DNA of 52,432 nt from an uncultured Rikenellaceae bacterium (GTDB taxonomy: Bacteria > Bacteroidota > Bacteroidia > Bacteroidales > VadinHA17), in the NCBI GenBank assembly GCA_964481765.1, contig CAYZVJ010000004.1, forward strand, positions 1 through 52,432. Direction: 5' to 3'. The notes under the pieces were generated by a model. That model was not told the origin of the DNA, made no database searches, and worked only from the letters and a program-made list of their open reading frames with translations. Both the position numbers and the translations under genes were made by a program. This document shows positions 1 through 52,432 of this stretch, one piece after another; positions within the stretch are counted from its first letter, which is position 1, and each line of letters opens with the position of its first letter.

Positions 1-1466
1 GATCCTGTAAACATGCTGGTTCCGTTATCCTGCATTCCCCCAAGAGCAAGGGCAGGATCGGTTTGGGAGGAAGTAAAACCTGGATAAAACTGGGTTGTTA
101 CCAGTCCCCGGTTCAGATCCTGGAATGTCTTACCGCCATCTCTCGTCCTGTAGATCCCACCGTCGTTGCCGGCATAAAAAGTATTGGGATCGGTGGGATG
201 GTTGGCAAAAACGTGGTGATCGACGTGCATGCAGGTGGTATCCACCAGCCAGGCGTACTCGTCATCGATGTAATCGGTTATTTCCCAGCTATTTCCACGA
301 TCTTCCGAGTGACCGTAATAGATCTCCGTCTTGAAAAGTTTGGAGCTGTCTTCCGGGTTAACCCTTACGTAGTGTGCATACATCCCCATCGCATTTCCCA
401 TGTGTACCTGTGTAACCAGTGACCAGTGCTCCCCATGATCATCACTTCTGTAAAGACCGATGTAATCCGTTAAATTGGAAATATCGGCATACAGGATCGC
501 CGGATTTGCCCGGTAGATATCCAACAGCACTTTGCCGGTCCAGGATGAAGGCAGCCCGTTTGTAAGCTTTTCCCAGTTATCCCCCCCATCGAATGAACGG
601 TAAATACCGGTTCCATCAGAGCCCGCATTTCCACAGGAAACGTAAAGTGTATCGGGTTGTTGCGGGTTGATCACAATGTCCATTGCCATCAATACCGGGT
701 GAACCTTAGCCCATTGTTTACCCCCATTGATTGTCCGGTAGGTTCCTTCCGTAGTCCCTGCATACACAATACTGGTATTGTGCGGATTGATCTCAATGCA
801 TTGAACTCCCCTGGATTGATAGTATGACCAGTCGAGCGATTTTGTCCATGTATTTCCTCCGTCGACGGATTTCAGGATCCCGATGCCATAGGTATACATG
901 GTTCGCAACAGCCTTACCTGGAAATCCTTATGAAAATGGGCTTCTCCGGTACCAATATAAATGATATCGGAATTATCAGGATTAACGGCAATGGAACGCA
1001 CGCCGAGAACCGGTTCACCGGTTTCGATCCTTTCCCACTGGTAATCATATGCCCCCTCACCGGTAATGGTCAGTTTCCATAGTCCGCCGGTAGCTGATCC
1101 TGCCCACACCCTGTTGGGATTATTGGGATCCACTGCAAGTCCCAGCATCCGTCCTGCCAGGTTAAAGGGACCGATGCTTTTCCAAAGATTCGCATCTCCT
1201 GCCTTGGTGGTATATTCTGTTTGTTTTTTGGCGTGAAGGAAAGCGTTATAAAAACCCGCTTCCGGGATATCCTGGTAAGCGCGTAAATCGGAAAGGAGTG
1301 GCAATTCCTCACGATCAATGATCTCTTCCTGGAAAAGAGGATGGTAGGATGCAGGGGATTTACAGAACCAATGTCTGACATGAATTCCCTTATCTGCCTG
1401 AAATAAACCCATAAAGCATAAGATGAGAAGAGCCAGGCTGGTTTTGTAAATCAGGCGATTGTTCAT
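1..1466 (-). CDS. BNR/Asp-box repeat (sialidase-like beta-propeller) secreted protein, partial; the C-terminal part lies beyond the window start
   Basis: Absent from the ORF track because it has no stop inside the window. My translation of the minus strand from the ATG at 1466-1464 gives a signal-like N-terminus, MNNRLIYKTSLALLILCFMG. The frame then stays open to position 1 and contains six Asp-box motifs: SVDGGNTW, TINGGKQW, SFDGGDNW, SDDHGEHW, SEDRGNSW, TRDGGKTF. Confidence 0.8.
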   Translation of the reverse strand, partial: MNNRLIYKTSLALLILCFMGLFQADKGIHVRHWFCKSPASYHPLFQEEIIDREELPLLSDLRAYQDIPEAGFYNAFLHAKKQTEYTTKAGDANLWKSIGPFNLAGRMLGLAVDPNNPNRVWAGSATGGLWKLTITGEGAYDYQWERIETGEPVLGVRSIAVNPDNSDIIYIGTGEAHFHKDFQVRLLRTMYTYGIGILKSVDGGNTWTKSLDWSYYQSRGVQCIEINPHNTSIVYAGTTEGTYRTINGGKQWAKVHPVLMAMDIVINPQQPDTLYVSCGNAGSDGTGIYRSFDGGDNWEKLTNGLPSSWTGKVLLDIYRANPAILYADISNLTDYIGLYRSDDHGEHWSLVTQVHMGNAMGMYAHYVRVNPEDSSKLFKTEIYYGHSEDRGNSWEITDYIDDEYAWLVDTTCMHVDHHVFANHPTDPNTFYAGNDGGIYRTRDGGKTFQDLNRGLVTTQFYPGFTSSQTDPALALGGMQDNGTSMFTG

Positions 1467-1607
1467 AAAAGCAAGGTACATAGAATTTTTAAGAATGCTT
1501 TCCACATCCAATCGAAAATAATGAGTCAGGTATGAATTCCGGCCGGTAAGGATGGGTACTGTTTCTTTCTACTTCGGGAGTATCATCCGCTACTAGGACC
1601 ATTGCAC

Positions 1608-1634
1608 AAAAAAAAAGCCCCGTATTTGCGGAGC
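1608..1634 (-). terminator. Rho-independent terminator downstream of the cold-shock gene
   Basis: On the minus strand: GCTCCG-caaata-CGGGGC hairpin (6 bp including one G-U) followed by a run of 9 T (plus-strand A-run 1608-1616). It sits about 30 nt after the csp stop at 1664. Confidence 0.6.
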
Positions 1635-1663
1635 TTCCAGACTAAATAAGCAAAAAATATAAA

Positions 1664-1855
1664 CTAAGCCAGTTTAACATTTACAGCATTTAATCCTTTT
1701 TTTCCTTGTTGAAGTTCGAAGGTAACCTCATCGTCTTCCCTGATCTGGTCAACAAGACCGGAAACATGAACGAAGTATTCTTCGTCAGATTCTGCATCTT
1801 TAATAAATCCATAACCTTTATGGTTATTAAAGAATTTTACTTTTCCTGATTTCAT
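1664..1855 (-). CDS. Cold-shock protein, CspA family
   Basis: 63 aa. MKSGKVKFFNNHKGYGFIKD... and FVHVSGL correspond to the RNP1/RNP2-like motifs of the CSD fold. Length is typical for the family. Confidence 0.95.
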   Translation of the reverse strand: MKSGKVKFFNNHKGYGFIKDAESDEEYFVHVSGLVDQIREDDEVTFELQQGKKGLNAVNVKLA

Positions 1856-1968
1856 AATAATTAAAAGTGTTTTGATTAATTGAATTGCAAAGATAGGTAA
1901 TTTAATGAATTTTGAAAGTATTTTGCTAGAATATTAGTCAGTTAATACGATGTTTCATACGATACGGG

Positions 1969-4221
1969 TCACTTCATTTTATATCTGAACCCGAGATAAA
2001 TGTTCCGTCCGAATATTGGTCCCCAGATCAGGGAGCTGTCAAAATAGGGACTGAACGGATCCTCGCTTGACAGAATCGGATTTTTCTGTTTAAAGTCAAA
2101 CAGGTTTTCCACACCCAGGTAAACCTCATACTTTTCCTTCCAGGTTTTTGAAACCTGTGCATTGACCAGGTAGTATGCAGGAGAATATTTTTCGAGCTGG
2201 TGCTTTTCGGGATTCGATGAAAGATCCGGGATACGTTTCTTACCCTGTCGGTTCAGGGTAAGATCAAATTTCCAGTATTTCCGGGTTTCATAGGCCATAT
2301 TCAGGAATCCACGATGTTGTGAAATCAGGGGTTTCTGAAGCAATTGATCCTGGTAGGTGGTTTTTACATCATACCAGCGATAGGCGATCCGCAGGTCAAG
2401 CCTGTTGGTCACCTCATAGTCGAACTGAGCCTGAAAACTGTTTGACCAGGATTTGCCATCCAGGTTATAAAACAGGACTTGCTGCGGACTGAAATCGTAA
2501 TCCATCACGATCTGATTTTCAAAATGTGTCCTGTAAAAATCAAGGCTGATAACACCACTCCTGTAATCGAGTGTGAAGGTTTGTGTCAGGTTCACTCCAT
2601 AGTTCCATGCCACTTCAGGATCCAGTCCGTAGGGTTTGTCTGAATTATCGCCCTGGATGATCACTTCCCGGGAGGTAGCCAGGATGGCATTGTTTTCAGC
2701 AAGGACATTTGCTGTCCGCTGTCCCCTGCCACCAGCCAACCGGAGGATTGTTCTGTCCGTTATCGGATAGCGAACAAACACTCTTGGGGTTATGAATGGT
2801 CCGAAAAGGTTGTGATAATCAGCGCGGATCCCGGCTACAAAGATGAATTTATCGAACGGGTTATAGGTATATTCAAAAAATGCGCCGGGAACAATTTCGG
2901 TCCGGTCATAATCATCCCCGTTCAGTGATTCCATGTAATCATCATACTGGATACTGGTTCCCGTTTTAAAGGTATGATTGGTATTACCGATGATACTCTG
3001 AAAGAGCAGGTTGGCATAGAAACTGGTTTGAACGGCCCGGTATTTGTTCAAACCGAACCACGATTCCTGGTGGTGGGTTACGCCGGAAAGTTGCAGTCCG
3101 GTGCTCTGCCATGTTTTCTTCTGGTTGATTTTCCCGATCTTTGCCCATCCCTCCAGCCGCTGCGTAAGGAGATCCATGCCCCAGTGATCGGTAAGTCCTA
3201 CATCCGTTTCAGGATCGAAGGCAACCTCTCCTCCCACTTTATTGATGTGGGTCCCCTTGATGCCGAACTGAAAATGGCCGCCCCGAGGACCATGAAATTC
3301 CCAACGGTTCAACAGAAGGTATTGCCTGGACAACGGATTATCAAGAAAACCATCATCATTCCTGTCGTGTTTAACAGATTCGTTACTACCGTGCAGCAGA
3401 AAGGCGGTACCCCACTGCTCATTGATTCCGATTTTAACATTGGCATTTGCTTCCACCCTGCCCATTCCATTGGCATACCCGTTCAGGTAGAGTTTATCCA
3501 TGGTTTCGGGCTTCCACAATTCAACGTTAATCTGTCCTGCAATGCTTTCATAACCATTCGATACAGAACCGGTTCCTTTTATGAGCTGGATCCCTTCAAT
3601 CCATGTTCCCGGGATATAGGTTAACCCGTAAATGGCGGATAATCCGCGGACATCAGGAATGACTTCACGGGTAATTTGAGTATAGGGCCCCGCCAATCCC
3701 AACATTTGTATCTGACGGGTCCCGGTTACAGCATCCGTGAAGCTGACATCCACAGAGGGATTTGTCTCAAAACTTTCGCTCAGGTTGCAGCAGGCTGCTT
3801 TCACCAGCTCTTTCTGCCCTATTTTCTCAACCTTCAGGGGTTCAAGATACCCGATCTTCGTACTTTTCTCCCTGTGAACAATCCTCAACTCATCGATTGA
3901 AACAGAGTTCAGTAACTCAACCGAAATATGCTCCTGATCAGAAACATCGATCGTATCCGACTGATAACCGACGTAACTTACTACCAGGTGAGTCTCACCC
4001 GGAAAGCGTTTCAGTTTGAAATTTCCATCCGGATCGGTTGTTGTACCGGCTAAGGTATTCAACCAGTAAACATTGGCTCCGATCAACGGCATTTCATCGC
4101 CCTGACCGGAATTCTCTGTCACCCTTCCTTCAATGTATTTACTCATCTGTTGTGCCTGCAGTCCTGAATGAAGAAAAGGGAGAAGAGAGATCAACAGTAA
4201 AACATGACGTGGTTTCATCAT
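1969..4221 (-). CDS. TonB-dependent receptor with N-terminal carboxypeptidase-regulatory-like domain
   Basis: 750 aa. Signal peptide MMKPRHVLLLISLLPFLHSGLQAQ. CarboxypepD_reg-like segment (GRVTE...PLIGANVYWLNT..GTTTDPDGNFKL). Plug-like region, then a long beta-barrel-type alternating sequence to the C-terminus. The start lies 1 nt after the stop of the upstream HMA gene. Confidence 0.9.
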   Translation of the reverse strand: MMKPRHVLLLISLLPFLHSGLQAQQMSKYIEGRVTENSGQGDEMPLIGANVYWLNTLAGTTTDPDGNFKLKRFPGETHLVVSYVGYQSDTIDVSDQEHISVELLNSVSIDELRIVHREKSTKIGYLEPLKVEKIGQKELVKAACCNLSESFETNPSVDVSFTDAVTGTRQIQMLGLAGPYTQITREVIPDVRGLSAIYGLTYIPGTWIEGIQLIKGTGSVSNGYESIAGQINVELWKPETMDKLYLNGYANGMGRVEANANVKIGINEQWGTAFLLHGSNESVKHDRNDDGFLDNPLSRQYLLLNRWEFHGPRGGHFQFGIKGTHINKVGGEVAFDPETDVGLTDHWGMDLLTQRLEGWAKIGKINQKKTWQSTGLQLSGVTHHQESWFGLNKYRAVQTSFYANLLFQSIIGNTNHTFKTGTSIQYDDYMESLNGDDYDRTEIVPGAFFEYTYNPFDKFIFVAGIRADYHNLFGPFITPRVFVRYPITDRTILRLAGGRGQRTANVLAENNAILATSREVIIQGDNSDKPYGLDPEVAWNYGVNLTQTFTLDYRSGVISLDFYRTHFENQIVMDYDFSPQQVLFYNLDGKSWSNSFQAQFDYEVTNRLDLRIAYRWYDVKTTYQDQLLQKPLISQHRGFLNMAYETRKYWKFDLTLNRQGKKRIPDLSSNPEKHQLEKYSPAYYLVNAQVSKTWKEKYEVYLGVENLFDFKQKNPILSSEDPFSPYFDSSLIWGPIFGRNIYLGFRYKMK

Positions 4222-4222
4222 C

Positions 4223-4585
4223 CTAATGTTTCCCGTCTCCGTCCCTGTAAAGGCAGCATGCAGGCAGCGTGTTGTATACTTCGTCTTTTGCCTTTACTTT
4301 TTCGGTATCATGTCCGGCTTCGGCTACTGCTTTGTGCAGATCGTCCAGGGTTACCTTGTCGATGCGGTAGATGACTTTCAATGTATCGGTCATCTTATCC
4401 CATTCAACAAACTTCACCCCTTTCATAAGGGCGGCATTTTCAATGCGCTCCTTGCACATGTTGCAATTGCCTTTGACAACAAATTTTTCCGTTACAATCT
4501 TTTTATCCTTGTCCTGCGCCGATACATCCATTATAGAAAATACCAGGGCAATAAATATCGTTATACTATATATGCTTGTTTTCAT
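4223..4585 (-). CDS. Exported heavy-metal-associated (HMA) domain protein
   Basis: I prefer the internal start MKTSIYSITIFIALVFSIMDVSAQ (signal peptide) over the ORF-track start at 4627. HMA-type CxxC metal site in VVKGNCNMCKERIENA, plus a C-terminal PACC motif. Confidence 0.8.
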   Translation of the reverse strand: MKTSIYSITIFIALVFSIMDVSAQDKDKKIVTEKFVVKGNCNMCKERIENAALMKGVKFVEWDKMTDTLKVIYRIDKVTLDDLHKAVAEAGHDTEKVKAKDEVYNTLPACCLYRDGDGKH

Positions 4586-4668
4586 TTTGATTTGTATTGG
4601 GTTAATAATAAAATACACCTCTCCCAACCGGCAATTACCGGTGAATCATAATTTAGAATGCATTTTTA

Positions 4669-5115
4669 CTAACCGTAAAAAGTAAGCGTACAATGGAGTA
4701 GCCACAAGGGTTGTGGGTTGGGTGGGGGTAGATCATAAAACCTGCGATTCTCGGCTGAATCATCGTCTTCCGATTCGGAACCGTGTACGGACGGATTTAA
4801 AACATGATCCTTCCCTGGAGGGGAATTCGTGGCTGTATTTATGGTAATCTGTTTATCCTCCAAATACTGTATTGAATAATGTTCATTGGAGCAGCACTCG
4901 CCTGTATTCTCCAATGAGCATGTTTTTTCAGGCAGCTCATGATTACAGCATTCCCGGATTCCCGACACCTCATGACAGCAGCAATCTTCAACAGACGGAA
5001 TGATTCCTATGGATACAATATCTCCCTTACAGAAATGTACATTAACGGGCACACCCATTAATGCAATCATGTATAAAAAAGAGAGTCCTGTGGCGATAAG
5101 CTGTTTCACAATCAT
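4669..5115 (-). CDS. Cys-rich membrane-anchored protein, resembling the Bacteroidota HYC_CC_PP family
   Basis: 148 aa. N-terminal TM segment (LIATGLSFLYMIALMGVPV) followed by HFC, CCCHE, ECCNHE, ECCSNEH and a C-terminal PPPNP. It sits directly upstream of the HMA and TonB-receptor genes on the same strand. The family name is from memory, not a search. Confidence 0.6.
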   Translation of the reverse strand: MIVKQLIATGLSFLYMIALMGVPVNVHFCKGDIVSIGIIPSVEDCCCHEVSGIRECCNHELPEKTCSLENTGECCSNEHYSIQYLEDKQITINTATNSPPGKDHVLNPSVHGSESEDDDSAENRRFYDLPPPNPQPLWLLHCTLTFYG

Positions 5116-5366
5116 TCAATTTTCGGATCGAATATAATGATTCTCCAGAAGGTAAGATCGAATTAATTTGGATGTTATTTATACTGTTATACAGAAAATA
5201 TGCCGGATTTTTCAGGGAGATTAAAATCAAGGGATCTCCCCAAGCACTTTGGAATTAACGAAGAATTGCTGTAAATTGGTTAAATAAACCAAACAGCGAC
5301 AACGCATATAAGGGATATAAACGCAATGCGTTTATCCGCTAGCTTTGGCAACAATAAATTTTATAC

Positions 5367-7112
5367 ATGATGAAGAATCCAACATTTACTCTGTTATTAA
5401 TACTATATCTAATTTTTCTGACACCAAGTATTAATGCTCAAAACAATGATAATTATTCAGAACTGATTAAAGAATGTGAAGATTTAATCATCAAAAAAAT
5501 GGAATCGGATCAAATAATTGGGGTAAGCGCCGCAATTATAGTTAATGATTCGGTTATCTGGAAAAAAGGGGTTGGTTACGCTGATAAAGACAATAATATT
5601 CCAATGACTATAAATACAGTTGTTAACATTGCTTCAGCCACAAAAACATTTACAGCCCTGGCAATAGTACAACTTCAGGAAAAGGGATTACTTGATATAA
5701 ACCAACCCCTGAATAAATACTTGCCTCAGTTTAATCCTCTAAAAAGGGGAGAGAATTTGGATAATCTGACTATTAAATCTGTTATCACTCATTCCTCTGG
5801 AATCCAGACTGATGTATTGAAAAACACTGACCTGGGATCAGGAAAATATACCGATGTTCTGGGATTTATCAATGAAACCTATTTATTGTATCCTCCGGGC
5901 TTGGTTGAATCTTATTCCAGTTCTGGCTATAACATCTTAGGGCATCTCATAAAAGAGGTGAGCAAGCAAGATTACTCTGAATATATTAAAAAAAGTATTT
6001 TCACTCCGCTTGGGATGAGTAATTCCGGCTTTATAATGGATTCCTTAAAAAATAGAACCAGGGTATATTCCGGAGGGAAAAGCATACATGACTTCGGTTT
6101 TAGTGGTATTGCATCAGGAGGCATTTATACTAACATCAATGATTTTATTAAATATGCGAGAGAATTAATGCATGCATATCATGGCATGAATTCTTCTTTA
6201 ATTAATACATCAACAATTCAGGAGATGTTTTCTCTTCAATCAGGCAATGTTATAATAGAGTCTAATAAAAAAGGATTGGGGTGGTATATGTTTAAAAATG
6301 ACTCGGTTTTTGCGGTCACTCATGCAGGAGACGCAGTAACCGGACACGCTGAAATATGTCTGATCCCTGAAAAAAATACAGCTGTTATGATTTTAATCAA
6401 TTCAGCCGAGGGCGAATCCCTGAGAAGAGACTTTTGTTTTAATTTCATAAATAAATTCGGATTAAGTGTTCCTGATATAATACCTCCCCAGGTTATAAAA
6501 GAAATACATAATGAAATTATGCCTGTAATTTTACCGGAAGGTATTTTAAAAAAACATGCCGGGGATTATTCCCAGGGATTTTCATATATAACTATTTCTG
6601 CACAAGATGACAAACTCATCGTCAACAGAGATGGCAATCAATTTAACATAATAGCATTGTCTGAAAATGAATTCGTACCATATGAAAAAACAGGGCAGGA
6701 TTCCCTGTCAATAAAAGATAATGAAAGATATTGCTTTATGGATTATGATAATTTTCATATTCTGTTCCATAAAGATGGCAATAACGAATCGAGGTTGGGA
6801 TACAGGTTGAATACATTTGATATACCATCAATAACAAAAAAACTAGGCGTATATGAACACTATGGTTACCAGTTAATAATGGGAGATACAAAATTTAAAG
6901 GAGCAGAATTGTCGATAGCCAATGATAGGATATTGATGCTGAACTTAATTTCTTATGATGGTGAGTACCCATTCCCGCTTAATGTAATATCTGATGAATA
7001 TGCAGTTACCAGTGGCCTGGGAACAGGATTTGGTTTTACTGTAAAATTTACGGAAGATGAAAAATATGACATAGTCGATTTCGGTGGAATAACGTTTAGA
7101 AAAGAAAAGTAA
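5367..7112 (+). CDS. Exported serine hydrolase, beta-lactamase/PBP4*-like fold, with an extra C-terminal domain
   Basis: 581 aa. Signal peptide MMKNPTFTLLLILYLIFLTPSINAQ. SxxK active-site motif SATKTF. YSSSGYN (Y-x-N-like) and HAGD (class C-like third motif region). About 200-aa C-terminal extension. Confidence 0.85.
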   Translation: MMKNPTFTLLLILYLIFLTPSINAQNNDNYSELIKECEDLIIKKMESDQIIGVSAAIIVNDSVIWKKGVGYADKDNNIPMTINTVVNIASATKTFTALAIVQLQEKGLLDINQPLNKYLPQFNPLKRGENLDNLTIKSVITHSSGIQTDVLKNTDLGSGKYTDVLGFINETYLLYPPGLVESYSSSGYNILGHLIKEVSKQDYSEYIKKSIFTPLGMSNSGFIMDSLKNRTRVYSGGKSIHDFGFSGIASGGIYTNINDFIKYARELMHAYHGMNSSLINTSTIQEMFSLQSGNVIIESNKKGLGWYMFKNDSVFAVTHAGDAVTGHAEICLIPEKNTAVMILINSAEGESLRRDFCFNFINKFGLSVPDIIPPQVIKEIHNEIMPVILPEGILKKHAGDYSQGFSYITISAQDDKLIVNRDGNQFNIIALSENEFVPYEKTGQDSLSIKDNERYCFMDYDNFHILFHKDGNNESRLGYRLNTFDIPSITKKLGVYEHYGYQLIMGDTKFKGAELSIANDRILMLNLISYDGEYPFPLNVISDEYAVTSGLGTGFGFTVKFTEDEKYDIVDFGGITFRKEK

Positions 7113-7218
7113 AGTAAAGTAAAAATAATAACAACAGCTAACATGCCGGTACCCGCCAAACGTTGGATACGATTGCATCATTACAAAGAATCAGGTATAT
7201 TCAGGACAATCCGGGAAA

Positions 7219-8415
7219 TTAATCCACTGATTCCAGCACCATATTAAGGAATTCACCCAGTTTTGATGGTTGAAGCCAGCGTGTGACGATAACCATGTCG
7301 TGTTCCTGATCAACAACGATGTAGTTGCCGCCAAATCCGGCAGCATAATAAACGGTTTCAGGAACACCTTCAAAGTTTCTATTACCCCTGTTCAGCCACC
7401 ACATGTATCCATAGCTTTCATTGGCAGTTGATGATTTCTGAACCTGCCTAACATAATCTTCGGAGATGAGTTGTTTACCCTCCCACTCACCATTTCTCAG
7501 AAACAATAATCCAAACCGTGCGTGATCCAATGTGCTGATAAACAAGCCTCCCCCGGAATGCCCTCCGCCACTAACCGATTGTACCCGGTATCCATCCATA
7601 TCCACCCATGAGGTTTCATATCCGTACCAACGCCAGGCTGAAGAAGCACCAATCGGGTCCATAATTTTCTCTTTAAGAACTAAAGGAAGTGATCTTCTCC
7701 AGACCTGCAGCAAGGAGTAGGCCAATACATTCACCCTGACATCGTTGTATTCAAAGACGGTTCCCGGTGTTTGAAGTTCTCTGGATCGCCACTCGTCGAT
7801 CCCTCCTTCCCCGGGAGGCCGATCTGCCCAGTCATGCATACCAAAAAGAGTACCTGACCAGTCGGAAGATTGTGTCAGCAAATGATCCCATGTGATTTTT
7901 GCATTGTGTACACCATCAAAAGTACCATCCCAAGCATACTCTATTACAGGATCATTCACATCCCTTATTAATCCGGCATCAATAGCGAGTCCTGCAACCG
8001 TTGACAGGTAGCTTTTTGTTACACTAAATGTCATATCCACCCTGTTTACATCTCCCCATTGCTCAACGATATATCCGTCCTTCACCACAACACCGGCAGG
8101 CCCTCCCCTTCTTTTAGTTGGTCCAACTATCTCAATGTAGGGCTCATAACCAAAAGATTGTAAAATGGCTATGCGCAGGTCTCTATCTCCGGAGTACTCA
8201 TTCGCTTTTGCAAAATCCACTGCTTCCGCCAGTTTTGTATCATCAAATCCCAGATTATCCGGATCCTTCCTTTCCCAGGATCCTTTTGGAGGAAAATAGA
8301 GTTTTTGTGTATATGCAGTAAAACAAACAGCCGCAAATAAAACCAATAGAACTGCATAGCGAATTTTGAAAAAGAATATTTTCATCTGTATAAACGTTAA
8401 AAACAGGTTTTTCAT
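7219..8415 (-). CDS. Exported serine hydrolase, beta-lactamase family
   Basis: 398 aa. A likely true start is the internal MKIFFFKIRYAVLLVLFAAVCFTAYTQ at 8385. SxxK motif SVTKSY. Remaining sequence is beta-lactamase-fold-like. Confidence 0.85.
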   Translation of the reverse strand: MKNLFLTFIQMKIFFFKIRYAVLLVLFAAVCFTAYTQKLYFPPKGSWERKDPDNLGFDDTKLAEAVDFAKANEYSGDRDLRIAILQSFGYEPYIEIVGPTKRRGGPAGVVVKDGYIVEQWGDVNRVDMTFSVTKSYLSTVAGLAIDAGLIRDVNDPVIEYAWDGTFDGVHNAKITWDHLLTQSSDWSGTLFGMHDWADRPPGEGGIDEWRSRELQTPGTVFEYNDVRVNVLAYSLLQVWRRSLPLVLKEKIMDPIGASSAWRWYGYETSWVDMDGYRVQSVSGGGHSGGGLFISTLDHARFGLLFLRNGEWEGKQLISEDYVRQVQKSSTANESYGYMWWLNRGNRNFEGVPETVYYAAGFGGNYIVVDQEHDMVIVTRWLQPSKLGEFLNMVLESVD

Positions 8416-8550
8416 TAAGATACAAGATACATTGAATAATCAAGTGGGCAAAACCCGTAAAGATTCCGGATTATTCATTACTCCTCTCTTTCAGGGATCC
8501 AGGAACTATTTCTCACTACTCAAAACTCACCTCTCTCCTCTTCTTTGACT

Positions 8551-8578
8551 GAGTGACGAGTGACGCGTAACGAGTGAC
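8551..8578. repeat. Short heptamer repeat cluster (GAGTGAC x3) around an ACGCGT palindrome
   Basis: GAGTGAC at 8551-8557, 8558-8564 and 8572-8578. Intergenic, between the transporter stop (8667) and the hydrolase start. Confidence 0.5.
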
Positions 8579-8666
8579 TAGAATCAGTTTACTATAATAA
8601 TAATTTAGCCTCAGCCTTCTTTGTCCGCCGTAGCTTCAGCAAAGGCGGAAGCCTTAGCCTATCTAT

Positions 8667-10841
8667 TCAAACAAGTGCATTTTCAGCCCCGGAATCCTTC
8701 ACGTAGAGGCAGGATGATTTTATCCTTTCTGCGGTTTTTCTCATGAACTGAAAGTCGGGATTTTCGGGCATTCCGAAAATGTTGATATCTGCTTTCGGTG
8801 CCTGCAACAGGGTTTCTTCAAAATTACCATGCAGCACATAAAATTCAGTCAGGGATGGCAGCCGTGCCTGGTCACTCATATCCTGCAGGAAGTTATAGAG
8901 TCTTGTTTTTTCTGCACTATCGGGTGTAGAGGTAACCAGCCGCAATTTCCCATCCCAGTTATGGATAAGCTGCAGGGAAATCAGCATGGCAAGGTGCCAG
9001 TTTGGGCTTTTATCCCTCAACCAGAGATTGACATCCTTCTGCATTCCGTAACCCAGGTTTTCATGTCTTCTCAGAATGATTGATCCCATATTGAATTTGG
9101 ATGCATGATCCAGGAGTTTCCTGATGATCGTATCTTTCTTATTGCTTTTTCCAATGGAAAGAAAAAGGGTATTGGGACGTATGGCTCCTGCATTCAGTGT
9201 CTGTATCACCAGTTTTGCCCCGTGAAGGAATGTACTGTCTTCGATGACCGTTGAATTGACCAGGATGTTTTGATTTTGAATCGGTTCGAGCAGATCATTC
9301 AGCTCTTTTTCAATTTTTTCAGAATCCTCCTGTGTAACGGTAAAAGCGAAAATACTTCCCGATGGATAGGTGATATTCCGGATAAACAGGAGCGATTCGG
9401 ACCAGATTTTCGGATCATCCACCGGGAGAAGCAGGTCTGGTTTCCATGAGATCTGATGACGGGGAAATCGTGAAGCGAGTTGCGAAGCCCGTTCAGCCAT
9501 AACGAGAAACATCCCACCCCGGATGTCGCCCCAATCCGCTTTCAGTCCCCGGCGACCAAGCCAGATATACAGTCCAATAATGACCGATATGGCAACCAGG
9601 CTAAAAACGGGATTGATCAGGAACATAATCAGGATTGACCCTACGGCTCCGGTAAAAGAGAAAATGGAGGATATCTTGAACGTTGGTCTGAAGCTGATGA
9701 TCTTCATTCGTTGCTGGATAAAAACCACCAGGTTGATCATTCCGTACGTAATGAGAAAGAACATGGTTATCAACGTAGCCAGGGCATTCAGATCGCCTGC
9801 CAGCAGTGCAACAGCAATGCATCCTCCAGTAAAGAGGATTGCATTTCGTGGTTCGTTTTTTCGATTCCTGCGCGAAAAGAAGTTGCTCAGTGGAACCGTT
9901 TTCTGGTCAGCCAGTGCCTGAAGCACACGGGGGGCACCGACCATACTGGCAAGGGCTGATGAGAAGGTAGCTGCCAGTATGCCCATGATAACCAGTGGAC
10001 CAAACAGTGCATGATCGGTCATTGCCATCTGATTATCCCTCAGTTCAGCGGGTGAAATAAACCGCCAGGCAATGATTGCAAGGATAACATAGACCAGGAA
10101 GGTAGTTCCAATGGCGGATAACGTGCCCAGTGGAATAGCCCTGCGCGGGTTTTTCAGATCGCCCGACATGTTTGCTCCGGCCATGATCCCGGTTGCTGCA
10201 GGAAAAAACACGGCAAAAACCTCCCAGAAGCTTGCATTCTCAAAGGTTCCGATCAGTTCGGAATTGGACACGGGATCGTTTGACGTTAAGACAAACGAGA
10301 AAATGGATGCTGCAATGATTCCCAGAATCAGGTACTGGATCCGGATCGCAAAATGAGCACTGATATAGGAGATGATGAGAAGGGCAGACCAGGTAATGAA
10401 AGAAACCAGCATGGGCGGATGGTCCGGAAAAATCCACAACCAGCCCTGGGTGAAACCAATGATATAGAGTGCAGCGGACAACATCAGGGAGATATAGAAA
10501 GGGATACCTATGCTCCCACCCGCTTCCAAGCCCAGCGATTTTGAAATGATGGAATATGCTCCTCCTGCCCCGATCTTAATGTTGGTGGTGATGGATGACA
10601 TGGAAAGTCCCGTACAAAACGTGATGGATTTTGAGAGGATAATGATTGCCAGAGCACCCAGTATTCCTGCATTTCCAACCACCCAGCCCAGCCGCAGGTA
10701 CATGATAACACCCAGGATGGTCAATACATCGGGAGTAAATACACCACCAAAAGTCCCGAATTTGTAAGCATCTTCAGGTGATACATCCTCTCTGCGTGTT
10801 CGGCTCAGAAAGGGAAATAACGTATAAAATATGGTATTCAT
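8667..10841 (-). CDS. Amino-acid-permease-fold transporter with a large cytoplasmic C-terminal domain; cation-chloride cotransporter (SLC12-like) homologue
   Basis: 724 aa. About 12 TM helices over roughly 470 aa (APC fold, e.g. GAGGAYSIISKSLG, FFPAATGIMAGANMSGDLKNP), followed by a soluble domain of about 250 aa. This is the architecture annotated as Na-K-Cl cotransporter in bacteria. Confidence 0.8.
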   Translation of the reverse strand: MNTIFYTLFPFLSRTRREDVSPEDAYKFGTFGGVFTPDVLTILGVIMYLRLGWVVGNAGILGALAIIILSKSITFCTGLSMSSITTNIKIGAGGAYSIISKSLGLEAGGSIGIPFYISLMLSAALYIIGFTQGWLWIFPDHPPMLVSFITWSALLIISYISAHFAIRIQYLILGIIAASIFSFVLTSNDPVSNSELIGTFENASFWEVFAVFFPAATGIMAGANMSGDLKNPRRAIPLGTLSAIGTTFLVYVILAIIAWRFISPAELRDNQMAMTDHALFGPLVIMGILAATFSSALASMVGAPRVLQALADQKTVPLSNFFSRRNRKNEPRNAILFTGGCIAVALLAGDLNALATLITMFFLITYGMINLVVFIQQRMKIISFRPTFKISSIFSFTGAVGSILIMFLINPVFSLVAISVIIGLYIWLGRRGLKADWGDIRGGMFLVMAERASQLASRFPRHQISWKPDLLLPVDDPKIWSESLLFIRNITYPSGSIFAFTVTQEDSEKIEKELNDLLEPIQNQNILVNSTVIEDSTFLHGAKLVIQTLNAGAIRPNTLFLSIGKSNKKDTIIRKLLDHASKFNMGSIILRRHENLGYGMQKDVNLWLRDKSPNWHLAMLISLQLIHNWDGKLRLVTSTPDSAEKTRLYNFLQDMSDQARLPSLTEFYVLHGNFEETLLQAPKADINIFGMPENPDFQFMRKTAERIKSSCLYVKDSGAENALV

Positions 10842-10895
10842 ACTTCCTCTGTTTCAACAAACCGGGAATCCGGAGGACAGGAACCGGAACTCTGC

Positions 10896-11408
10896 TTATT
10901 TGAACAGATCCGGAGGAATGGGATTGTCCGGCGTCGGCACTTCATTCGTGATTGCCGTCACTTTCCATTCTCCCTCTTTACGGATGAGAAGAAAGCTGTC
11001 GATTCCTTTGTTCGGAGGTATCTCCGATCCGGGAATGGCTGCTTCATACAATACCAGCACATGGGCCATATCCCCGTAGATCCAGGGTTTCATAGCAAGA
11101 ATCGTCTCTGAAAATCCGGTTTCCACGATGTTATAACTATCGATAAAACGAACGAAATCATCAACGAATCCATCCAGCGAGAAGACCGAAGTAGCTGTTC
11201 TGCCGGTTCTCAGAACAATTACCGCTTCATCAATGAACAATGCCCTGACGCTGTCCCAGTCACCCGTTGAGCCTTTTTCAATGGTTACCAGGCGGTATAA
11301 TTCCCGGATAACCCCTTCCGGGCTTAAGGACTTGCTTTCCTGGGCATGGTTTTCTGCTGTTGATAGAAAGATCAAAAACAGCAGAGCGAAAGGTATTAGT
11401 TTATTCAT
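10896..11408 (-). CDS. Secreted NTF2-like/SnoaL-like (DUF4440-type) small protein
   Basis: Internal start MNKLIPFALLFLIFLSTAENHAQ (signal peptide). About 150-aa mature part with an NTF2-like alpha+beta pattern (..IRELYRLV..WDSVRALFIDEAVIV...GEWKVTAITNE). Confidence 0.55.
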   Translation of the reverse strand: MNKLIPFALLFLIFLSTAENHAQESKSLSPEGVIRELYRLVTIEKGSTGDWDSVRALFIDEAVIVLRTGRTATSVFSLDGFVDDFVRFIDSYNIVETGFSETILAMKPWIYGDMAHVLVLYEAAIPGSEIPPNKGIDSFLLIRKEGEWKVTAITNEVPTPDNPIPPDLFK

Positions 11409-11565
11409 TTTCGTTTGTTTTGTGAACTTTTCTAAATATAAAATCAATAATTGGAAACATGAAATAAATTGTTACATTTAAAACCGGCGTGAAAATTGAA
11501 TGACGATTTAGTGTGGGTGTTTATTTCAAAACAGATCCATACTTTAACTTGAACCAAAGACTTAA

Positions 11566-14500
11566 ATGACTGGTGATAAAAACTTGTGTAACAATATACT
11601 TGGTGTTGATATCGGTTCGGTATCCCTATCCGTAGTGCGGCTTGATTATTCCGGGAATATCCTGGATTACCACTACCTTTTTCACAAGGGGAATGTAAAG
11701 GGAACGTTAGCAACGCTGCAGGATAAAACAGACCTGTCAACGGTCCGGGCCATTGCATGTACCCGGGGGAGAGGGTATCAGTACAGATCTTGTCATCTTT
11801 ACGATCCACAGGTTGCGGTGATTGCAGCCGCTAAAAAGTTCCATGAAGATATCCGATCGATCCTCGTCGTAGGTGCCGAACGGTTCAGTCTGATCAAACT
11901 GGACAGATCCGGCACTTACCAATATACGAAAACCAATACATCCTGTGCTGCCGGGACAGGAAGTTTCCTTGATCAGCAGGCATTCAGGCTGGATTTTCCC
12001 GGGATTGAAGCCTTTTGCGAGGCCGCATTAAGCAACCGGTCCGACATACCGGAGATTGCATCACGATGCAGCGTTTTTGCCAAGACGGATCTGATCCATG
12101 CACAGCAACGGGGATATTCCCTCGAAGGCATCTGTGATGGATTGTGCAAAGGGCTGGCAAAAAACATTGTGGATACCCTGTTCAACAAGGAGTCTCCCTC
12201 CTCTCCGATCCTGTTTGCCGGCGGTGTTTCCAGGAATCTTGCAGTTCGGAAACACCTGGAGGAGCAGCTGGAGTGCAGGTTAGTACATCATGAACTGTCA
12301 CACCTTTACGGAGCGATTGGAGCAGGGTTGCTGCTGCTGGACAAGGAAATCCAGGAATCCATTGGACCGATCCACTCACTGGAGGAGATTCTGCCCCAGG
12401 AAAAGGAGCTGGAATATTTTCATGAACCACTTGATTTGCAACGAATTGCATGTCCGGATTTCAGAAGTAAAAACCAGTATGAGTACATTCCGGTTCATTC
12501 CGGACATACCGATAACATCGAGGTAGATCTTTATGTTGATCCCGCTGAAAACCAACCGATTTCGACTTATCTGGGAATCGATATCGGATCTACCAGCACC
12601 AAAGCGATCCTCACGGATGAAAAAAACATTCCCATGGCAGGATTTTACACCTATACTGCCGGGAAGCCGCTTGAGGCTGTCAAAGCTATCTTTGAATCCA
12701 TAGAGGAATTATCAAAAAGTAAAGGAATCCGGTTTATTTTCAACGGTGTTGGGACAACCGGATCGGGAAGGAAGTTTATTGGGAAGATCATTGGAGCAGA
12801 CAGGGATTTTGACGAGATCACAGCGCATGCACGGGCAGCATTTGAACTCAACCCAAATACGGATACCATCATAGAGATTGGCGGTCAGGATTCCAAATTT
12901 ACGATGATGCAGGATGGGATGGTGACCTTTTCGCAAATGAATACCGTTTGTGCTGCCGGAACCGGCAGCTTTATTGAAGAGCAGGCCAAAAAACTTGGTG
13001 TCTCCCTGTCCGATTATGCTGAAAAGGCCAAAGGGGTCCGGGCACCACTGGCAAGTGACCGTTGCACGGTATTCATGGAGCGGGATATCAATCAGCTCCT
13101 GAACCAGGGGTATGCTGTTAATGAGCTGCTTTCAACCGTACTCTTTTCCGTGGCTGAAAATTACCTGAAGAAGGTAGCTACAGAGGGATCGATTGGCGAT
13201 CACATCTGTTTCCAGGGAGCTACGGCAAAAAACAGGGCCCTGGTAGCTGCCTTCGAACAAAGACTGGGAAAGCCGATTTTTATTTCGAAATATTGTCATC
13301 TCACCGGTGCACTGGGAGTTGCCCTGCTACTGAATGATGAGGGAATCAAAACAACTGGTTTCAGAGGACTCAACCTCTATCATGAAGACATTCCCATCCG
13401 GAGTGAAACCTGCCAGCTCTGCTCAAACCACTGTCATATCAGCCTTGCTACTGTAAAGGATGAAACGGTTGCCTACGGCTTTCTTTGTGGAAGGGATTAT
13501 GACACGAAGAAATACGTGAAAAAAGATGCCGGCTTCCAGCTCCTGGAAGAGCGGAACAAAGCCATCCAGCGATCGCGAGCCGATAAAAAGAGGGTACGGA
13601 TTAAGATCGGTTTACCGGCTTCGCTGCATCTCTTTGAAGAATTAACATTGTGGGAGCACTTCTTCAGCAACCTTTCCATTGAAACCGTAAGCAGCGAACA
13701 TTTTGCCGAACCCGTTAAAACGGGGAAACGATTGGCCGGTGCAGAGTTTTGTGCTCCCATAAACGCTTTCTACGGGCACGTGGTATATCTTGCCGGAATG
13801 GTGGACTACATCTTCATTCCAGTCTACCTGGAAGCCAGGGAAAAACCAGCAAACCGGGAGAGAAACTTCTGCTACTACACCCAGTTCAGTGCTTCCCTGG
13901 TATACGCATTAAAAGAGAAAGGGATTGACAAGAAATGCCTCACACCCTTTATGGATGATCCAAAAGGATTGGCGCCTGTATCCCGCAAACTGTATGACTC
14001 ACTGAGTCCGGTTATTCCGGGATTAACCCTTTCACGGATTCGAAAGGCATACGAAGAGGCGATTCTTTTTAACACAGCACAGAAGCGTAACCTGGTGGAC
14101 CTCTTCCGGCACCGTTTCACACCAAAAGAGGAATTGTCGGTTGTACTGCTGGGCAGACCCTATGTTGTACTTTCCAAATCGTTGAATAAAGGGATACCCG
14201 ATATTTTTTCGGGCATGGGTATCGATACCTATTTCCAGGATATGATCCCCGCAGAAGATCAGGTTAACGGGGATAGCTACCTGCTGCAAAAAGTGCCCTG
14301 GCATTATGCTGCCAACATCCTGGAAACAGCCACAACGGTTGCAGCACGAAAAAACCTTTACCCCGTTCTGGTAACCGCTTTCAAATGTGCTCCGGATTCC
14401 TTTATGATTGAATATTTTAAGAAGATCATGAATGAGTACAAAAAGCCCTACCTGATCCTGCAGATTGACGAACACGATTCGAACGTGGGGTATGAAACAA

Positions 14501-15765
14501 GGATAGAAGCAGCTTTGCGATCATTCAGGAACCATGCCTCCAGGTACACCTTCCCTCCCTCCCCTGAACAAACCATAATCCTTCCACATGTTGATACAAA
14601 GATTAATGGAAAGACACTGTTGATGCCAAGCTGGGACAGCCTGGTGGCTCCACTTGTGGTAGCAAACCTGCGACGGATCGGCATCGATGCCCGGGTAATG
14701 GAATCAAGCCAGATGATCATTAAAAAAAGCATGGTACATAACACCGGCCAGTGCCTTCCCCTGAACATCATCACCCAGGAATTCATCGAGTACATTGAGA
14801 AGTACAACCTGAAACCGGAAAATACAATCCTGTGGATGATGGAGAGCAAGCTAAGCTGCAATCTGAGACAGTATCCCTATTATATGAAAAGCCTGCTGGA
14901 GTCATATGGTAAGGGGATGGAGAAAGCAGCAGTCTATTCCGGGAAACTGACCCATATCGAGATCTCATACAAAGCCACTTTTAATGCCTATTTCGCCTAC
15001 ATGCTTGGCGGGCTTCTCCGGAGTGTGGGATGCAAAGTCCGTCCGTATGAAATAGCAAAAGGAGCGACGGATAAAGCCATCAACAATAGCATTCCTATAC
15101 TTGAAAAGGCATTCCTGGGTGAACGATCAATGGACAGTGCGGTAGCCAAAGCAATGGAGCTGTTTAATGGCATAAAAACAAGAAATGGCAAAAGACCGAA
15201 AGTCGGGATTTTTGGTGATTTCTATGTCAGGGACAACGACATCATGAACCAGGATCTGATCCATGCCATTGAAGATGCAGGTGGTGAAGTAATCTCAACG
15301 CCCTACAGCGATTACACTAAAATAATCTTTGATAATGTCCTGCGGCGTGCCTTATCGCGTGGAGATTACCTGGAAGCAGGAATTTACCGAATACTGCTCA
15401 ATGTGTTGGAACTGGTTGACGAAAAATATTACAGGTATTTCAGGACCTACCTTGGTGAACGACCGGTGATCGACACGAAGAAACTGGAAAAAAATCTTAA
15501 ACTGTTCAATATCAACCCTTTCCATTCCGGAGAATCATACGATAACATCCTGAAGATCTTCTATATCATGGAAAATCATCCGGATATATCCCTCTTTATA
15601 CAAACAAATCCGGCATTTTGCTGTCCATCACTCGTAACCGAAGCCATGACACAGGAGATCAAGAGGATCACGGGCGTTCCGGTAGTTACATTAACGTATG
15701 ATGGAACAAGCGAATACAAGAATGACGTGATTGTGCCCTACCTGCAGGGAACGGACATCTCATAG
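11566..15765 (+). CDS. Fused acyl-CoA dehydratase activase-related protein: two BcrAD/BadFG/HgdC-type ATPase domains plus a dehydratase-component-like (DUF2229/HgdB-like) C-terminal half
   Basis: 1399 aa. Two ASKHA ATPase copies: ILGVDIGSVSLS with SCAAGTGSFLDQQ and RCSVFAKTD, then YLGIDIGSTSTKA with VCAAGTGSFIEEQ and RCTVFMERD. Cys motif CQLCSNHC follows. The long C-terminal region is typical of 'CoA-substrate-specific enzyme activase' giants. Confidence 0.85.
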   Translation: MTGDKNLCNNILGVDIGSVSLSVVRLDYSGNILDYHYLFHKGNVKGTLATLQDKTDLSTVRAIACTRGRGYQYRSCHLYDPQVAVIAAAKKFHEDIRSILVVGAERFSLIKLDRSGTYQYTKTNTSCAAGTGSFLDQQAFRLDFPGIEAFCEAALSNRSDIPEIASRCSVFAKTDLIHAQQRGYSLEGICDGLCKGLAKNIVDTLFNKESPSSPILFAGGVSRNLAVRKHLEEQLECRLVHHELSHLYGAIGAGLLLLDKEIQESIGPIHSLEEILPQEKELEYFHEPLDLQRIACPDFRSKNQYEYIPVHSGHTDNIEVDLYVDPAENQPISTYLGIDIGSTSTKAILTDEKNIPMAGFYTYTAGKPLEAVKAIFESIEELSKSKGIRFIFNGVGTTGSGRKFIGKIIGADRDFDEITAHARAAFELNPNTDTIIEIGGQDSKFTMMQDGMVTFSQMNTVCAAGTGSFIEEQAKKLGVSLSDYAEKAKGVRAPLASDRCTVFMERDINQLLNQGYAVNELLSTVLFSVAENYLKKVATEGSIGDHICFQGATAKNRALVAAFEQRLGKPIFISKYCHLTGALGVALLLNDEGIKTTGFRGLNLYHEDIPIRSETCQLCSNHCHISLATVKDETVAYGFLCGRDYDTKKYVKKDAGFQLLEERNKAIQRSRADKKRVRIKIGLPASLHLFEELTLWEHFFSNLSIETVSSEHFAEPVKTGKRLAGAEFCAPINAFYGHVVYLAGMVDYIFIPVYLEAREKPANRERNFCYYTQFSASLVYALKEKGIDKKCLTPFMDDPKGLAPVSRKLYDSLSPVIPGLTLSRIRKAYEEAILFNTAQKRNLVDLFRHRFTPKEELSVVLLGRPYVVLSKSLNKGIPDIFSGMGIDTYFQDMIPAEDQVNGDSYLLQKVPWHYAANILETATTVAARKNLYPVLVTAFKCAPDSFMIEYFKKIMNEYKKPYLILQIDEHDSNVGYETRIEAALRSFRNHASRYTFPPSPEQTIILPHVDTKINGKTLLMPSWDSLVAPLVVANLRRIGIDARVMESSQMIIKKSMVHNTGQCLPLNIITQEFIEYIEKYNLKPENTILWMMESKLSCNLRQYPYYMKSLLESYGKGMEKAAVYSGKLTHIEISYKATFNAYFAYMLGGLLRSVGCKVRPYEIAKGATDKAINNSIPILEKAFLGERSMDSAVAKAMELFNGIKTRNGKRPKVGIFGDFYVRDNDIMNQDLIHAIEDAGGEVISTPYSDYTKIIFDNVLRRALSRGDYLEAGIYRILLNVLELVDEKYYRYFRTYLGERPVIDTKKLEKNLKLFNINPFHSGESYDNILKIFYIMENHPDISLFIQTNPAFCCPSLVTEAMTQEIKRITGVPVVTLTYDGTSEYKNDVIVPYLQGTDIS

Positions 15766-15774
15766 AGCTATAGG

Positions 15775-15815
15775 ATGTACGGTCTGTCAGCGGGCTGCGA
15801 ACCGTACATTTTTTC
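15775..15815 (+). terminator. Rho-independent terminator after the 1399-aa gene
   Basis: ATGTACGGT (15775-15783) pairs with ACCGTACAT (15801-15809); 17-nt loop; followed by TTTTTT (15810-15815). Confidence 0.65.
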
Positions 15816-15863
15816 CCCTGGTTTAATGCTAAAAGGTATGATTCTTGTTATCTTGCAATAAAT

Positions 15864-16808
15864 ATGAATCGCATTACCGTGATGCCTGCATTGATGAAAC
15901 ATACCTCTCTCCTGCTTATTACAGTACTGATCCTGTTTTCCTGTAAAGAAGAGAAAGCCTATTTCAAGGATCCTGAAACCGAACCGGTCATCCATACGAT
16001 CAAGGCAGCTTCTGCAATTGGCTACTGTTCTTCCATCGCCATGACGGTGATGGCCGGAGAAACCTTACCGGGTGTTTATGCAACAAAAAGTTGTTCAAAT
16101 TTTCCCTGTGCCTCACTGATCTTTGTTGATCTCAATGATAATGTCCGGATTCCTTTCACAGACGATGAGAATGGGCAAATTGTTATTGCCGGATTATGGA
16201 CCGGTGTCAACCAGGCCATTCTCACCCTCTTTTTCTATGACATTGATATCAGTACTTCGGTATTTACGCTGAAAAATGTGCATACGTTTCCCGTTACCGA
16301 ACATAATGGGGGTTACCTTGCCGTGTTTGCCGGTATGGACATCAATCTTGGTTCAAACCCCATTTTGCCTTTGGATCTTGATCTTTCGGAAGGTGAGATT
16401 AACGTTGAACTGGAAAGGCTCGATTTCGATACACCGGGTGATGTCTACGTTGCTGTCGAGCAGCATGCCTATATCATTGAGATCGACCAGCAGGGAACAG
16501 CAACGGATTTAAGCGACGATTCTTTCGTTATCACCGGCGGTGGCCAGATCATCGAAGTTAAGGATGATAGAGGTGGCATTATCCAACAAGGCATGCTCGA
16601 TGTAGTTATTGATATGGAGTGCCAGGCAAATCCGAGAAATGGTTTCGCACTGATAAAAAATACCAGTGCTGGAGGCAATTCAATCCCTGAACTGGGCACA
16701 GCGATCTTTGATTTTCATAACCAGTGCGATGGAATGGTTGATATCAGTATCGCTACAGGAGTCTATATTAAATCGAACGGAAAATCCATCCCACTGGTTT
16801 TCTTTTGA
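15864..16808 (+). CDS. Hypothetical lipoprotein
   Basis: 314 aa. The likely start is MKHTSLLLITVLILFSC at 15894, with a lipobox Cys. I recognise no family. Acidic, beta-rich sequence. Confidence 0.6.
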   Translation: MNRITVMPALMKHTSLLLITVLILFSCKEEKAYFKDPETEPVIHTIKAASAIGYCSSIAMTVMAGETLPGVYATKSCSNFPCASLIFVDLNDNVRIPFTDDENGQIVIAGLWTGVNQAILTLFFYDIDISTSVFTLKNVHTFPVTEHNGGYLAVFAGMDINLGSNPILPLDLDLSEGEINVELERLDFDTPGDVYVAVEQHAYIIEIDQQGTATDLSDDSFVITGGGQIIEVKDDRGGIIQQGMLDVVIDMECQANPRNGFALIKNTSAGGNSIPELGTAIFDFHNQCDGMVDISIATGVYIKSNGKSIPLVFF

Positions 16809-16814
16809 TTCTTC

Positions 16815-17531
16815 TCAAACCTTGATCGGGATCACATAAAAAAATATGGCAAAAAAGTGGGAAACTGATCCGGCAATGACAAAGAGATGCCATACCAGAT
16901 GATGATAACGGAATGTGATTACCCTGAAAAACAGAATACCCAACGAATAGCAAGCACCACCAATAAAGATCCACAATACCCCCATCAATGGAATGGCTTT
17001 GAACACCTGCACAATGGCAGCGATGATCATCCAACCCATAATGGCGTAGGTCAGGATAAAAAAAACATTCACACCCGACTCGAATTTGTTGGGTTTAACA
17101 ATTATAATGATCGTTCCTGTCAGGGCAAGTCCCCACTCCAATCCGAAAATTGTCCAGCCAAACGGTCCGTGAAGCGCTACCAGTGTTAATGGAGTGTAGG
17201 TGCCAGCTATCAGCATAAATATGGCAATCTGGTCAACATTGAAAAAAAACTCTTTACCCCTTCCGGGTTTAAGCCAATGGTTCAACGTGGAAGAGATATA
17301 AAGCAGCACCATGGTCGTTCCGAAAATGGAGGAACTGACAACGTGCCAGGCATTGCCCCGGATCGCTGAGAAAATAACCATCAGAACCAGTCCTGCGGTT
17401 GCGAGAAGAGCTCCGATCAGGTGAGAAACGGAGTTTGCAAGCTCTTCCCCGGCAGTAAACCGGATTGTCTCATGCTTTTTCATATCGTTCCTGAAATCAT
17501 TCAGATTCATCCCTTCCCTTCCGGAAGTCAC
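16815..17531 (-). CDS. trhA: Hemolysin III / PAQR family membrane protein
   Basis: 238 aa, 7 predicted TM helices. N-terminal EELANSVSHLIGALL, and a C-terminal HxxxH-type motif (YHHLVWHLFVIAGSVSHF) characteristic of PAQR/HlyIII. Confidence 0.85.
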   Translation of the reverse strand: MTSGREGMNLNDFRNDMKKHETIRFTAGEELANSVSHLIGALLATAGLVLMVIFSAIRGNAWHVVSSSIFGTTMVLLYISSTLNHWLKPGRGKEFFFNVDQIAIFMLIAGTYTPLTLVALHGPFGWTIFGLEWGLALTGTIIIIVKPNKFESGVNVFFILTYAIMGWMIIAAIVQVFKAIPLMGVLWIFIGGACYSLGILFFRVITFRYHHLVWHLFVIAGSVSHFFAIFFYVIPIKV

Positions 17532-17678
17532 GGATCGTATCCATACTGATTAAGCAAATCTACATCAAAAACAAAGATAAACCAGATGATCCGGAGTTTA
17601 ATCCCGGATGAGCATTTTGTGGATTCTTTAATTCCGATTAATTTTACCTGACGTACATGCTTTTCAACCGTATCCTTT

Positions 17679-18683
17679 ATGATCAATACTACGAAGGCAA
17701 TCATTCTAAGGGAGAGACCCAAAGGTCTTCCAACATCCGAAACATTTGAGATCATTAACGAACCGATCTCAAACCTTAAGAAGGGTGAGATCTTTATCAA
17801 GTCACGTTATATTTCCGTCGATCCTTACATGAGGAACCGGATGAATCCGGGCGCTTCCTACATTACCCCCTATGAATTGAATCAGGTAATTACCGGCGAT
17901 CTCCTTGGAGAGGTAATTGAATCGACTGACCAGGGATACATCCCGGGGGATTCTGTTGTGGGGACACTTGGCTGGAGGGAATACAACATTGCCTCAACAA
18001 AGCAATTAACCAAGGTTGATGTTGACAGGATTCCCGAATCAGCATACCTCAGCACCCTCGGACTTACCGGCCTTACTGCATACTTTGGGATGCTCGATAT
18101 AGGTCAGCCAAAGGAGAATGAAGTCGTGGTTATTTCAGGTGCAGCAGGTGCGGTGGGATCAATCGCCGGTCAAATTGCCAGGATTAAAGGATGCAACGTT
18201 GTGGGAATTACCGGATCTGACCAGAAAACACAGTACCTGAAAGAGGAGTTGTATTTCGATGAAGCAATCAATTACAAAAAACAAAGCAACCTCAGAAAAC
18301 CACTCAAAGAGGCCTGTCCGAATGGAATTGATATCTACTTTGATAATGTCGGAGGTGAGATCTCCGACAGCGTGATGTACCTGCTGAATGACCACTCCCG
18401 TGTTGTTCTGTGTGGTCAGATTGCACTCTATAATCTCAGCAGGATAGACAGGGGGCCCCGGATGGGACCGCAATTGCTCATTCACCGAACACGCATGCAA
18501 GGATTTAACGTGTATGACTACCGTTCCGGTTTTTCAAAAGCAAGGACTGTAATATCCGGCTGGTTATCTAACGGGCAACTGAAAAGCCCGGTAAACATCA
18601 TTTGCGGATTCGGGAACATTCCAGACGCGTTTCTCGGACTGTTTCGTGGCGATAACATCGGGAAGCAACTGGTAAAACTATGA
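17679..18683 (+). CDS. NADP-dependent oxidoreductase, MDR superfamily (alkenal/one reductase, YncB/CurA/PTGR1-like)
   Basis: 334 aa. Nucleotide-binding motif VVISGAAGAVGSIAGQIARIKGCNVVG. No zinc-ligand Cys pattern. N-terminal 'IILRERPKGLPTSETFEI' is typical of this subfamily. Confidence 0.9.
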   Translation: MINTTKAIILRERPKGLPTSETFEIINEPISNLKKGEIFIKSRYISVDPYMRNRMNPGASYITPYELNQVITGDLLGEVIESTDQGYIPGDSVVGTLGWREYNIASTKQLTKVDVDRIPESAYLSTLGLTGLTAYFGMLDIGQPKENEVVVISGAAGAVGSIAGQIARIKGCNVVGITGSDQKTQYLKEELYFDEAINYKKQSNLRKPLKEACPNGIDIYFDNVGGEISDSVMYLLNDHSRVVLCGQIALYNLSRIDRGPRMGPQLLIHRTRMQGFNVYDYRSGFSKARTVISGWLSNGQLKSPVNIICGFGNIPDAFLGLFRGDNIGKQLVKL

Positions 18684-18750
18684 CAGGAAAGGATTTTATG
18701 GTAAGCATTCTTTGGGTGAGGCAACCGGGCATAATACGCCGGTAACAAGA

Positions 18751-19617
18751 TCAGAACCAGATCCTGGCAAGGTATCCGAACAGCATGGTAGTGAAAAAGG
18801 AGAATGAACCATAAACCACTGCAACAAGCGCCATTTCCTGACTTCCAAGCAGTGTGCTGGCTACAAAAATAGCCAACGTACTGTTCTGTAATCCAACTTC
18901 AACAGCAATCGTATACTGATTCTGTTTGGTCAGTCTGAAAAATCTAGGGACCAGCAGACCGGCTGTCATCGAAAAGAAATTCAGCATAAGAGCATATGGT
19001 ATCAGCCGGAAAAAATGGGAATCCAGTCCTGCCTCTCCATTGCCCTCAAGAAAAACAACCCCGGCATAGACACTCAACAGCAGCAGGGGTAAAATAATCC
19101 GCAATGGATTCTGTATCTTCAGTGCAAGCTCTTCGCGCTTCCTGCGGATATAAATACCAATGGATGCAGGAATAACGGTAATCATGAATATTTTTAAAAT
19201 GGTATCCAGCACCGGAAGCACAATTTCTGTATCCTCTCCCATATACACATGAAGTGCAAGCCGGACGATCAGGGGAATGGTTATCAGGGTGAGAATCCCG
19301 TTCACCACCGTGATGGAAACACAGAGGGCAACGTTACCCCGGATGATATAATTCACCAGGTTGGATGTTACTCCGCCAGGACAGGCAGAAATAATGATCA
19401 ACCCCACTTTAAACTCCGGTCTTATGTTGCTGAATGCAGCTATAAGAAAAGCAATCACTGGTAATAATATGAGCTGGCTTGCCAGTCCGACCACCAAATT
19501 CCGGGGTTCTGCAACAATGTTCCTGAGGTCACTGGTGGTTATGGATAATCCGATACCCATCATGATAATAACAAGGGTTGCAGGAAGGAACCAGGTTGAA
19601 AACAGATGGAGTTGCAT
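18751..19617 (-). CDS. Bile acid:sodium symporter (BASS/SBF) family transporter
   Basis: 288 aa, about 9-10 TM helices. Motifs such as ISACPGGVTSN and VEVGLQNSTLA match the SBF fold. Confidence 0.85.
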   Translation of the reverse strand: MQLHLFSTWFLPATLVIIMMGIGLSITTSDLRNIVAEPRNLVVGLASQLILLPVIAFLIAAFSNIRPEFKVGLIIISACPGGVTSNLVNYIIRGNVALCVSITVVNGILTLITIPLIVRLALHVYMGEDTEIVLPVLDTILKIFMITVIPASIGIYIRRKREELALKIQNPLRIILPLLLLSVYAGVVFLEGNGEAGLDSHFFRLIPYALMLNFFSMTAGLLVPRFFRLTKQNQYTIAVEVGLQNSTLAIFVASTLLGSQEMALVAVVYGSFSFFTTMLFGYLARIWF

Positions 19618-19739
19618 AACGGTAAAAAAATCCCAGCCAAAACAAAAAAAGAAACCTTGCGGTGGTTGGTTTGTTACCGGATAAAATTAACAGAAATTAT
19701 TTGTAATTTTAAAGATCATTAAAATCAGAGAGGCAAATT

Positions 19740-21263
19740 ATGATGAAAAGCCAGAAATACGGGATCATGGTATGTATCTTATTGATCTTTTTTCCTTTCT
19801 CCTGTACGTCACAAACAAACCAAAATCCAGCAGCCGGTTCGCAGAAACTGAAAAACAGGAATCCTATTGCTGCCGGTTCGTATTACCCGGCAAACCAGGC
19901 GCAGTTGACATCCCTTCTGGACGAGTGTATGGCACAAGCTGCACCGTGGAAAGTTTCCGGAGATGTCTTAGCGGTTCTTGTTCCCCATGCGGGATATGTT
20001 TTTTCAGGATCTGTAGCGGCATCCAGTTTTAACCAGATACCTAAAGAGATGAAATTTGATAACATTTTTATCATCGGATCAAGCCATCATGTTCTTTTCG
20101 ACGGCGCTTCAATATACAACCAGGGTCATTATATTACTCCCCTTGGAACGGTTCCTGTTAACCTGGAACTGGCAAATGATCTGATCAAGGCGCACGATTG
20201 CTTTGATTTTTTCCCGGAAGCTCATTCACAGGAGCACAGCATTGAGGTGCAGCTACCCTTCCTTCAGCACCATTTCACACACGAATTTCAAATTATTCCC
20301 ATTGTTATCGGCACCCAGGATGTCCAGCGATGCCGTGATATTGCGAAGGCACTTCTACCCTACCTCAACCCAAATAACCTCTTTGTTATCAGCACTGACT
20401 TCTCCCATTATCCCAGCTATGAAGATGCCGTCAAGGTTGACAGGAAAACCGCCTCCGCCATCCTGGCAAATACTCCGGAAGAGCTGATCAAAACCCTTCA
20501 GGAAAACGCCAGGGAAGGTATTCCCGGTTTGGTAACCAGCATGTGCGGGTGGTCATCCGTGCTTTCCCTGCTGTACATGACCGAGCACAGGAATGACATT
20601 AAGGTGTTTCACATTGACTATAAAAATTCCGGTGACACGGAATATGGTGATAAATCGAGGGTGGTCGGATATAATTCCATCTGTTTTACCCAGGATAAAG
20701 AAGAACCCTCAGCCTTTTACCTGGATGAAACAGACAAGCAAGAACTCCTGAAGATTGCCAGAAAAACGATTGAAGAATACGTGCTACACCAGCGGATTCC
20801 GGAATTCACTACCCGTGAGTATTCAAAGAACCTTCTCTCTCCTGCCGGAGCTTTTGTCACACTCCAGAAAAATGATGCCTTGCGCGGATGCATCGGTCAA
20901 TTTGAACCTGACCACCCCCTGTATGAGGTGGTCCGCGACATGAGCATCTCCTCCTCTACCCGCGATTACCGGTTCCCTCCGGTCACTTCCGATGAACTGT
21001 CTGATATTCATATTGAGATTTCGGTCTTATCACCGATGAAAAAAATTGAATCGGTCGATGAAATCGTTCTCGGAAAACACGGAATATACATTGTGCAGGG
21101 ATCACGATCCGGAACATTTCTCCCACAGGTTGCAACACAAACGGGATGGGACCTGGAAAATTTTCTTGGCCATTGCGCTAAAGATAAAGCCGGGATTGGA
21201 TGGGACGGATGGAAGGATGCTGATATCTATGTCTATGAAGCATTTGTTTTTGGAGAGAAATAA
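19740..21263 (+). CDS. amrB/amrA: Fusion of AmmeMemoRadiSam system protein B (MEMO1-like) and protein A (AMMECR1 domain), with a lipoprotein-type leader
   Basis: 507 aa. Memo motifs VPHAGYVFSG, HSQEHSIEVQLPFL, ISTDFSHY. C-terminal AMMECR1 motif GAFVTLQKNDALRGCIGQFEP. The N-terminus MMKSQKYGIMVCILLIFFPFSC looks like a lipoprotein signal. Confidence 0.85.
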   Translation: MMKSQKYGIMVCILLIFFPFSCTSQTNQNPAAGSQKLKNRNPIAAGSYYPANQAQLTSLLDECMAQAAPWKVSGDVLAVLVPHAGYVFSGSVAASSFNQIPKEMKFDNIFIIGSSHHVLFDGASIYNQGHYITPLGTVPVNLELANDLIKAHDCFDFFPEAHSQEHSIEVQLPFLQHHFTHEFQIIPIVIGTQDVQRCRDIAKALLPYLNPNNLFVISTDFSHYPSYEDAVKVDRKTASAILANTPEELIKTLQENAREGIPGLVTSMCGWSSVLSLLYMTEHRNDIKVFHIDYKNSGDTEYGDKSRVVGYNSICFTQDKEEPSAFYLDETDKQELLKIARKTIEEYVLHQRIPEFTTREYSKNLLSPAGAFVTLQKNDALRGCIGQFEPDHPLYEVVRDMSISSSTRDYRFPPVTSDELSDIHIEISVLSPMKKIESVDEIVLGKHGIYIVQGSRSGTFLPQVATQTGWDLENFLGHCAKDKAGIGWDGWKDADIYVYEAFVFGEK

Positions 21264-21284
21264 CGATTTCCTATAAGGGTATTC

Positions 21285-23822
21285 ATGAAAGCACCGTATG
21301 CTTTAATTCCGGTCATCATCCTGGTTTTGCTGGTATATAGCGCCTCCTTCCTGGCATCCCGGTTTTCCATTATCAAACGGAGTACCCATCGCAAATTCTG
21401 GAATTCACTGCTGCTATTAACCTTTTTTACCACTGCCTGCCTGGGACTGATCCTTGCCATTCAGGTTAACTATAAAATAAAGATCGGGATCATTGAGAAC
21501 ATCCTGGTCTGGCATGTAGATTTTGGTATTGCCCTGGCCGTAATAGCAATTTTTCATTTCTCCTGGCATCTGAAATACTATGCTGATTTGTTCAGGAAAT
21601 CCGGGAAAGGTGTGATCCCCTCACCGGATAAGCAACCGGATAATGGAGCTGTTTCCAGCTATGATTACCAGGGACTGTCGGAGATGCCCCTCAGGTGGAT
21701 TGTTGTCGTGCTTGGCTTATCGGCGATCATTACACAGGTTATTCTCCTCCGGGAATTCATGTCAACCTTTTACGGGAATGAGCTGGTTCTTGGAGTGGTG
21801 CTTTCCAACTGGATGATATTGACCGGACTCGGAGCTTTCCTTGGCCGGTTTTTATCCCGTTTCAGAAATGGAGTAAACCTGCTGTTCTTTTCATTGATCG
21901 CCATCGGGACATTGCCTCTTCTGACAGTCTTTCTTTTGAATGTTCTGAAGAACATTGTCTTCATTGAGGGAAGCATGGTTGGCCTGTTGCAGGTTTTTGC
22001 CTGGTCGGGCATTCTGCTAATTCCCTATTGCCTGCTCTCGGGATCACTTTTCACCTACCTTTCCCATCACGTCTCGCTGCTGGGCAAGGAGAACCTGATC
22101 TACCGGGTCTACAGCCTTGAGGCTATAGGAAGTGTTCTGGGCGGGATTCTCTTCAATTTTATCCTGGTCTTTTTCCTGAAAACCTTTCAGAGCCTCTTTA
22201 TCCTGCTCACCATAAACCTGTTTTTTGCCATGCGGTTTTTTCCTGGCAGAAGAAAACCACTCATCCTTTTACCGGTAACGACTTTCTGGGTATTTATGTT
22301 AATCGCTTCATTTTTTCTGGACCTTGATGTATTCACAAAGCAACGGTTATTCAGAAACCAGGAACTTGTTTACCTGAAAGAGACACCTTATGGAAATCTG
22401 GCCATTACAAAAACGGGTGAACAGTTTAATTTTTATGAAGACTATGTTTTATTATTCAATACATTAAATCCGATTGCCAATGAAGAGAATGTCCACTATG
22501 CCATGGTTCAGCATCCGGATCCGAAGTCTGTTTTGGTCATTTCCGGAGGGATCTCCGGGATGCTGGATGAAATATTGAAATACCCGGTTGAGCGCATTGA
22601 CTATGTGGAGATTAATCCGTGGCTGGTAAGGGCGGCAAGAGAACATTTACATTTCAATGTTGATCAAAAAGTTCATATTTACCACCAGGATGCGCGGCTC
22701 TTCATCAGGCGTTCTTCTGAAAAATATGATGTCATTCTCATCCATGCTCCACCTCCCGGCACGGCACAAACGAATCGTTATTACACCTGTGAATTTTTTC
22801 TCGAGCTGAAAAAGTCACTCACCCCTTCCGGTATTGTTGCCCTGGCACTGCCCTCTACCATGAATTATATCAGCGAAGAGGCAGCCGAAGTCCTTTCGAT
22901 CACCTACAACACGCTGAATGAAGTATTTACATACGTTGATATAATACCTGGTGAACAGAATTTTTTCCTTGCCTCGGAAGAAAAGATCAGCCTTCAAATA
23001 GCAAAGCGGATTGAAGAGAAGGGCATAGAGAATGAGTATGTCAATCAGTATTATATTGATGACCAGCTTCTTCAGGCAAGGAGGAACACGATCATGCAGT
23101 CACTCGATCCGGAAGCAGAGCTGAATCTCGATTTTACTCCCCGTGCCTATTTGAAACAGATCGTGTTCTGGCTTAGCTATTTTGATTTCAACTACTGGTT
23201 CATCTGGATACCCCTTTTCATCCTGATCCCCATACTCATCGTGCGATGGAATCCCATACAGACAGGCATGTTTACCTGTGGTTTCAGTGCTTCTGCCATT
23301 GAAATACTGTTGCTCATTGCATTTCAGATTTTGTATGGATACGTTTATCAGGTAACGGGCATCATCATTACGCTCTTCATGGCAGGATTGGCTGCAGGTC
23401 CCTACCTGCAAAGAAAGATCCTTCCGGGAGCAATGCCTGGACAGCTGACTGCCGTTCAGATCCTGATCGGTATATTTGCTATGATCCTTCCCTTCCTGTT
23501 CCTTCTGTTCAGGATCATGGATCCGGGATCCGGTCTGACACATGCTCTCTTTTTCCTGCTAACCTTTCTGATCTCAGTCCTTACCGGGATATTCTTTTCG
23601 CTGGCTACTACCCTGATGAAAGGCAATGTTTTACAGGTTGCATCGGGTTTGTACGGATCAGATCTGATCGGGTCTGCTCTGGGTGCCTTGCTGGTGGCAG
23701 CCCTTTTGTTTCCTTTGCTTGGTTTGATCAAGGTAGCTCTGCTGATCGGTGTTTTAAACTTTATCGCAGCTCTGTTTATCTGGTTACGGAGGAAACGCCT
23801 TTCCGATAATTTTGTAACTTAG
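21285..23822 (+). CDS. Polytopic membrane protein with a central spermidine-synthase-like (class I SAM/aminopropyltransferase fold) domain
   Basis: 845 aa, with many TM helices on both sides of a soluble core. Core motifs: VLVISGGISGMLDEILKYP, IDYVEINPWLV, YDVILIHAPPPGTAQTNRYYTCEFF. This architecture is commonly annotated as 'fused MFS/spermidine synthase'. The gaps to both neighbouring genes are 21 nt. Confidence 0.75.
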   Translation: MKAPYALIPVIILVLLVYSASFLASRFSIIKRSTHRKFWNSLLLLTFFTTACLGLILAIQVNYKIKIGIIENILVWHVDFGIALAVIAIFHFSWHLKYYADLFRKSGKGVIPSPDKQPDNGAVSSYDYQGLSEMPLRWIVVVLGLSAIITQVILLREFMSTFYGNELVLGVVLSNWMILTGLGAFLGRFLSRFRNGVNLLFFSLIAIGTLPLLTVFLLNVLKNIVFIEGSMVGLLQVFAWSGILLIPYCLLSGSLFTYLSHHVSLLGKENLIYRVYSLEAIGSVLGGILFNFILVFFLKTFQSLFILLTINLFFAMRFFPGRRKPLILLPVTTFWVFMLIASFFLDLDVFTKQRLFRNQELVYLKETPYGNLAITKTGEQFNFYEDYVLLFNTLNPIANEENVHYAMVQHPDPKSVLVISGGISGMLDEILKYPVERIDYVEINPWLVRAAREHLHFNVDQKVHIYHQDARLFIRRSSEKYDVILIHAPPPGTAQTNRYYTCEFFLELKKSLTPSGIVALALPSTMNYISEEAAEVLSITYNTLNEVFTYVDIIPGEQNFFLASEEKISLQIAKRIEEKGIENEYVNQYYIDDQLLQARRNTIMQSLDPEAELNLDFTPRAYLKQIVFWLSYFDFNYWFIWIPLFILIPILIVRWNPIQTGMFTCGFSASAIEILLLIAFQILYGYVYQVTGIIITLFMAGLAAGPYLQRKILPGAMPGQLTAVQILIGIFAMILPFLFLLFRIMDPGSGLTHALFFLLTFLISVLTGIFFSLATTLMKGNVLQVASGLYGSDLIGSALGALLVAALLFPLLGLIKVALLIGVLNFIAALFIWLRRKRLSDNFVT

Positions 23823-23843
23823 ACGCCGGGAAAAGGATGCGGA

Positions 23844-24983
23844 ATGGATAAAAGGAAATTCATCAAGCAGGGGATACTGGGGACCGGCGCGTTGTGCTGC
23901 CTTCCACGCATTACTTCCGGTAATCTTTTATCGGACAAGGAACCGGGGAAATCCCTGTCCGAGAAACTCCCAAAAGGGAGCAGGGAAGCCATGTATTATG
24001 AAGTGACTCCGCGTGGTGTAAAATGCATGATCTGTCCCAACGAATGCACACTGAAACTGGATGAATTGAGCGATTGCCATAACAGGATAAACAAAGACGA
24101 TAAACTCTATACCATGGCATATGGCAATCCATGTGCCATTAACATTGATCCCATTGAGAAGAAACCGTTGTACCATTTTCTTCCGGGAAGCAGAGCTTTT
24201 TCAATTGCCACGGCCGGGTGCAACCTTGCCTGCCTGAATTGTCAGAACTGGACCATCTCACAGGTCAGTCCAACGGAAACCCGGAACTATGACCTGATGC
24301 CTGACCGGGTGGTGACTGAAAGTCTTGATAACCATTGCGAATCGATCGCATATACCTATTCCGAACCCATTACCTTTTACGAATACACACTCGATTCTGC
24401 CAGGATAGCCCGTGAGAAAGGGATCAGGAACGTGATGGTCTCTGCCGGCTATATAAACGAAGAACCACTACGCAACCTGGCTCCCTATATCGATGCAGCG
24501 AACATTGATCTGAAATCGTTCAAAGAGAGTATCTATCTGAAGCTGAATGCAGGAAAGCTTCAGCCTGTGCTGGACACACTGAGAATTTTGCTGGAGGAGA
24601 AGGTATGGCTTGAGATCACCAATCTGATTGTACCTAACTGGACCGATGATTTTGACATGATCCGGGAGATGTGCGAATGGTTGTATGCAAACGGATTTCA
24701 GGATTGTCCTCTCCATTTCAGCCGGTTTCATCCCATGTATAAACTAACCCAACTGCCACCCACCCCGGTGGCCACCCTGGACAAAGCGAGAGAAATTGCA
24801 CTTCAATCCGGGATCCGTCATGTCTATATCGGAAATGTGCCCGGAACAAAAGCCAGCAATACCATTTGCCCTGCATGCAAAAAAATCCTGGTGGAAAGGC
24901 GGGGCTACCTGATTGCATCCAACAAGATAAAAGACGGCAAATGCACCTATTGCAATGAACCCATAGCCGGAGTCTGGAGTTAA
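23844..24983 (+). CDS. amrS: AmmeMemoRadiSam system radical SAM enzyme
   Basis: 379 aa. N-terminal CxxCPxxC (KCMICPNEC). Radical SAM CX3CX2C (GCNLACLNCQNW). C-terminal Cys pairs CPACKK and GKCTYCNEPIAGVW. Tat-like leader MDKRKFIKQGILGTGALCCLP. Confidence 0.85.
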   Translation: MDKRKFIKQGILGTGALCCLPRITSGNLLSDKEPGKSLSEKLPKGSREAMYYEVTPRGVKCMICPNECTLKLDELSDCHNRINKDDKLYTMAYGNPCAINIDPIEKKPLYHFLPGSRAFSIATAGCNLACLNCQNWTISQVSPTETRNYDLMPDRVVTESLDNHCESIAYTYSEPITFYEYTLDSARIAREKGIRNVMVSAGYINEEPLRNLAPYIDAANIDLKSFKESIYLKLNAGKLQPVLDTLRILLEEKVWLEITNLIVPNWTDDFDMIREMCEWLYANGFQDCPLHFSRFHPMYKLTQLPPTPVATLDKAREIALQSGIRHVYIGNVPGTKASNTICPACKKILVERRGYLIASNKIKDGKCTYCNEPIAGVWS

Positions 24984-24992
24984 TGCATTCCC

Positions 24993-25511
24993 ATGAATAT
25001 TCAAGAACAATTGGAAGTGGAGCTTTCCAGGTGGAACACGGATCTTGTTTCGGAATATGTTGGAGCAGATCGGGAGCGGTTTTACGAATTGTGGAATCTG
25101 CTGCTACCCGAGAAATATCCCGTCTCACCCAGGACAGCCTGGGTGCTCGAATTCCTCTGTGAAAAAAACCCACACCTGTTAAAACCCTATCTGGATGAAT
25201 TGCTCAATGCGCTTCCCGGAATAATACATCATGGGATTAAGCGCCATATGATGAAGATCCTTACCTTCCAGGAGATCCCCGAAGAACACCTGGGCAACCT
25301 GATTGATCTCTGCTTCCGGTGGATCGAAGATACTGAAATACCCGTTGCTGTGAAAGTGCACTCCATGCAGATCATTTACAATGCAATCCAGCAGTTCCCT
25401 GAACTTAAAGCTGAATTTATTGCTGTTGTGGAGGACCAGATTCCTAAGAACTCACTGGGATTCAAGTCACGAGCGAGAAGGCTAATCGCTAAACTGCAGA
25501 ATATTTCCTGA
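24993..25511 (+). CDS. Hypothetical all-helical (HEAT/ARM-like) protein, last gene of the Amme operon
   Basis: 172 aa. Starts 9 nt after the amrS stop on the same strand. Helical repeat-like sequence; I recognise no family. Confidence 0.5.
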   Translation: MNIQEQLEVELSRWNTDLVSEYVGADRERFYELWNLLLPEKYPVSPRTAWVLEFLCEKNPHLLKPYLDELLNALPGIIHHGIKRHMMKILTFQEIPEEHLGNLIDLCFRWIEDTEIPVAVKVHSMQIIYNAIQQFPELKAEFIAVVEDQIPKNSLGFKSRARRLIAKLQNIS

Positions 25512-25677
25512 TTTCTGACCATCGGTCAGACGGAATGAAGCCGTCAGACCGAACCAAATTAACAGGATCCGAATCAACACAATGAAATTAACCCGCATTA
25601 TTCATTAATAATCCGGGTTAATGGGTTGATTTCGCTGCGTCAGAGGGATTTATCCCGTGCAACCTTTGCAATATAGG

Positions 25678-26598
25678 TCAAATCAGGCAATCTTCCGTCC
25701 AACCCAGTTTTATCAGTTCAATCTTTTCCGGATCAGCCGTTCCCAGCTTGTGGCGGGTATCTGCCAGAAGAATATGTTTTGCCGGCGGATTCAGCGGTCT
25801 CTCCTCTCCAAAGTGCTCCTTTCGTTTCGCCTGCAGTATGCGAACCCCAACAGAATCTACGGCTACCGGATCGAAACCGACCAGCAATCCCTTGTATTCC
25901 CAGGTAAACTCCTTATTGAAGTGATGTCTTCCAACTCCATGAAAAAGAGGATTTAACATAACAAGAATATTCAACCTGGTTTTGCCTTCCACCACGGGCA
26001 ATCTCCAGAGGGTGGCAAGATCAGCACAGGAGTCGCCATGGAGTGATGATGGATTTGGAATAAACATGATGTAGTTCTTAAGCAGGGATCCCACACCAGA
26101 CCAGGCGTGTGTTCTCAGCGGTCGGGTATTGATCAGTGCAGTACTGTTCTGAAAGACCGGATCACTGATAATGCCCCGGTCCTTGATGCTGATGTTTTTT
26201 TCCTCCACTCCCATATCCATAACACGCTGCTTTATAGCCTGTTCGAGCTCGGGAGGTGTAGGCATGTAGGACCAAACATTCGATTTAATTCCAACGATAT
26301 CATCCGGTTTTATCAGTTTTTTCCAGGCATCCAGATAGTCTTTTTCATCCGTTAATGCCATAACTGCCTGATCCAGCATGGATTGAATTTTACCCGGGAA
26401 GGGTTTATTGTACCCTGTCAACAGATCCTTATCACGGATCAGTACAACCCGTGTCTTCTCTCCGGCCCCTGTTTCAGGAAATGCGGAAGAGAGGGCTTCT
26501 GCTGTTTGTCCCGATCGGGAAAAATAGAGAAACCCGCCAATGGAGGCAAGGGCACTTCTCTTAAGAAGCGTTCGTCTTGTTATCGGTTTCCGGTTCAT
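25678..26598 (-). CDS. Tat-signal protein, DUF362-like
   Basis: 306 aa. Canonical twin-arginine leader MNRKPITRRTLLKRSALASIGGF. The body (..VVLIRDKDL..IKPDDIVGIKSNVW..) resembles DUF362. Family assignment is from memory only. Confidence 0.6.
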   Translation of the reverse strand: MNRKPITRRTLLKRSALASIGGFLYFSRSGQTAEALSSAFPETGAGEKTRVVLIRDKDLLTGYNKPFPGKIQSMLDQAVMALTDEKDYLDAWKKLIKPDDIVGIKSNVWSYMPTPPELEQAIKQRVMDMGVEEKNISIKDRGIISDPVFQNSTALINTRPLRTHAWSGVGSLLKNYIMFIPNPSSLHGDSCADLATLWRLPVVEGKTRLNILVMLNPLFHGVGRHHFNKEFTWEYKGLLVGFDPVAVDSVGVRILQAKRKEHFGEERPLNPPAKHILLADTRHKLGTADPEKIELIKLGWTEDCLI

Positions 26599-26622
26599 GA
26601 TGGATCGGTATTAATGTTATTA

Positions 26623-27540
26623 TCAATCTTTTGCAGATAAATAGGTATTCTGTGCCCTGTCGAGCATTGTTTCAACCGCTTCTTTTGTGTCGCCATTGAA
26701 CACACAGATTAACAGCTTCTGGTCAACGCGACTACCTGTCCATTTCCCATCCTCCAGTTCAACAGCCTGTTTATCCTCCAGTTCAGGTGCGTATTGATGC
26801 AAAAAATTCCGGTAGGCTTCACTGGCTTTATCTGCATTCTCATAGTGGATCAACAGGAGGTAATAGCGTGCATCCGGTGGTCCGTATTTTGCCAGTACCG
26901 CATCGGTTTTGTCATCGATGTTTAAAAAATTATCATCAGAAATATAGTAAAATGCATTTACCCAGACATAGTGGTGAAAGTAAAAGACACTTTCCGGAGC
27001 CAGGTCTTCTTCCGGTATCCATCTCACTATTTCCGGCAATTCTCCCTCCTCTTTTATTTTTTTATCAATTTTATGAGCCATTGCTTCCATCGCTTTCTCA
27101 GTCATGGAGGTTTGGTAATTACACACGATGGAAACATAGTAGGAGCCCTTCCAGAACAGGATCGCTCCCCGATAGATTTGGCAGCCCTGTCCATAGGTAT
27201 CATCCAGCTTTTCGCGTCCGTGACAATGTAAACCAAATGCATTTTTCGGTTCAACCATATCAAAAATCTCAACCTGGATATCCGGTTGCCCTGATCTTCT
27301 GTAGGTCCGGCTGATAACCCGTTCAAATCCATAGGATATGAAAAGTTCAGCCCCTCCGTCTATGTAATCATACAGGGTCTCCGGATAATAGTAACGGTCC
27401 TGGCCCAGGGCCTCCCATTCGTTGATTGCTTTGGGTAAAAAATCGCCGAGAATTTGTGCTGAAGTGGACATGATCGGAATAAAAAATAACAGAATAATGA
27501 AACGAACTGCTTTGCTGGATGAGATTATACGGTTCATCAT
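26623..27540 (-). CDS. Secreted hypothetical protein, partner of the DUF362-like gene
   Basis: I prefer the internal start MMNRIISSSKAVRFIILLFFIPIMSTSAQ (signal peptide). 24-nt gap to the downstream DUF362-like gene. The LYDYIDGGAELF motif is recalled from a DUF family that I cannot name with certainty. Confidence 0.6.
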   Translation of the reverse strand: MMNRIISSSKAVRFIILLFFIPIMSTSAQILGDFLPKAINEWEALGQDRYYYPETLYDYIDGGAELFISYGFERVISRTYRRSGQPDIQVEIFDMVEPKNAFGLHCHGREKLDDTYGQGCQIYRGAILFWKGSYYVSIVCNYQTSMTEKAMEAMAHKIDKKIKEEGELPEIVRWIPEEDLAPESVFYFHHYVWVNAFYYISDDNFLNIDDKTDAVLAKYGPPDARYYLLLIHYENADKASEAYRNFLHQYAPELEDKQAVELEDGKWTGSRVDQKLLICVFNGDTKEAVETMLDRAQNTYLSAKD

Positions 27541-27765
27541 ACGGACTTCAATGGCTAACGGTAACGGAACAAGAATTACTCTAAACATGCCAGGACAATA
27601 CCCGGTACGGGTGGTGTTGAGACACCCATAAAAATAAGAAAAAAATTGTTTTTGTCATTTTTATTTCTTTCCATTTATACAACAAAATAACATAAAGTGA
27701 CGTGATTTTGTTCACTCCCACCGTAAAAATAGTGTCTAAATAAGGGATGTCGGATTATGGAAGGA

Positions 27766-28050
27766 TTACCTGACAAAAAGGAGGTAAAGAAAGCTTGCAA
27801 GGGCTATTACTGCGATAATGATGATGATTACTGTTTTCCTGGTCTCGGTTTTTACGCCCTTTTCACTTTCAGTTTCCCGGTTTTTACTTTCCAGCGCTGC
27901 ACCAATACTCACACCAATACCTGCTCCAATAGCAATCCCAATGGCTACCTGATCCATGGCGATGCCGATGGCAATCCCACAGACCATCCCAATGGCAATG
28001 CCGATTCCCATTCCTGTACCCTTCCGGATATTATGGTCATTCTGCTGCAT
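27766..28050 (-). CDS. Small glycine-zipper membrane protein
   Basis: 94 aa. GxxxG-type repeats GMGIGIAIGMVCGIAIGIAMDQVAIGIAIGAGIGVSIGAAL, a charged linker, then a second TM (VIIIIIAVIALASFLYLLF). The mirror plus-strand ORF is low-complexity. Confidence 0.6.
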   Translation of the reverse strand: MQQNDHNIRKGTGMGIGIAIGMVCGIAIGIAMDQVAIGIAIGAGIGVSIGAALESKNRETESEKGVKTETRKTVIIIIIAVIALASFLYLLFVR

Positions 28051-28256
28051 GGATCCAGAACAATTAAATCATTTTAAAGGTAGGATAAAATCTTTGAATA
28101 GAAAAACAGACCCGTTACACAAAAAAAGTCAGTTATTGTTGTGAAAATTAGAAAATATCATTTACCATTGTCCAAGGTCCCGAAGGGATTCCTTCGGAGC
28201 TTTGGAGGTTCGGAGAAATCCCGATTAATTGAAAGTACCATTTTTTACAGATTTAC

Positions 28257-29246
28257 ATGGGGCATACTATGAAGGTTGCGGTTACCGGAGCCAGCGGACA
28301 CATTGGATCGAACCTGGTCAGGGAACTGATCAGGAAAGGTCATCAGGTACGGGTTTTATATCATGAGGATAACCGTGGTTTTGAGGGATTACCCGTGGAA
28401 GCAATACAGGGTAGTATGAATGATCAGGATGCCCTGACACGACTCGTGACCGGTACGGATATTGTCTTTCATCTTGCTGCACAGATCTCCATTAACGGCA
28501 AGAACGACAAACGTTTGCTGGATAAAAACATCGAAGGCACAAGGAATATTATTGAGGCGATCCGTCGTTCCGGAAACATGCGGTTGATCCATTTCAGTTC
28601 CATACATGCCCTCGAACACGAACCGCTCGATCAGGTTCTGGATGAGAACCGGCCTCTTGCACTGACAGACCCAATCTATTATACTCAAAGCAAAGCATAC
28701 AGTGAACAAATTGTACTTAAAGCAGTTACGAATGGACTGGATGCTATCATCCTGAATCCCACGGCAGTCATCGGGCCATTCGATTTTAAGCCATCTCTTA
28801 TGGGTCAGGCAATTGTTCGTTTTTACAAAGGAAGACTACCCGCGCTTATCCCTGGAGGTTATGACTGGGTCGATGTGCGGGATGTTGTTCAGGCTGCGAT
28901 CAATGCAACGACAAAGGGAAAGACCGGTAAACGCTACATCTTATCCGGGCAGTGGAAAACCATCAAAACACTGGGTCAGGAAGTACATTATCTCGGAGGC
29001 AGAAAAATTCCCTGCATTCGGGTTCCATTCTGGCTGGCTATAGCGGCTGTACCCCTATTCAGGTTGCTGGCCTGGCTTTCAGGAAGAATTCCGTTATACA
29101 CCTATGAATCGCTGCACATCATCAAAAACGGGAATCCGGCCATCAGCAGTTTGCTGGCGCGGAATGAGCTTAATTACCAGCCCAGACCCTTCGAGGGAAC
29201 CGTAAAGGATACTGTTGCATGGTACAGGGAGAACGGATATATCTAG
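28257..29246 (+). CDS. NAD(P)-dependent epimerase/dehydratase (extended SDR, dihydroflavonol-reductase-like)
   Basis: 329 aa. Rossmann motif VTGASGHIGSNLVRELIRKGHQV. Catalytic YxxxK (YTQSKAY). Confidence 0.9.
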   Translation: MGHTMKVAVTGASGHIGSNLVRELIRKGHQVRVLYHEDNRGFEGLPVEAIQGSMNDQDALTRLVTGTDIVFHLAAQISINGKNDKRLLDKNIEGTRNIIEAIRRSGNMRLIHFSSIHALEHEPLDQVLDENRPLALTDPIYYTQSKAYSEQIVLKAVTNGLDAIILNPTAVIGPFDFKPSLMGQAIVRFYKGRLPALIPGGYDWVDVRDVVQAAINATTKGKTGKRYILSGQWKTIKTLGQEVHYLGGRKIPCIRVPFWLAIAAVPLFRLLAWLSGRIPLYTYESLHIIKNGNPAISSLLARNELNYQPRPFEGTVKDTVAWYRENGYI

Positions 29247-29260
29247 TTCAGGGAGTTGCC

Positions 29261-30019
29261 ATGGAGAACAACCGGTATGAATTATTTAATGTTATCTGGA
29301 TCGCTTTTGCCCTGATCCTGTTTCCCATCCTTCTGAAAACAACAATGCCCTATGGAAGGCATACCAATAAGGATTGGGGAATGACCGTTCCCAACAGGCT
29401 CGGATGGATTATAATGGAGTTTCCTGCCTTGCTTGTCTTTGCCTATTTTTTCTGCAATTCTCCAGCAAAAGAACGGGGTATAAGCTGGATCTTTCTCCTG
29501 CTGTGGGGGTTTCATTATCTGAATCGGTCTCTCATATTCCCCCTCAGGCTCAGGACAACCGGGAAAGCAATGCCGGTTGTGATCATGACACTGGCCATAT
29601 TTTTCAACCTGGTGAACGGATACCTCAACGGGTACTATCTTGGTAACGTAAAACCACTCTACCCAACTTCCTGGCTCTGGGATATCCGGTTTATCCTGGG
29701 AATAATACTGTTTATCGGGGGACTGGTGATTAACTGGTTGTCCGACACAATACTGATTGAACTCCGGAAAGACTCCCGGAATGGGTATTCCATTCCCCGG
29801 GGGTTCCTGTTTGACTACATCTCCTGTCCCAATTTTTTTGGAGAGATCATCGAATGGATTGGTTTTGCACTGATGACATGGAGTTTACCGGCCTTCGCTT
29901 TTGCACTGTGGAGTTTTACAAACCTTGTTCCAAGAGCACTTGATCACCACCGCTGGTACCACCGGACATTTGAAACATACCCGAAAAGCCGGAAAGCAAT
30001 CATTCCTTATATTCTGTAG
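29261..30019 (+). CDS. 3-oxo-5-alpha-steroid 4-dehydrogenase / steroid 5-alpha-reductase family membrane protein
   Basis: I prefer the start MENNRYELF at 29261, 15 nt after the SDR stop. Polytopic. Hallmark C-terminal region FDYISCPNFFGEIIEWIGFAL ... HRWYHRTFETYPKSRKAIIPYIL. Confidence 0.85.
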   Translation: MENNRYELFNVIWIAFALILFPILLKTTMPYGRHTNKDWGMTVPNRLGWIIMEFPALLVFAYFFCNSPAKERGISWIFLLLWGFHYLNRSLIFPLRLRTTGKAMPVVIMTLAIFFNLVNGYLNGYYLGNVKPLYPTSWLWDIRFILGIILFIGGLVINWLSDTILIELRKDSRNGYSIPRGFLFDYISCPNFFGEIIEWIGFALMTWSLPAFAFALWSFTNLVPRALDHHRWYHRTFETYPKSRKAIIPYIL

Positions 30020-30041
30020 TTCCGGGCTTTTTCAGAATCAC

Positions 30042-30539
30042 TTATTTTTCTTTTTTCACTTGATCATCCCATTCCATCACAATGTGTGGAACCTCTTTTT
30101 CAAGGAGATCGATCAGTTGTACTACCTCTTTCAGGCTCCTGATGTCCTCCCTTCCGGTTCTACTTTGCAGCTCTATCACTTCCAGCAGCAGGGTCCGGAT
30201 TGAATTGGCAAATCCAATTAACCCGGTGAGAATCTGTCTCCATTCCCCAATCCTGGATTTAAAATACCGCTTCCTGTCACCAGGAAGTGTAATGTAATCT
30301 ATCTGTTGTGTTCCAAGCAACAGATTCAACCCAATGCTGACAGCACTTTTACTGACTTTTAAGTTATCGGTTATTTCATCAAACGTCAAATAGGGCTTTT
30401 CCGTTACCATAAGCAAGCCGATGATCCTGGCAGGGATGGGCTGATAACCGTATTTCTCCAGGAAAACACCGATTCTCTCAACAAGCTCAATCCTGCGTTC
30501 TTCTAAGTTAGATTGTGTCATGGAAGTTCTTTTTCTCAA
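30042..30539 (-). CDS. GbsR/MarR-family winged-helix transcriptional regulator
   Basis: 165 aa. ERIGVFLEKYGYQPIPARIIGLLMV...LTFDEITDNLKVSKSAVSIGLNLL matches the GbsR-type wHTH pattern. Confidence 0.75.
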   Translation of the reverse strand: MRKRTSMTQSNLEERRIELVERIGVFLEKYGYQPIPARIIGLLMVTEKPYLTFDEITDNLKVSKSAVSIGLNLLLGTQQIDYITLPGDRKRYFKSRIGEWRQILTGLIGFANSIRTLLLEVIELQSRTGREDIRSLKEVVQLIDLLEKEVPHIVMEWDDQVKKEK

Positions 30540-30611
30540 AAATAAAAAGTTTCTTTGGTTTAGTAAAATTTAAACTGATAAAGATCCTTTTCAGACTATG
30601 GAAAATAAAAA

Positions 30612-30633
30612 ACCCGGAGTATCTCCGGGTTTT
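30612..30633. terminator. Bidirectional-looking intrinsic terminator
   Basis: ACCCGGAG-tat-CTCCGGGT hairpin (8 bp), flanked by an A-run upstream (30605-30612) and TTTT downstream (30630-33). It lies 30 nt downstream of the small minus-strand ORF stop at 30663. Confidence 0.6.
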
Positions 30634-30662
30634 GAGCATATTATAATGATCAGAAGGGTAAA

Positions 30663-30884
30663 TCAGGCATTCATTAGTCTTCTGATCTTCAGTACAGAGA
30701 TTTCCCTGTAGATGTTTTCGATCTCCTGATCGATCTGTTCCAGTGTAGTTTGTATCTCTTCTGATTTTTTATCCACCTTCTCCGGTCCGTTGCAAGGAGT
30801 AGTGGAACTCAACGAACGTTTCAGGTTTTCCAATTCATTCAGGTGGATCTCCTGGTTTTGTATCAATGTATCCAGACTTTCCAT
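30663..30884 (-). CDS. Small hypothetical coiled-coil protein
   Basis: 73 aa with heptad-like acidic sequence. An in-frame stop lies about 25 codons upstream, with no alternative start codon in that stretch, so this ATG is the only start. Followed by the hairpin terminator at 30612-30633. No family recognised. Confidence 0.4.
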   Translation of the reverse strand: MESLDTLIQNQEIHLNELENLKRSLSSTTPCNGPEKVDKKSEEIQTTLEQIDQEIENIYREISVLKIRRLMNA

Positions 30885-31111
30885 CGTTTTCAGTTTTTTG
30901 GAGACAGGATTGGTACCTTCTCCCGAAATGGTTTGATAAACCTGCTTCTTGTTATTCTTCTCTATGTATAAAGACGTTTAAAGAAGTAAACCGTTACAAG
31001 AAATGAAAAAAAATTGAGGTTTTTTTTAATAAAATGTTAAAGAATCTTAAATGAAGCGATATTTTCATCAAGAATTGTCCACCATAGTTTTATGTTTTAT
31101 GTTTTATTTCT

Positions 31112-32095
31112 TTATCGCTTCGATTTCCTCAGGTAGACGTTGCCGTTCTGTGTGCGAATCTTGATTTCAACACCACCTCCATTCAGGGTCCCTTTGTAAT
31201 CATAACCACTAAACCAGTTGGAATAGAGTAAATTACCCACATAATAATTGCCCAATGCCCGGTTGAAAATACCAACCGTATCGATATAGATATCTCCTTG
31301 GTTGAACCGATAATTATAATGGTATCTTGGTATCAACACATCGGGATTCAACTCTACCTTTGGATTAATAAACTTGCCTTCCGATGGGGAATAGATTTTC
31401 AAATCACCCAGATCGATCTCCTCTTTCTCCTCGACTATTTTTTCAAGATCCAGATCCGTGTATATTTCGCCATTACCTGCAGCCAGATTAAACGTTGCTT
31501 TGGAGCCGGCAGGGAGTGTAATATCAATATCACTCTGACTGCTGATCAGGGACATGGGACCTCCCTGGTTGACTTCTGAGAAGGTAACATTCAATTCGCC
31601 GTTATTCACTGTAGCAACCACCGGTCCTATAACATCGAATAGATTGACTTTCCCGAATTGGCTGTTGATTTCGATCTCCCCTTTCATCTTATGAACTTCG
31701 AGGTTTTTTTCCTGATAGAACCAGGTATTGGTTATCACCAGGTTTACCTTTTCCGGAAGTCCGATTTTATAGGAGAGGTTCTGTTCGCTGGATCCACCCG
31801 AGATGATTATAACATGATCATATTCATCGATATTGAGCGCCAGTCCGGTATTATCCAATCCTGTTCTTTTCAAGGCTTTCAAACCGGCTGCTTTTTCCGG
31901 TGGTGGTTCCAATCCGGTTGCTTCAACGGTTAGTTTGTTTCCGGTATGCCCCTCGATAAAAAGATCGGCTACCACGTTTTCAAACTTAACGGTCAGGTCG
32001 CTTCCTCCCGTCAATTCCTGTGAATATTCCTGGGCCATCAGGTTCAATGATGAAACCAGGAATAGAATGCATACAAAATTTCTGATTGTTTTCAT
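31112..32095 (-). CDS. Secreted DUF4097-like (putative adhesin, beta-helix) protein
   Basis: 327 aa. Signal peptide MKTIRNFVCILFLVSSLNLMAQ. Repetitive beta-strand segments (..GEIEINSQFGKVNLFDV..NGELNVTFSE..SDIDITLPAG..GNGEIYTDLD..) as in DUF4097. Third gene of the sigma/anti-sigma operon. Confidence 0.6.
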   Translation of the reverse strand: MKTIRNFVCILFLVSSLNLMAQEYSQELTGGSDLTVKFENVVADLFIEGHTGNKLTVEATGLEPPPEKAAGLKALKRTGLDNTGLALNIDEYDHVIIISGGSSEQNLSYKIGLPEKVNLVITNTWFYQEKNLEVHKMKGEIEINSQFGKVNLFDVIGPVVATVNNGELNVTFSEVNQGGPMSLISSQSDIDITLPAGSKATFNLAAGNGEIYTDLDLEKIVEEKEEIDLGDLKIYSPSEGKFINPKVELNPDVLIPRYHYNYRFNQGDIYIDTVGIFNRALGNYYVGNLLYSNWFSGYDYKGTLNGGGVEIKIRTQNGNVYLRKSKR

Positions 32096-32124
32096 GCTGT
32101 TGTTTTTTATCTTGTTGGACTATT

Positions 32125-32913
32125 TTATAGGAGGAGTTTCAATCCTTGTTTTGCCTTGTTTTTTACGGATTCATAGGTAGTTTCATCGGCTATCAGTTTT
32201 TCCATCACCGGTACGGATGCTTTCTCATTGAGGTTAACCATCATATTGATCATGGAGATCTGGATGATGGGATCCGTTTGCAGGCTAAATGATTTCACCA
32301 GTTCTTCCCGGATTTCCGGTACTCCGGCATACCGTGAAAGTGCTTCAAGGGCCGCGAGTCTCACATTTTCGCTCTTATCCCCGTTAAGGGAGAGGAACAG
32401 GGCTTCTCTCAGTTCCGGTTCCAGGCGGTCCAACTCTTCAGAAATATTGACCGCCATGATTCGTTTGCTCGCCGAAGATTGTTTGAGCATGCTGAGGATC
32501 ATCATGTTCTTTGTCTCCCTGACTTCTTTCTGCAGTGCTATGATCTGCTCTTCCTCTATTCCGGGTTTTGAGAGCAGTTGCCCGCCGAAATAACCCAGTA
32601 CAAAGAATAGGATTGAGGCGGCCACGGTCAGGGGCAGAATACGTTTCCATCCAACATAGGATCTTTCCGAACCCAGTAACATAATCCGTTTCCGTTCACT
32701 GTCAATAAATTCCACAAAATCATTCTTCAGGTTTTCATCGGGATCTTCAAAGGGTATCTGGGCAATGAATTCTTCTAACCGGAGTGATTCTTCAAGTTTT
32801 TTATGACAATCCTTGCAGGAGGAAAAATGATCATCCATTGCTTTTCTCGTCTCTTCCGGAAGCATCCCTGATAAATAGGCTTCCAGGTTATTTACAATAT
32901 CGTTACAGTTCAT
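32125..32913 (-). CDS. Anti-sigma factor (zf-HC2) with one TM and a periplasmic HEAT-repeat-like domain
   Basis: 262 aa. N-terminal HFSSCKDCHKKL (HxxxCxxC). TM LPLTVAASILFFVLGYFGG. C-terminal helical repeats (..RLAALEALSRYA..). 4-nt start/stop overlap with the sigma gene. Confidence 0.75.
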   Translation of the reverse strand: MNCNDIVNNLEAYLSGMLPEETRKAMDDHFSSCKDCHKKLEESLRLEEFIAQIPFEDPDENLKNDFVEFIDSERKRIMLLGSERSYVGWKRILPLTVAASILFFVLGYFGGQLLSKPGIEEEQIIALQKEVRETKNMMILSMLKQSSASKRIMAVNISEELDRLEPELREALFLSLNGDKSENVRLAALEALSRYAGVPEIREELVKSFSLQTDPIIQISMINMMVNLNEKASVPVMEKLIADETTYESVKNKAKQGLKLLL

Positions 32914-33455
32914 TGGTCATTCTTTTCAAGTGTAAAAAAGGCTTTGCGCAAACTCAATACCGCTCGGTGGACCTTCCCTTTTACGGTATTTTCAGAACAA
33001 TTTAACAGTACGGCTATCTCTCTGTTTTTCAGTTGCTGATAGCCTTTAAGGATCAGAATTTCACGGTGACCGTGCGGAATCATGGTGAGGGCAGTCTGAA
33101 GGATCCTAATCTTTTCCGCCTTTTCCTGATCATCCATCACAGAATCGATTGAAGCATTTATCTGCTCGAGATCGACAAAATTGGATCGGGCAGCTTCATC
33201 GCTTTTCAGGTGATCGGCGAAAATATTACGGGCTATCCGGAATATCCAGGATCTGAAATTGTTTTTCGGTTTGTAACTCCTCCTGTATTTTATCATCCTG
33301 AAAAACACGGTTTGCATCAGATCCTGGCTAATCTCCCTGTTAAAACTCAGCCTCAGAAAGTAATTATAGATCAACTTGCTGTATCGATCATAGATCAGGG
33401 AGGCCAAATCCAGGTTGCCCTCTTTAACCTCTAACATGATTTGTTCGTCGGTCAT
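32910..33455 (-). CDS. ECF-type RNA polymerase sigma-70 family factor
   Basis: 181 aa. Region 2 (LIYNYFLRL..NREISQDLMQTVFFRM...SWIFRIARNIFADHLK) and region 4 (REILILKGYQQLKNREIAVLLNCSENTVKGKVHRA). Confidence 0.9.
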   Translation of the reverse strand: MTDEQIMLEVKEGNLDLASLIYDRYSKLIYNYFLRLSFNREISQDLMQTVFFRMIKYRRSYKPKNNFRSWIFRIARNIFADHLKSDEAARSNFVDLEQINASIDSVMDDQEKAEKIRILQTALTMIPHGHREILILKGYQQLKNREIAVLLNCSENTVKGKVHRAVLSLRKAFFTLEKNDQ

Positions 33456-33561
33456 AGTGATCCGAAATTCCCGGCTTCTGTTATTGAATACTGCAGAAAC
33501 CTGAAATGGTTATGTGGTGAAACAGACTTTTTTTTCTATACCGGGCTGAAGTCACCCGGCA

Positions 33562-34287
33562 TTATTCCTCCCCCTTTAACTCATACCCTGCAAAAGTGAT
33601 GCATTTCCGGGCAAGGATAAACACCGGATCGAGAAGGGGCAGATGCATCAGCTCCTGCTGAAGCACCAGTGATATCTCAGTACAACCGGAAATAATAGCC
33701 TCCACACCTTTCCCGGTGAGATGCCCGATTGATTCCGAAAGCGCTGACAGGGATTCCTCTTTATACCCTGCTTTGATGCCTCTTTTACCATAAATGGCGT
33801 CCATTGTTTTTTCCCTGACAGGCAATTCAGGAATGACAATTTCCAGTCCGTTCCTCTCAAAACCGGTGGTATAAATATTGGTTGTATAGGTCCCTGTGGT
33901 GGCAAGTAATCCGAATTTACGCATGCCTTTGAATTCATTCAACGCGTAATTTGCTGTTTCGGTAATCATGTTCAGCACCGGAATGGTAACGCTATTTTCG
34001 ATTTGATCCATAAAGGCGTGTGCAGTATTGCAGGGAATGGCAATAAAATCAGCTCCCATTTGTTCCAGTTTGATCAATCCTCTTTCCAGGGCAGGGATGG
34101 GTGAAACACCATCACCATGAATGAATGCTGACCGGTCGGGGATTTTCGGATCATTCACAATAAGAAGAGGTATATGATCGGCATCTTTTGATGCTCTGGT
34201 ATTGTAAACGATCAGATGAAACAGCCTTACTGTAGCTTCCGGGCCCATGCCACCCAGAATTCCAATTGTTTTTTTTCTCTTAGCCAT
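33562..34287 (-). CDS. Aspartate/glutamate racemase family protein (aspartate racemase-like)
   Basis: 241 aa. GILGGMGPEATV N-terminal motif. The two catalytic Cys contexts IPCNTAH and SGCTEISL. Confidence 0.9.
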   Translation of the reverse strand: MAKRKKTIGILGGMGPEATVRLFHLIVYNTRASKDADHIPLLIVNDPKIPDRSAFIHGDGVSPIPALERGLIKLEQMGADFIAIPCNTAHAFMDQIENSVTIPVLNMITETANYALNEFKGMRKFGLLATTGTYTTNIYTTGFERNGLEIVIPELPVREKTMDAIYGKRGIKAGYKEESLSALSESIGHLTGKGVEAIISGCTEISLVLQQELMHLPLLDPVFILARKCITFAGYELKGEE

Positions 34288-34296
34288 TGATTTGTT

Positions 34297-35436
34297 CTAA
34301 TGCATCCGGTTTTTCTCATTCAGTATTTCAAGCACTTCATCAACAGGTAATGCTTCAATCTTCCGCCCTTTCTGTCCAACCATCGTTTCCGCGGCAAAAA
34401 GGGAACTAAGGATGGCTTCTTCGGTCGCTTCAATCACAGCGGAGAAAAGGGGAGTCATGTATTGGTTCAGCAGTTGTTCGACAGTAACAACAGCCGAGTC
34501 GGAATGGTAGGGGATCCGGTTTGATTCAGCGGTTGAGAAGGCAATGACATAATCGCCACTATTATTGGAGGAGACCCCACCCGTTCTGCCAAGGCCGAGC
34601 ATTGCCCGTTTTGCAAGCCGTCCCAGGTTGCGTGAATCGAGCGGGGCATCGGTAGCCACCACAATCATGCACGATCCGTCAACCCGGTCCGGCAGGGAAG
34701 CAAACTGTTTGTGATTTTCCAGTTCACGGGTAATGTCAACGCCCGATATCTGAAGCCTTCCTCCGAAATTGGTCTGCACCAGGACTCCCACGGTATAACC
34801 GCCATAACGATCAGGCAGTTTTCGCGAAGAGGTGCCGATACCCCCTTTGAATCCAAAACAGATGGTTCCGGTTCCCGCACCGACATTACCTTCCACAACC
34901 TTCCCGTCCGCTGCATTATGGATTGCCTCAAGAACATCTTCTTGAGTGACATGCCGCCCCTGTATGTCATTGAGAAACCCATCATTGGTCTCTCCTACTA
35001 CCGGGTTGACAGACTGAACATACCTGTTTTCCTCCTGCTCCAGGGTATAGGTGATCAGGGCATCAGCTGCTATCGGGACACTCAATGTATTGGTCAGGAT
35101 AACCGGGGTTTCCAGGTTACCAAGCTCTTTCACCTGGCTGATCCCGGTTAGTTTTCCGTATCCGTTCCCAATGCAAATGGCTGCAGGAACTTTGTACCGG
35201 TAAATATTCCCCTGGTATGGCAATATAGCCGTAACCCCTGTTCTGATGCTGTCCCCCTCAATCAGTGTCTTGTGCCCCACCAGGACACCCGGAACATCGG
35301 TTATTGCATTCCACTGTCCCGTTTCCATTGTGCCAATTTGGATTCCCGCTTCCCGGATTCGCATACCCTGGGAAAAACTATTTTCAGTAATGGACATGAG
35401 AGCGAGAAACAGGATCAATGTAACCATCCTTTTCAT
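34297..35436 (-). CDS. P1/S58 family peptidase (DmpA-type L-aminopeptidase/D-esterase)
   Basis: 379 aa. Signal peptide. ITDVPGVLVGH, GETNDGFLND and the self-processing region GNVGAGTGTICFGFKGGIGTSS are typical of DmpA/BapA Ntn hydrolases. Confidence 0.85.
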   Translation of the reverse strand: MKRMVTLILFLALMSITENSFSQGMRIREAGIQIGTMETGQWNAITDVPGVLVGHKTLIEGDSIRTGVTAILPYQGNIYRYKVPAAICIGNGYGKLTGISQVKELGNLETPVILTNTLSVPIAADALITYTLEQEENRYVQSVNPVVGETNDGFLNDIQGRHVTQEDVLEAIHNAADGKVVEGNVGAGTGTICFGFKGGIGTSSRKLPDRYGGYTVGVLVQTNFGGRLQISGVDITRELENHKQFASLPDRVDGSCMIVVATDAPLDSRNLGRLAKRAMLGLGRTGGVSSNNSGDYVIAFSTAESNRIPYHSDSAVVTVEQLLNQYMTPLFSAVIEATEEAILSSLFAAETMVGQKGRKIEALPVDEVLEILNEKNRMH

Positions 35437-35550
35437 GATATTCTATTTATTTGTATTATGATCAGAAAAAATCCCCCGGAAGTCAGTTTCTTTCTTCAAC
35501 AGGGGATTTTATGATTCAGTCAGAATATTCCCGGAGCATAAGCATGGGTA

Positions 35551-38370
35551 TTAATACCTGATCAGTACAGGATCACCATATCCAATCTCTTTCAGCGGTT
35601 CCATTTGTGTTGCCGCATCTCCAACAACCAGGTAAAACATCTTATCGGGATTGATGTATTTCTGTGCCAGTGCTTTGTGTTCCTCCAGTGTCATGTTTCG
35701 GATAATCTCTTCTTCCTGCTTGATATAATCAGCAGGCAGATCATAGGTACTCATGGTGTTCAGCATATTCAATAAGGAGCCGATGGTTTCAAAATCCAGG
35801 GCATAGGATTTGACCAGGGCATTTTTAGTAAATTCAAGGTCTTCCTCAGGAACACCCTGGCGGTATTCTTCCATAGCCTCTTTGAAGATCTGGACGGATT
35901 CGAGCGTTGCACTCGACCGTACACTGGATGATGCGGTGAATGGTCCAGGGATAGTACTACCGTTAAAGGAAGTTCTGGCTCCATAGGTGTACCCTTTCTC
36001 TTCACGCAGGATCATATTCACCACGCCGTTAAAGGAACCTCCCAGTTTGTAGTTCATAACGGTGGCAGGGAAAAAGTCATCATCTGTCCGAGCCATTGCA
36101 AGGTATCCGATGCGGATCACGGACTGCTTGGCGCCAGGAACATCGACGAAATAAACGGTTGATTCCTCAAGCGGCTCCGGCAAAGCATACTCGGGAAAGG
36201 TCACCTCTTTGGCAAGCCATTTCTCGTTCAGGTTTTTTAACGATTTCATTACCTTTTCCGGTTCTATATTTCCAACGATGTTGAATACTGCTGTGGAGGG
36301 TGAGAAGAATTGGTTGTAGTAATTTTTCAAATCGTCAATCGTAATGGTTCCAACCGATTCTTCCGTACCCACGGTGTTGATTGAAAAAATGTGTTCATCC
36401 CCGTAGAGGAGTTTATTGTATACCTCTCCAGAAATGTAGTTGGGATCTGCTTTCCGCTGCTTCAGGTTATTGATGGTTCGCATTTTAGCAAGACCAAATT
36501 CCTCCTCATCCCATCGGGGCTCAAGCAGGATCTCCTCAACAAGGGCGAGTACTTTGTCATAATTCCGGGCAAGGGTATTCACCGAAATAGTAATGGATTC
36601 TCTTCCGGTATACATATTGATACGGGCGCCGAGCAGGTCGATTGCCTCTTCCAGTTCTTCCGGTGTTTTGCTGGCAGTTCCTTCCATCATGAGGTCGGTG
36701 ACCAGGTTTGCCACTCCAACCTTACCAATATCATCGACATACTGTCCACACCGGATATTGATATTGAATTGAACAAGCGGCAATTCGGAGTAGACAATTC
36801 CATGCACTTTTATTCCATTCTCCAGGTTATCCTGCCAGATTTCAGGAAGGGTAAGTTCCGGGGTTGGTCCCAGTGGTGGTTCGACGGAACGATCGAAAGC
36901 TGAAGGTGTTTTAACAATCTCCTCTTCCTCTGTCTCTCCCAGAACAACTTCTGTTGCTTCGGTGATCTTTTCCTCCACTACCTGTGCTTTAACGGATCCT
37001 TCAGCCACCATATCCAGCTGACCTTTCGGGACAAAACTGGTAGCGATATAGGGTTTTCCCTTAATATAGGTTTCATAGACTCTCATGATATCATCGATAG
37101 TAACAGCTTTGATATTTTCAATATCCTCTTCAATAAAGGACGGGTCCCCGGCAAATTCATTATACATCGCAAGTTGAAATGATTTTCCGAGAACACTGCT
37201 GATCCCATTGTAGAAATTTGTTTCAAGACCGGCCTTGATTCTGTCCAGGTCGGTTTCGGTGATCCCTTCCTGTTCAAATCGTTCGAATGACTCGAAAATT
37301 GCATCTTCGATCTCGGCAAGGTTTTTACCGCTGTTAGCCGTAATGTTGATATAGAACTTTCCAGCCAGTTCCTGCGAACTGTTATAAGCAGATGTTCTGG
37401 ATGTCAGTTCTTTCTCTTTGATCAGCACCTTGTACATGGGAGCCTTTTTCCCCGAAGAGAGAAGTTCTCCCAGGAAATCCAGGGCATAGGCATCTTTGTG
37501 GTATTGTTCAACGGTTGGCCATACCATCCTGAATTGGGCTGCACGGGCAAAATTATCCTCGTGGTACAGTTTCTTCGTTTCAGAAAGGGTTACCGGCATC
37601 GGATCCATATCCTCCACCTTGTTCCCAGCCGGGATCTCTCCGAAATATTTCTCAATCAGCTGCTTTGCCTCGTCTGTTTTAAAATCACCGGCAAGCACCA
37701 GTGTGGCGTTATTCGGCAGGTAAAATTTCGAGTGAAACTCTTTCACATCCTCTATGGTTGCATTAAACACATCCTTCATCTCTCCGATGACCTGCCAGCT
37801 ATAGGGATGACCCTCAGGATAGAGGTTCTTATCAATTACATAACTGGTATGGCCGTAAGGACGGTTATCCACCATTTGGCGTTTCTCATTCTGTACCACA
37901 TTTTGCTGGTTCGCAAAGGAGGATTCTGTCACCGTATTGATCATATATCCCATCCGGTCTGATTCAAGCCAGAGAATCATTTCCAGTGCATTCTTCGGGA
38001 CGACCTCAAAATAAACGGTTTGATCATTGGATGTACCACCGTTAAGCATTCCCCCGGCACTCTGAATCTTTTTAAAAAACTGGTCCTGACCGACATTTTC
38101 CGATGCCTGAAACATCATGTGCTCAAAAAGATGTGCAAAGCCGGTTCTTCCAAGTACCTCCCGATTAGATCCCACGTGATACAGAATGGCAAGAGATACA
38201 ATTGGATCCGACTGGTCAACATGTAAAACAACATCCAGTCCATTATCCAACTGGTATTTTTCAAAATCAATCGTTAGCTCATCACTGCCAGATGTTTTTT
38301 CCCGCTGGCATGAGAGAAGAATCAGCGCAAGTAGAATAAAGAAACCTGCGGTAAAGGATTTCCTGATCAT
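35551..38370 (-). CDS. M16 family (insulinase/pitrilysin-like) zinc peptidase, two-unit form
   Basis: 939 aa. Lipoprotein-like leader (LILLSC). Inverted zinc motif HLFEHMMF (HxxEH). Duplicated M16 / M16_C architecture. Confidence 0.9.
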   Translation of the reverse strand: MIRKSFTAGFFILLALILLSCQREKTSGSDELTIDFEKYQLDNGLDVVLHVDQSDPIVSLAILYHVGSNREVLGRTGFAHLFEHMMFQASENVGQDQFFKKIQSAGGMLNGGTSNDQTVYFEVVPKNALEMILWLESDRMGYMINTVTESSFANQQNVVQNEKRQMVDNRPYGHTSYVIDKNLYPEGHPYSWQVIGEMKDVFNATIEDVKEFHSKFYLPNNATLVLAGDFKTDEAKQLIEKYFGEIPAGNKVEDMDPMPVTLSETKKLYHEDNFARAAQFRMVWPTVEQYHKDAYALDFLGELLSSGKKAPMYKVLIKEKELTSRTSAYNSSQELAGKFYINITANSGKNLAEIEDAIFESFERFEQEGITETDLDRIKAGLETNFYNGISSVLGKSFQLAMYNEFAGDPSFIEEDIENIKAVTIDDIMRVYETYIKGKPYIATSFVPKGQLDMVAEGSVKAQVVEEKITEATEVVLGETEEEEIVKTPSAFDRSVEPPLGPTPELTLPEIWQDNLENGIKVHGIVYSELPLVQFNINIRCGQYVDDIGKVGVANLVTDLMMEGTASKTPEELEEAIDLLGARINMYTGRESITISVNTLARNYDKVLALVEEILLEPRWDEEEFGLAKMRTINNLKQRKADPNYISGEVYNKLLYGDEHIFSINTVGTEESVGTITIDDLKNYYNQFFSPSTAVFNIVGNIEPEKVMKSLKNLNEKWLAKEVTFPEYALPEPLEESTVYFVDVPGAKQSVIRIGYLAMARTDDDFFPATVMNYKLGGSFNGVVNMILREEKGYTYGARTSFNGSTIPGPFTASSSVRSSATLESVQIFKEAMEEYRQGVPEEDLEFTKNALVKSYALDFETIGSLLNMLNTMSTYDLPADYIKQEEEIIRNMTLEEHKALAQKYINPDKMFYLVVGDAATQMEPLKEIGYGDPVLIRY

Positions 38371-38466
38371 GGTAAATTGTTTTTGGTTATTGATTATCTA
38401 TTGATTGTTTCTATTGAGGAAATAAAGGTAGTCAAAAAAAAGATTGAACCGACCCCATTACGGCAA

Positions 38467-38838
38467 TTATCGTAACGTCTCAAACCCAAAAGAATCATCC
38501 TCAAAAACCAGCCTGAAGTATTCATCTTCAAGATCAACATACCCCTGGTCAAAACAGAAGCAGTAGGTTTTCCCCTTTTTTGTTGTGTAGGAGTGTGTGT
38601 GAAAGGTAAAAATAAAGCCCCTGGCAATCAGTTCATCCCTGTGGACTTTTTCCGCCCCTTCCATATTCAATTCACTCAGGATACGCCTGTTTCTTCGTAA
38701 AACATTCTGAACATTCCGTACGAACTTTTCATTACCCCGGTTCATCCGGTTGTGGTAATTGTTCCTGCAGAGATCAGAACAGAACTTTTTGTCAGACCTC
38801 CCTTTTATCGGTTTACCACAGTCAAGACAGGTATTCAT
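38467..38838 (-). CDS. Zn-ribbon (DUF2116-like) small protein
   Basis: 123 aa. CLDCGKPIKGRSDKKFCSDLCRNNYHN zinc-ribbon at the N-terminus, a basic helix, then a small beta-rich C-terminal domain. Confidence 0.65.
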   Translation of the reverse strand: MNTCLDCGKPIKGRSDKKFCSDLCRNNYHNRMNRGNEKFVRNVQNVLRRNRRILSELNMEGAEKVHRDELIARGFIFTFHTHSYTTKKGKTYCFCFDQGYVDLEDEYFRLVFEDDSFGFETLR

Positions 38839-38870
38839 CCGGTATGATTGTTTCCTTAAATATACAAATA

Positions 38871-38930
38871 ATCGTTTATAAACGTTTACAAACGTTTACA
38901 AACGTATATAAACGACTACAAACGTTTAAT
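38871..38930. repeat. Six tandem, helically phased 10-bp repeats (consensus AACGTTTACA)
   Basis: Read directly: ATCGTTTATA AACGTTTACA AACGTTTACA AACGTATATA AACGACTACA AACGTTTAAT. Located in the divergent intergenic region between the Zn-ribbon gene (start 38838) and ssb (start 39037). Confidence 0.85.
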
Positions 38931-39036
38931 CACCGACTAATTGCATATTGGTGTTGTTACTTTGATGATGATATGAAGAATATCCGTGTCGGACGGACGC
39001 TATTCTTCACAAGTATTAATCAAAAAACTTAACATC

Positions 39037-39402
39037 ATGAACAATTTAAGAAACAGGGTAAACCTGATCGGCAACCTCGGGACAGATCCGGAGGTAAAAA
39101 AACTGGAAAGTGGAAGAATGCTGGCGAAGTTTCCACTGGCAACGTCAGAAAATTACAAGAATGCGGAAGGGCAAAAAATCTCAGAAACCCAGTGGCACAA
39201 TCTTGTTGCCTGGGGTACTACTGCTACATTTGTGGAAAAATACCTGAAAAAAGGCAATGAAATTGCTGTGGAAGGGAAACTTTCACACCGATCCTATGAG
39301 GACAAAGATGGAATCCGGAAGTACTTTACAGAGATCATTGTCAATGAAGTGTTGATCCTGAGGACCGACAACAAGACTGATCAGGATACAGTGGAATCGT
39401 GA
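39037..39402 (+). CDS. ssb: Single-stranded DNA-binding protein, short form without the canonical acidic C-terminal tip
   Basis: The internal start MNNLRNRVNLIGNLGTDPEVK is the typical SSB N-terminus. OB-fold motifs (ETQWHNLVAWG, VEGKLSHRSYEDKDG..RKYFTEIIVNE). Ends ...TDQDTVES rather than a D-D-[IL]-P-F tail. Confidence 0.9.
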   Translation: MNNLRNRVNLIGNLGTDPEVKKLESGRMLAKFPLATSENYKNAEGQKISETQWHNLVAWGTTATFVEKYLKKGNEIAVEGKLSHRSYEDKDGIRKYFTEIIVNEVLILRTDNKTDQDTVES

Positions 39403-39430
39403 TTGTATGGTTTTTTTCTCTCATGCAGGA

Positions 39431-39460
39431 GGGGCCGGTTCAGATCTTCGAACCGGCCCC
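39431..39460. terminator. Strong stem-loop between the convergent ssb and ATPase genes
   Basis: GGGGCCGGTTC (39431-39441) pairs with GAACCGGCCCC (39450-39460), an 11-bp GC-rich stem with an 8-nt loop. A T-rich stretch (TTCTGCTT) follows on the plus strand. Confidence 0.7.
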
Positions 39461-39483
39461 TTCTGCTTAAGTTTATGGTATCA

Positions 39484-41814
39484 TTATTCTTTCAATCGTT
39501 TTTCAATCTCCTTCATCAGGTGGTTAAAATTATCCCGTGTCTCCTCGTCAAAGTCTTTAAATGTAAGTTTTTCATCCTGTATCGTTTGTACAAAATTTGC
39601 AGCGAGAATGGAGCGTGACAGGTTATTCGTTTTGATGAAGTCAGCATTGGATTCGGGAATACCAATTCTCTGGTGCAGGATATATTTCTTAAAATCAATG
39701 GTGGAAAACAGGTCTTCAATGCACTGTTCTTTCCCGATGGAAATGAGCTTTCGATCTGCTTTCTTATCGTCGTTTCCGAAGAGGTTAAGTTTCAGTTCAC
39801 CAAACAGTTCATGTCCCTCCGGATCGCCCTCGGTCACCACGATAAAATCAAGTCCCCACCCCAATAACAGGTTTACCAGGTTTCCAACATTGGAAACATC
39901 AGTAGCCGGAAGAAGGTATACTTTTTTTGAAGGTTTTCTGAGTTTCATGAAAGCGGAAAGGTAATAGTAGGCAGTAATGTCTTCAAGGATAACATTATTC
40001 TTCTGCTGGATAAACTGTTGTTCCGATAGCCTCGATCCCATCATTGTATAGATCGGTGAAAGTGTATCGGTTGATGCCGATGTAAGGGATTTTGCGTCGA
40101 ACACCGTGGTTTCGCTTCGCTCATAATCTTCCACAGCGCGTTGAACGGCCAGCAGCCGGTATAACTTATTCAGGTCGATCAGGTGGGGTGAATGGGTAGT
40201 GTAGATGATCTGTATCTTACTTTTAATATCTTCAAAGACTTTAAGGACATCTTCCTGTGCTCTTGCATGGAGGCTGAGTCCCGGCTCATCGATCAGAAGC
40301 AATTTGCCTGTACTTTCTTTTTCCATTGCCGCTGCTTTCAGCTCAAGATAAAAGGAGAGGAACCATCGTACACCGCGGCTTCTCTGCTTGGGATATAACC
40401 GTTCCTGTTGATCCCTGATCCAGAACTCAATGAATGGGTGGCCACTCTTCTCAGGGTGGGAATGATCGTAATGCTCCAATTCAAAATTGATCCTGATCTT
40501 GTTATGCTGACCAATTTTTTGTCTCCAGTAGTCTTGAAAATTGATGGTTATTTCGGTATTCAGCTTTTCAATCTTCTGTTTCAGTATCCGGTGGCTAACC
40601 TGTTTGAAAAAATCGGAATCAAGGCCGGAAATTTTAAGAAAATTATTAGCAGCCTTGTACCCTTCCACTTTTCTATTTTGTGTAAGGATATCATCCAGGT
40701 CAATGCGGTTTGGCAAAAGGCTGCTAAAATCTTCAAACAGTACAAATTCAGGAATGTATTTGATCAATTCATTCCCAGCCTCAACCCGGGTGTAATAGGG
40801 ATTGATGTGGGGCTTTTCCTGTTTGATTTCTCTTTCTGCCATTGACAGATCCTTCCCCTGCAGGATTTTCAGTGCCAGGTATCTCCGGGTGATTGCCTCT
40901 TCACGGCACCGTTCATATTCCCGGACAACCTTTACATGTTGTTCATTTGTAAGATCGAGTTGAAGCCTGCCTGCCCTCTTCTCTTTATCACTCATTGCAA
41001 ATTCAAAGATCCTTTGATTTTCAGCCAATTCTTGAAATGAACGGTTCAGATCTTCTGTTGCTTTCCTGTAGTTCTCCTGTGCCTCATTGCTTGCCTGTGC
41101 ATATTTTGCCTGTTCTTCGAGTTCCCGGACTTTCTGATGCTGTTCATCTGCTGCTTTCTTCTTGTCCTGTAACCTGGTTCTCAGCTTTTCGAGGGCATGT
41201 TGTTCAAGGTCAATGTTTTTCTGAATTTTCGGACGGGAATGTTCCGGCGAATTCTTCAGCATTTTCTGAAGATCACTGATCTTCGCTCTGCTATCCTCCA
41301 CCGCTTCACTGACCTCATCCTTTTCCCGGTTAGCGGTTTTCAGACCAGTAAGGGCCTTCTCTTTCTGTTCCAGTATTCTGTCAATTTTAGCCTGGATCTT
41401 TTCATCTTTCTCATGAAACTTCTGATTGTGTAGTTCATACAGTTCTATAATTTCCTTACCACCCAGTTCAATACGACTCGAGAAATCTTCATTCCATAAC
41501 CTTCCCAGGGTAATGGTATTCTGATCCTTAACGCATTTTGACACACCAGAGGGTAACTCTTTCTCGTTAAGAACTTTGTTAAATTCCCTATCGGTAATGT
41601 CGAATTTGCAGGAAACGACAGGCATGCTCAGGTCACTTCTTAAAATGTCTTCTGATATGCTGCCTTCGTAGAAACTATTCAGTGCTTCCAGGATGGATGT
41701 CTTACCAGATTCGTTCTGACCGATAAGTCCGGTGATGTTATCCGGGGAGAGCTGTGACCAACCCGTATCGACGATTGACCGGAAATTTTGAATTCGAAAC
41801 GCGAGTAATTTCAT
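39484..41814 (-). CDS. ABC/SMC-type ATPase with a long coiled-coil insertion and a C-terminal Toprim/DUF4435-like domain (OLD-family or fused PARIS-like candidate defence protein)
   Basis: 776 aa. Walker A GQNESGKTS. About 200 aa of heptad-rich K/E/Q sequence. Signature-like RSRGVRWFLSFYLEL. Walker B/D-loop LLLIDEPGLSLH. H-loop IIYTTHSP. C-terminal pattern NVILEDITAYYYL ... YLLPATDVSNVGNLV ... DFIVVTEGDPEG resembles Toprim. Confidence 0.75.
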   Translation of the reverse strand: MKLLAFRIQNFRSIVDTGWSQLSPDNITGLIGQNESGKTSILEALNSFYEGSISEDILRSDLSMPVVSCKFDITDREFNKVLNEKELPSGVSKCVKDQNTITLGRLWNEDFSSRIELGGKEIIELYELHNQKFHEKDEKIQAKIDRILEQKEKALTGLKTANREKDEVSEAVEDSRAKISDLQKMLKNSPEHSRPKIQKNIDLEQHALEKLRTRLQDKKKAADEQHQKVRELEEQAKYAQASNEAQENYRKATEDLNRSFQELAENQRIFEFAMSDKEKRAGRLQLDLTNEQHVKVVREYERCREEAITRRYLALKILQGKDLSMAEREIKQEKPHINPYYTRVEAGNELIKYIPEFVLFEDFSSLLPNRIDLDDILTQNRKVEGYKAANNFLKISGLDSDFFKQVSHRILKQKIEKLNTEITINFQDYWRQKIGQHNKIRINFELEHYDHSHPEKSGHPFIEFWIRDQQERLYPKQRSRGVRWFLSFYLELKAAAMEKESTGKLLLIDEPGLSLHARAQEDVLKVFEDIKSKIQIIYTTHSPHLIDLNKLYRLLAVQRAVEDYERSETTVFDAKSLTSASTDTLSPIYTMMGSRLSEQQFIQQKNNVILEDITAYYYLSAFMKLRKPSKKVYLLPATDVSNVGNLVNLLLGWGLDFIVVTEGDPEGHELFGELKLNLFGNDDKKADRKLISIGKEQCIEDLFSTIDFKKYILHQRIGIPESNADFIKTNNLSRSILAANFVQTIQDEKLTFKDFDEETRDNFNHLMKEIEKRLKE

Positions 41815-41873
41815 GCCGGATGGTTATAACTGTTGATCGAATACACGAAAGTACAAAAATTGATAATACCGGA

Positions 41874-42692
41874 TTAAAATCGTACACCCATAATTAAAAT
41901 GTCATCCACCTGCTCCAGGTCCCCTTTCCACTCTTCCAGTGCAGAAACAAGTATCTCTCTCTGATCCGGTAAAGGCTTGTGGTGAATCTCCAGCAACAAC
42001 TCCTTGAATTGTTTGTATTTGAATTTCTTTCCCCAGACCCCTCCAAACTGATCGGCAAATCCATCTGAGAAAAGGTATACAATATCACCCGGAAGAATTT
42101 TCAGCATTTGATTGGAGAAGGATAATTCTTCCGTACCGCTGATACCGATGGGCATTTTATCGGGTCTGATCTCTTCCATGTCATTTTTACGAATCAGGTA
42201 AAGGGGGTTATTTGCACCGGAATATTGTAATTCTCCTGAATCGGGTGTATAGATGCATAGTGCGATATCCATTCCATCTTTCGATTTCGCTACCTCCCCG
42301 GTCTGGTGTAATGCTTTCATGATCTTCTCGCGCAATTGATTCAACATGCGGTTGGCTTTGAGGGCACATTTTTCCTGCAGTATCTCATTCAGAAAGGATA
42401 TTCCAAGAATGCTCATCAGCGCACCGGGAACTCCATGACCGGTACAATCCGCAGCAGCGAATATAACCTTGTTGTTCTTTTCAGCCAGCCAGTAAAAATC
42501 ACCTGAAATGATATCTTTGGGCAGGTAAAGAATGAAATTATCGGGCAAATAACGGTTCAGTACACTTTCCGTAGGGAGAAGTGCCGACTGGATAAGGCTG
42601 GCATACTGAAGGCTGTAAATAATCTCCTTCTTCTGACGGGCAATTTCATCCCGCTGCCGCTCAAGCTCTATTAGGAGATTATCATCCGGCAT
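41874..42692 (-). CDS. PP2C/SpoIIE-family protein serine/threonine phosphatase
   Basis: 272 aa. Short N-terminal coiled coil, then ISGDFYW, AADCTGHGVPGALMS, DGMDIALC, LFSDGFADQFG and DDILIMGVRF motifs of the SpoIIE/RsbU-type PP2C fold. Confidence 0.85.
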   Translation of the reverse strand: MPDDNLLIELERQRDEIARQKKEIIYSLQYASLIQSALLPTESVLNRYLPDNFILYLPKDIISGDFYWLAEKNNKVIFAAADCTGHGVPGALMSILGISFLNEILQEKCALKANRMLNQLREKIMKALHQTGEVAKSKDGMDIALCIYTPDSGELQYSGANNPLYLIRKNDMEEIRPDKMPIGISGTEELSFSNQMLKILPGDIVYLFSDGFADQFGGVWGKKFKYKQFKELLLEIHHKPLPDQREILVSALEEWKGDLEQVDDILIMGVRF

Positions 42693-42781
42693 AACTTCAT
42701 TGACTTGTTTCGGGTTTTACCCAAAGATATAAAATTCAAAAGAAAACAGGTAACTTATCTGATCTTCCAGTGTGTGGTTTA

Positions 42782-43759
42782 TCAGAATTTTTGCAGTAAA
42801 AAATAGACCAGCGGAAGGGTAAACAGACTCAATATGGTGGAAAGAAGAACATTCTCCGTGGCCTGTTTTTCATCCGCTCCGAATTGCTTTGCCATCACCA
42901 CGATAATTGCCATACATGGCATGGCTACCTGCAACACAACGACAGAGACGACTGTTTCATCCAGGGAAAAACCGATCACTGTTTCGGCTCCCTTCAGGAT
43001 CAGGATCAACAAAAAGGGAGTGATAATCAACTTGTTAAGGCTGGTTACAATGACATACCCTTTGCGCAATATACCCCTGAAGTTTGTCTGTGCAAGAATG
43101 GCACCGATATAGATCATGGAGAGATAAAGTGTTGTGTTACCCAGTCCCCCCAATGGTTTGAGCAGGATCGCCGGAAAACGGATTGAAAACCCCATCATGA
43201 TCAACCCCAATACCAGTGCAATGGTATTGGGATTCAGAAGGTGTTTCAAATGAGCGGACCAATTCACTTTCTCTTTGCGCACCAACAGGTAAATCCCCAG
43301 CGTCCACTGGAGGGAATTGGATGAGAGATGGAACAGTGTGGCATACAATAATCCCTCACCTCCGGGGAAAAGGGTGTTAATTAAAGGATATCCGAGAAAA
43401 ACAATGTTTCCAAACATCGAATGCAAGAGGTATATGGTCCGCTTCGAAGGATCTAACCGCTGTATCCGTGATGAAATGATGCCCACTGCCAACATGAGGC
43501 AAAGTCCTGCATAAGAAAAGAGGATAACCAGTCCACTGTTTCTGATGATCTCCGGTGTGAGATCCAGTTCCGAGAGATTGGTCAGGATCAGTAATGGCAG
43601 GGTGATGTTGAAAACCAGCCGGGCAATCCCATCTTTGAGATCCCCGGAAATTAATCCCCACTTAATTGCCGCTATTCCGATAACAACAAGAATAGCCAGA
43701 ATTAAAACCTGGTTGATGATGATTTCAGTATACATAAAGAGCAAAAATATACTTTTCAT
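42782..43759 (-). CDS. AEC (auxin efflux carrier) family transporter
   Basis: 325 aa (or from the internal M at 43735). 10 TM helices in a 5+5 arrangement with a central loop; sequence typical of Mem_trans. Confidence 0.85.
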   Translation of the reverse strand: MKSIFLLFMYTEIIINQVLILAILVVIGIAAIKWGLISGDLKDGIARLVFNITLPLLILTNLSELDLTPEIIRNSGLVILFSYAGLCLMLAVGIISSRIQRLDPSKRTIYLLHSMFGNIVFLGYPLINTLFPGGEGLLYATLFHLSSNSLQWTLGIYLLVRKEKVNWSAHLKHLLNPNTIALVLGLIMMGFSIRFPAILLKPLGGLGNTTLYLSMIYIGAILAQTNFRGILRKGYVIVTSLNKLIITPFLLILILKGAETVIGFSLDETVVSVVVLQVAMPCMAIIVVMAKQFGADEKQATENVLLSTILSLFTLPLVYFLLQKF

Positions 43760-43810
43760 TTAAATGAACCTTTTGTTCCGGACGAAGATTTGTTATAATT
43801 TCGCATCCTG

Positions 43811-44548
43811 ATGAGAAGCTTCATTCAAAAACACATCTATGGTATCCTGGGAACGATCATCGTTCACCTTCTGCTTGCAATTCTGTTCATGCTAATCAAG
43901 CTATCAACAACCTATCAGGAGAGGCAGGAAGCGATCATCATTGATTTTGAATCCACACCTGAAGAACCCGAGATCATAGAGGTGGAGGTGCCGGACCGGA
44001 TTGCTGAGATGTACAATAACGAGGAATTTTGGACGAACATTGCGCGCAACCTGAGCAGCCAAACAGAAGAAGAATTTGATATTGAGGATTACATTGATAA
44101 GATCAGGCAGGAATTGATGGAGAGTGGGGAGATATCGGAGCAGAATTACCTGGATGAGCTGCGCCAACGCCTGGAAGAGGGTACACATGCCGGAGAAACT
44201 GAATTTCGTGACCTGGAGGAGAGCAAGGAGGAAATAACGGCTAATGAAATGGCAGCGGCGTATTCCGGACCCACACGGATTTATTATATTTTGGAGGGCC
44301 GGACTCACCGCTACTTGCCGCTACCCATCTATAAATGTGAGGGAAGTGGAAAGGTTGTTCTGGATATTGTGGTCGACCAGAGGGGATTTGTGCTTTCCGC
44401 AGAAGTGATTCGGGAAGAATCGTCAACAGACGATTACTGCCTGCATGATATGGCAAAGGATGCAGCTCTCAGGACCAGGTTTAATCTTGATCTGTCGGCT
44501 CCTGCCCGTCAACAGGGACTCATTACCTACCACTTTGTTGCCCAGTAA
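43811..44548 (+). CDS. Membrane-anchored protein with a TonB C-terminal-like domain
   Basis: 245 aa. N-terminal TM (ILGTIIVHLLLAILFMLI), a highly acidic linker, and a C-terminal region of about 90 aa (GSGKVVLDIVVDQRGFVLSAEVI...DMAKDAALRTRFN) matching the TonB_C pattern. Confidence 0.6.
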   Translation: MRSFIQKHIYGILGTIIVHLLLAILFMLIKLSTTYQERQEAIIIDFESTPEEPEIIEVEVPDRIAEMYNNEEFWTNIARNLSSQTEEEFDIEDYIDKIRQELMESGEISEQNYLDELRQRLEEGTHAGETEFRDLEESKEEITANEMAAAYSGPTRIYYILEGRTHRYLPLPIYKCEGSGKVVLDIVVDQRGFVLSAEVIREESSTDDYCLHDMAKDAALRTRFNLDLSAPARQQGLITYHFVAQ

Positions 44549-44584
44549 CATCAATGGTTCCCACAACCGAAGGGAAATCCCGGG

Positions 44585-45307
44585 CTAAAGCAGAGTTCGA
44601 TTCGAATAATCAAAAGGCTTCACCAGGTCAGGAACATTCTTGTCAGCTCCCCGTTTTGTAATCAACCGCGATATGGTGTGAGCCTCCATCTCCTCTTCAC
44701 TGAAGGGTTTCAATAATGTGAGGGATTCAGATATAGGGATGGTGGTATCCAACCACCTCTTCTCATCCTCACTTGCCAGGATAACAGGCATTCGCTTCTT
44801 AACATTGTGAATCTTTTCCATGAGAAGATTGGCATGTGTGGTAATGATGCTGAATGTTTTCACGATCTCCCCCGTTCGATGGTTGGTCCATATATCAAAG
44901 AGTCCGGCAAAGGTGAAGATTTTTTCATCCGACAGGTATATATAATATGGAAATTTTTCTCTGCCAACGGTTTGCCATTCATAAAAGCCCCTGCTAATGA
45001 CAAGGCACCGGTTTGATCTGACCGCATTCCGGAAGGAAGGTTTCTCGGTGATTGTTTCCGACCTGGCATTGAAGGTCTTATACCGGATGTCATTCGCATA
45101 CTCCTCATCCCTGGTCCAGGAGGGTATCAGTCCCCATTGGTACAACTCAATTCCATCCGGTTTTTCTGAACTTATTACAGGGATCTTCGGTAACTCAAAT
45201 GCATGATAATAATAGCTGGGCCTGTAATAGTCAGGATCGAGCAGCGGAATGTTGAACCGTCGCTCCATCTCCTCCCTGATGATGTTCACGTTTATTGTAA
45301 AACACAT
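44585..45307 (-). CDS. SOS response-associated peptidase (SRAP; YedK/HMCES family)
   Basis: 240 aa. Begins MC (catalytic Cys2). Motifs NARSET, CLVISRGFYEW and FAGLFDIW are typical of SRAP. Confidence 0.9.
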   Translation of the reverse strand: MCFTINVNIIREEMERRFNIPLLDPDYYRPSYYYHAFELPKIPVISSEKPDGIELYQWGLIPSWTRDEEYANDIRYKTFNARSETITEKPSFRNAVRSNRCLVISRGFYEWQTVGREKFPYYIYLSDEKIFTFAGLFDIWTNHRTGEIVKTFSIITTHANLLMEKIHNVKKRMPVILASEDEKRWLDTTIPISESLTLLKPFSEEEMEAHTISRLITKRGADKNVPDLVKPFDYSNRTLL

Positions 45308-45341
45308 GGTCGCACAATGATTGAATGGTTTGCAGGAAACC

Positions 45342-46685
45342 TTAATCCGGTATTTGGAACACTTTCAGGTTCAGGGGTTGAATCGGATTCGGAAGGTCCA
45401 GGTCAAATAGATCCTGCTCTGGCCACTGTTCCATGCTGCCGAATACTTTTCTCATGGTTCGGTCAATCTCGCCAGGAAACTTCGATGATTTCCAGGTACT
45501 CGAATTCAACAGAACAACCCATGTAAATCCATCATCCTGGTGTTTGATCATGGCAGAGGTGCCTGCAAAAGATCCGGTTCTCCACCAGGTACCGTTGGCA
45601 AGTGTTGTCTTCCAGCCGACAGGTGCATAACCATAACCCGGATCGGTCATGAGTTTAACCTTTTCCGGTGTAATGATATCTGTTCTGCTTGAATCCCCAT
45701 CGATTGCCAGGGTAAGCTTCAGCAGATCGGGTGCTGCAGCAATCCAGCTCCCAGCTGCACCCAGGGCTTCAACATCGTTCCCTCCATAGCACCGCATGAC
45801 CATTTCATCCGGATCATAAATTGACTTGACACGTTCTGATCCGGTGGGTTCATAGTACCTGACTTCCAATGATGCTTTCTGCCATGGCATGTTCCCACCC
45901 AACTGCATATCGTATACCCCAATCGGATTCAGAATACTGTTTTTTACATATTCCTCATACGGTTGTTGTGTAATTTCTTCAATGACCAGTCCCAGAATAC
46001 TGTATCCCAGATTCGAATAACTTACGTAACTGCCCGGGGTGAAGTGCAGTTTTTTGCTAAGGGCAAACTGCACAATGGTTTTTGTATCAGGCGGTGAAGG
46101 AATATTCATATAGGTTGCTATTGCATGGGGAATGAACATTTGATCGCCCCATCTTCTGGTCCATCCTCCGGAATGAGTCAGAAGGTGTCGAACAGTAATA
46201 TCGAAGGCACGTGTATCCCGCGGGTTCAGGTAGATGGAATCATGCAGTATAGCACCCTCCCCGAAGACTTTTTGATCCAGGGTTATCCTGCCTTCCTCTA
46301 CCAGGTTCATGATAGCAACGGCTGTAATCAGCTTGGAGACACTGGCTATGCGAAACAGGTGAAAGGGCTGCACATCGATCCCTTCTTCCCTATCGGCTTT
46401 TCCGTATCCCCGCGCAAAAACAAGCTTTCCATCTTTTGCAATCGCCACGGAGGCACCCGCAATATCCCACCGTTTTATAAATGAATTGAAAATCTTATCT
46501 ATTGGAACGAATGTTTCTGATGCACAAAGATCATTGCGTAGGCGCACGCGAAGATGATCCGGATCAGTAGGTTCCCTGTCTGTAGATGCAGAATGGGGAT
46601 CGGTAAAACCGAAGGAGGTGACCAGCAGCAGTAAAAAAGTCAGAGGTATCCGCCAGTATAATTTTAATGTTGTCACAAAATACAA
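45342..46685 (-). CDS. Exported serine hydrolase, beta-lactamase family
   Basis: 447 aa. N-terminal hydrophobic leader. SxxK motif SVSKLIT. YSNLGY (Y-x-N). Class C-like fold. Confidence 0.85.
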   Translation of the reverse strand: MYFVTTLKLYWRIPLTFLLLLVTSFGFTDPHSASTDREPTDPDHLRVRLRNDLCASETFVPIDKIFNSFIKRWDIAGASVAIAKDGKLVFARGYGKADREEGIDVQPFHLFRIASVSKLITAVAIMNLVEEGRITLDQKVFGEGAILHDSIYLNPRDTRAFDITVRHLLTHSGGWTRRWGDQMFIPHAIATYMNIPSPPDTKTIVQFALSKKLHFTPGSYVSYSNLGYSILGLVIEEITQQPYEEYVKNSILNPIGVYDMQLGGNMPWQKASLEVRYYEPTGSERVKSIYDPDEMVMRCYGGNDVEALGAAGSWIAAAPDLLKLTLAIDGDSSRTDIITPEKVKLMTDPGYGYAPVGWKTTLANGTWWRTGSFAGTSAMIKHQDDGFTWVVLLNSSTWKSSKFPGEIDRTMRKVFGSMEQWPEQDLFDLDLPNPIQPLNLKVFQIPD

Positions 46686-46727
46686 GTTAACAGTTTGTAT
46701 AACAGACTATTAAAAAATATCAAATTG

Positions 46728-46735
46728 CAAATTTA
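46728..46735 (-). promoter_or_regulatory. Candidate Bacteroidota -7 promoter box for the 45342-46685 hydrolase gene
   Basis: The minus strand reads TAAATTTG (= TAnnTTTG) about 45 nt upstream of the ATG at 46685. Confidence 0.4.
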
Positions 46736-46944
46736 ATGGAATTCTACAGGATGTGATCAAAAATTGCAATAAAAATTCAACAGAAGAAGAAAGTTTTTAA
46801 CAGATCCGGGATGATCAGTTGGATTGCGTTGACAGGGGGAATTCTGTTGTCCTGTTTTCGGGACCGGAGTGGAGTTATGCCGGCAGGCTGTATCGGGTTG
46901 GTTATGTCTATTGGAAAGAAGTTACTCGTGGAAAAAGAAGGGTA

Positions 46945-47375
46945 TAAAAACACGAAGAGGGAATTTTTCTACGAAAAATTCCCTCTTCCACTTCTTAAGA
47001 CCCGTAGGTCAGAATCAGTGCCAAGCTACTGTTATTATGGCTTCTGCGTTCCAATTCAACCCTTTCGGGTATCGTCTTCCGGCGTCTGAATTCAATATTG
47101 CTTCGCTTTTGCAAGCGTCGCGATTCTGAACCCTGGCTCTTTAAAGGCCCCTTAAACACCTGGTTCTTACGAACCCGACCCTTACGAGTTGAACCTGTTC
47201 CCACCGGCCTGTTGCCAGGCTGGCTTTCGCGGGTTCGCCTTTTGAAACTCACCCTGGCAGGCACCTGTTCCGAAGAACGGATGACCTGAGGATGGGTCCT
47301 GGAGTGTTTCAACTTTTGCAAGCATCCACAATCCGTTTCCGCGTTTCTCAAGCTTGCCTTTTATCCCTCACTTGG
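46945..47375 (-). ncRNA. Candidate structured non-coding RNA of about 430 nt, class unrecognised
   Basis: Bounded by a TAnnTTTG box (47388-47381) and the terminator (46954-46988). The interior contains five hairpins closed by GNRA loops on the minus strand only (47059-47070 GAAA, 47104-47117 GCAA, 47162-47175 GUAA, 47178-47189 GUAA, 47207-47220 GCAA) plus a UUCG hairpin (47264-47280). The only ORF is a 118-aa Arg/Lys/Ser-rich reading frame. The ends are approximate. Confidence 0.55.
46954..46988 (-). terminator. Rho-independent terminator of the candidate ncRNA
   Basis: Perfect 15-bp stem (GAAGAGGGAATTTTT / AAAAATTCCCTCTTC) with a 5-nt loop. On the minus strand it is followed by GTGTTTTTAT. 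There is no T-run on the plus-strand side. Confidence 0.75.
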
Positions 47376-47380
47376 TATAA

Positions 47381-47388
47381 CAAATATA
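47381..47388 (-). promoter_or_regulatory. Candidate Bacteroidota -7 promoter box for the ncRNA candidate
   Basis: The minus strand reads TATATTTG (TAnnTTTG), with a TTG element 20 nt further upstream (aaagTTGcaccggttaccatctagtaaTATATTTG). Confidence 0.45.
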
Positions 47389-47646
47389 TTACTAGATGGT
47401 AACCGGTGCAACTTTTTTTAACTTTCCTTGTCAACATAGTTTCCACACCCTTTATTAACAAATGTTCATAAATGGAACCGCATAAGAATCAAGTAAAAAG
47501 GAACAATTTGAGAACCATTAAGATAGGAAAACAACCGTTTACTCAGGTGCAAGCGACTTGGTTTTATTCTATAATTTTACGGCAGATCTTGAAACAATTC
47601 TTTATTATATATACTATATTTACCGGTCAATATTCATCACCGTATC

Positions 47647-49164
47647 ATGAAGATTAAAAAAGTCCTCATTGCAAATCGTGGGGAGATTGCAGTCCGGATC
47701 ATTCGATCCTGTCGTGAATTAGGGATCACGACAGTAGCGGTTTACTCCGAAGCTGACCGAACCGCATTGCATGTCAGGTATGCTGATGAGGCCTATTATA
47801 TTGGTCCCTCCCCTTCCAATGAAAGCTACCTGGTGATGGATAATATCATCCAGGTGGCAAAGGAATCAAAATCGGATGCGATACATCCCGGATACGGTTT
47901 TCTTTCCGAAAATGCTGAGTTCTCGGACAGGGTAAAGAAAGCGGGTATTATTTTCATAGGCCCCAGCGCCTATTCAATTCAAACGATGGGTGATAAGATC
48001 AGTGCCCGAAAAAGCATGATAAACGCCAACATTCCTGTCGTACCAGGCACAAAGGAAAACCTTACGGATAATTCGTCATACAAAAACATCATTACCGAAA
48101 TCGGATTGCCAGTCATGATCAAGGCCTCGGCAGGTGGTGGGGGAAAGGGAATGCGCCTGGTAAGGGAAGAGGGTGAACTGGCGGCTGCAATCAGGGCTGC
48201 CAGGTCGGAAGCACTCGCCGCTTTTGGTAATGATTCAATCTATATCGAAAAATACATTGAATCGCCCCATCACATTGAATTTCAAATTCTGGCAGACCGG
48301 CATGGGAATATCATCCACCTGTGTGAACGGGAGTGCTCCGTTCAAAGGAGGCATCAAAAAGTGGTGGAAGAGACCCCGTCTCCGCTGATGACAGCTGAAT
48401 TACGGGATGAAATGGGAAAACATGCTATCGCTGCTGCAAAAGCGGTCAATTATGAAGGGGCCGGAACCATTGAATTTCTGGTAGACAACCGGCTTAACTA
48501 TTACTTCCTTGAAATGAACACCAGGCTTCAGGTAGAACACCCTGTTACAGAAAGGGTAACGGGAATAGACCTGGTGAAAGAGCAACTCTATATCGCCGAT
48601 GGACAACCATTGCGAATTGCACAGGAAGAGGTTTCTCAAAATGGACATGCCATAGAATGTCGGATTTATGCCGAAGATCCGGAAAACAATTTCATGCCCA
48701 GTCCCGGTATGGTAAGCAAAATCATTGAACCCATGGGAACCGGTGTGCGCTGCGATGGCTACATCTATCAGGGATATACTATCCCGATCTATTATGACCC
48801 ATTGATCTCAAAGCTGATCACATGGGGTATCACACGGGAAGAAGCAATCAGCAGAATGAAAAGAGCATTGGAAGAATACTATATCCTCGGCGTGAAAACC
48901 TCGAAAAATTTCCTGGTCAGAATCATGGAAACTCCCGATTTTATTACCGGTAAGTACGATACACATTTCATCGAAAAAAACAATGATTTTCTCTTTTCAC
49001 CCTGCAGGAGTGCGCGTGAAAGTGAACAGTTTGAAGGTCTGGCAGCACTTACTGCGCTCCTTGAATATAACACGTCCCTACTGAACGGTAACATCCTGCC
49101 TGGACCCAATGGAAGAAACCAGTGGAAAGAATTTGGCCGGAAAAAAAGCATGATCAGGCTATAA
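47647..49164 (+). CDS. accC: Biotin carboxylase subunit of a biotin-dependent acyl-CoA carboxylase
   Basis: 505 aa. MKIKKVLIANRGEIAVRIIR, GYGFLSEN, ATP-grasp GGGGKGMR, EMNTRLQVEHPVTE: textbook AccC motifs. Confidence 0.95.
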   Translation: MKIKKVLIANRGEIAVRIIRSCRELGITTVAVYSEADRTALHVRYADEAYYIGPSPSNESYLVMDNIIQVAKESKSDAIHPGYGFLSENAEFSDRVKKAGIIFIGPSAYSIQTMGDKISARKSMINANIPVVPGTKENLTDNSSYKNIITEIGLPVMIKASAGGGGKGMRLVREEGELAAAIRAARSEALAAFGNDSIYIEKYIESPHHIEFQILADRHGNIIHLCERECSVQRRHQKVVEETPSPLMTAELRDEMGKHAIAAAKAVNYEGAGTIEFLVDNRLNYYFLEMNTRLQVEHPVTERVTGIDLVKEQLYIADGQPLRIAQEEVSQNGHAIECRIYAEDPENNFMPSPGMVSKIIEPMGTGVRCDGYIYQGYTIPIYYDPLISKLITWGITREEAISRMKRALEEYYILGVKTSKNFLVRIMETPDFITGKYDTHFIEKNNDFLFSPCRSARESEQFEGLAALTALLEYNTSLLNGNILPGPNGRNQWKEFGRKKSMIRL

Positions 49165-49182
49165 AATCCAATATAATCCCTT

Positions 49183-49695
49183 TTGATGCGTATGGAAATT
49201 CTGCTAAACGATAAAATCATACTGGTCGATATCCTGAAAAAGGATGGAAGCAACATGGATGTTTCGATCAACGGAAAGATCCTGAAAGTCAACGTAATAA
49301 AGGTTGATAACGGAATTTATTCCATTCTTCACAATGGAAAATCATATGACATGGAGGTTGTGCCCGGTAGTGATAAGCGGAAATATTCTGTTGCACACGG
49401 ATGTTCCACTTTCGATGTCGAGATCAATGATTTGGAATCAAAATACATGAAGAACCGGTTAAAGGGCCAGATGGAACACGACCAGGATTCCATCTCCTCA
49501 CCCATGCCGGGTAAGGTGGTGAAAATCCCCGTTGATGTTGGGGATGAAATCGAGCCCGGTCAAACCCTCATTATCATCTCAGCCATGAAAATGGAGAGCG
49601 AGTATAAAGCAAAACGGTCGGGTAAGATCAAAGAGATCCTGGCCACCGAGGGTGATACCATTGAAGGGAATCAACCATTAATACTAATTGAATAA
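49183..49695 (+). CDS. Biotin carboxyl carrier protein (biotin/lipoyl attachment domain)
   Basis: 170 aa. C-terminal biotinyl domain with SPMPGKVVKI and the AMKME biotinylation motif. The N-terminal region of about 90 aa is of unclear fold. Confidence 0.85.
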   Translation: MMRMEILLNDKIILVDILKKDGSNMDVSINGKILKVNVIKVDNGIYSILHNGKSYDMEVVPGSDKRKYSVAHGCSTFDVEINDLESKYMKNRLKGQMEHDQDSISSPMPGKVVKIPVDVGDEIEPGQTLIIISAMKMESEYKAKRSGKIKEILATEGDTIEGNQPLILIE

Positions 49696-49710
49696 TCAGA
49701 TCCCGGTATT

Positions 49711-51249
49711 ATGTCAACACTGGAAGAAAAATTCAAGGATTTTGAAGAACGGGTTAATGCTGCTGAACTGGGCGGAGGAGTTGAAAGAATTGAAAAGCAG
49801 CACAAAGCCGGAAAAAAAACTGCACGCGAACGGATCAATGATCTTCTTGATCCCGGTACTTTTATTGAAACCGATCGAATGGCGGTACACAAATGTACTG
49901 ATTTTGATATGGATAAAAAGAAAATACCGGGTGATGGGATCGTCACCGGATATGGGAAAATTGATGGACGGCTGGTCTATATTTTCGCCCAGGATTTCAC
50001 TGTTTTCGGCGGAACTTTATCCAGAACCAATGCAGATAAAGTCGTTAAGCTCATGGATCTGGCTATGAGAATGGGCGCCCCGGTCATCGGTTTAAACGAC
50101 TCTGGCGGTGCAAGAATACAGGAAGGCGTTCAGAGCCTTGCCGGATACGCAGATATCTTTTACCGAAATGTGATGAGTTCCGGTGTTATTCCTCAAATAT
50201 CTGCCATTCTCGGTCCATGCGCCGGGGGAGCGGTATACTCTCCTGCCCTGACAGATTTTATCTTTATGGTCAAAGAGACCAGTTACATGTTTGTGACGGG
50301 GCCCGATGTGATCAAAACCGTTACACACGAAGATGTAACAAAAGAGGAGCTGGGAGGTGCCATGACCCACAACTCGAAAAGTGGTGTGGCCCACTTCATT
50401 GGTGAAGATGATGAACAAACGATGATGATGATCAGGGAGTTGCTTAGCTTCCTTCCATCCAACAACATGGAGGATCCACCGGTCAAACCCTCTCTTGATG
50501 ACATCAACAGGGTGGATGAAAACCTGCAGACCATCGTGCCGGTTGATCCCAACAAGCCCTACGATATAAAAGAGATCATCACAACGGTTGCGGATGACCA
50601 TAATTTTTTTGAGGTTATGTCACATTATGCAGAAAACATGGTGATCGGTTTTATCAGGCTCAATGGCAAAACGATCGGCATTGTGGCAAACCAACCGGCT
50701 CACCAGGCAGGAGTGCTGGATATCAATGCTTCGGTAAAAGGTGCACGCTTTGTCCGATTCTGCGACGCCTTCTCTATACCCCTGGTCACCTTTGAAGATG
50801 TGCCCGGCTTTCTGCCCGGAACCATACAGGAATTTGGAGGTATCATACGCCACGGAGCAAAATTGCTGTATGCCTTCTCAGAAGCCACCGTGCCGAAAAT
50901 TACGATTATCACCCGGAAAGCGTATGGAGGAGCATACTGTGTCATGGCCAGCAAACACATTGGTGCCGATGTGAATTTTGCCTATCCTACTGCTGAAATA
51001 GCAGTGATGGGACCTGATGGAGCAGTCAATATCCTGCATCGAAGTGTTGTTGATAATGAAGAGAAAACACGGAAAGTGGAAGAATACAAGTCGAGTTTTG
51101 CAAATCCCTACAAAGCTGCAGAACTGGGATACATTGACGAGATCATCCTGCCCAAATATACGCGGAAAAGATTGATCATGGCACTGGAAATGGCGCAAAA
51201 TAAAAGTGCCTCAAATCCTCCAAAAAAACACGGTAATATTCCATTGTAA
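49711..51249 (+). CDS. Acyl-CoA carboxylase carboxyltransferase (beta) subunit; propionyl-CoA carboxylase beta / methylmalonyl-CoA carboxyltransferase 12S-like
   Basis: 512 aa. Strong resemblance throughout to PccB-type proteins ([60 protein letters not shown]). Confidence 0.95.
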
Positions 51250-51266
51250 TTGCTCGTATCCATCAG

Positions 51267-52316
51267 CTATCGCCACAAATTGCAATCCCTTCTGAGTATC
51301 TGGATGGCATTCCCGGGGCGTTCGATCATGCTGTAGAAACTGGAAATGGATTGGATGATCTTCGCTTTGTGTTCGAGTTCCAGCAATTCGAATTCCTGAT
51401 ATAGCTTAAATACTTCATCCTTTTTCTCTTCGAACAGGTCAAACAGTGCTATAAATTCCTTTCTGGATCCGCAAATCCCTTTATAAAACCGGTCAGCACT
51501 AACACTCTCAAGGGAATCTCTGAAAGAATTCCTGTACGGGGCGTCAACAAGTCCTGCATAGTCGAAATCATAGGGTACAGGAATGGGAGGACTCAGCGGA
51601 TCAAGGGTTACCAGTTCGATGTTGTGAAGCAGCTGAACAAACCAATCATTATTCGCTATCATGTATTGGAACAGGGCAAGGATATTGAATGACTCTTCAT
51701 CCAAATCATCAGCAGAAAAATTTTCAATGTTGATGATCTTTCCATCGTTTCTCTCAGCCATGTATTTCGGACGTTCAATAAAAAAAGCAAAACTGGTTAT
51801 CTGATCACCCGGATTATCCTGTTCAATGTAAGATATTTCAGCTAACCGAACCCGAAAACTAAACGGAGTGAAATGGTTATATAACCGGTAAATCGAGTAC
51901 TCTTTAAAAAGAAATTGTTCATACTCAGGCCGGCTGGTCATGCAATGGGTCACCAGTTTAATCTCGTCCTGTCCTTTAAAAATTGTATTGGCAATGTGAT
52001 CCTCCGATAAAATAATCCGTAATGGAGGAAAATTACAATTATCCGGATCTCTCCGGAAATTCCCCCTGGTCCTGACTTCCACCGGAATAGAGACAAACTC
52101 CCCGTTCTCGTCTGCATAGCTTAATACGGCAGGATATTCATCCGGATCCTCCTCAAGATCACTGATCAGAACACCAATGTGTCCAGTAAGTTTAACCTGT
52201 AAAACCTCATCCGAATCAAACAAACCCACAGCACTCCGATCCGGTTGCCCCTTCCCCGTTGATATAGCTAACAGAGAGAAACTAAACACCATAAAGAAAA
52301 TTTGCAGGATTTTCAT
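51267..52316 (-). CDS. Secreted hypothetical protein
   Basis: I prefer the internal start MKILQIFFMVFSFSLLAIS (signal peptide) at 52316; the ORF-track start is 52388. No family recognised with confidence. Confidence 0.55.
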   Translation of the reverse strand: MKILQIFFMVFSFSLLAISTGKGQPDRSAVGLFDSDEVLQVKLTGHIGVLISDLEEDPDEYPAVLSYADENGEFVSIPVEVRTRGNFRRDPDNCNFPPLRIILSEDHIANTIFKGQDEIKLVTHCMTSRPEYEQFLFKEYSIYRLYNHFTPFSFRVRLAEISYIEQDNPGDQITSFAFFIERPKYMAERNDGKIINIENFSADDLDEESFNILALFQYMIANNDWFVQLLHNIELVTLDPLSPPIPVPYDFDYAGLVDAPYRNSFRDSLESVSADRFYKGICGSRKEFIALFDLFEEKKDEVFKLYQEFELLELEHKAKIIQSISSFYSMIERPGNAIQILRRDCNLWR

Positions 52317-52432
52317 ATTTACATCATAAAGAAAATTACAATTTCGAAAAAAACCGTGTGACACAAGATATAAATTCCGAAGATACAAAATAAGGGATTT
52401 TTTCCTATAATGCAGAATCCGAAATCTGAACT

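Follow-up and report, generated by a model that had tools for sequence, protein, structure and literature searches.

The window, the whole 52,432-nt stretch of DNA that we analysed, contains four open reading frames on the plus strand that encode proteins of 507, 845, 379 and 172 amino acids and are separated by intergenic gaps of 21, 21 and 9 nt; the first and third of them encode the proteins of an AmmeMemoRadiSam (Amr) system. ORF positions bear out the coordinates and same-strand gaps given in an earlier, sequence-based reading of this DNA (the original prediction), and amrBA, amrS and the membrane protein gene between them lie on one strand within a span of less than 5.3 kb. The features of the locus, with the basis of each in brackets, are:

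19618-19739, plus strand: AT-rich 122-nt region, presumed promoter (sequence inspection)
19740-21263, plus strand: amrBA, 507 aa (TIGR04336, TIGR04335, Pfam Memo and AMMECR1)
19740-19805, plus strand: Sec/lipoprotein-type signal of AmrBA, residues 1-21, Cys22 (conserved in homologues)
19857-20687, plus strand: Memo/AmrB domain, residues 40-316 (TIGR04336)
20742-21251, plus strand: AMMECR1/AmrA domain, residues 335-504 (TIGR04335)
21285-23822, plus strand: gene for the membrane SpeE-like protein, 845 aa (NF037959 passed)
21285-21596, plus strand: N-terminal 3-TM module with H35, H77, H91 and H95, residues 1-104 (alignment)
21681-22313, plus strand: first 6-TM repeat and extra helix TM10, residues 133-343 (AF2, K+R pattern, HHalign)
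22347-23177, plus strand: SpeE-fold (class I SAM-dependent) domain, predicted periplasmic, residues 355-631 (PF01564, Foldseek)
23196-23804, plus strand: extra helix TM11 and second 6-TM repeat, residues 638-840 (AF2, K+R pattern, HHalign)
23844-24983, plus strand: amrS, 379 aa (TIGR04337)
23844-23924, plus strand: Tat-type signal of AmrS, MDKRKFIKQGILGTGALCC, approximately residues 1-27 (orthologue conservation)
24012-24977, plus strand: radical SAM core of AmrS with the cluster motif CNLACLNC, residues 57-378 (TIGR04337)
24993-25511, plus strand: gene for a 172-aa alpha-solenoid (HEAT/ARM-like) protein (predicted fold)
25522-25622, no strand assigned: two strong hairpins, at about 25522-25552 and about 25587-25622 (RNA fold)
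25678-26598, minus strand: DUF362-family protein with a canonical Tat signal, TRRTLLK (PF04015, 24.7 bits, cutoff 24)
26623-27588, minus strand: DUF6599 protein, the usual partner of the DUF362 gene (PF20244, 115.2 bits)

HMM searches upheld the assignment of the Amr trio, all three components of which exceed their NCBIfam cutoffs: AmrB scored 248.7 bits (cutoff 26) over profile positions 1-270 of 270, AmrA 171.1 bits (cutoff 99) and AmrS 369.6 bits (cutoff 220), and Pfam recovered the same domains (Memo, 207 bits; AMMECR1, 175.3; Radical_SAM, 56.2). With these scores, the ORFs and the gaps, the observation of four clustered genes, with a membrane SpeE-like gene among the amr genes, is confirmed, whereas the interpretation that accompanied it is supported in part. 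The CX3CX2C cysteines of AmrS (C126, C130 and C133) are invariant across 14 orthologues, and the AmrBA translation holds the motifs PHAGY, SSHH, DFSHY, CGW, LRGCIG and DYRF, the AMMECR1 motifs RGCxG and DxRF having been defined previously (PMC2034487). The fusion of AmrB to AmrA had been called atypical, a description that does not hold: the fusion is the norm within this clade, near-universal in our wider census, and was already described in 2007 (PMC2034487).

The tight gene spacing is consistent with a single transcription unit. One public metatranscriptome yielded four short pieces of a related strain, none of which spanned a gene junction. Scans for sigma-70 promoters and intrinsic terminators returned counts at chance (12 vs 11.2 and 4 vs 6.6, respectively, with a consensus unsuited to Bacteroidota), and the Bacteroidetes -7 box TAnnTTTG was not enriched (27 vs 37 expected). 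The presumed promoter region, which lies between amrBA and a divergent SBF-family transporter gene (18751-19617, minus strand), contained no exact TAnnTTTG box and no sigma-70 match above chance; a single exact copy of the box occurs 30 nt 5' of amrS, within the preceding ORF. At the other end, the two hairpins sit in a 166-nt gap separating convergent genes, fold at -56.7 kcal/mol (z = -4.76; 0 of 200 shuffles equally stable), and are probably transcript ends.

The 172-aa protein had been described as HEAT-like and counted as a fourth member of the system. The description stood as a fold (the model, pLDDT 95.3, is an alpha-solenoid of 10 helices, and all top Foldseek matches were HEAT/ARM, with TM-scores vs query up to 0.71 and a best E of 0.016) but not by sequence model, since HMM and Pfam searches gave no significant family match (HEAT_ECM29, E = 0.24). 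Membership in the system did not survive the census: the gene was missing from 78 of 80 related loci, the exceptions being L002 and L015 (in the latter, 3.3 kb 5' of amrBA), and of its only 22 homologues three distant ones occur in unrelated contexts. We rejected it as a fourth component and regard it as a lineage-local neighbour that is probably co-transcribed with the amr genes. The DUF362/DUF6599 pair was likewise considered as a core component and downgraded, the window's DUF362 subfamily being paired with DUF6599 in the absence of Amr genes in 3 of 3 distant genomes. DUF362-like paralogues are found directly 5' of Tat-type amrS in 18 of 80 loci, and the DUF362 protein is a possible loose accessory; a search by sequence of its fold against solved structures gave no match.

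Both AmrBA and AmrS carry candidate N-terminal export signals, past which the TIGR family matches on each protein begin. The AmrBA signal has typical n-, h- and c-regions and a lipobox-like Cys, its homologues have conserved signal peptides with ...SC(N/K/S)SQ, and in our second census, taken from the AmrS side, it was found in 32 of 33 loci. The N-terminus of the window AmrS reads D-K-R-K-F-I-K followed by GILGTGALCC, i.e., with K-R in place of R-R, which makes a weaker Tat motif. The pattern [ST]-K-R-x-F-[IL]-K with a Gly-rich h-region recurs in about 55 AmrS orthologues, approximately 51 of which have K-R; R4 and F6 are invariant in the orthologue alignment, and the canonical RRxFLK signal is present on AmrS of other lineages and phyla. 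Exported or membrane types made up 46 of 133 AmrS representatives surveyed, and this label required 5 changes on the AmrS tree versus about 37 with shuffled labels, so exported AmrS proteins constitute real lineages. No N-terminal extension was present in 62 of 150 representatives, and a further 20 were signal-less fusions; some triple fusions (P0267, P0279) begin with a single signal or anchor. Representatives of about 1030-1150 aa, considered as Rosetta-stone fusions of AmrS to the SpeE-like protein, were actually signal-less AmrS-AmrA-AmrB triple fusions. The original prediction had passed over the AmrBA Sec signal, the AmrS Tat-type signal and the predicted outward orientation of the SpeE-like domain, three points that alter the interpretation.

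The 845-aa protein matches the fused MFS/spermidine synthase model NF037959 (57.5 bits, cutoff 40), and its AF2 model (pLDDT 84.7, pTM 0.80) has 17 TM helices, arranged as 3+7 helices, a SpeE-fold domain and 7 helices. TM4-9 and TM12-17 form a parallel internal repeat (HHalign probability 96.9%, E = 1.4e-10), both copies of which begin at an 'in' loop; we call the protein MFS-like because of the NCBIfam name and this 6+6 repeat. The TM halves gave no Pfam match at E ≤ 1, MFS models included; a profile of the membrane family found no PDB transporter at E ≤ 10, and Foldseek with the full model returned SpeE structures at all of the top 50 positions. The His-rich 3-TM module, present in 39 of 80 homologues and absent in 41, had no Pfam or family match, and its four His are kept in 72 of 72 module-bearing sequences. 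An invariant R156-E157 and N165-E166 motif is located at the outer face of the first repeat. Mean K+R is 1.07-6.6 in 'in' loops versus 0.01-0.41 in the alternate 'out' loops, an alternation that agrees when read from either terminus and thus places the SpeE-fold domain outside: carried on TM10 and TM11, which rank among the most hydrophobic segments, it is predicted from loop charges and the structural model to face the periplasm.

These signals and helices could also be read as parts of a system that faces the cytoplasm, with the SpeE-fold domain and AmrS both drawing on cytoplasmic SAM at the inner membrane face, the N-terminal stretches being tethers or mis-called starts and TM10 and TM11 not spanning the membrane, but we consider this improbable. 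It would agree with the cytoplasmic location of SAM and reductants, with the occurrence of signal-less AmrS beside signal-bearing AmrBA, and with P0265 and P0274, in which AmrS follows multi-TM domains via K/R-rich linkers; the domain in P0265 is CcdA-like and its linker looks cytoplasmic, so membrane-associated AmrS need not always be outside. However, in P0269 and P0270 AmrS is fused after a signal peptide and a large N-terminal domain, which on inspection of the sequence have the look of secreted parts, and this arrangement, the Tat consensus (RRxFLK included) conserved across phyla ahead of a Gly-rich h-region, the complete architecture of the AmrBA signals, the hydrophobicity of TM10 and TM11, and the K+R alternation from both termini all argue for an outward orientation.

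The SpeE-fold domain aligns with PF01564 (Spermine_synth, 66.7 bits), and its best Foldseek match, 1uir_B (E = 1e-11, TM-score vs target 0.69), includes the N-terminal beta-domain. Ranked by E-value, models of polyamine aminopropyltransferases head the HMM matches (PRK03612, E = 8e-50), and relatives are named 'spermidine synthase', as expected if the protein were an ordinary membrane polyamine aminopropyltransferase that lies between amr genes by inherited synteny. We give this reading hardly any weight: SpeE equivalog cutoffs were missed widely (NF002956, 169.7 vs 472; NF002010, 97.2 vs 260; TIGR00417, 77.6 vs 249.55), and two essential residues are replaced. Position 423, the motif-I acid of GGG[DE]G, is Ile, Leu or Val in 79 of 80 homologues and hydrophobic in 23 of 27 distant ones. 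At position 487, where SpeE enzymes have the catalytic Asp of their DxxDP loop, the window protein has His, and the 80 homologues have Asn in 60 cases, Gln in 6, His in 5 and Asp in 4 (Asn in 16 of the 27 distant ones). The adenosyl-binding residues E442 (ribose) and D469 (adenine) are kept in 80 of 80, and conservation extends to a further acidic position, E/D490, and to the invariant pair N497-R498. In characterised enzymes, the GGG[DE]G acid binds the amine of dcSAM and excludes SAM, and the substitution D103I abolished spermidine synthase activity and conferred SAM-dependent methyl transfer (PMC3725402). The loss of both the dcSAM-selecting acid and the catalytic Asp therefore argues that the domain is not a spermidine synthase. 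Judged by these residues, an aminopropyltransferase identity is unlikely; of the 'aminopropyl/methyl-transferase-like' label in the original prediction, the SpeE fold stands and the aminopropyltransferase does not.

Linkage was assessed in a census from the SpeE-like side covering 80 species-level genomes, all of them uncultured MAGs, from Bacteroidota, Ignavibacteriota, KSB1 and Terriglobia. Fused amrBA lay within 3 kb of the SpeE-like gene in 50 of 60 informative loci and amrS in 46 of 57; both were present in 32 of 41 and no Amr genes in 4 of 41, and the loci of these 80 genomes had no further conserved neighbour family. In the AmrS-side census, the SpeE-like gene was found in four or more different gene orders, at 24-54% identity. 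The two censuses show that amrS, amrBA and the gene for the membrane SpeE-like protein are a conserved three-gene module that occurs in several phyla in rearranged orders. The proposal that the membrane protein is a partner with a link to the envelope has thus gained from the neighbourhood analysis, the linkage surviving reordering in distant lineages; this persistence, together with the tie to Tat-type AmrS, also argues against inherited synteny. The SpeE-like gene was found within 4 kb of 26 of 45 Tat-type amrS genes versus 4 of 28 signal-less ones (odds ratio 8.2, p = 2.4e-4). At three loci (L097-L099) the AmrBA signal is present and both the AmrS signal and the SpeE-like gene are absent, and the SpeE-like gene was not nearby in 6 of 18 Tat-type amrS loci with good flanks (about a third).

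Taking together the computed gene content, linkage, signal motifs, topology, loss of catalytic residues and association with Tat-type AmrS, our preferred reading, to which we assign a probability of roughly 55%, is that the locus encodes an envelope-facing variant of the Amr system, in which the membrane partner would serve an exported radical SAM enzyme by handling its adenosyl cofactor. AmrBA would be exported by Sec, probably as a lipoprotein, and AmrS would gain its Fe-S clusters in the cytoplasm and then be exported or anchored via its Tat-type signal. The 845-aa protein would be an MFS-like 6+6 carrier whose two extra central helices hold the SpeE-fold domain outside: the carrier part would move SAM outward, or 5'-deoxyadenosine and methionine back in, and the SpeE-fold domain would hold the adenosyl cofactor beside AmrS, whose 5'-deoxyadenosyl radical would modify AmrBA itself or an envelope substrate bound to it. 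Actual export, the transport or hand-over of SAM, the electron source and the chemistry are what we infer here; we are aware of no radical SAM enzyme with demonstrated activity beyond the cytoplasm, nor of SAM or a low-potential reductant in that location. In its specific form, with an extracytoplasmic AmrS, the MFS-like/SpeE-fold protein as SAM exporter and hand-over factor or as importer of 5'-deoxyadenosine and methionine, and the Memo-AMMECR1 lipoprotein as its substrate or as a co-catalyst that acts on the cell envelope, the proposal is possible but doubtful.

The SpeE-fold domain could be a catalyst instead of a cofactor holder, E/D490 and N497-R498 being conserved. By analogy with putrescine N-methyltransferase (PMT) and METTL13, it may be an active SAM methyltransferase that acts on an envelope substrate of AmrBA and AmrS, with the membrane domain presenting or flipping a lipid, a polyamine or another envelope molecule, a reading that we find rather unlikely and that is close to the idea of the original prediction. 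The full SpeE fold with intact adenosyl-binding residues would suit such an enzyme, as would the replacement of the motif-I acid by Ile, the very change by which a spermidine synthase shifts towards SAM-dependent methylation. Further, the conserved signature E/D490-P491...T-A-Q-x-N497-R498-[YF]-[YF] resembles a loop of an active site that selection maintains, the SpeE-fold methyltransferase METTL13 gave a weak profile match, and the membrane domain has conserved charges (R156, E157, N165, E166). However, the general base common to spermidine synthases and PMTs (D173; PMC3725402) is Asn in most members of the family. Moreover, the gene tracks the Tat signal of AmrS and not the export of AmrBA, being missing where only AmrBA has a signal, and SAM would still be needed at the outer face.

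The AmmeMemoRadiSam trio is among the best-conserved enzyme sets without a known function, and its human homologues AMMECR1 and MEMO1 are linked to disease. In 2019, AMMECR1 was placed among the uncharacterised archaeal families of top priority (PMC6393860), a preprint from 2026 describes a protein with an AMMECR1 domain as still lacking functional characterisation, and our literature search returned no characterised function for the Amr trio, exported radical SAM enzymes or the fused MFS/SpeE family. The envelope-facing variant offers a location, a specifically associated fourth component and testable predictions, namely that a radical SAM enzyme is exported via Tat, that a SAM-binding domain faces outward and that SAM or its products are transported. 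If true, the specific form of the proposal, with an extracytoplasmic AmrS and a SAM exporter, would to our knowledge be the first case of radical SAM chemistry beyond the cytoplasm and of a bacterial system that provides the periplasm with SAM; the topology, if correct, would challenge the assumption that radical SAM enzymes are cytoplasmic only and would provide a handle on the roles of the Memo and AMMECR1 domains, and, if wrong, the conserved linkage would still name a partner protein for the Amr system.

The window resembles canonical AmmeMemoRadiSam systems in its clustered genes, in its three domains above cutoffs with near full-length profile coverage, and in the radical SAM CX3CX2C, AMMECR1 RGCxG/DxRF and Memo His/Asp/Cys motifs. 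Canonical systems, however, have neither the Sec/lipoprotein-type signal of AmrBA and the Tat-type signal of AmrS nor the additional conserved MFS-like/SpeE-fold membrane component. With SpeE (1UIR, 1JQ3, 3O4F), the SpeE-fold domain shares the whole fold, the ribose Glu and the adenine Asp; with plant PMT it shares the replacement of the motif-I acid, here by Ile, Leu or Val. In contrast to both, which retain the catalytic Asp that is Asn in most members of the family of the 845-aa protein, the domain forms part of a larger protein with 14 or 17 TM helices, into which it is inserted, and its predicted location is periplasmic. Multi-TM plus SpeE-fold architecture is common to NF037959 and PRK03612-type membrane SpeE homologues, although NF037959 is a family in name only, for which our literature search gave no functional study. 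The 845-aa protein shares two parallel homologous 6-TM bundles with MFS transporters but had no match among Pfam MFS models or, by profile search, among PDB transporters. As far as we can tell, the Amr link, the predicted outward topology, the His-rich module and the 6+6 repeat whose two additional helices carry a domain are new; the 2019 survey by Burroughs et al., reportedly the main earlier one of Memo gene contexts, may already list a SpeE-like neighbour.

For the AmrS signal, the closest parallels are Tat-exported Fe-S proteins, which have a similar N-terminal [ST]-[KR]-R-x-F-L-K and weakly hydrophobic h-region and include natural K-R signals (Salmonella TtrB, the plastid Rieske protein). 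Because Fe-S proteins fold before export, Tat rather than Sec would fit AmrS. Known Tat Fe-S substrates are redox subunits, and as far as we know no radical SAM enzyme has been established as a Tat substrate. Anaerobic sulfatase-maturing enzymes, which belong to the radical SAM enzymes, act on proteins ahead of their export and offer a model for L097-L099: there, modification of a precursor by a radical SAM enzyme in the cytoplasm could precede its export by Sec. The sulfatase-maturing enzymes are SPASM-type, whereas AmrS is PflA-like; and since the window AmrS bears an export signal of its own, any modification that it performs would, unlike theirs, happen outside.

We identified four same-strand open reading frames (ORFs), with gaps of 21, 21 and 9 nt between them, exactly where the original prediction had placed a four-gene AmmeMemoRadiSam (Amr) operon:

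19740-21263, + strand: amrBA, the fused amrB-amrA gene (507 aa)
21285-23822, + strand: membrane SpeE-like protein (845 aa)
23844-24983, + strand: amrS (379 aa)
24993-25511, + strand: 172-aa protein

The Amr identities proposed for these genes held in HMM searches, in which all three components exceeded their TIGR family cutoffs: the AmrB part of the 507-aa protein (residues 40-316) scored 248.7 bits against TIGR04336 (cutoff 26), its AmrA part (residues 335-504) 171.1 bits against TIGR04335 (cutoff 99), and AmrS (residues 57-378) 369.6 bits against TIGR04337 (cutoff 220). By every tested criterion, the cluster belongs to the Amr system. The Memo-AMMECR1 fusion, originally singled out as atypical, is not new: AMMECR1 fusions with the neighbouring dioxygenase, and a link to a radical SAM enzyme, were already reported in 2007 (PMC2034487). 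The 845-aa protein, described as a spermidine-synthase-like membrane protein, scored above the cutoff of NF037959 'fused MFS/spermidine synthase' (57.5 vs 40) but well below every aminopropyltransferase equivalog cutoff in the same HMM search, and by these scores it is a member of NF037959 and not a SpeE aminopropyltransferase. The window is matched by salt-marsh sediment metagenomes, and its nearest genome is an uncultured Rikenellaceae MAG, in which the 845-aa protein shows 95% amino-acid identity.

Full-length relatives of the 845-aa protein number in the hundreds. We surveyed the best 80 of 535 loci (L001-L080) from a one-genome-per-species collection, covering MAGs of Bacteroidota, Ignavibacteriota, KSB1 and Terriglobia; both this census and a second, AmrS-based one retain the 80 best matches, which biases them towards the query's relatives, and many of their loci are limited by contig ends. 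Among these best 80, the 60 with sufficient upstream sequence include 50 in which fused amrBA is no more than 3 kb from the SpeE-like gene, and the 57 with sufficient downstream sequence include 46 with amrS within that distance; both are nearby in 32/41 loci (neither in 4/41). The linkage outlasts rearrangement: in 13 loci amrBA runs on the opposite strand. The membrane gene is thus a genuine Amr neighbour, as had been proposed. Clustering of all ORFs from the 80 loci found no further conserved neighbour family, and the conserved module consists of three genes: amrBA, the membrane SpeE-like gene and amrS.

For the fourth gene, the predicted HEAT-like fold was upheld but its membership in the system was not. 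The model of the 172-aa protein is a confident all-alpha solenoid (pLDDT 95.3) whose top structural matches are all HEAT/ARM proteins (TM-score against the query ≤0.71, best E = 0.016). The gene adjoins amrS only in the window's closest relative (L002); the L015 copy is located 3.3 kb upstream of amrBA. HMM searches returned no significant family match for the protein, which has only 22 homologues among 5.8 billion proteins; three distant homologues occur in unrelated gene contexts, and this rarity and these contexts rule the gene out as a system component.

The gaps between the four ORFs are too short for separate promoters, and scans for sigma-70 promoters and intrinsic terminators, whose consensus is ill-suited to Bacteroidota, returned nothing above chance. 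Within its 3′ end, the membrane-protein ORF contains a terminator-like hairpin with a T-rich tail (23787-23805) and an exact Bacteroidetes -7 box, TAATTTTG (23807-23814), 30 nt before the amrS start; together (23787-23814) these could form an internal regulatory signal. The 166-nt gap 3′ of the 172-aa gene is predicted to fold as two strong hairpins (z = -4.76), which would fit a transcript end between the amr cluster and two genes convergent to it:

25678-26598, - strand: DUF362-family protein with a canonical Tat signal
26623-27588, - strand: DUF6599 protein

The HMM matches begin only at residue 40 of AmrB and residue 57 of AmrS. AmrBA opens with a Sec-type signal that includes a lipobox-like Cys (FFPFSC-TSQ), conserved among homologues as ...SC(N/K/S)SQ. 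The AmrS segment preceding the family match is MDKRKFIKQGILGTGALCC; R4 and F6 are invariant in its signal (nt 23844-23924), and about 55 orthologues share [ST]-K-R-x-F-[IL]-K, followed by a Gly-rich hydrophobic stretch and then a conserved LWKWSKEALFY. Because more distant AmrS proteins have the canonical twin-arginine form (DRRTFLK, NRRDFLK, SRRRFLK) and the K-R pattern is conserved, we read the K-R version, including the motif of the window's AmrS, as a predicted Tat signal. Tat signals with K-R are also found in nature, for example in Salmonella TtrB and the plastid Rieske protein. K-R, not R-R, occurs in about 51 of the 55 Bacteroidota/Ignavibacteriota AmrS signals from L001-L080, and the window's DUF362 protein has R-R. 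The h-regions of Bacteroidota AmrS end in a conserved Cys (GALCC, GGIAC, GGLAC), possibly the mark of a Tat-dependent lipoprotein.

The AmrS family comprises 1390 representative clusters at E ≤ 1e-30, the best 150 of which we classified: 62 are without an N-terminal extension, 28 are Tat-type, 20 are signal-less fusions (14 of them AmrS-AmrA-AmrB), 12 have a long N-terminal extension (10 with TM segments), three have a hydrophobic N-terminus, two are triple fusions with an N-terminal signal or anchor (P0267 and P0279), and 23 are partial or unclear. Sequence inspection of the long extensions revealed CcdA/DsbD-like domains, NosR/NapH-like modules, and signal peptides with large secreted-type domains. 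When mapped on a neighbour-joining tree of 133 AmrS cores, the exported/cytoplasmic label requires five changes, as against about 37 on average (minimum 29) when labels are shuffled; exported AmrS therefore form real lineages and are not start-codon artefacts.

The second census covered 80 metagenome loci with AmrS at 39-71% identity, whose N-termini are Tat-type, in a few cases Sec/TM-like, or signal-less. SpeE-like genes of 24-54% identity recur in these loci in several gene orders (BA-SpeE-S, S-SpeE, S-BA-SpeE(-) and DUF362-S-SpeE). With signal classes assigned by simple motif and hydrophobicity rules, which leave a few visible misclassifications, 26/45 Tat-type amrS genes have a SpeE-like gene no more than 4 kb away, vs 4/28 signal-less ones (odds ratio 8.2, p = 2.4e-4); at least two of the four signal-less exceptions have doubtful start codons, and the gene is present in 12 of the 18 Tat-type loci having at least 4 kb on each side. 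Of 33 loci, 32 encode AmrBA with a signal peptide, among them L097-L099, L124, L128 and L158, where the adjacent AmrS is signal-less; the SpeE-like gene is absent from these six. The membrane protein therefore tracks AmrS location, not AmrBA export, and is specifically associated with Tat-type AmrS. This tie, the linkage in several gene orders, the missed equivalog cutoffs and the replacement of catalytic residues all disfavour a minor rival reading, under which an unrelated membrane spermidine synthase sits beside the amr genes.

At those same six loci, AmrBA and AmrS would occupy different compartments, which hints that the substrate of AmrS there may be a transported intermediate or the not yet exported AmrBA precursor. 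Locus L134 (9781-13695) encodes a 1304-aa SpeE-like protein (24% identity) with an extra 450-600 residues; its neighbours are an AmrS without a signal and an AmrBA with one, and the locus thus departs from the Tat association.

In 18 of the 80 second-census loci, the gene immediately upstream of amrS, in the same orientation, is DUF362-like; 15-16 of these loci have Tat-RR AmrS, and four (L123, L125, L126 and L130) are without a SpeE-like gene despite good flanks. The DUF362 family is a possible accessory of exported Amr systems. The amrS-adjacent proteins share only 24-34% identity with the window's copy, whose subfamily is 61-66% conserved across phyla and, in 3/3 distant genomes, pairs with DUF6599 with no Amr genes nearby; the window's DUF362/DUF6599 pair is loosely linked to Amr at best. 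Elsewhere in the window, an overlapping pair (28257-30019) encodes an NAD-dependent epimerase/3-beta-HSD-like protein and a membrane protein of the 3-oxo-5-alpha-steroid 4-dehydrogenase family (PF02544, 197.7 bits), steroid- or polyprenol-reductase-like in a Bacteroidales MAG. The 1399-aa protein encoded at 11566-15765 combines a DUF2229 'CoA enzyme activase' domain with two BcrAD/BadFG ATPase stretches and resembles a giant 2-hydroxyacyl-CoA dehydratase-type activase. On the - strand at 32125-33455, the gene that follows one for an ECF-type sigma factor encodes an anti-sigma-like protein containing HEAT_2 repeats and a zf-HC2 domain.

The AlphaFold model of the 845-aa protein (pLDDT 84.7, pTM 0.80) has three N-terminal plus seven helices, a soluble domain at about residues 355-631, and seven more helices. 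Mean K+R counts per loop across 80 relatives alternate before the domain (6.6, 0.04, 2.25, 0.03, 2.42, 0.40, 2.56) and after it (1.07, 0.01, 2.57, 0.41, 1.65, 0.25, 2.34), so that the positive-inside rule, applied from both ends, predicts an outward-facing soluble domain; a cytoplasm-facing arrangement of the system is a minor rival to this topology. The membrane halves are homologous and parallel (TM4-9 vs TM12-17, HHalign 96.9%, E = 1.4e-10), suggesting an MFS-like 6+6 core with two extra central helices bearing the soluble domain. In sequence and profile searches, this core was matched neither by a Pfam MFS model nor by a solved transporter, and 'MFS-like' is thus a structural inference. 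The three-TM N-terminal module (residues 1-104; 21285-21596), which has no family match, is present in 39/80 homologues and absent from 41/80; its four His residues (H35, H77, H91 and H95) are invariant in all 72 module-bearing sequences and could bind haem or a metal, perhaps as a point of electron entry.

The soluble domain has the SpeE fold in full (best Foldseek match 1uir_B, E = 1e-11, TM-score against the target about 0.7) with an altered active site:

Active-site positions of the SpeE-fold domain in 80 homologues
423: acid of GGG[DE]G in SpeE; here Ile/Leu/Val in 79/80
442: ribose-binding Glu; retained in 80/80
469: adenine-binding Asp; retained in 80/80
487: first Asp of DxxDP; Asn in 60, Gln in 6, His in 5, Asp in 4 of 80; His in the window
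497-498: no SpeE counterpart; invariant Asn-Arg

The same pattern of residues occurs in 27 Amr-linked homologues at only 24-54% identity, and the signature of the SpeE-like family is P-[DE]-P-x-T-A-Q-x-N-R-[FY]-[YF]. Since the adenosyl-binding residues are kept and the motif-I acid is replaced, the expected ligand of the domain is an adenosyl compound, with SAM likelier than decarboxylated SAM (dcSAM). The aminopropyltransferase reading fails on the equivalog cutoffs and on the replaced positions 423 and 487; judged by these residues, the domain is not an aminopropyltransferase.

The picture computed here, by sequence analysis and structure prediction in uncultured organisms, is of export signals on AmrBA and AmrS and an outward-facing adenosyl-binding domain on a carrier-like protein. 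AmrS would then work on the outer side of the inner membrane, and the membrane protein would provide what an external radical SAM enzyme is short of, either delivering and holding SAM or taking away 5′-deoxyadenosine and methionine; the target of the AmrS radical would be AmrBA or an envelope substrate bound to it. Leads on electron entry are the His-rich module and, in other lineages, AmrS fusions to NosR/NapH-like and CcdA-like membrane modules; such fusion partners, as membrane electron-transfer modules, could reduce a radical SAM enzyme located in the envelope. By sequence inspection, AmrS lies behind CcdA/DsbD-like multi-Cys membrane domains or NosR/NapH-like modules in the representatives P0265, P0274, P0276, P0280 and P0283, the NosR/NapH-like ones having an FMN-binding domain and CxxxCP membrane motifs.

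As far as can be told, the exported version of Amr, its specific pairing with an MFS-like/SpeE-fold protein, and the predicted outward topology are new. None of the papers covered by a literature search describes a function for the Amr trio or the membrane family, or an exported radical SAM enzyme. Burroughs et al. 2019, the main prior survey of Memo contexts, reportedly ties Memo in its abstract to nucleotide-base and aliphatic isoprenoid modification, and it may already mention the SpeE-like neighbour.

The main rival to supply of SAM or removal of its products is that the SpeE-fold domain is itself a methyltransferase on the shared substrate. In plant enzymes, the motif-I Asp binds the amine of dcSAM and repels the carboxylate of SAM, and the D103I substitution kills spermidine synthase activity and gives methyl transfer from SAM (PMC3725402). 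Putrescine N-methyltransferases have Ile at the motif-I position (PMC3725402), and a hydrophobic residue at this position is common to these enzymes and the SpeE-like domain.

Follow-up and report, generated by a model that had tools for sequence, protein, structure and literature searches.

The window analysed here is a stretch of 52,432 nucleotides from an uncultured Rikenellaceae bacterium, and its minus strand carries an ORF (39484..41814) encoding a protein of 776 aa. The protein has three parts: an intact split ABC ATPase head, a coiled-coil insert of ~238 aa and a C-terminal alpha/beta domain. The split head described in a first-pass annotation of this DNA was confirmed by Pfam, with AAA_15 matching residues 1-546 (E=9.7e-23) and AAA_21 matching with E=1.2e-17; Pfam and fold matches alike place it with the SMC/Rad50/RecN type that has a long coiled coil. 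The N-terminal lobe (residues 1-117; 41464..41814, minus strand), which is also matched by AAA_23 and SMC_N, carries the Walker A motif G32-QNESGK38TS. The C-terminal lobe (residues 357-547; 40174..40746, minus strand; AAA_15 and AAA_21) carries the FEDFSSLLPNRIDL block, the signature-like KQRSRGVRWFL, the Walker B motif LLLID509E510, a D-loop and the H-loop TH541SP. The ATPase motifs quoted in the first-pass annotation are all present, Walker A, Walker B and H-loop being invariant across 119 relatives, and K38, D509-E510 and H541 are kept in 76 of 76 species representatives of the family to which the protein belongs, referred to below as the PP2C-linked family.

The insert that splits the head (residues ~118-356; 40747..41463, minus strand) had been put at about 200 aa. 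In the AlphaFold model it consists of three long helices (residues 120-188, 191-271 and 276-318; pLDDT 80-92). Its length is 226-241 aa in the PP2C-linked family but 46-112 aa in the sister family of stand-alone proteins. A linker (residues 548-605; 40000..40173, minus strand) follows the head and is modelled less confidently (pLDDT 50-80); it contains the conserved motifs LLAVQR and AS.DTLSPIY, and the DTLSP part of the latter is common to the PP2C-linked and sister families.

The PP2C partner and the two-gene operon

The first gene of the pair lies directly upstream (41874..42692, minus strand) and encodes a SiaA-type, SpoIIE-family PP2C phosphatase of 272 aa (Pfam SpoIIE, E=1.3e-22). Residues 10-272 match the PP2C domain of SiaA from Pseudomonas aeruginosa (PDB 6k4e, E=4.8e-37). 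The NCBIfam model prot_phos_SiaA (NF038263) also matches (E=2.1e-54), but at profile positions 396-657 of 658 only, and because the catalytic part alone is matched the protein scores 185 bits against an equivalog cut-off of 700 bits. The N-terminus is a short linker helix without a sensor domain. This is the sole short, sensor-less copy among the 12 SiaA-like PP2C ORFs of the genome, whereas the other 11 carry N-terminal sensor domains. Across 70 orthologues the catalytic motifs SGDFY, DCTGHGVPGA, DG..DQFGG and Q.DD show a conservation of 95% or more.

The spacer from the PP2C stop to the ATPase start is 59 nt (41815..41873, minus strand) and a terminator scan found no terminator-like hairpin within it; the junction measures -4 to +12 nt in many relatives. 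A PP2C gene lies directly upstream of the ATPase gene on the same strand in 20 of 20 genomes of the taxonomic family, and the same holds for 67-68 of the 70 loci from species representatives that extend far enough upstream. All seven ATPase-positive genomes compared have an adjacent PP2C with an open frame of 267-296 aa, and the 15 ATPase-negative genomes contain no PP2C frame of less than 326 aa. The phosphatase is an obligate partner and the pair is gained and lost as a unit, so the description of the ATPase as a stand-alone gene with no typical partner was wrong. Operon structure and co-occurrence establish a functional linkage, without telling which protein controls which. A TAtcTTTG motif was seen by eye ~30 nt upstream of the PP2C start; scanning for consensus sigma-70 promoters is uninformative for a Bacteroidota genome.

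No third gene recurs beside the pair, the next commonest neighbour being found in at most 15 of 80 loci. The neighbours in the window are an SSB gene, the PP2C gene and a Mem_trans transporter gene, and an SRAP gene is also nearby in the window's genus. Both SSB and PP2C adjoin the ATPase gene, as first annotated, but only the PP2C is a partner and the SSB is incidental. As a functional partner the SSB was rejected: it is adjacent in close relatives only (14/80 loci) and its gene is convergent behind a strong terminator. This is a G+C-rich hairpin with a 17-bp stem (39425..39466; 17 pairs, 12 of them G-C, in the terminator-like scan) lying where the 3' ends of ssb and the ATPase gene converge, and it is likely to be a bidirectional terminator that ends the transcript of the pair. 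SRAP adjacency is similarly limited to close relatives with general synteny (6/80 loci).

The neighbour survey found no SiaB, SiaC, SiaD or kinase gene in the module. The genome has five stand-alone SiaC-family genes, all outside the module, and a single small kinase-like ORF of the HATPase_c_2 type. In 15 loci a SiaC gene lies near the pair, but as a possible third component it was rejected in favour of local synteny: it accompanies tsaD at these loci, and the SiaC gene linked to tsaD in the window's genome sits on a different contig from the pair. A PADLOC candidate system with a PP2C exists (10.1101/2024.01.29.577857). Within the searchable literature we found no earlier description of a PP2C/SpoIIE phosphatase paired with an OLD or ABC ATPase.

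The C-terminal domain and its nuclease site

Residues 606-695 (39730..39999, minus strand) form the core of the C-terminal domain, which on fold matches and transitive profile homology is a very divergent OLD-type Toprim. The elements of the AlphaFold model follow a Toprim-like order (b607-610/a613-626/b633-636/a640-652/b657-661/a665-678/b690-692), and model topology, Foldseek and hhalign agree on the assignment. No Pfam or PADLOC model for Toprim_Old, OLD-like_TOPRIM or DUF4435 matched either the whole protein or the C-terminal 236 aa alone, even at E<=10, and the assignment therefore rests on fold similarity and transitive homology. Of the Toprim/DUF4435 likeness suggested in the first-pass annotation, the Toprim part is supported, as an OLD-type domain, and the DUF4435 part is not.

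The best full-length fold matches of the 776-aa protein are GajA (8u7i, E=2.7e-10) and the OLD protein of Thermus scotoductus (Ts OLD; 6p74, E=1.5e-9). With the C-terminal domain alone, 6p74 and GajA again rank first, at probabilities of 0.91-0.96 but with E values of only 0.02-0.06 (6p74, E=0.022; GajA 8sm3, probability 0.96), and the retron Eco2 Toprim, Topo VI-A and DnaG are further matches. The family profile finds relatives that carry Pfam OLD-like_TOPRIM (PF20469), one of which (P0243) scores 24.6 bits on that model, above the cut-off of 23.2. Additionally, hhalign aligns the family C-terminal profile at 98.1% probability with an OLD-like protein from a plasmid of L. lactis, in a stretch that itself matches PF20469, and pairs NNVILED with NNIICEG and TEGDPEG with FDNDTAG. 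Matches of the C-terminal profile to PDB sequences were at chance level only. P2 Old aligns with the Walker B/H-loop block alone (hhalign probability 82%) and gives no alignment with the C-terminal profile (0.1%), because it is too distant for single-sequence comparison. The OLD-family ancestry that had been proposed is borne out by the fold matches of the AlphaFold model and by this profile bridge to OLD-like_TOPRIM proteins: the 776-aa protein descends from stand-alone, Class-1-like OLD ATPase-nucleases.

The acidic residues lie where the first-pass annotation had mapped them, and the hhalign pairing agrees. E611, followed by D612, stands directly after b1 of the core, and E662-G-D664-P-E-G667 stands after b3 in the position of DxDxxG, with the first Asp replaced by Glu. 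In Ts OLD the metal-A triad is E377 (after b1), D431 and D433 (the DxD after b3), and the metal-B ligands and catalytic Arg/Lys are D381, S478, E480 and R487 (PMC7049728). In the alignment of the PP2C-linked family the candidate metal-B and catalytic equivalents D612, E700/D701 and K709 or R716 are highly conserved. The Glu and both DxD acidic positions, however, are present in 113 of 113 stand-alone sister proteins and in only 27 of 76 PP2C-linked proteins. The window protein is one of the 27 and retains E611, E662-x-D664 and E700/D701. The other 49 have lost the canonical Toprim metal site while their ATPase and PP2C motifs are intact. The family tree shows several independent losses, and a deep branch has N or S in place of E611. 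The E-G-D in place of DxD is real, as had been claimed, although recent: the nearest relatives of the window protein have DDD here, and the alignment shows it as part of a decay of the nuclease site across the whole family. By the same comparison the metal-A triad is not a family-level constraint among PP2C-linked proteins. The nuclease may still matter in some members, since the window protein and about one-third of the family keep the acidic set, and with E611, E662/D664 and E700/D701 the window's own copy may have some residual nicking activity.

The Toprim core is followed by a helical region (residues 696-776; 39487..39729, minus strand) with invariant alignment columns in IE700D701LFS704T705IDFK709 and R716-x-G-I719. 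Two motifs here, ST[IL]D and RxGI, mark the PP2C-linked family only: RxGI is found in 71 of 71 of its proteins and ST[IL]D in 64 of 71, and both vary among the 113 sister proteins. In two members whose PP2C gene has been lost (L081 and L088) both motifs are altered, to SKND and RANI. By eye, residue 641 of the b2-a2 loop was a possible Ser/Thr phospho-site, but this was rejected, as the position varies between S, T, L, N, I and D.

Distribution and proposed function of the pair

The ATPase gene is present, in single copy, in 18 of 20 genera and 111 of 201 genomes of one family of uncultured Bacteroidales, and in none of 400 other genomes sampled across the phylum. The pair is also found in two of 16 other families of the order. 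The carriers are without exception uncultured MAGs. Each of the five genomes in the window's genus contains a match, which in one of them is split in two, and in the four genomes whose locus was checked the position is the same. Within a given genus of the family, identity to the query is uniform, and the divergence of the ATPase parallels that of neighbouring housekeeping genes, so that inheritance within the family looks vertical, like that of an ordinary chromosomal gene. Almost every genome of one genus lacks the pair, as do some genomes in other genera; the pair is occasionally disrupted, and it moves as a unit between genomic contexts. Among close relatives the occurrence is not sporadic. 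The closest relatives outside the family are stand-alone OLD-like nucleases of ~600 aa from Proteobacteria and plasmids, and distant relatives are found on conjugative and mobilisable plasmids; no full-length relative of the 776-aa protein was found on phages.

By eye the gene had seemed more A+T-rich than its neighbours, as if horizontally acquired. Its GC (0.428) lies within 1 s.d. of the average of the window genes (0.449±0.028), its GC3 is 0.470 against 0.490±0.048, and the GC of the genome is 0.436. With its normal composition, single copy and uniform identity within the genera of one family, the gene gives no support to horizontal acquisition. None of the 10 flanking genes has a PADLOC match, and there is no defence-island context. 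The idea of a candidate defence gene thus found no support in composition, context or distribution.

The fixed PP2C pairing, the ordinary inheritance and the loss of DNA-cutting residues suggest that a defence-type enzyme has apparently been reused to control a phosphatase. We lean, with some reserve, towards the view that the window ATPase, as the second gene of a conserved two-gene operon, is an OLD-derived, ATP-driven sensor or switch for the sensor-less PP2C. In one lineage of uncultured Bacteroidales the coiled-coil insert was extended by ~150 aa and the gene became fixed beside such a phosphatase; the ATPase would no longer be mainly a nuclease. As a switch, it would stand in for the N-terminal sensor domains of the 11 paralogous PP2Cs. 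The long coiled coil and the Toprim-derived domain would probably bind a signal (nucleic acid or protein), the phosphatase, or both. The output would be dephosphorylation of a phospho-threonine switch protein, for which the five stand-alone SiaC-family proteins or the ATPase itself are candidates.

The strongest alternative, which we consider unlikely but to be taken seriously, is a working anti-phage or anti-plasmid system in which an OLD-type ATPase-nuclease effector is restrained or switched on by the PP2C. The phosphatase might, for example, take off a phosphate that is inhibitory or was imposed by the phage, or might itself be a second effector, and the pair would then be a fifth, PP2C-associated class of OLD defence system, stably inherited in this lineage. 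The characterised bacterial OLD classes are all defence systems (PMC12796447), GajA and OLD are the best fold matches, distant relatives travel on mobile plasmids, and the window member retains its acidic residues. Additionally, the pair is patchy above the family level and relocates as a unit, and its absence from nearly one whole genus and from other genomes, together with its occasional disruption, indicates that it is dispensable, as defence genes are. Set against this are the loss of the canonical metal site in most members, where ATPase and PP2C remain intact, the normal composition without a defence island, and a single-copy gene that keeps its locus in the checked genomes of the genus and diverges at the rate of housekeeping neighbours. 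The PP2C, moreover, has no PADLOC match, even at E<=10.

An ATPase for chromosome maintenance or DNA repair, like Rad50, RecN or Cran1, whose coiled coil and Toprim-derived domain act on DNA and which is tuned by PP2C dephosphorylation, would account for the type of the head and for the nearby ssb and SRAP genes in the window's genus, and Cran1 shows that an OLD-family ATPase can be inherited vertically and have a role in the cell cycle. We regard this reading as improbable. Only close relatives have SSB and SRAP genes near the pair, none of the DNA-metabolism genes accompanies it consistently, and a core replication or repair function is excluded, as the pair is lacking in most Bacteroidota and in almost an entire genus of the family. 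Finally, a recently transferred, stand-alone Class 1 OLD nuclease or fused AriA-AriB (PARIS-like) defence gene is very improbable: the PADLOC models for AriA (E=5.9e-23) and Old (E=1.6e-19, residues 491-649) do match the 776-aa protein, but the former recognizes the generic AAA_15 head only, there is no DUF4435/AriB-type match, and the conserved PP2C partner and the distribution, with inheritance that looks vertical and no sign of recent transfer in composition or context, already contradict it.

The phosphatase-switch reading can be taken a step further, although here we are more tentative and would put the chance at rather less than even. The pair may represent a fifth, phosphatase-coupled OLD class, in which the sensing subunit of a SiaA/SiaC-type phospho-threonine switch is a domesticated immune-type ABC ATPase and the output has changed from DNA cutting to dephosphorylation. 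The Toprim-derived domain would then be a regulatory, receiver-like module. As the S704-T705 helix cap and RxGI disappear along with the PP2C in L081 and L088, they could be where the phosphatase docks, or a phospho-site. The window member still has the acidic residues and, on this view, would be a transitional form, perhaps with both outputs.

Across hundreds of species an OLD-type ATPase is tied to a protein phosphatase, and its nuclease site is decaying in most. If the phosphatase-switch reading is confirmed, it would show that phospho-signalling can recruit a defence-type ABC ATPase, and it would provide an ATP-driven input for a PP2C without a sensor of its own. The family offers a natural series, from an intact triad (as in the window) through partial to complete loss, in which the role of a Toprim domain after cutting has stopped can be studied. 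It also cautions annotators that not every AAA_15 protein with a Toprim-like domain is a defence gene.

Comparison with known systems

Class 1 OLD proteins (P2 Old and Ts OLD, 6p74) have the same plan as the window ATPase, with an N-terminal AAA_15/AAA_21 ABC ATPase that contains an insert and a C-terminal Toprim followed by helices, and Ts OLD is among the top fold matches both of the whole protein and of the C-terminal domain alone. Class 1 is defined by a single gene without a dedicated partner, and the window ATPase has such a partner. The single-gene relatives of ~570-660 aa are found in Proteobacteria and on Firmicutes plasmids, under the database labels 'ATP-dependent nuclease' and 'OLD family-like'. 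They share the whole C-terminal domain with the window family at profile level (E down to 1e-60), as well as the motifs DTLSP, NN.I.E, GW and IEDxFS. They differ in having no partner gene and a short insert (46-112 aa), where the window family has an upstream PP2C and an insert of ~238 aa.

Gabija GajA (Class 4 OLD; 8u7i, 8sm3 and 8x5i) gives the best full-length Foldseek matches (E=2.7e-10 to 2.6e-8, ~850 aligned columns), and its Toprim region matches the window domain at a probability of 0.95-0.96, although sequence identity is only 10-14%. Gabija, however, has the GajB helicase, in place of which the window ATPase has a PP2C, and the nuclease site is not conserved in the window family. Class 2 OLD and Class 4 Gabija systems are marked by an adjacent UvrD/PcrA/Rep-like helicase; the window locus has none, and no UvrD/GajB-type helicase adjoins the ATPase in any of 80 loci. 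Class 3 OLD proteins are retron-associated, with an adjacent reverse transcriptase and msr/msd RNA; no reverse transcriptase gene was found among the neighbours in the window or in the 80 loci.

PARIS likewise combines an AAA_15-type ABC ATPase with a Toprim-class domain, but its separate partner is the DUF4435 nuclease AriB, whereas in the window the Toprim is OLD-type and fused and the separate partner is a phosphatase. The PARIS ATPase AriA is a sensor that holds and then releases an effector, which is the same working logic as that proposed here.

On the phosphatase side the nearest system is SiaABCD, outlined in published accounts as a threonine-phosphorylation switch of P. aeruginosa with SiaA as PP2C, SiaB as kinase, SiaC as phosphoprotein and SiaD as cyclase (PMC7647112, PMC8457831). 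The window PP2C is most similar to the catalytic domain of SiaA, and the genome has SiaC-family and kinase-like proteins. It lacks the membrane/HAMP sensor part of SiaA, however, and its operon is without SiaB, SiaC or SiaD; an OLD-type ATPase beside the PP2C is part of no described Sia system.

The characterised OLD-family proteins of bacteria are all anti-phage nucleases, and the one exception to defence use in the family is archaeal. Cran1 of Sulfolobales is a vertically inherited ATPase-nickase with a role in the cell cycle, and it still nicks DNA (PMC12796447). In keeping this potent activity and in having no phosphatase partner it differs from the window ATPase, to which we liken it by description rather than by sequence. 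Cran1 is nevertheless a precedent for domestication: in both cases an OLD-family protein has been inherited vertically in one lineage, apparently not for defence.

The ATPase gene and its upstream phosphatase

The ATPase is encoded by an open frame of 776 aa (39484..41814, reverse strand). Residues 1-546 form an ABC-type ATPase head (Pfam AAA_15, E=9.7e-23; AAA_21, E=1.2e-17; SMC_N and AAA_23 weaker), which is interrupted by three long helices (120-188, 191-271 and 276-318) in an AlphaFold2 model made with 45 homologues (mean pLDDT 83.7). The first-pass annotation had described a split head, an insert and a C-terminus ordered as in Toprim, and both Pfam and the model bear out this anatomy. The head motifs that it quoted are present in the protein; GQNESGKT[ST], KQRSRGVRWF[LI], LIDEPG and THS are invariant in 119 relatives. 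K38, D509-E510 and H541 are kept in 76/76 species representatives of the PP2C-linked family, the orthologues in uncultured Bacteroidales.

The same annotation held that the gene has no typical partner, but a PP2C phosphatase gene (41874..42692, reverse strand; 272 aa) adjoins it upstream. In 20/20 genomes of the window's GTDB family this is the only neighbour always retained, directly upstream and on the same strand, even where all other synteny is gone. A set of 80 species-representative loci comes entirely from MAGs of uncultured Bacteroidales or Bacteroidota; 70 of these loci extend far enough upstream, and in 67-68 of the 70 PP2C holds this same position. An SSB gene is near the ATPase in only 14 of the 80 loci, and no third gene recurs beside the pair in more than 15. 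The spacer between PP2C and ATPase is 59 nt in the window, without a terminator-like hairpin, and -4 to +12 nt in many relatives; ssb is convergent with the ATPase gene and set apart from it by a 17-bp G+C-rich hairpin. In all seven ATPase-positive genomes compared, an open frame of 267-296 aa next to the ATPase encodes PP2C, and none of 15 ATPase-negative genomes has a PP2C frame shorter than 326 aa. The two genes have therefore been gained and lost together, and the pairing is obligate.

The partner is a SiaA-like phosphatase. It matches PDB 6k4e (E=4.8e-37) and, in its catalytic part only, the NCBIfam SiaA model (E=2e-54), and conservation of its catalytic motifs across 70 orthologues is 95% or higher. 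Of the genome's 12 SiaA-like PP2Cs, it alone has no large N-terminal sensor region. Five stand-alone genes of the same genome encode SiaC-family phosphoproteins, and a small HATPase_c_2 kinase-like ORF occurs once.

Some further features of these loci were seen. By eye, there is a TAtcTTTG at 42718-42725 (reverse strand), some 30 nt ahead of the start codon of PP2C, which fits the Bacteroidota -7 consensus TAnnTTTG and is a candidate promoter of the pair. In one clade (13-15 loci), exemplified by locus L084 (24-7786), the short PP2C and the ATPase are the middle two of four same-strand genes in a tight row (gaps of 10, 10 and 2 nt), which begins with a 1051-aa Reg_prop/Y_Y_Y sensor that has a SpoIIE domain and ends with a C26 peptidase. 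A gene of the SiaC family then lies on the opposite strand, beside tsaD. Between the divergently oriented Zn-ribbon gene and ssb there are tandem 10-bp units, CGTTTGTAAA / ACGTTTATAA (38873-38904), which register as a long A+T-rich hairpin in a terminator scan and agree with phased AACGTTTACA repeats.

The C-terminal domain

The predicted order of C-terminal elements (b607-610, a613-626, b633-636, a640-652, b657-661, a665-678, b690-692, then helices) is that of Toprim, with E611 directly after b1 and E662-G-D664-P-E-G667 directly after b3. The best PDB matches to the whole model are GajA (8u7i, E=2.7e-10; 8sm3, 8x5i) and Thermus scotoductus OLD (6p74, E=1.5e-9), with alignments of about 850 columns against about 600 for SMC, cohesin and RecN heads. 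When residues 548-776 are modelled alone, 6p74 and GajA again rank first (probability 0.91-0.96, E only 0.02-0.06); retron Eco2 Toprim, Topo VI-A, DnaG and receiver domains come next.

A search of 1.84 billion proteins with the C-terminal profile gave 854 cluster representatives, many of them 570-650 aa long with a shorter ATPase ahead of the same C-terminal domain. In some of these, the part that aligns has PF20469 (OLD-like_TOPRIM), P0243 with 24.6 bits, above the 23.2-bit cut-off, P0256 with 21.3 and P0199 with 18.2. Relatives on plasmids of Lactococcus lactis and Bacillus thuringiensis (the second is annotated as OLD family-like) match residues 354-770 of the ATPase in tblastn (E about 1e-30) and score 21.1 and 22.9 bits against PF20469. 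The C-terminal profile aligns with the L. lactis protein over 204 columns (hhalign probability 98.1%, E=8e-14), pairing NNVILED with NNIICEG and TEGDPEG with FDNDTAG. This pairing, with the modelled topology, confirms the earlier placing of E and E-G-D at the Toprim acidic positions.

Taken together, the structural matches and transitive homology show that the C-terminal domain is a very divergent OLD-type Toprim. The proposal of a Toprim-like C-terminus thus stands on fold and transitive homology, but not on direct family models: residues 541-776 match no Pfam or PADLOC family even at E<=10. The C-terminal profile found nothing meaningful among PDB sequences, and alignment of the family profile with P2 Old is restricted to the Walker B/H-loop block. 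The L. lactis gene (plasmid pLLN8-2; locus L128, 2838-5684) is stand-alone and is followed after about 600 nt by an ssb on the opposite strand; its resemblance to the window in this is probably coincidence.

Inheritance and decay of the metal site

The ATPase gene is single-copy in its genome. It was found in 22/25 and then 111/201 sampled genomes of its family (18/20 genera) but seldom in other families of the order (2/16), and it was not found in a phylum-wide sample of 400 other genomes. One genus of the family appears to be almost wholly without it, the pattern of absence by genus being partly inferred for 70 of the genomes without a match. Identity to the query is uniform within a genus (57-58% in one, 39-45% in another), and divergence parallels that of neighbouring housekeeping genes. 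PADLOC finds no match in the ten flanking genes, and no full-length relative was found on a phage. Disrupted copies occur occasionally. These data suggest that the pair is a lineage-specific, mostly vertically inherited and dispensable chromosomal module, a pattern unlike that of a mobile defence island. The gene had also been thought more A+T-rich than its neighbours, but its GC (0.428) and GC3 (0.470) lie within the range of the 34 window genes (0.449+-0.028 and 0.490+-0.048; genome GC 0.436).

By composition, just one gene in the window looks foreign: a 581-aa ORF (5367-7112, forward strand) whose GC (0.340) and GC3 (0.297) are far below those of the other genes. In one genome of the window's genus (locus L036) the ATPase is split into ORFs of 307 and 513 aa (4001-4924 and 4942-6483) while PP2C and all neighbours are intact, reflecting a pseudogene or an assembly error; two further family genomes (G482 and G441) have in-frame stops in the ATPase.

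The closest relatives outside the family are sister proteins of about 600-630 aa from Proteobacteria (Variovorax, Bradyrhizobium, Paraburkholderia, Afipia and others), named 'ATP-dependent nuclease' in databases and encoded by stand-alone genes in unrelated contexts without PP2C. Their ATPase insert is 46-112 aa, whereas the PP2C-linked family has an expanded coiled coil of 226-241 aa. In 113/113 sister proteins the Toprim Glu is kept together with both acidic positions of DxD; among 76 PP2C-linked representatives 57 have the Glu, 28 both acidic positions, 40 neither and 27 the full triad. Constraint on the nuclease metal site has thus been relaxed. The deeper branch of the window's family has N or S in place of the Glu, and NND, SNP or HND in place of DxD. 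In a maximum-likelihood tree the PP2C-linked family sits on one long branch, with at least three independent losses each of DxD and Glu; the window's EGD clade branches from within DDD sequences, which marks its change from Asp to Glu as recent.

Only two loci, L081 and L088 from related Bacteroides-labelled MAGs, have room upstream yet lack PP2C. Their ATPases are nested inside the PP2C-linked family, and they alone change ST[IL]D to SKND and RxGI to RANI, exactly the two motifs specific to that family. This hints that the surface formed by these motifs may be tied to the phosphatase; it is only a hint because the change is a single evolutionary event.

Possible functions and known systems

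The evidence on the pair consists of sequence and predicted single-chain structure, and every carrier is a MAG. We lean towards a reading in which the ATPase has become an ATP-driven sensor or switch of this sensor-less phosphatase, which would then act by dephosphorylating a phospho-threonine switch protein; this substrate could be of the SiaC type or the ATPase itself. Because of the OLD ancestry, nucleic-acid structures and foreign proteins are both conceivable as the signal, which leaves room for a defence-related role. The window protein keeps E611, E662/D664 and E700/D701 and so may still nick DNA. We consider an active defence nuclease regulated by PP2C rather unlikely. A role in DNA maintenance is less likely still. 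The original stand-alone OLD or PARIS reading, with PP2C so constantly adjoining, is barely tenable. Cran1 (PMC12796447) sets a precedent, as an OLD-family ATPase that is inherited vertically and apparently does not serve in defence.

The ATPase has the domain architecture of the OLD family, with its Toprim recognized by transitive homology only, and its family does not conserve the catalytic triad. Class 1 OLD proteins have no partner, in contrast with this one, and the partners of OLD Classes 2-4 and of PARIS are absent. PP2C has a catalytic domain of the SiaA type, but the locus has none of the features of a Sia operon. Pairing of a PP2C/SpoIIE phosphatase with an OLD or ABC ATPase is undescribed in the literature searched. 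The logic of the proposed ATPase-PP2C switch would be analogous to the control of AriB by AriA in PARIS, and to that of RsbT, which acts on the N-terminal part of RsbU.

Follow-up and report, generated by a model that had tools for sequence, protein, structure and literature searches.

What occupies the 961-nt interval between positions 46686 and 47646 of the window, i.e., the whole 52,432-nt stretch of DNA analyzed here? A sequence-only reading had found no credible coding sequence in this interval and had proposed instead an unclassified, GNRA-rich structured RNA, transcribed from the minus strand with its own promoter and terminator. Only short, overlapping ORFs were indeed detected across the interval. 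That such a gap is unusual for this window holds in a narrower sense, as other gaps of 0.6–1.1 kb exist, but those contain ORFs of 120–150 amino acids. The candidate RNA also differs from its surroundings in composition, with a GC content of 51% vs 33–38% in the flanks.

We first considered the boundaries of the candidate. On the minus strand, a Bacteroidota-type −7 promoter box, TATATTTG (consensus TAnnTTTG), is found at 47388–47381, with a possible −33-like TTG element 20 nt upstream (47411–47409), both as originally proposed. At the other end, a terminator scan predicted an intrinsic terminator with a stem-loop at 46988–46954 followed by the tail GTGTTTTTAT (46953–46944). The earlier description of a perfect 15-bp hairpin is thereby amended to 16 pairs (6 G-C) around a 3-nt loop, while the hairpin and T-tail themselves stand, and the stem covaries among relatives. 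Both signals recur in the homologues described below: a TAnnTTT[G/A] box ends 5–6 nt before the first C of the closing helix P1 in 94 of 95 family members, and a T-run follows the last hairpin in 90 of 91, as expected for an independent Bacteroidota transcription unit. Based on promoter spacing, terminator, folding energy, and homologues, we predict a transcript of ~430 nt (47376–46945, minus strand), with a 5′ end probably at A47376, directly before P1, and a 3′ end probably within the U-tract; the ends of transcript-like contigs from giant relatives fall in these same end motifs. Because the promoter box is held at a fixed distance from P1 and a terminator T-run is present, and because both G-U pairs (minus strand only) and GNRA loops are strand-specific, this appears to be a real minus-strand gene.

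The predicted RNA is highly structured, and its base pairs covary well above controls. The minimum free energy of the window RNA is −156 kcal/mol, compared to −125.9 ± 6.1 kcal/mol in shuffled sequences (z = −4.97). For the helices of the conserved core, 88.4% of cells were paired vs 20–39% with slid partners, and 219 double-change cells were observed vs 79 in shuffles (0/500). A consensus fold of eight window-type sequences included 117 pairs with 93.9% of cells paired, 34 of these pairs showing changes on both sides vs 14 in shuffles. Similarly, a 1.2-kb relative displayed a fold of −268 kcal/mol vs −123 ± 10 kcal/mol for column shuffles, along with 57 compensatory pairs vs 15.6.

All members share the same order of core elements, namely the promoter box, P1, an internal loop, P2, a fixed 32-nt UACG hairpin (P3), and the terminator, all given here on the minus strand. 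P1 is 6 bp long and joins the 5′ and 3′ ends of the RNA, with CCAAGU at 47375–47370 pairing with GCUUGG at 47026–47021. Across 77 distinct sequences, 97.8% of P1 cells were paired, and double changes from A-U to G-C occurred at two positions (CCAAG/CUUGG, CCGAG/CUCGG, CCAGG/CCUGG). P2 pairs GGC at 47358–47356 with GCC at 47041–47039; 94.8% of its cells were paired, and all 4 of the 4 tested pairs displayed changes on both sides. P3, a hairpin of 14+4+14 nt with a C(UACG)G cap (47020–46989), abuts P1 without a linker, has a register of the same 32 nt in 77 of 77 sequences, and shows both-side changes at 11 of its 14 pairs. Between P1 and P2 lies an internal loop of 11 × 12 nt that is near-invariant across the family (GAGNGAUAAAA / AUAAUAACWGUA). 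Its 5′ strand, J1/2 (GAGGGAUAAAA, family RAGNGAUAAMR; 47369–47359), shows no variation at seven of its 11 positions among the 77 distinct sequences and was absent from the pattern used to fish metagenome members. The conservation of the 3′ strand, J2/1 (AUAAUAACAGUA; 47038–47027), and of parts of P1 and P3 is partly imposed by this search pattern in the metagenome set, although J2/1 is also conserved in pattern-independent nhmmer hits. No convincing tertiary Watson–Crick covariation was found within the internal loop, where correlations follow phylogeny.

Inside P2, the RNA has a very different character. In the window, positions 47355–47042 form an ornate, multi-helix domain with GNRA- and UUCG-capped hairpins, as derived from the consensus fold of the eight window-type sequences. 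Across the family this domain is tetraloop-rich, purine-rich, and fast-evolving, and ranges from about 110 to >1,600 nt. No sequence homology was found between the window-type inner domain and those of other subclades, and more generally the inner domain spans a ~15-fold length range with no detectable similarity between lineages. All six hairpins proposed from the sequence were located on the minus strand: ACCC-GAAA-GGGT (47070–47059), CGCTT-GCAA-AAGCG (47117–47104), GGTTC-GTAA-GAACC (47175–47162, which is conserved), ACTC-GTAA-GGGT (47189–47178), GCCTG-GCAA-CAGGC (47220–47207), and a UUCG-capped hairpin (47280–47264). Counting stems of ≥4 bp, the minus strand carries seven GNRA hairpins, one of which sits in the terminator stem and is spurious. 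Dinucleotide shuffling gave 0.5 such hairpins on average, and none of the 2,000 shuffled sequences had as many as seven; the plus strand carries only one. Two finer claims did not survive comparison with relatives. The loop of ACUC-GUAA-GGGU is not conserved as a GNRA loop, being UUAA in L002 and ACAA in L003, and a proposed long-range pairing of 47237–47230 with 47177–47170 is broken without compensation in L003 (three mismatches) and L085, and competes with the conserved GGUUC/GAACC hairpin. Overall, the initial view of a structured RNA is supported, but the GNRA-rich middle on which it was centered is the least conserved part, and the invariant internal loop, located where the two ends meet, had been missed.

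An ORF of 118 amino acids (46995–47351) lies on the same strand as the RNA, and could in principle indicate a protein-coding gene. However, this ORF is broken in relatives with 95% and 80% identity: it contains stops in L002 (95% identity), is frameshifted in L003, and is lost in L121 and L158. Mismatches are spread over the three codon positions as 26/27/30, i.e., without codon-position bias, and the giant relatives display no 3-periodicity and gap lengths that are mostly not multiples of 3. Because the ORF is interrupted in relatives, we consider the RNA non-coding, and the interpretation as an RNA gene survives this check. Chance structure without function is likewise ruled out by the compensatory changes in the core, window-type, and 1.2-kb folds, and >110 homologues with such changes exist. 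The probability left to either a protein-coding gene or a functionless structure is negligible. Taken together, comparative sequence evidence establishes 47376–46945 of the minus strand as a non-coding and highly structured RNA gene, predicted to be transcribed independently.

We next evaluated whether this RNA belongs to a known class. A search of the whole window against Rfam 15 (4,227 covariance models) yielded no match at the gathering score, and at E ≤ 10 only miRNA, snoRNA, and ctRNA models were returned, all on the terminator hairpin. For nine other members and eight giant or viral contigs, permissive E-values likewise returned nothing on the RNA. The classes previously looked for by eye were not recognizable by dedicated models either: neither tRNA nor tmRNA was detected in the window by ARAGORN, nor tmRNA by Rfam; RNase P RNA models (RF00010 and RF00011) were unmatched even at E ≤ 10; and the same was true of riboswitch and ribozyme models, with no T-box match. 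Covariance models for OLE, GOLLD, ROOL, HEARO, raiA, and other named large ncRNAs were unmatched, as were those for 6S and 6S-Flavo. Full-text searching of the literature did not turn up an RNA of this kind, although an account of the family may exist beyond Rfam 15 and the searchable papers.

Homologues are numerous. They were identified near accC in 6 of 80 related genomes, and on 113 metagenome contigs, the carriers being Bacteroidota (Bacteroidales-like MAGs) of anoxic marine, salt-marsh, and hypersaline-lake sediment. As judged from sequence comparison, the RNA is thus a member of a family that is widespread among sediment Bacteroidota and has no match in Rfam 15. It is chromosomal and single-copy, and its total length varies from 243 nt in the minimal member (L140/L156) to >1.7 kb. 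Among the largest members, five ORF-free contigs of 1.2–1.5 kb have their first base within the 5′ motif and their last base in the terminator or shortly beyond it (~12 nt past in L119), while contigs of the smaller size classes have random offsets relative to the RNA ends. Since these ORF-free contigs are bounded by the RNA's own ends, they resemble assembled transcripts; judging by their ends, the giant contigs are presumably transcripts, and the RNA is apparently abundant as a transcript. Expression would likewise be consistent with two RNA-virus contigs, discussed below, to which a 3′ fragment of the RNA is joined.

The genomic neighborhood provides little indication of a dedicated partner. 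When 456 flanking ORFs were clustered, the clusters were lineage-specific, and none represented a consistently adjacent protein gene, leading us to reject a conserved protein-coding neighbor as functional partner. In 8 of 21 subclades the RNA has the acc operon as a neighbor, but the side and the relative orientation vary. Some subclades have a neighboring hydrolase or SRAP gene, with DnaG, UvrD, MsrB, or a symporter elsewhere; conserved linkage to acc or to the hydrolase is therefore confined to some lineages. In the window, a beta-lactamase-family hydrolase gene (45342–46685) lies downstream of the RNA, and the RNA could be envisioned as its cis-acting leader or attenuator, with the terminator as expression platform. 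The same-strand order of RNA then hydrolase recurs in 13 loci from several subclades, and a strong terminator separates the two. However, most subclades have a convergent or unrelated gene downstream (symporter, carboxyltransferase, DnaG), unlike a riboswitch or other cis-regulatory leader, which would be expected at a constant same-strand position ahead of functionally related genes. In the window, the terminator is separated from the start of the hydrolase by ~260 nt and a separate TAAATTTG box (46735–46728), and no alternative anti-terminator pairing is evident. The absence of a conserved downstream association largely refutes a cis-acting leader, which we consider highly improbable. Because flanking genes vary by lineage and are often convergent, and because the hydrolase has its own box, the RNA would act in trans rather than in cis.

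The explanation we favor, at a probability of about one half, is that this ncRNA gene family encodes a trans-acting, stable RNA with an invariant loop that serves as the docking site for a conserved partner, the ornate domain being an expandable scaffold. The RNA would act as a stable and abundant molecule, and the invariant internal loop, as a non-Watson–Crick module, would be the functional site at which the conserved partner docks. This partner would most likely be a protein, so that the RNA would be part of an RNP. The ornate domain may hold and protect the core while being free to expand, by analogy with the expansion segments of RNase P RNA and telomerase RNA. The core is the probable functional part because J1/2 is invariant at most of its positions while the inner domain is dissimilar between lineages and so variable in length. 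The present data would nonetheless fit protein docking, ligand binding, catalysis, or base-pairing by the loop.

Among the alternatives, a base-pairing regulatory sRNA would use a loop strand, e.g., CAUAAUAAC (complementary to GUUAUUAUG-type start regions), as an mRNA seed, with the remainder of the molecule conferring stability. The promoter and terminator, the invariant A/U-rich single-stranded stretches (one with an anti-AUG CAU), and the variable gene context, which is usual for trans-acting sRNAs, would all be consistent with this. Yet neither loop strand varies, and both are enclosed by a pair of covarying helices, which suggests a three-dimensional module rather than a free seed, and 0.45–1.7 kb with >100 conserved base pairs is far beyond known sRNAs, making this explanation unlikely. 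Alternatively, the invariant loop may be the active site or pocket of a ribozyme, or of another RNA that performs chemistry itself or binds a ligand, buttressed by peripheral domains. A near-invariant non-Watson–Crick core surrounded by fast-evolving, tetraloop-rich peripheral helices is found in large ribozymes, and the helix-loop-helix sequence bears a loose resemblance to loop B of the hairpin ribozyme, which we take to be a lead only. This is quite improbable, as no Rfam ribozyme or riboswitch match was obtained even at E ≤ 10, as the periphery is fully swappable with a ~15-fold size range, unlike scaffolds positioning an active site precisely, and as no candidate substrate or cleavage site was found.

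A third possibility is suggested by 6S RNA, a rod of ~185 nt in which a central bubble lies between a long closing stem and a terminal one. A lineage-specific functional analogue, i.e., an abundant RNA whose bubble traps the RNA polymerase holoenzyme, would share with the family an independent and apparently abundant transcript, paired 5′ and 3′ ends, and a conserved, helix-flanked bubble of 11 × 12 nt. It is very doubtful, however, as the 6S models are unmatched, the closing helix P1 comprises just 6 bp, the inner domain branches instead of forming a rod, is hugely variable, and reaches >1.6 kb, and the bubble lacks a TAnnTTTG-like element. The preferred trans-acting RNA with a docking loop may be part of something less ordinary than antisense regulation. 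Tentatively, the family could constitute an undescribed bacterial RNA class whose largest ORF-free covarying members (1.2 to >1.7 kb) are among the largest structured non-ribosomal RNAs in bacteria, and whose invariant loop has a new biochemical function, possibly within a novel RNP, through ribozyme activity, or by docking a tRNA or another RNA.

The last of these options relates to the double T-loop (IDTM) motif, for which the tRNA-elbow docking signature is AGNNA...UGNNA, with an A closing each T-loop (PMC3664808). The invariant AGNGA in J1/2 fits the AGNNA half of this signature and resembles the T-box AG bulge, which reads AGCGA or AGAGA (PMC11404447). However, the sole candidate for the second loop, WGUAR, matches the signature in some sequences and not in others: one third of them have A at its first base and half have G at its last, a base that appears to pair with U in P1, and the platform pairs are not Watson–Crick. 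As just half of the signature fits, we did not adopt the double T-loop reading of the internal loop.

Comparisons with known large RNAs help place the family. OLE (ornate, large, extremophilic; RF01071) is a Firmicutes RNA that forms an RNP with dedicated proteins, is abundant in metatranscriptomes, is encoded in an operon with its partner gene oapA, and is fairly constant in size. Like OLE, the RNA described here is a large, ornate, tetraloop-rich bacterial ncRNA whose biochemical role cannot be read from its sequence, and for which we favor an RNP model. Unlike OLE, with which it has no sequence or structure match, it is found in Bacteroidota, is monocistronic without a constant neighbor, and ranges from 243 nt to >1.7 kb. 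RNase P RNA and telomerase RNA offer an architectural analogy only: in these too, paired 5′ and 3′ ends form a closing helix, and a small invariant unpaired core is accompanied by helices that are gained, lost, or expanded between lineages. By contrast, sizes vary far more widely here inside a single phylum, and P4 hallmarks of RNase P RNA were absent on inspection by eye in the sequence-only reading, consistent with the lack of an RNase P match.

It is seldom that a new class of large bacterial RNA with an intricate fold comes to light, and RNase P, tmRNA, OLE, HEARO/IscB omega-RNA, and ROOL/GOLLD each brought new biochemistry. The present family amounts to a natural experiment, in which an invariant 23-nt loop is kept between two helices while the rest grows freely from about 110 to >1,600 nt. 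This loop directly marks nucleotides for mutation, and the minimal L140/L156 version is suited to structural work. The family also indicates that the annotation of environmental Bacteroidota genomes misses at least one conserved RNA gene.

GOLLD and ROOL are giant ornate RNAs of 0.6–0.8 kb that are often phage-associated. The family resembles both in being composed of very large, intricately folded, function-orphan ncRNAs obtained from comparative genomics, and resembles GOLLD in having one conserved and one variable half. It differs from both by the lack of an Rfam match and by a chromosomal, single-copy location among housekeeping neighbors with no prophage context, and its largest members are longer than GOLLD. 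Two hits were obtained in IMG/VR, and an RNA gene serving as prophage integration site was considered for these but rejected, since the large ORF encodes a picorna-like RNA-virus polyprotein. The viral hits are thus RNA-virus contigs only, with RdRP, helicase, and capsid domains, that carry a 3′ fragment of the RNA; they are probably chimeras, which fits with co-assembly in RNA-derived libraries.

The minus-strand element at 47376-46945 (~430 nt) is a stand-alone, structured, non-coding RNA gene belonging to a conserved family. As the sequence-only reading had proposed, it lies in a gap between the starts of a hydrolase gene (46685) and accC (47647) that holds short overlapping ORFs only, and the promoter and terminator assigned to it were both recovered. 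A TATATTTG box at 47388-47381, with TTG 20 nt upstream, was found on the minus strand of 46944-47411, and a 16-bp hairpin (46988-46954, minus strand) is followed by GTGTTTTTAT at a site that a terminator scan calls intrinsic-terminator-like. The RNA is single-copy within the window, and its GC content is 51% vs 33–38% in the flanks. All six hairpins previously listed are present, and GNRA-loop hairpins with a stem ≥4 bp number seven on the minus strand vs one on the plus strand, one of the seven being spurious since it falls inside the terminator; dinucleotide shuffles contain 0.5 on average, and 0/2,000 reach seven. The predicted fold (−156 kcal/mol) is likewise more stable than that of shuffled sequences (−125.9 ± 6.1 kcal/mol; z = −4.97).

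Consistent with the unclassified status suggested earlier, no match to Rfam 15 (4,227 models) was obtained at the gathering score across the whole 52-kb window. At E ≤ 10, the 1-kb region drew miRNA, snoRNA or ctRNA models only, all of them on the terminator hairpin, and ARAGORN reported no tRNA or tmRNA. A full-text literature search returned no description of such an RNA, an account outside the searched sources being possible. The RNA is placed under no known family, and we group it by loose analogy with the orphan large ornate RNAs OLE, GOLLD, ROOL and raiA, from which it differs in size range and in architecture, an invariant core that joins the two ends and carries an insert able to expand greatly. 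A protein product from the same-strand 118-aa ORF was rejected when related loci (genome or metagenome contigs, designated by L-numbers) were compared: L002, which is 95% identical, carries two stops, L003 (80% identical) has a frameshift and many stops, and neither L121 nor L158 retains the ORF. Relative to L003, mismatches are distributed 26/27/30 across the three codon positions.

Relatives of the RNA do exist, both in genomes and in metagenomes. Genome loci (n = 80) were fetched around genes for proteins related to the neighbouring AccC, and they put the window in Bacteroidales; the closest is an uncultured ‘Rikenellaceae’ MAG, its AccC 91% identical. With the window RNA as query, nhmmer identified the RNA in six of these loci (L002, L003, L006, L008, L025 and L043), two of which carry it away from accC. 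Their alignment revealed two strongly conserved blocks, at the extreme 5′ end and near the 3′ end, and the 3′ block, recast as the search pattern AATAACWGYARCNNGGCRC-N10-CTAYGG, matched 113 metagenome contigs and 2 IMG/VR contigs. Overall, 96 full-length RNAs were extracted, which reduce to 80 representatives at 97% identity and form 21 clusters at 75%, with total lengths of 243, 308–352, 437–452 (including the window), 545–553, 591 and 658 nt. Judged from contig names alone, the samples were mostly marine, salt-marsh, estuarine and hypersaline-lake sediments.

Every complete family member follows one common frame. A TAnnTTT[G/A] box ends exactly 5–6 nt before the first C of helix P1 in 94 of 95 members, and because of this spacing the transcript should start at the base of P1, around A47376 in the window. 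P1 (47375-47370 with 47026-47021; 6 bp, CCAAGU/GCUUGG in the window) adjoins an internal loop whose 5′ strand (47369-47359) reads RAGNGAUAAMR and whose 3′ strand (47038-47027) reads AUAAUAACWGUA, followed by P2 (47358-47356 with 47041-47039; GGC/GCC in the window), inside which lies the variable domain, all on the minus strand. The P3 hairpin (47020-46989, minus strand) has a fixed 14+4+14 nt layout with a C(UACG)G or C(UAUG)G cap across the family, and comes directly after P1 with no linker, ahead of the terminator hairpin and a T-run (the latter in 90 of 91 members). Covariation in these core helices was borne out when pairs were counted in the cores of 77 distinct sequences joined in register (alignment A3): standard pairs filled 88.4% of P1, P2 and P3 cells vs 19.6–39.2% with partners slid by 1–3 columns, and 219 cells had changed on both sides vs 78.7 ± 8.6 in shuffles, 0/500 of which reached 219. 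P1 thus occurs as CCAAG/CUUGG, CCGAG/CUCGG or CCAGG/CCUGG, and P2 as GGC/GCC, GAC/GUC, AGC/GUU, GGUUG/CAAUC or GGCUG/CAGCC. Several 3′-side columns were fixed by the search pattern, so that ascertainment accounts in part for how invariant they look among the metagenome contigs; the loop 5′ strand and both free positions of P1 lie outside this pattern, and the pattern-independent nhmmer matches (n = 6) display the same conservation.

For the variable domain, an RNAalifold consensus of eight sequences (the window's own subclade, L121 and L158) comprised 117 pairs, with 93.9% of cells paired. Both-side changes affected 34 pairs, vs 14.2 ± 2.7 in shuffles (0/500), and the slid-partner control gave 4–9 pairs, a control that is flattered as the fold was derived from the same alignment. 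Five of the six hairpins from the sequence-only reading persist in this consensus; the ACUC/GGGU hairpin is absent, and in L002 and L003 its loop is non-GNRA. The long-range pairing also proposed there is disrupted in L003 and L085 with no compensating change. No alignment of the domain is possible between subclades: RNAs of the L084 type, of the same length as the window's, have no detectable similarity to it inside P2. Family-wide, purines predominate in the domain (A 34%, G 26%), and the words most enriched there are those of the stable tetraloop hairpins C(UUCG)G, G(GCAA)C, C(GCAA)G and C(GAAA)G. A word GGUUCUUUAAAUGA / CCUUUAAAG is also shared by several subclades that are otherwise unrelated, the window's among them (~47143-47151). 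The smallest members (L140 764-1006 and L156 12346-12588, both minus strand), at 243 nt with the terminator and ~110 nt inside P2, offer a naturally occurring minimal form for structural or biochemical studies.

At the other extreme, eight contigs continue for 1 kb or more upstream of the 3′ block, and no 5′ block occurs within that distance. In six giant contigs of 1.2–1.7 kb (L088 1-1248, L119 1-1265, L154 1-1215, L171 1-1202, L166 1-1503 and L089 1-1691), the longest stop-free stretch on either strand is ≤188 aa. Alignment of L088, L154 and L119, which are 70–72% identical over their full length, showed mismatches without 3-periodicity (110/91/113, 124/127/123 and 113/122/132) and gaps whose lengths are hardly ever divisible by three; their consensus fold reached −268 vs −123 ± 10 kcal/mol in column shuffles, with 57 compensatory pairs vs 15.6 (maximum 22). 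Off-diagonal BLAST matches between L089 and L166 (e.g., L089 811-883 against L166 288-336, 490-544 and 868-923) suggest repeated structural modules inside giant variable domains.

All six giant contigs end at the RNA 3′ end, between P3 and ~12 nt beyond the terminator, and five start inside the 5′ loop motif (...GGAUAAAAGG...). The exception, L089, ends within P3 and does not reach the 5′ motif over its 1,691 nt, so this RNA must exceed 1.7 kb. Since both contig ends match RNA ends in five independent samples, and the RNA sits at random offsets within contigs in the smaller size classes, we infer that the giant contigs are best explained as assembled transcripts. The giant members would rank with the largest structured bacterial RNAs other than ribosomal ones. 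Transcription of the family RNA is likewise suggested by the two IMG/VR contigs, L082 and L083. The 2,726-aa polyprotein of L082 (ORF 1350-9527) has RNA-helicase, RdRP_1 and CRPV-capsid domains, which identifies this contig as a picorna-like RNA virus, and the RdRP matches in L083 are weak. Each of the two contigs terminates in a 3′ fragment of the family RNA in sense orientation (9655-9866 in L082). These junctions are most likely chimeras, formed in assembly or reverse transcription, with an abundant transcript in an RNA-derived library, true capture of the fragment into a viral 3′ UTR being less likely.

Flanking ORFs group by lineage, and no constant protein-gene neighbour was found among those of the 21 subclades. 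The two window neighbours whose synteny had been raised recur, neither of them constantly. The biotin-carboxylase/BCCP/carboxyltransferase operon (window 47647-51249, plus strand; related loci L025, L006, L158, L145, L195 and L156) adjoins the RNA in 8/21 subclades, at either end and in either orientation. In the window, L025, L158 and L006 it lies upstream and is divergent; in L145 and L195 it lies downstream and is convergent. A gene order inherited from an ancestor or a functional link could account for this adjacency. Several subclades have a beta-lactamase-family hydrolase and an SRAP peptidase (Pfam) after the RNA; in the largest clade (45 contigs) their place is taken by a sodium:solute symporter, flotillin/NfeD, ClpS and a SusC-like protein (names read off the sequences), and DnaG, UvrD or MsrB occur elsewhere. 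The window has four other gaps of 0.6–1.1 kb between long ORFs (4222-5366, 27589-28256, 30540-31111 and 38371-39483), none with an Rfam match and two with ORFs of 120–150 aa.

The strongest constraint falls on the 23-nt internal loop, clamped by P1 and P2 beside a rigid P3, the remainder of the RNA being replaceable and expandable ~15-fold. The loop may form a three-dimensional module docking a conserved partner, with the ornate domain as a stabilising scaffold; the RNA would be long-lived, its 5′ end buried in P1 and many helices closed by UUCG or GNRA loops. We rank a protein as the most likely partner (probability roughly 0.4). That the loop is an sRNA seed seems doubtful, a ribozyme or ligand pocket is somewhat less probable again, and a 6S-like polymerase trap ranks lower still. 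A cis-regulatory role is unlikely because the downstream gene is often convergent to the RNA, and a cis leader of the hydrolase gene in the window has very little in its favour, as this gene is preceded by a TAAATTTG box of its own (46735-46728, minus strand), ~40 nt upstream of its start codon, suggesting a separate promoter downstream of the RNA's terminator. Coding or chance is barely credible.

Regarding the proposed docking by the internal loop, the double T-loop module, which docks the tRNA elbow, has the signature AGNNA...UGNNA (PMC3664808; PMC11404447); AGNGA in the loop fits one half of it, but a second T-loop is not consistently present in the family, and this likeness is a lead, not a finding. 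Separately, P3 (46989-47020, minus strand) contains a purine–purine internal loop at a conserved position (A3 column pairs 55/78 and 56/77), G·A/A·G in the window with tandem sheared-pair potential. It adjoins the invariant C-G, R-U, C-G hairpin base and could serve as a second recognition element.
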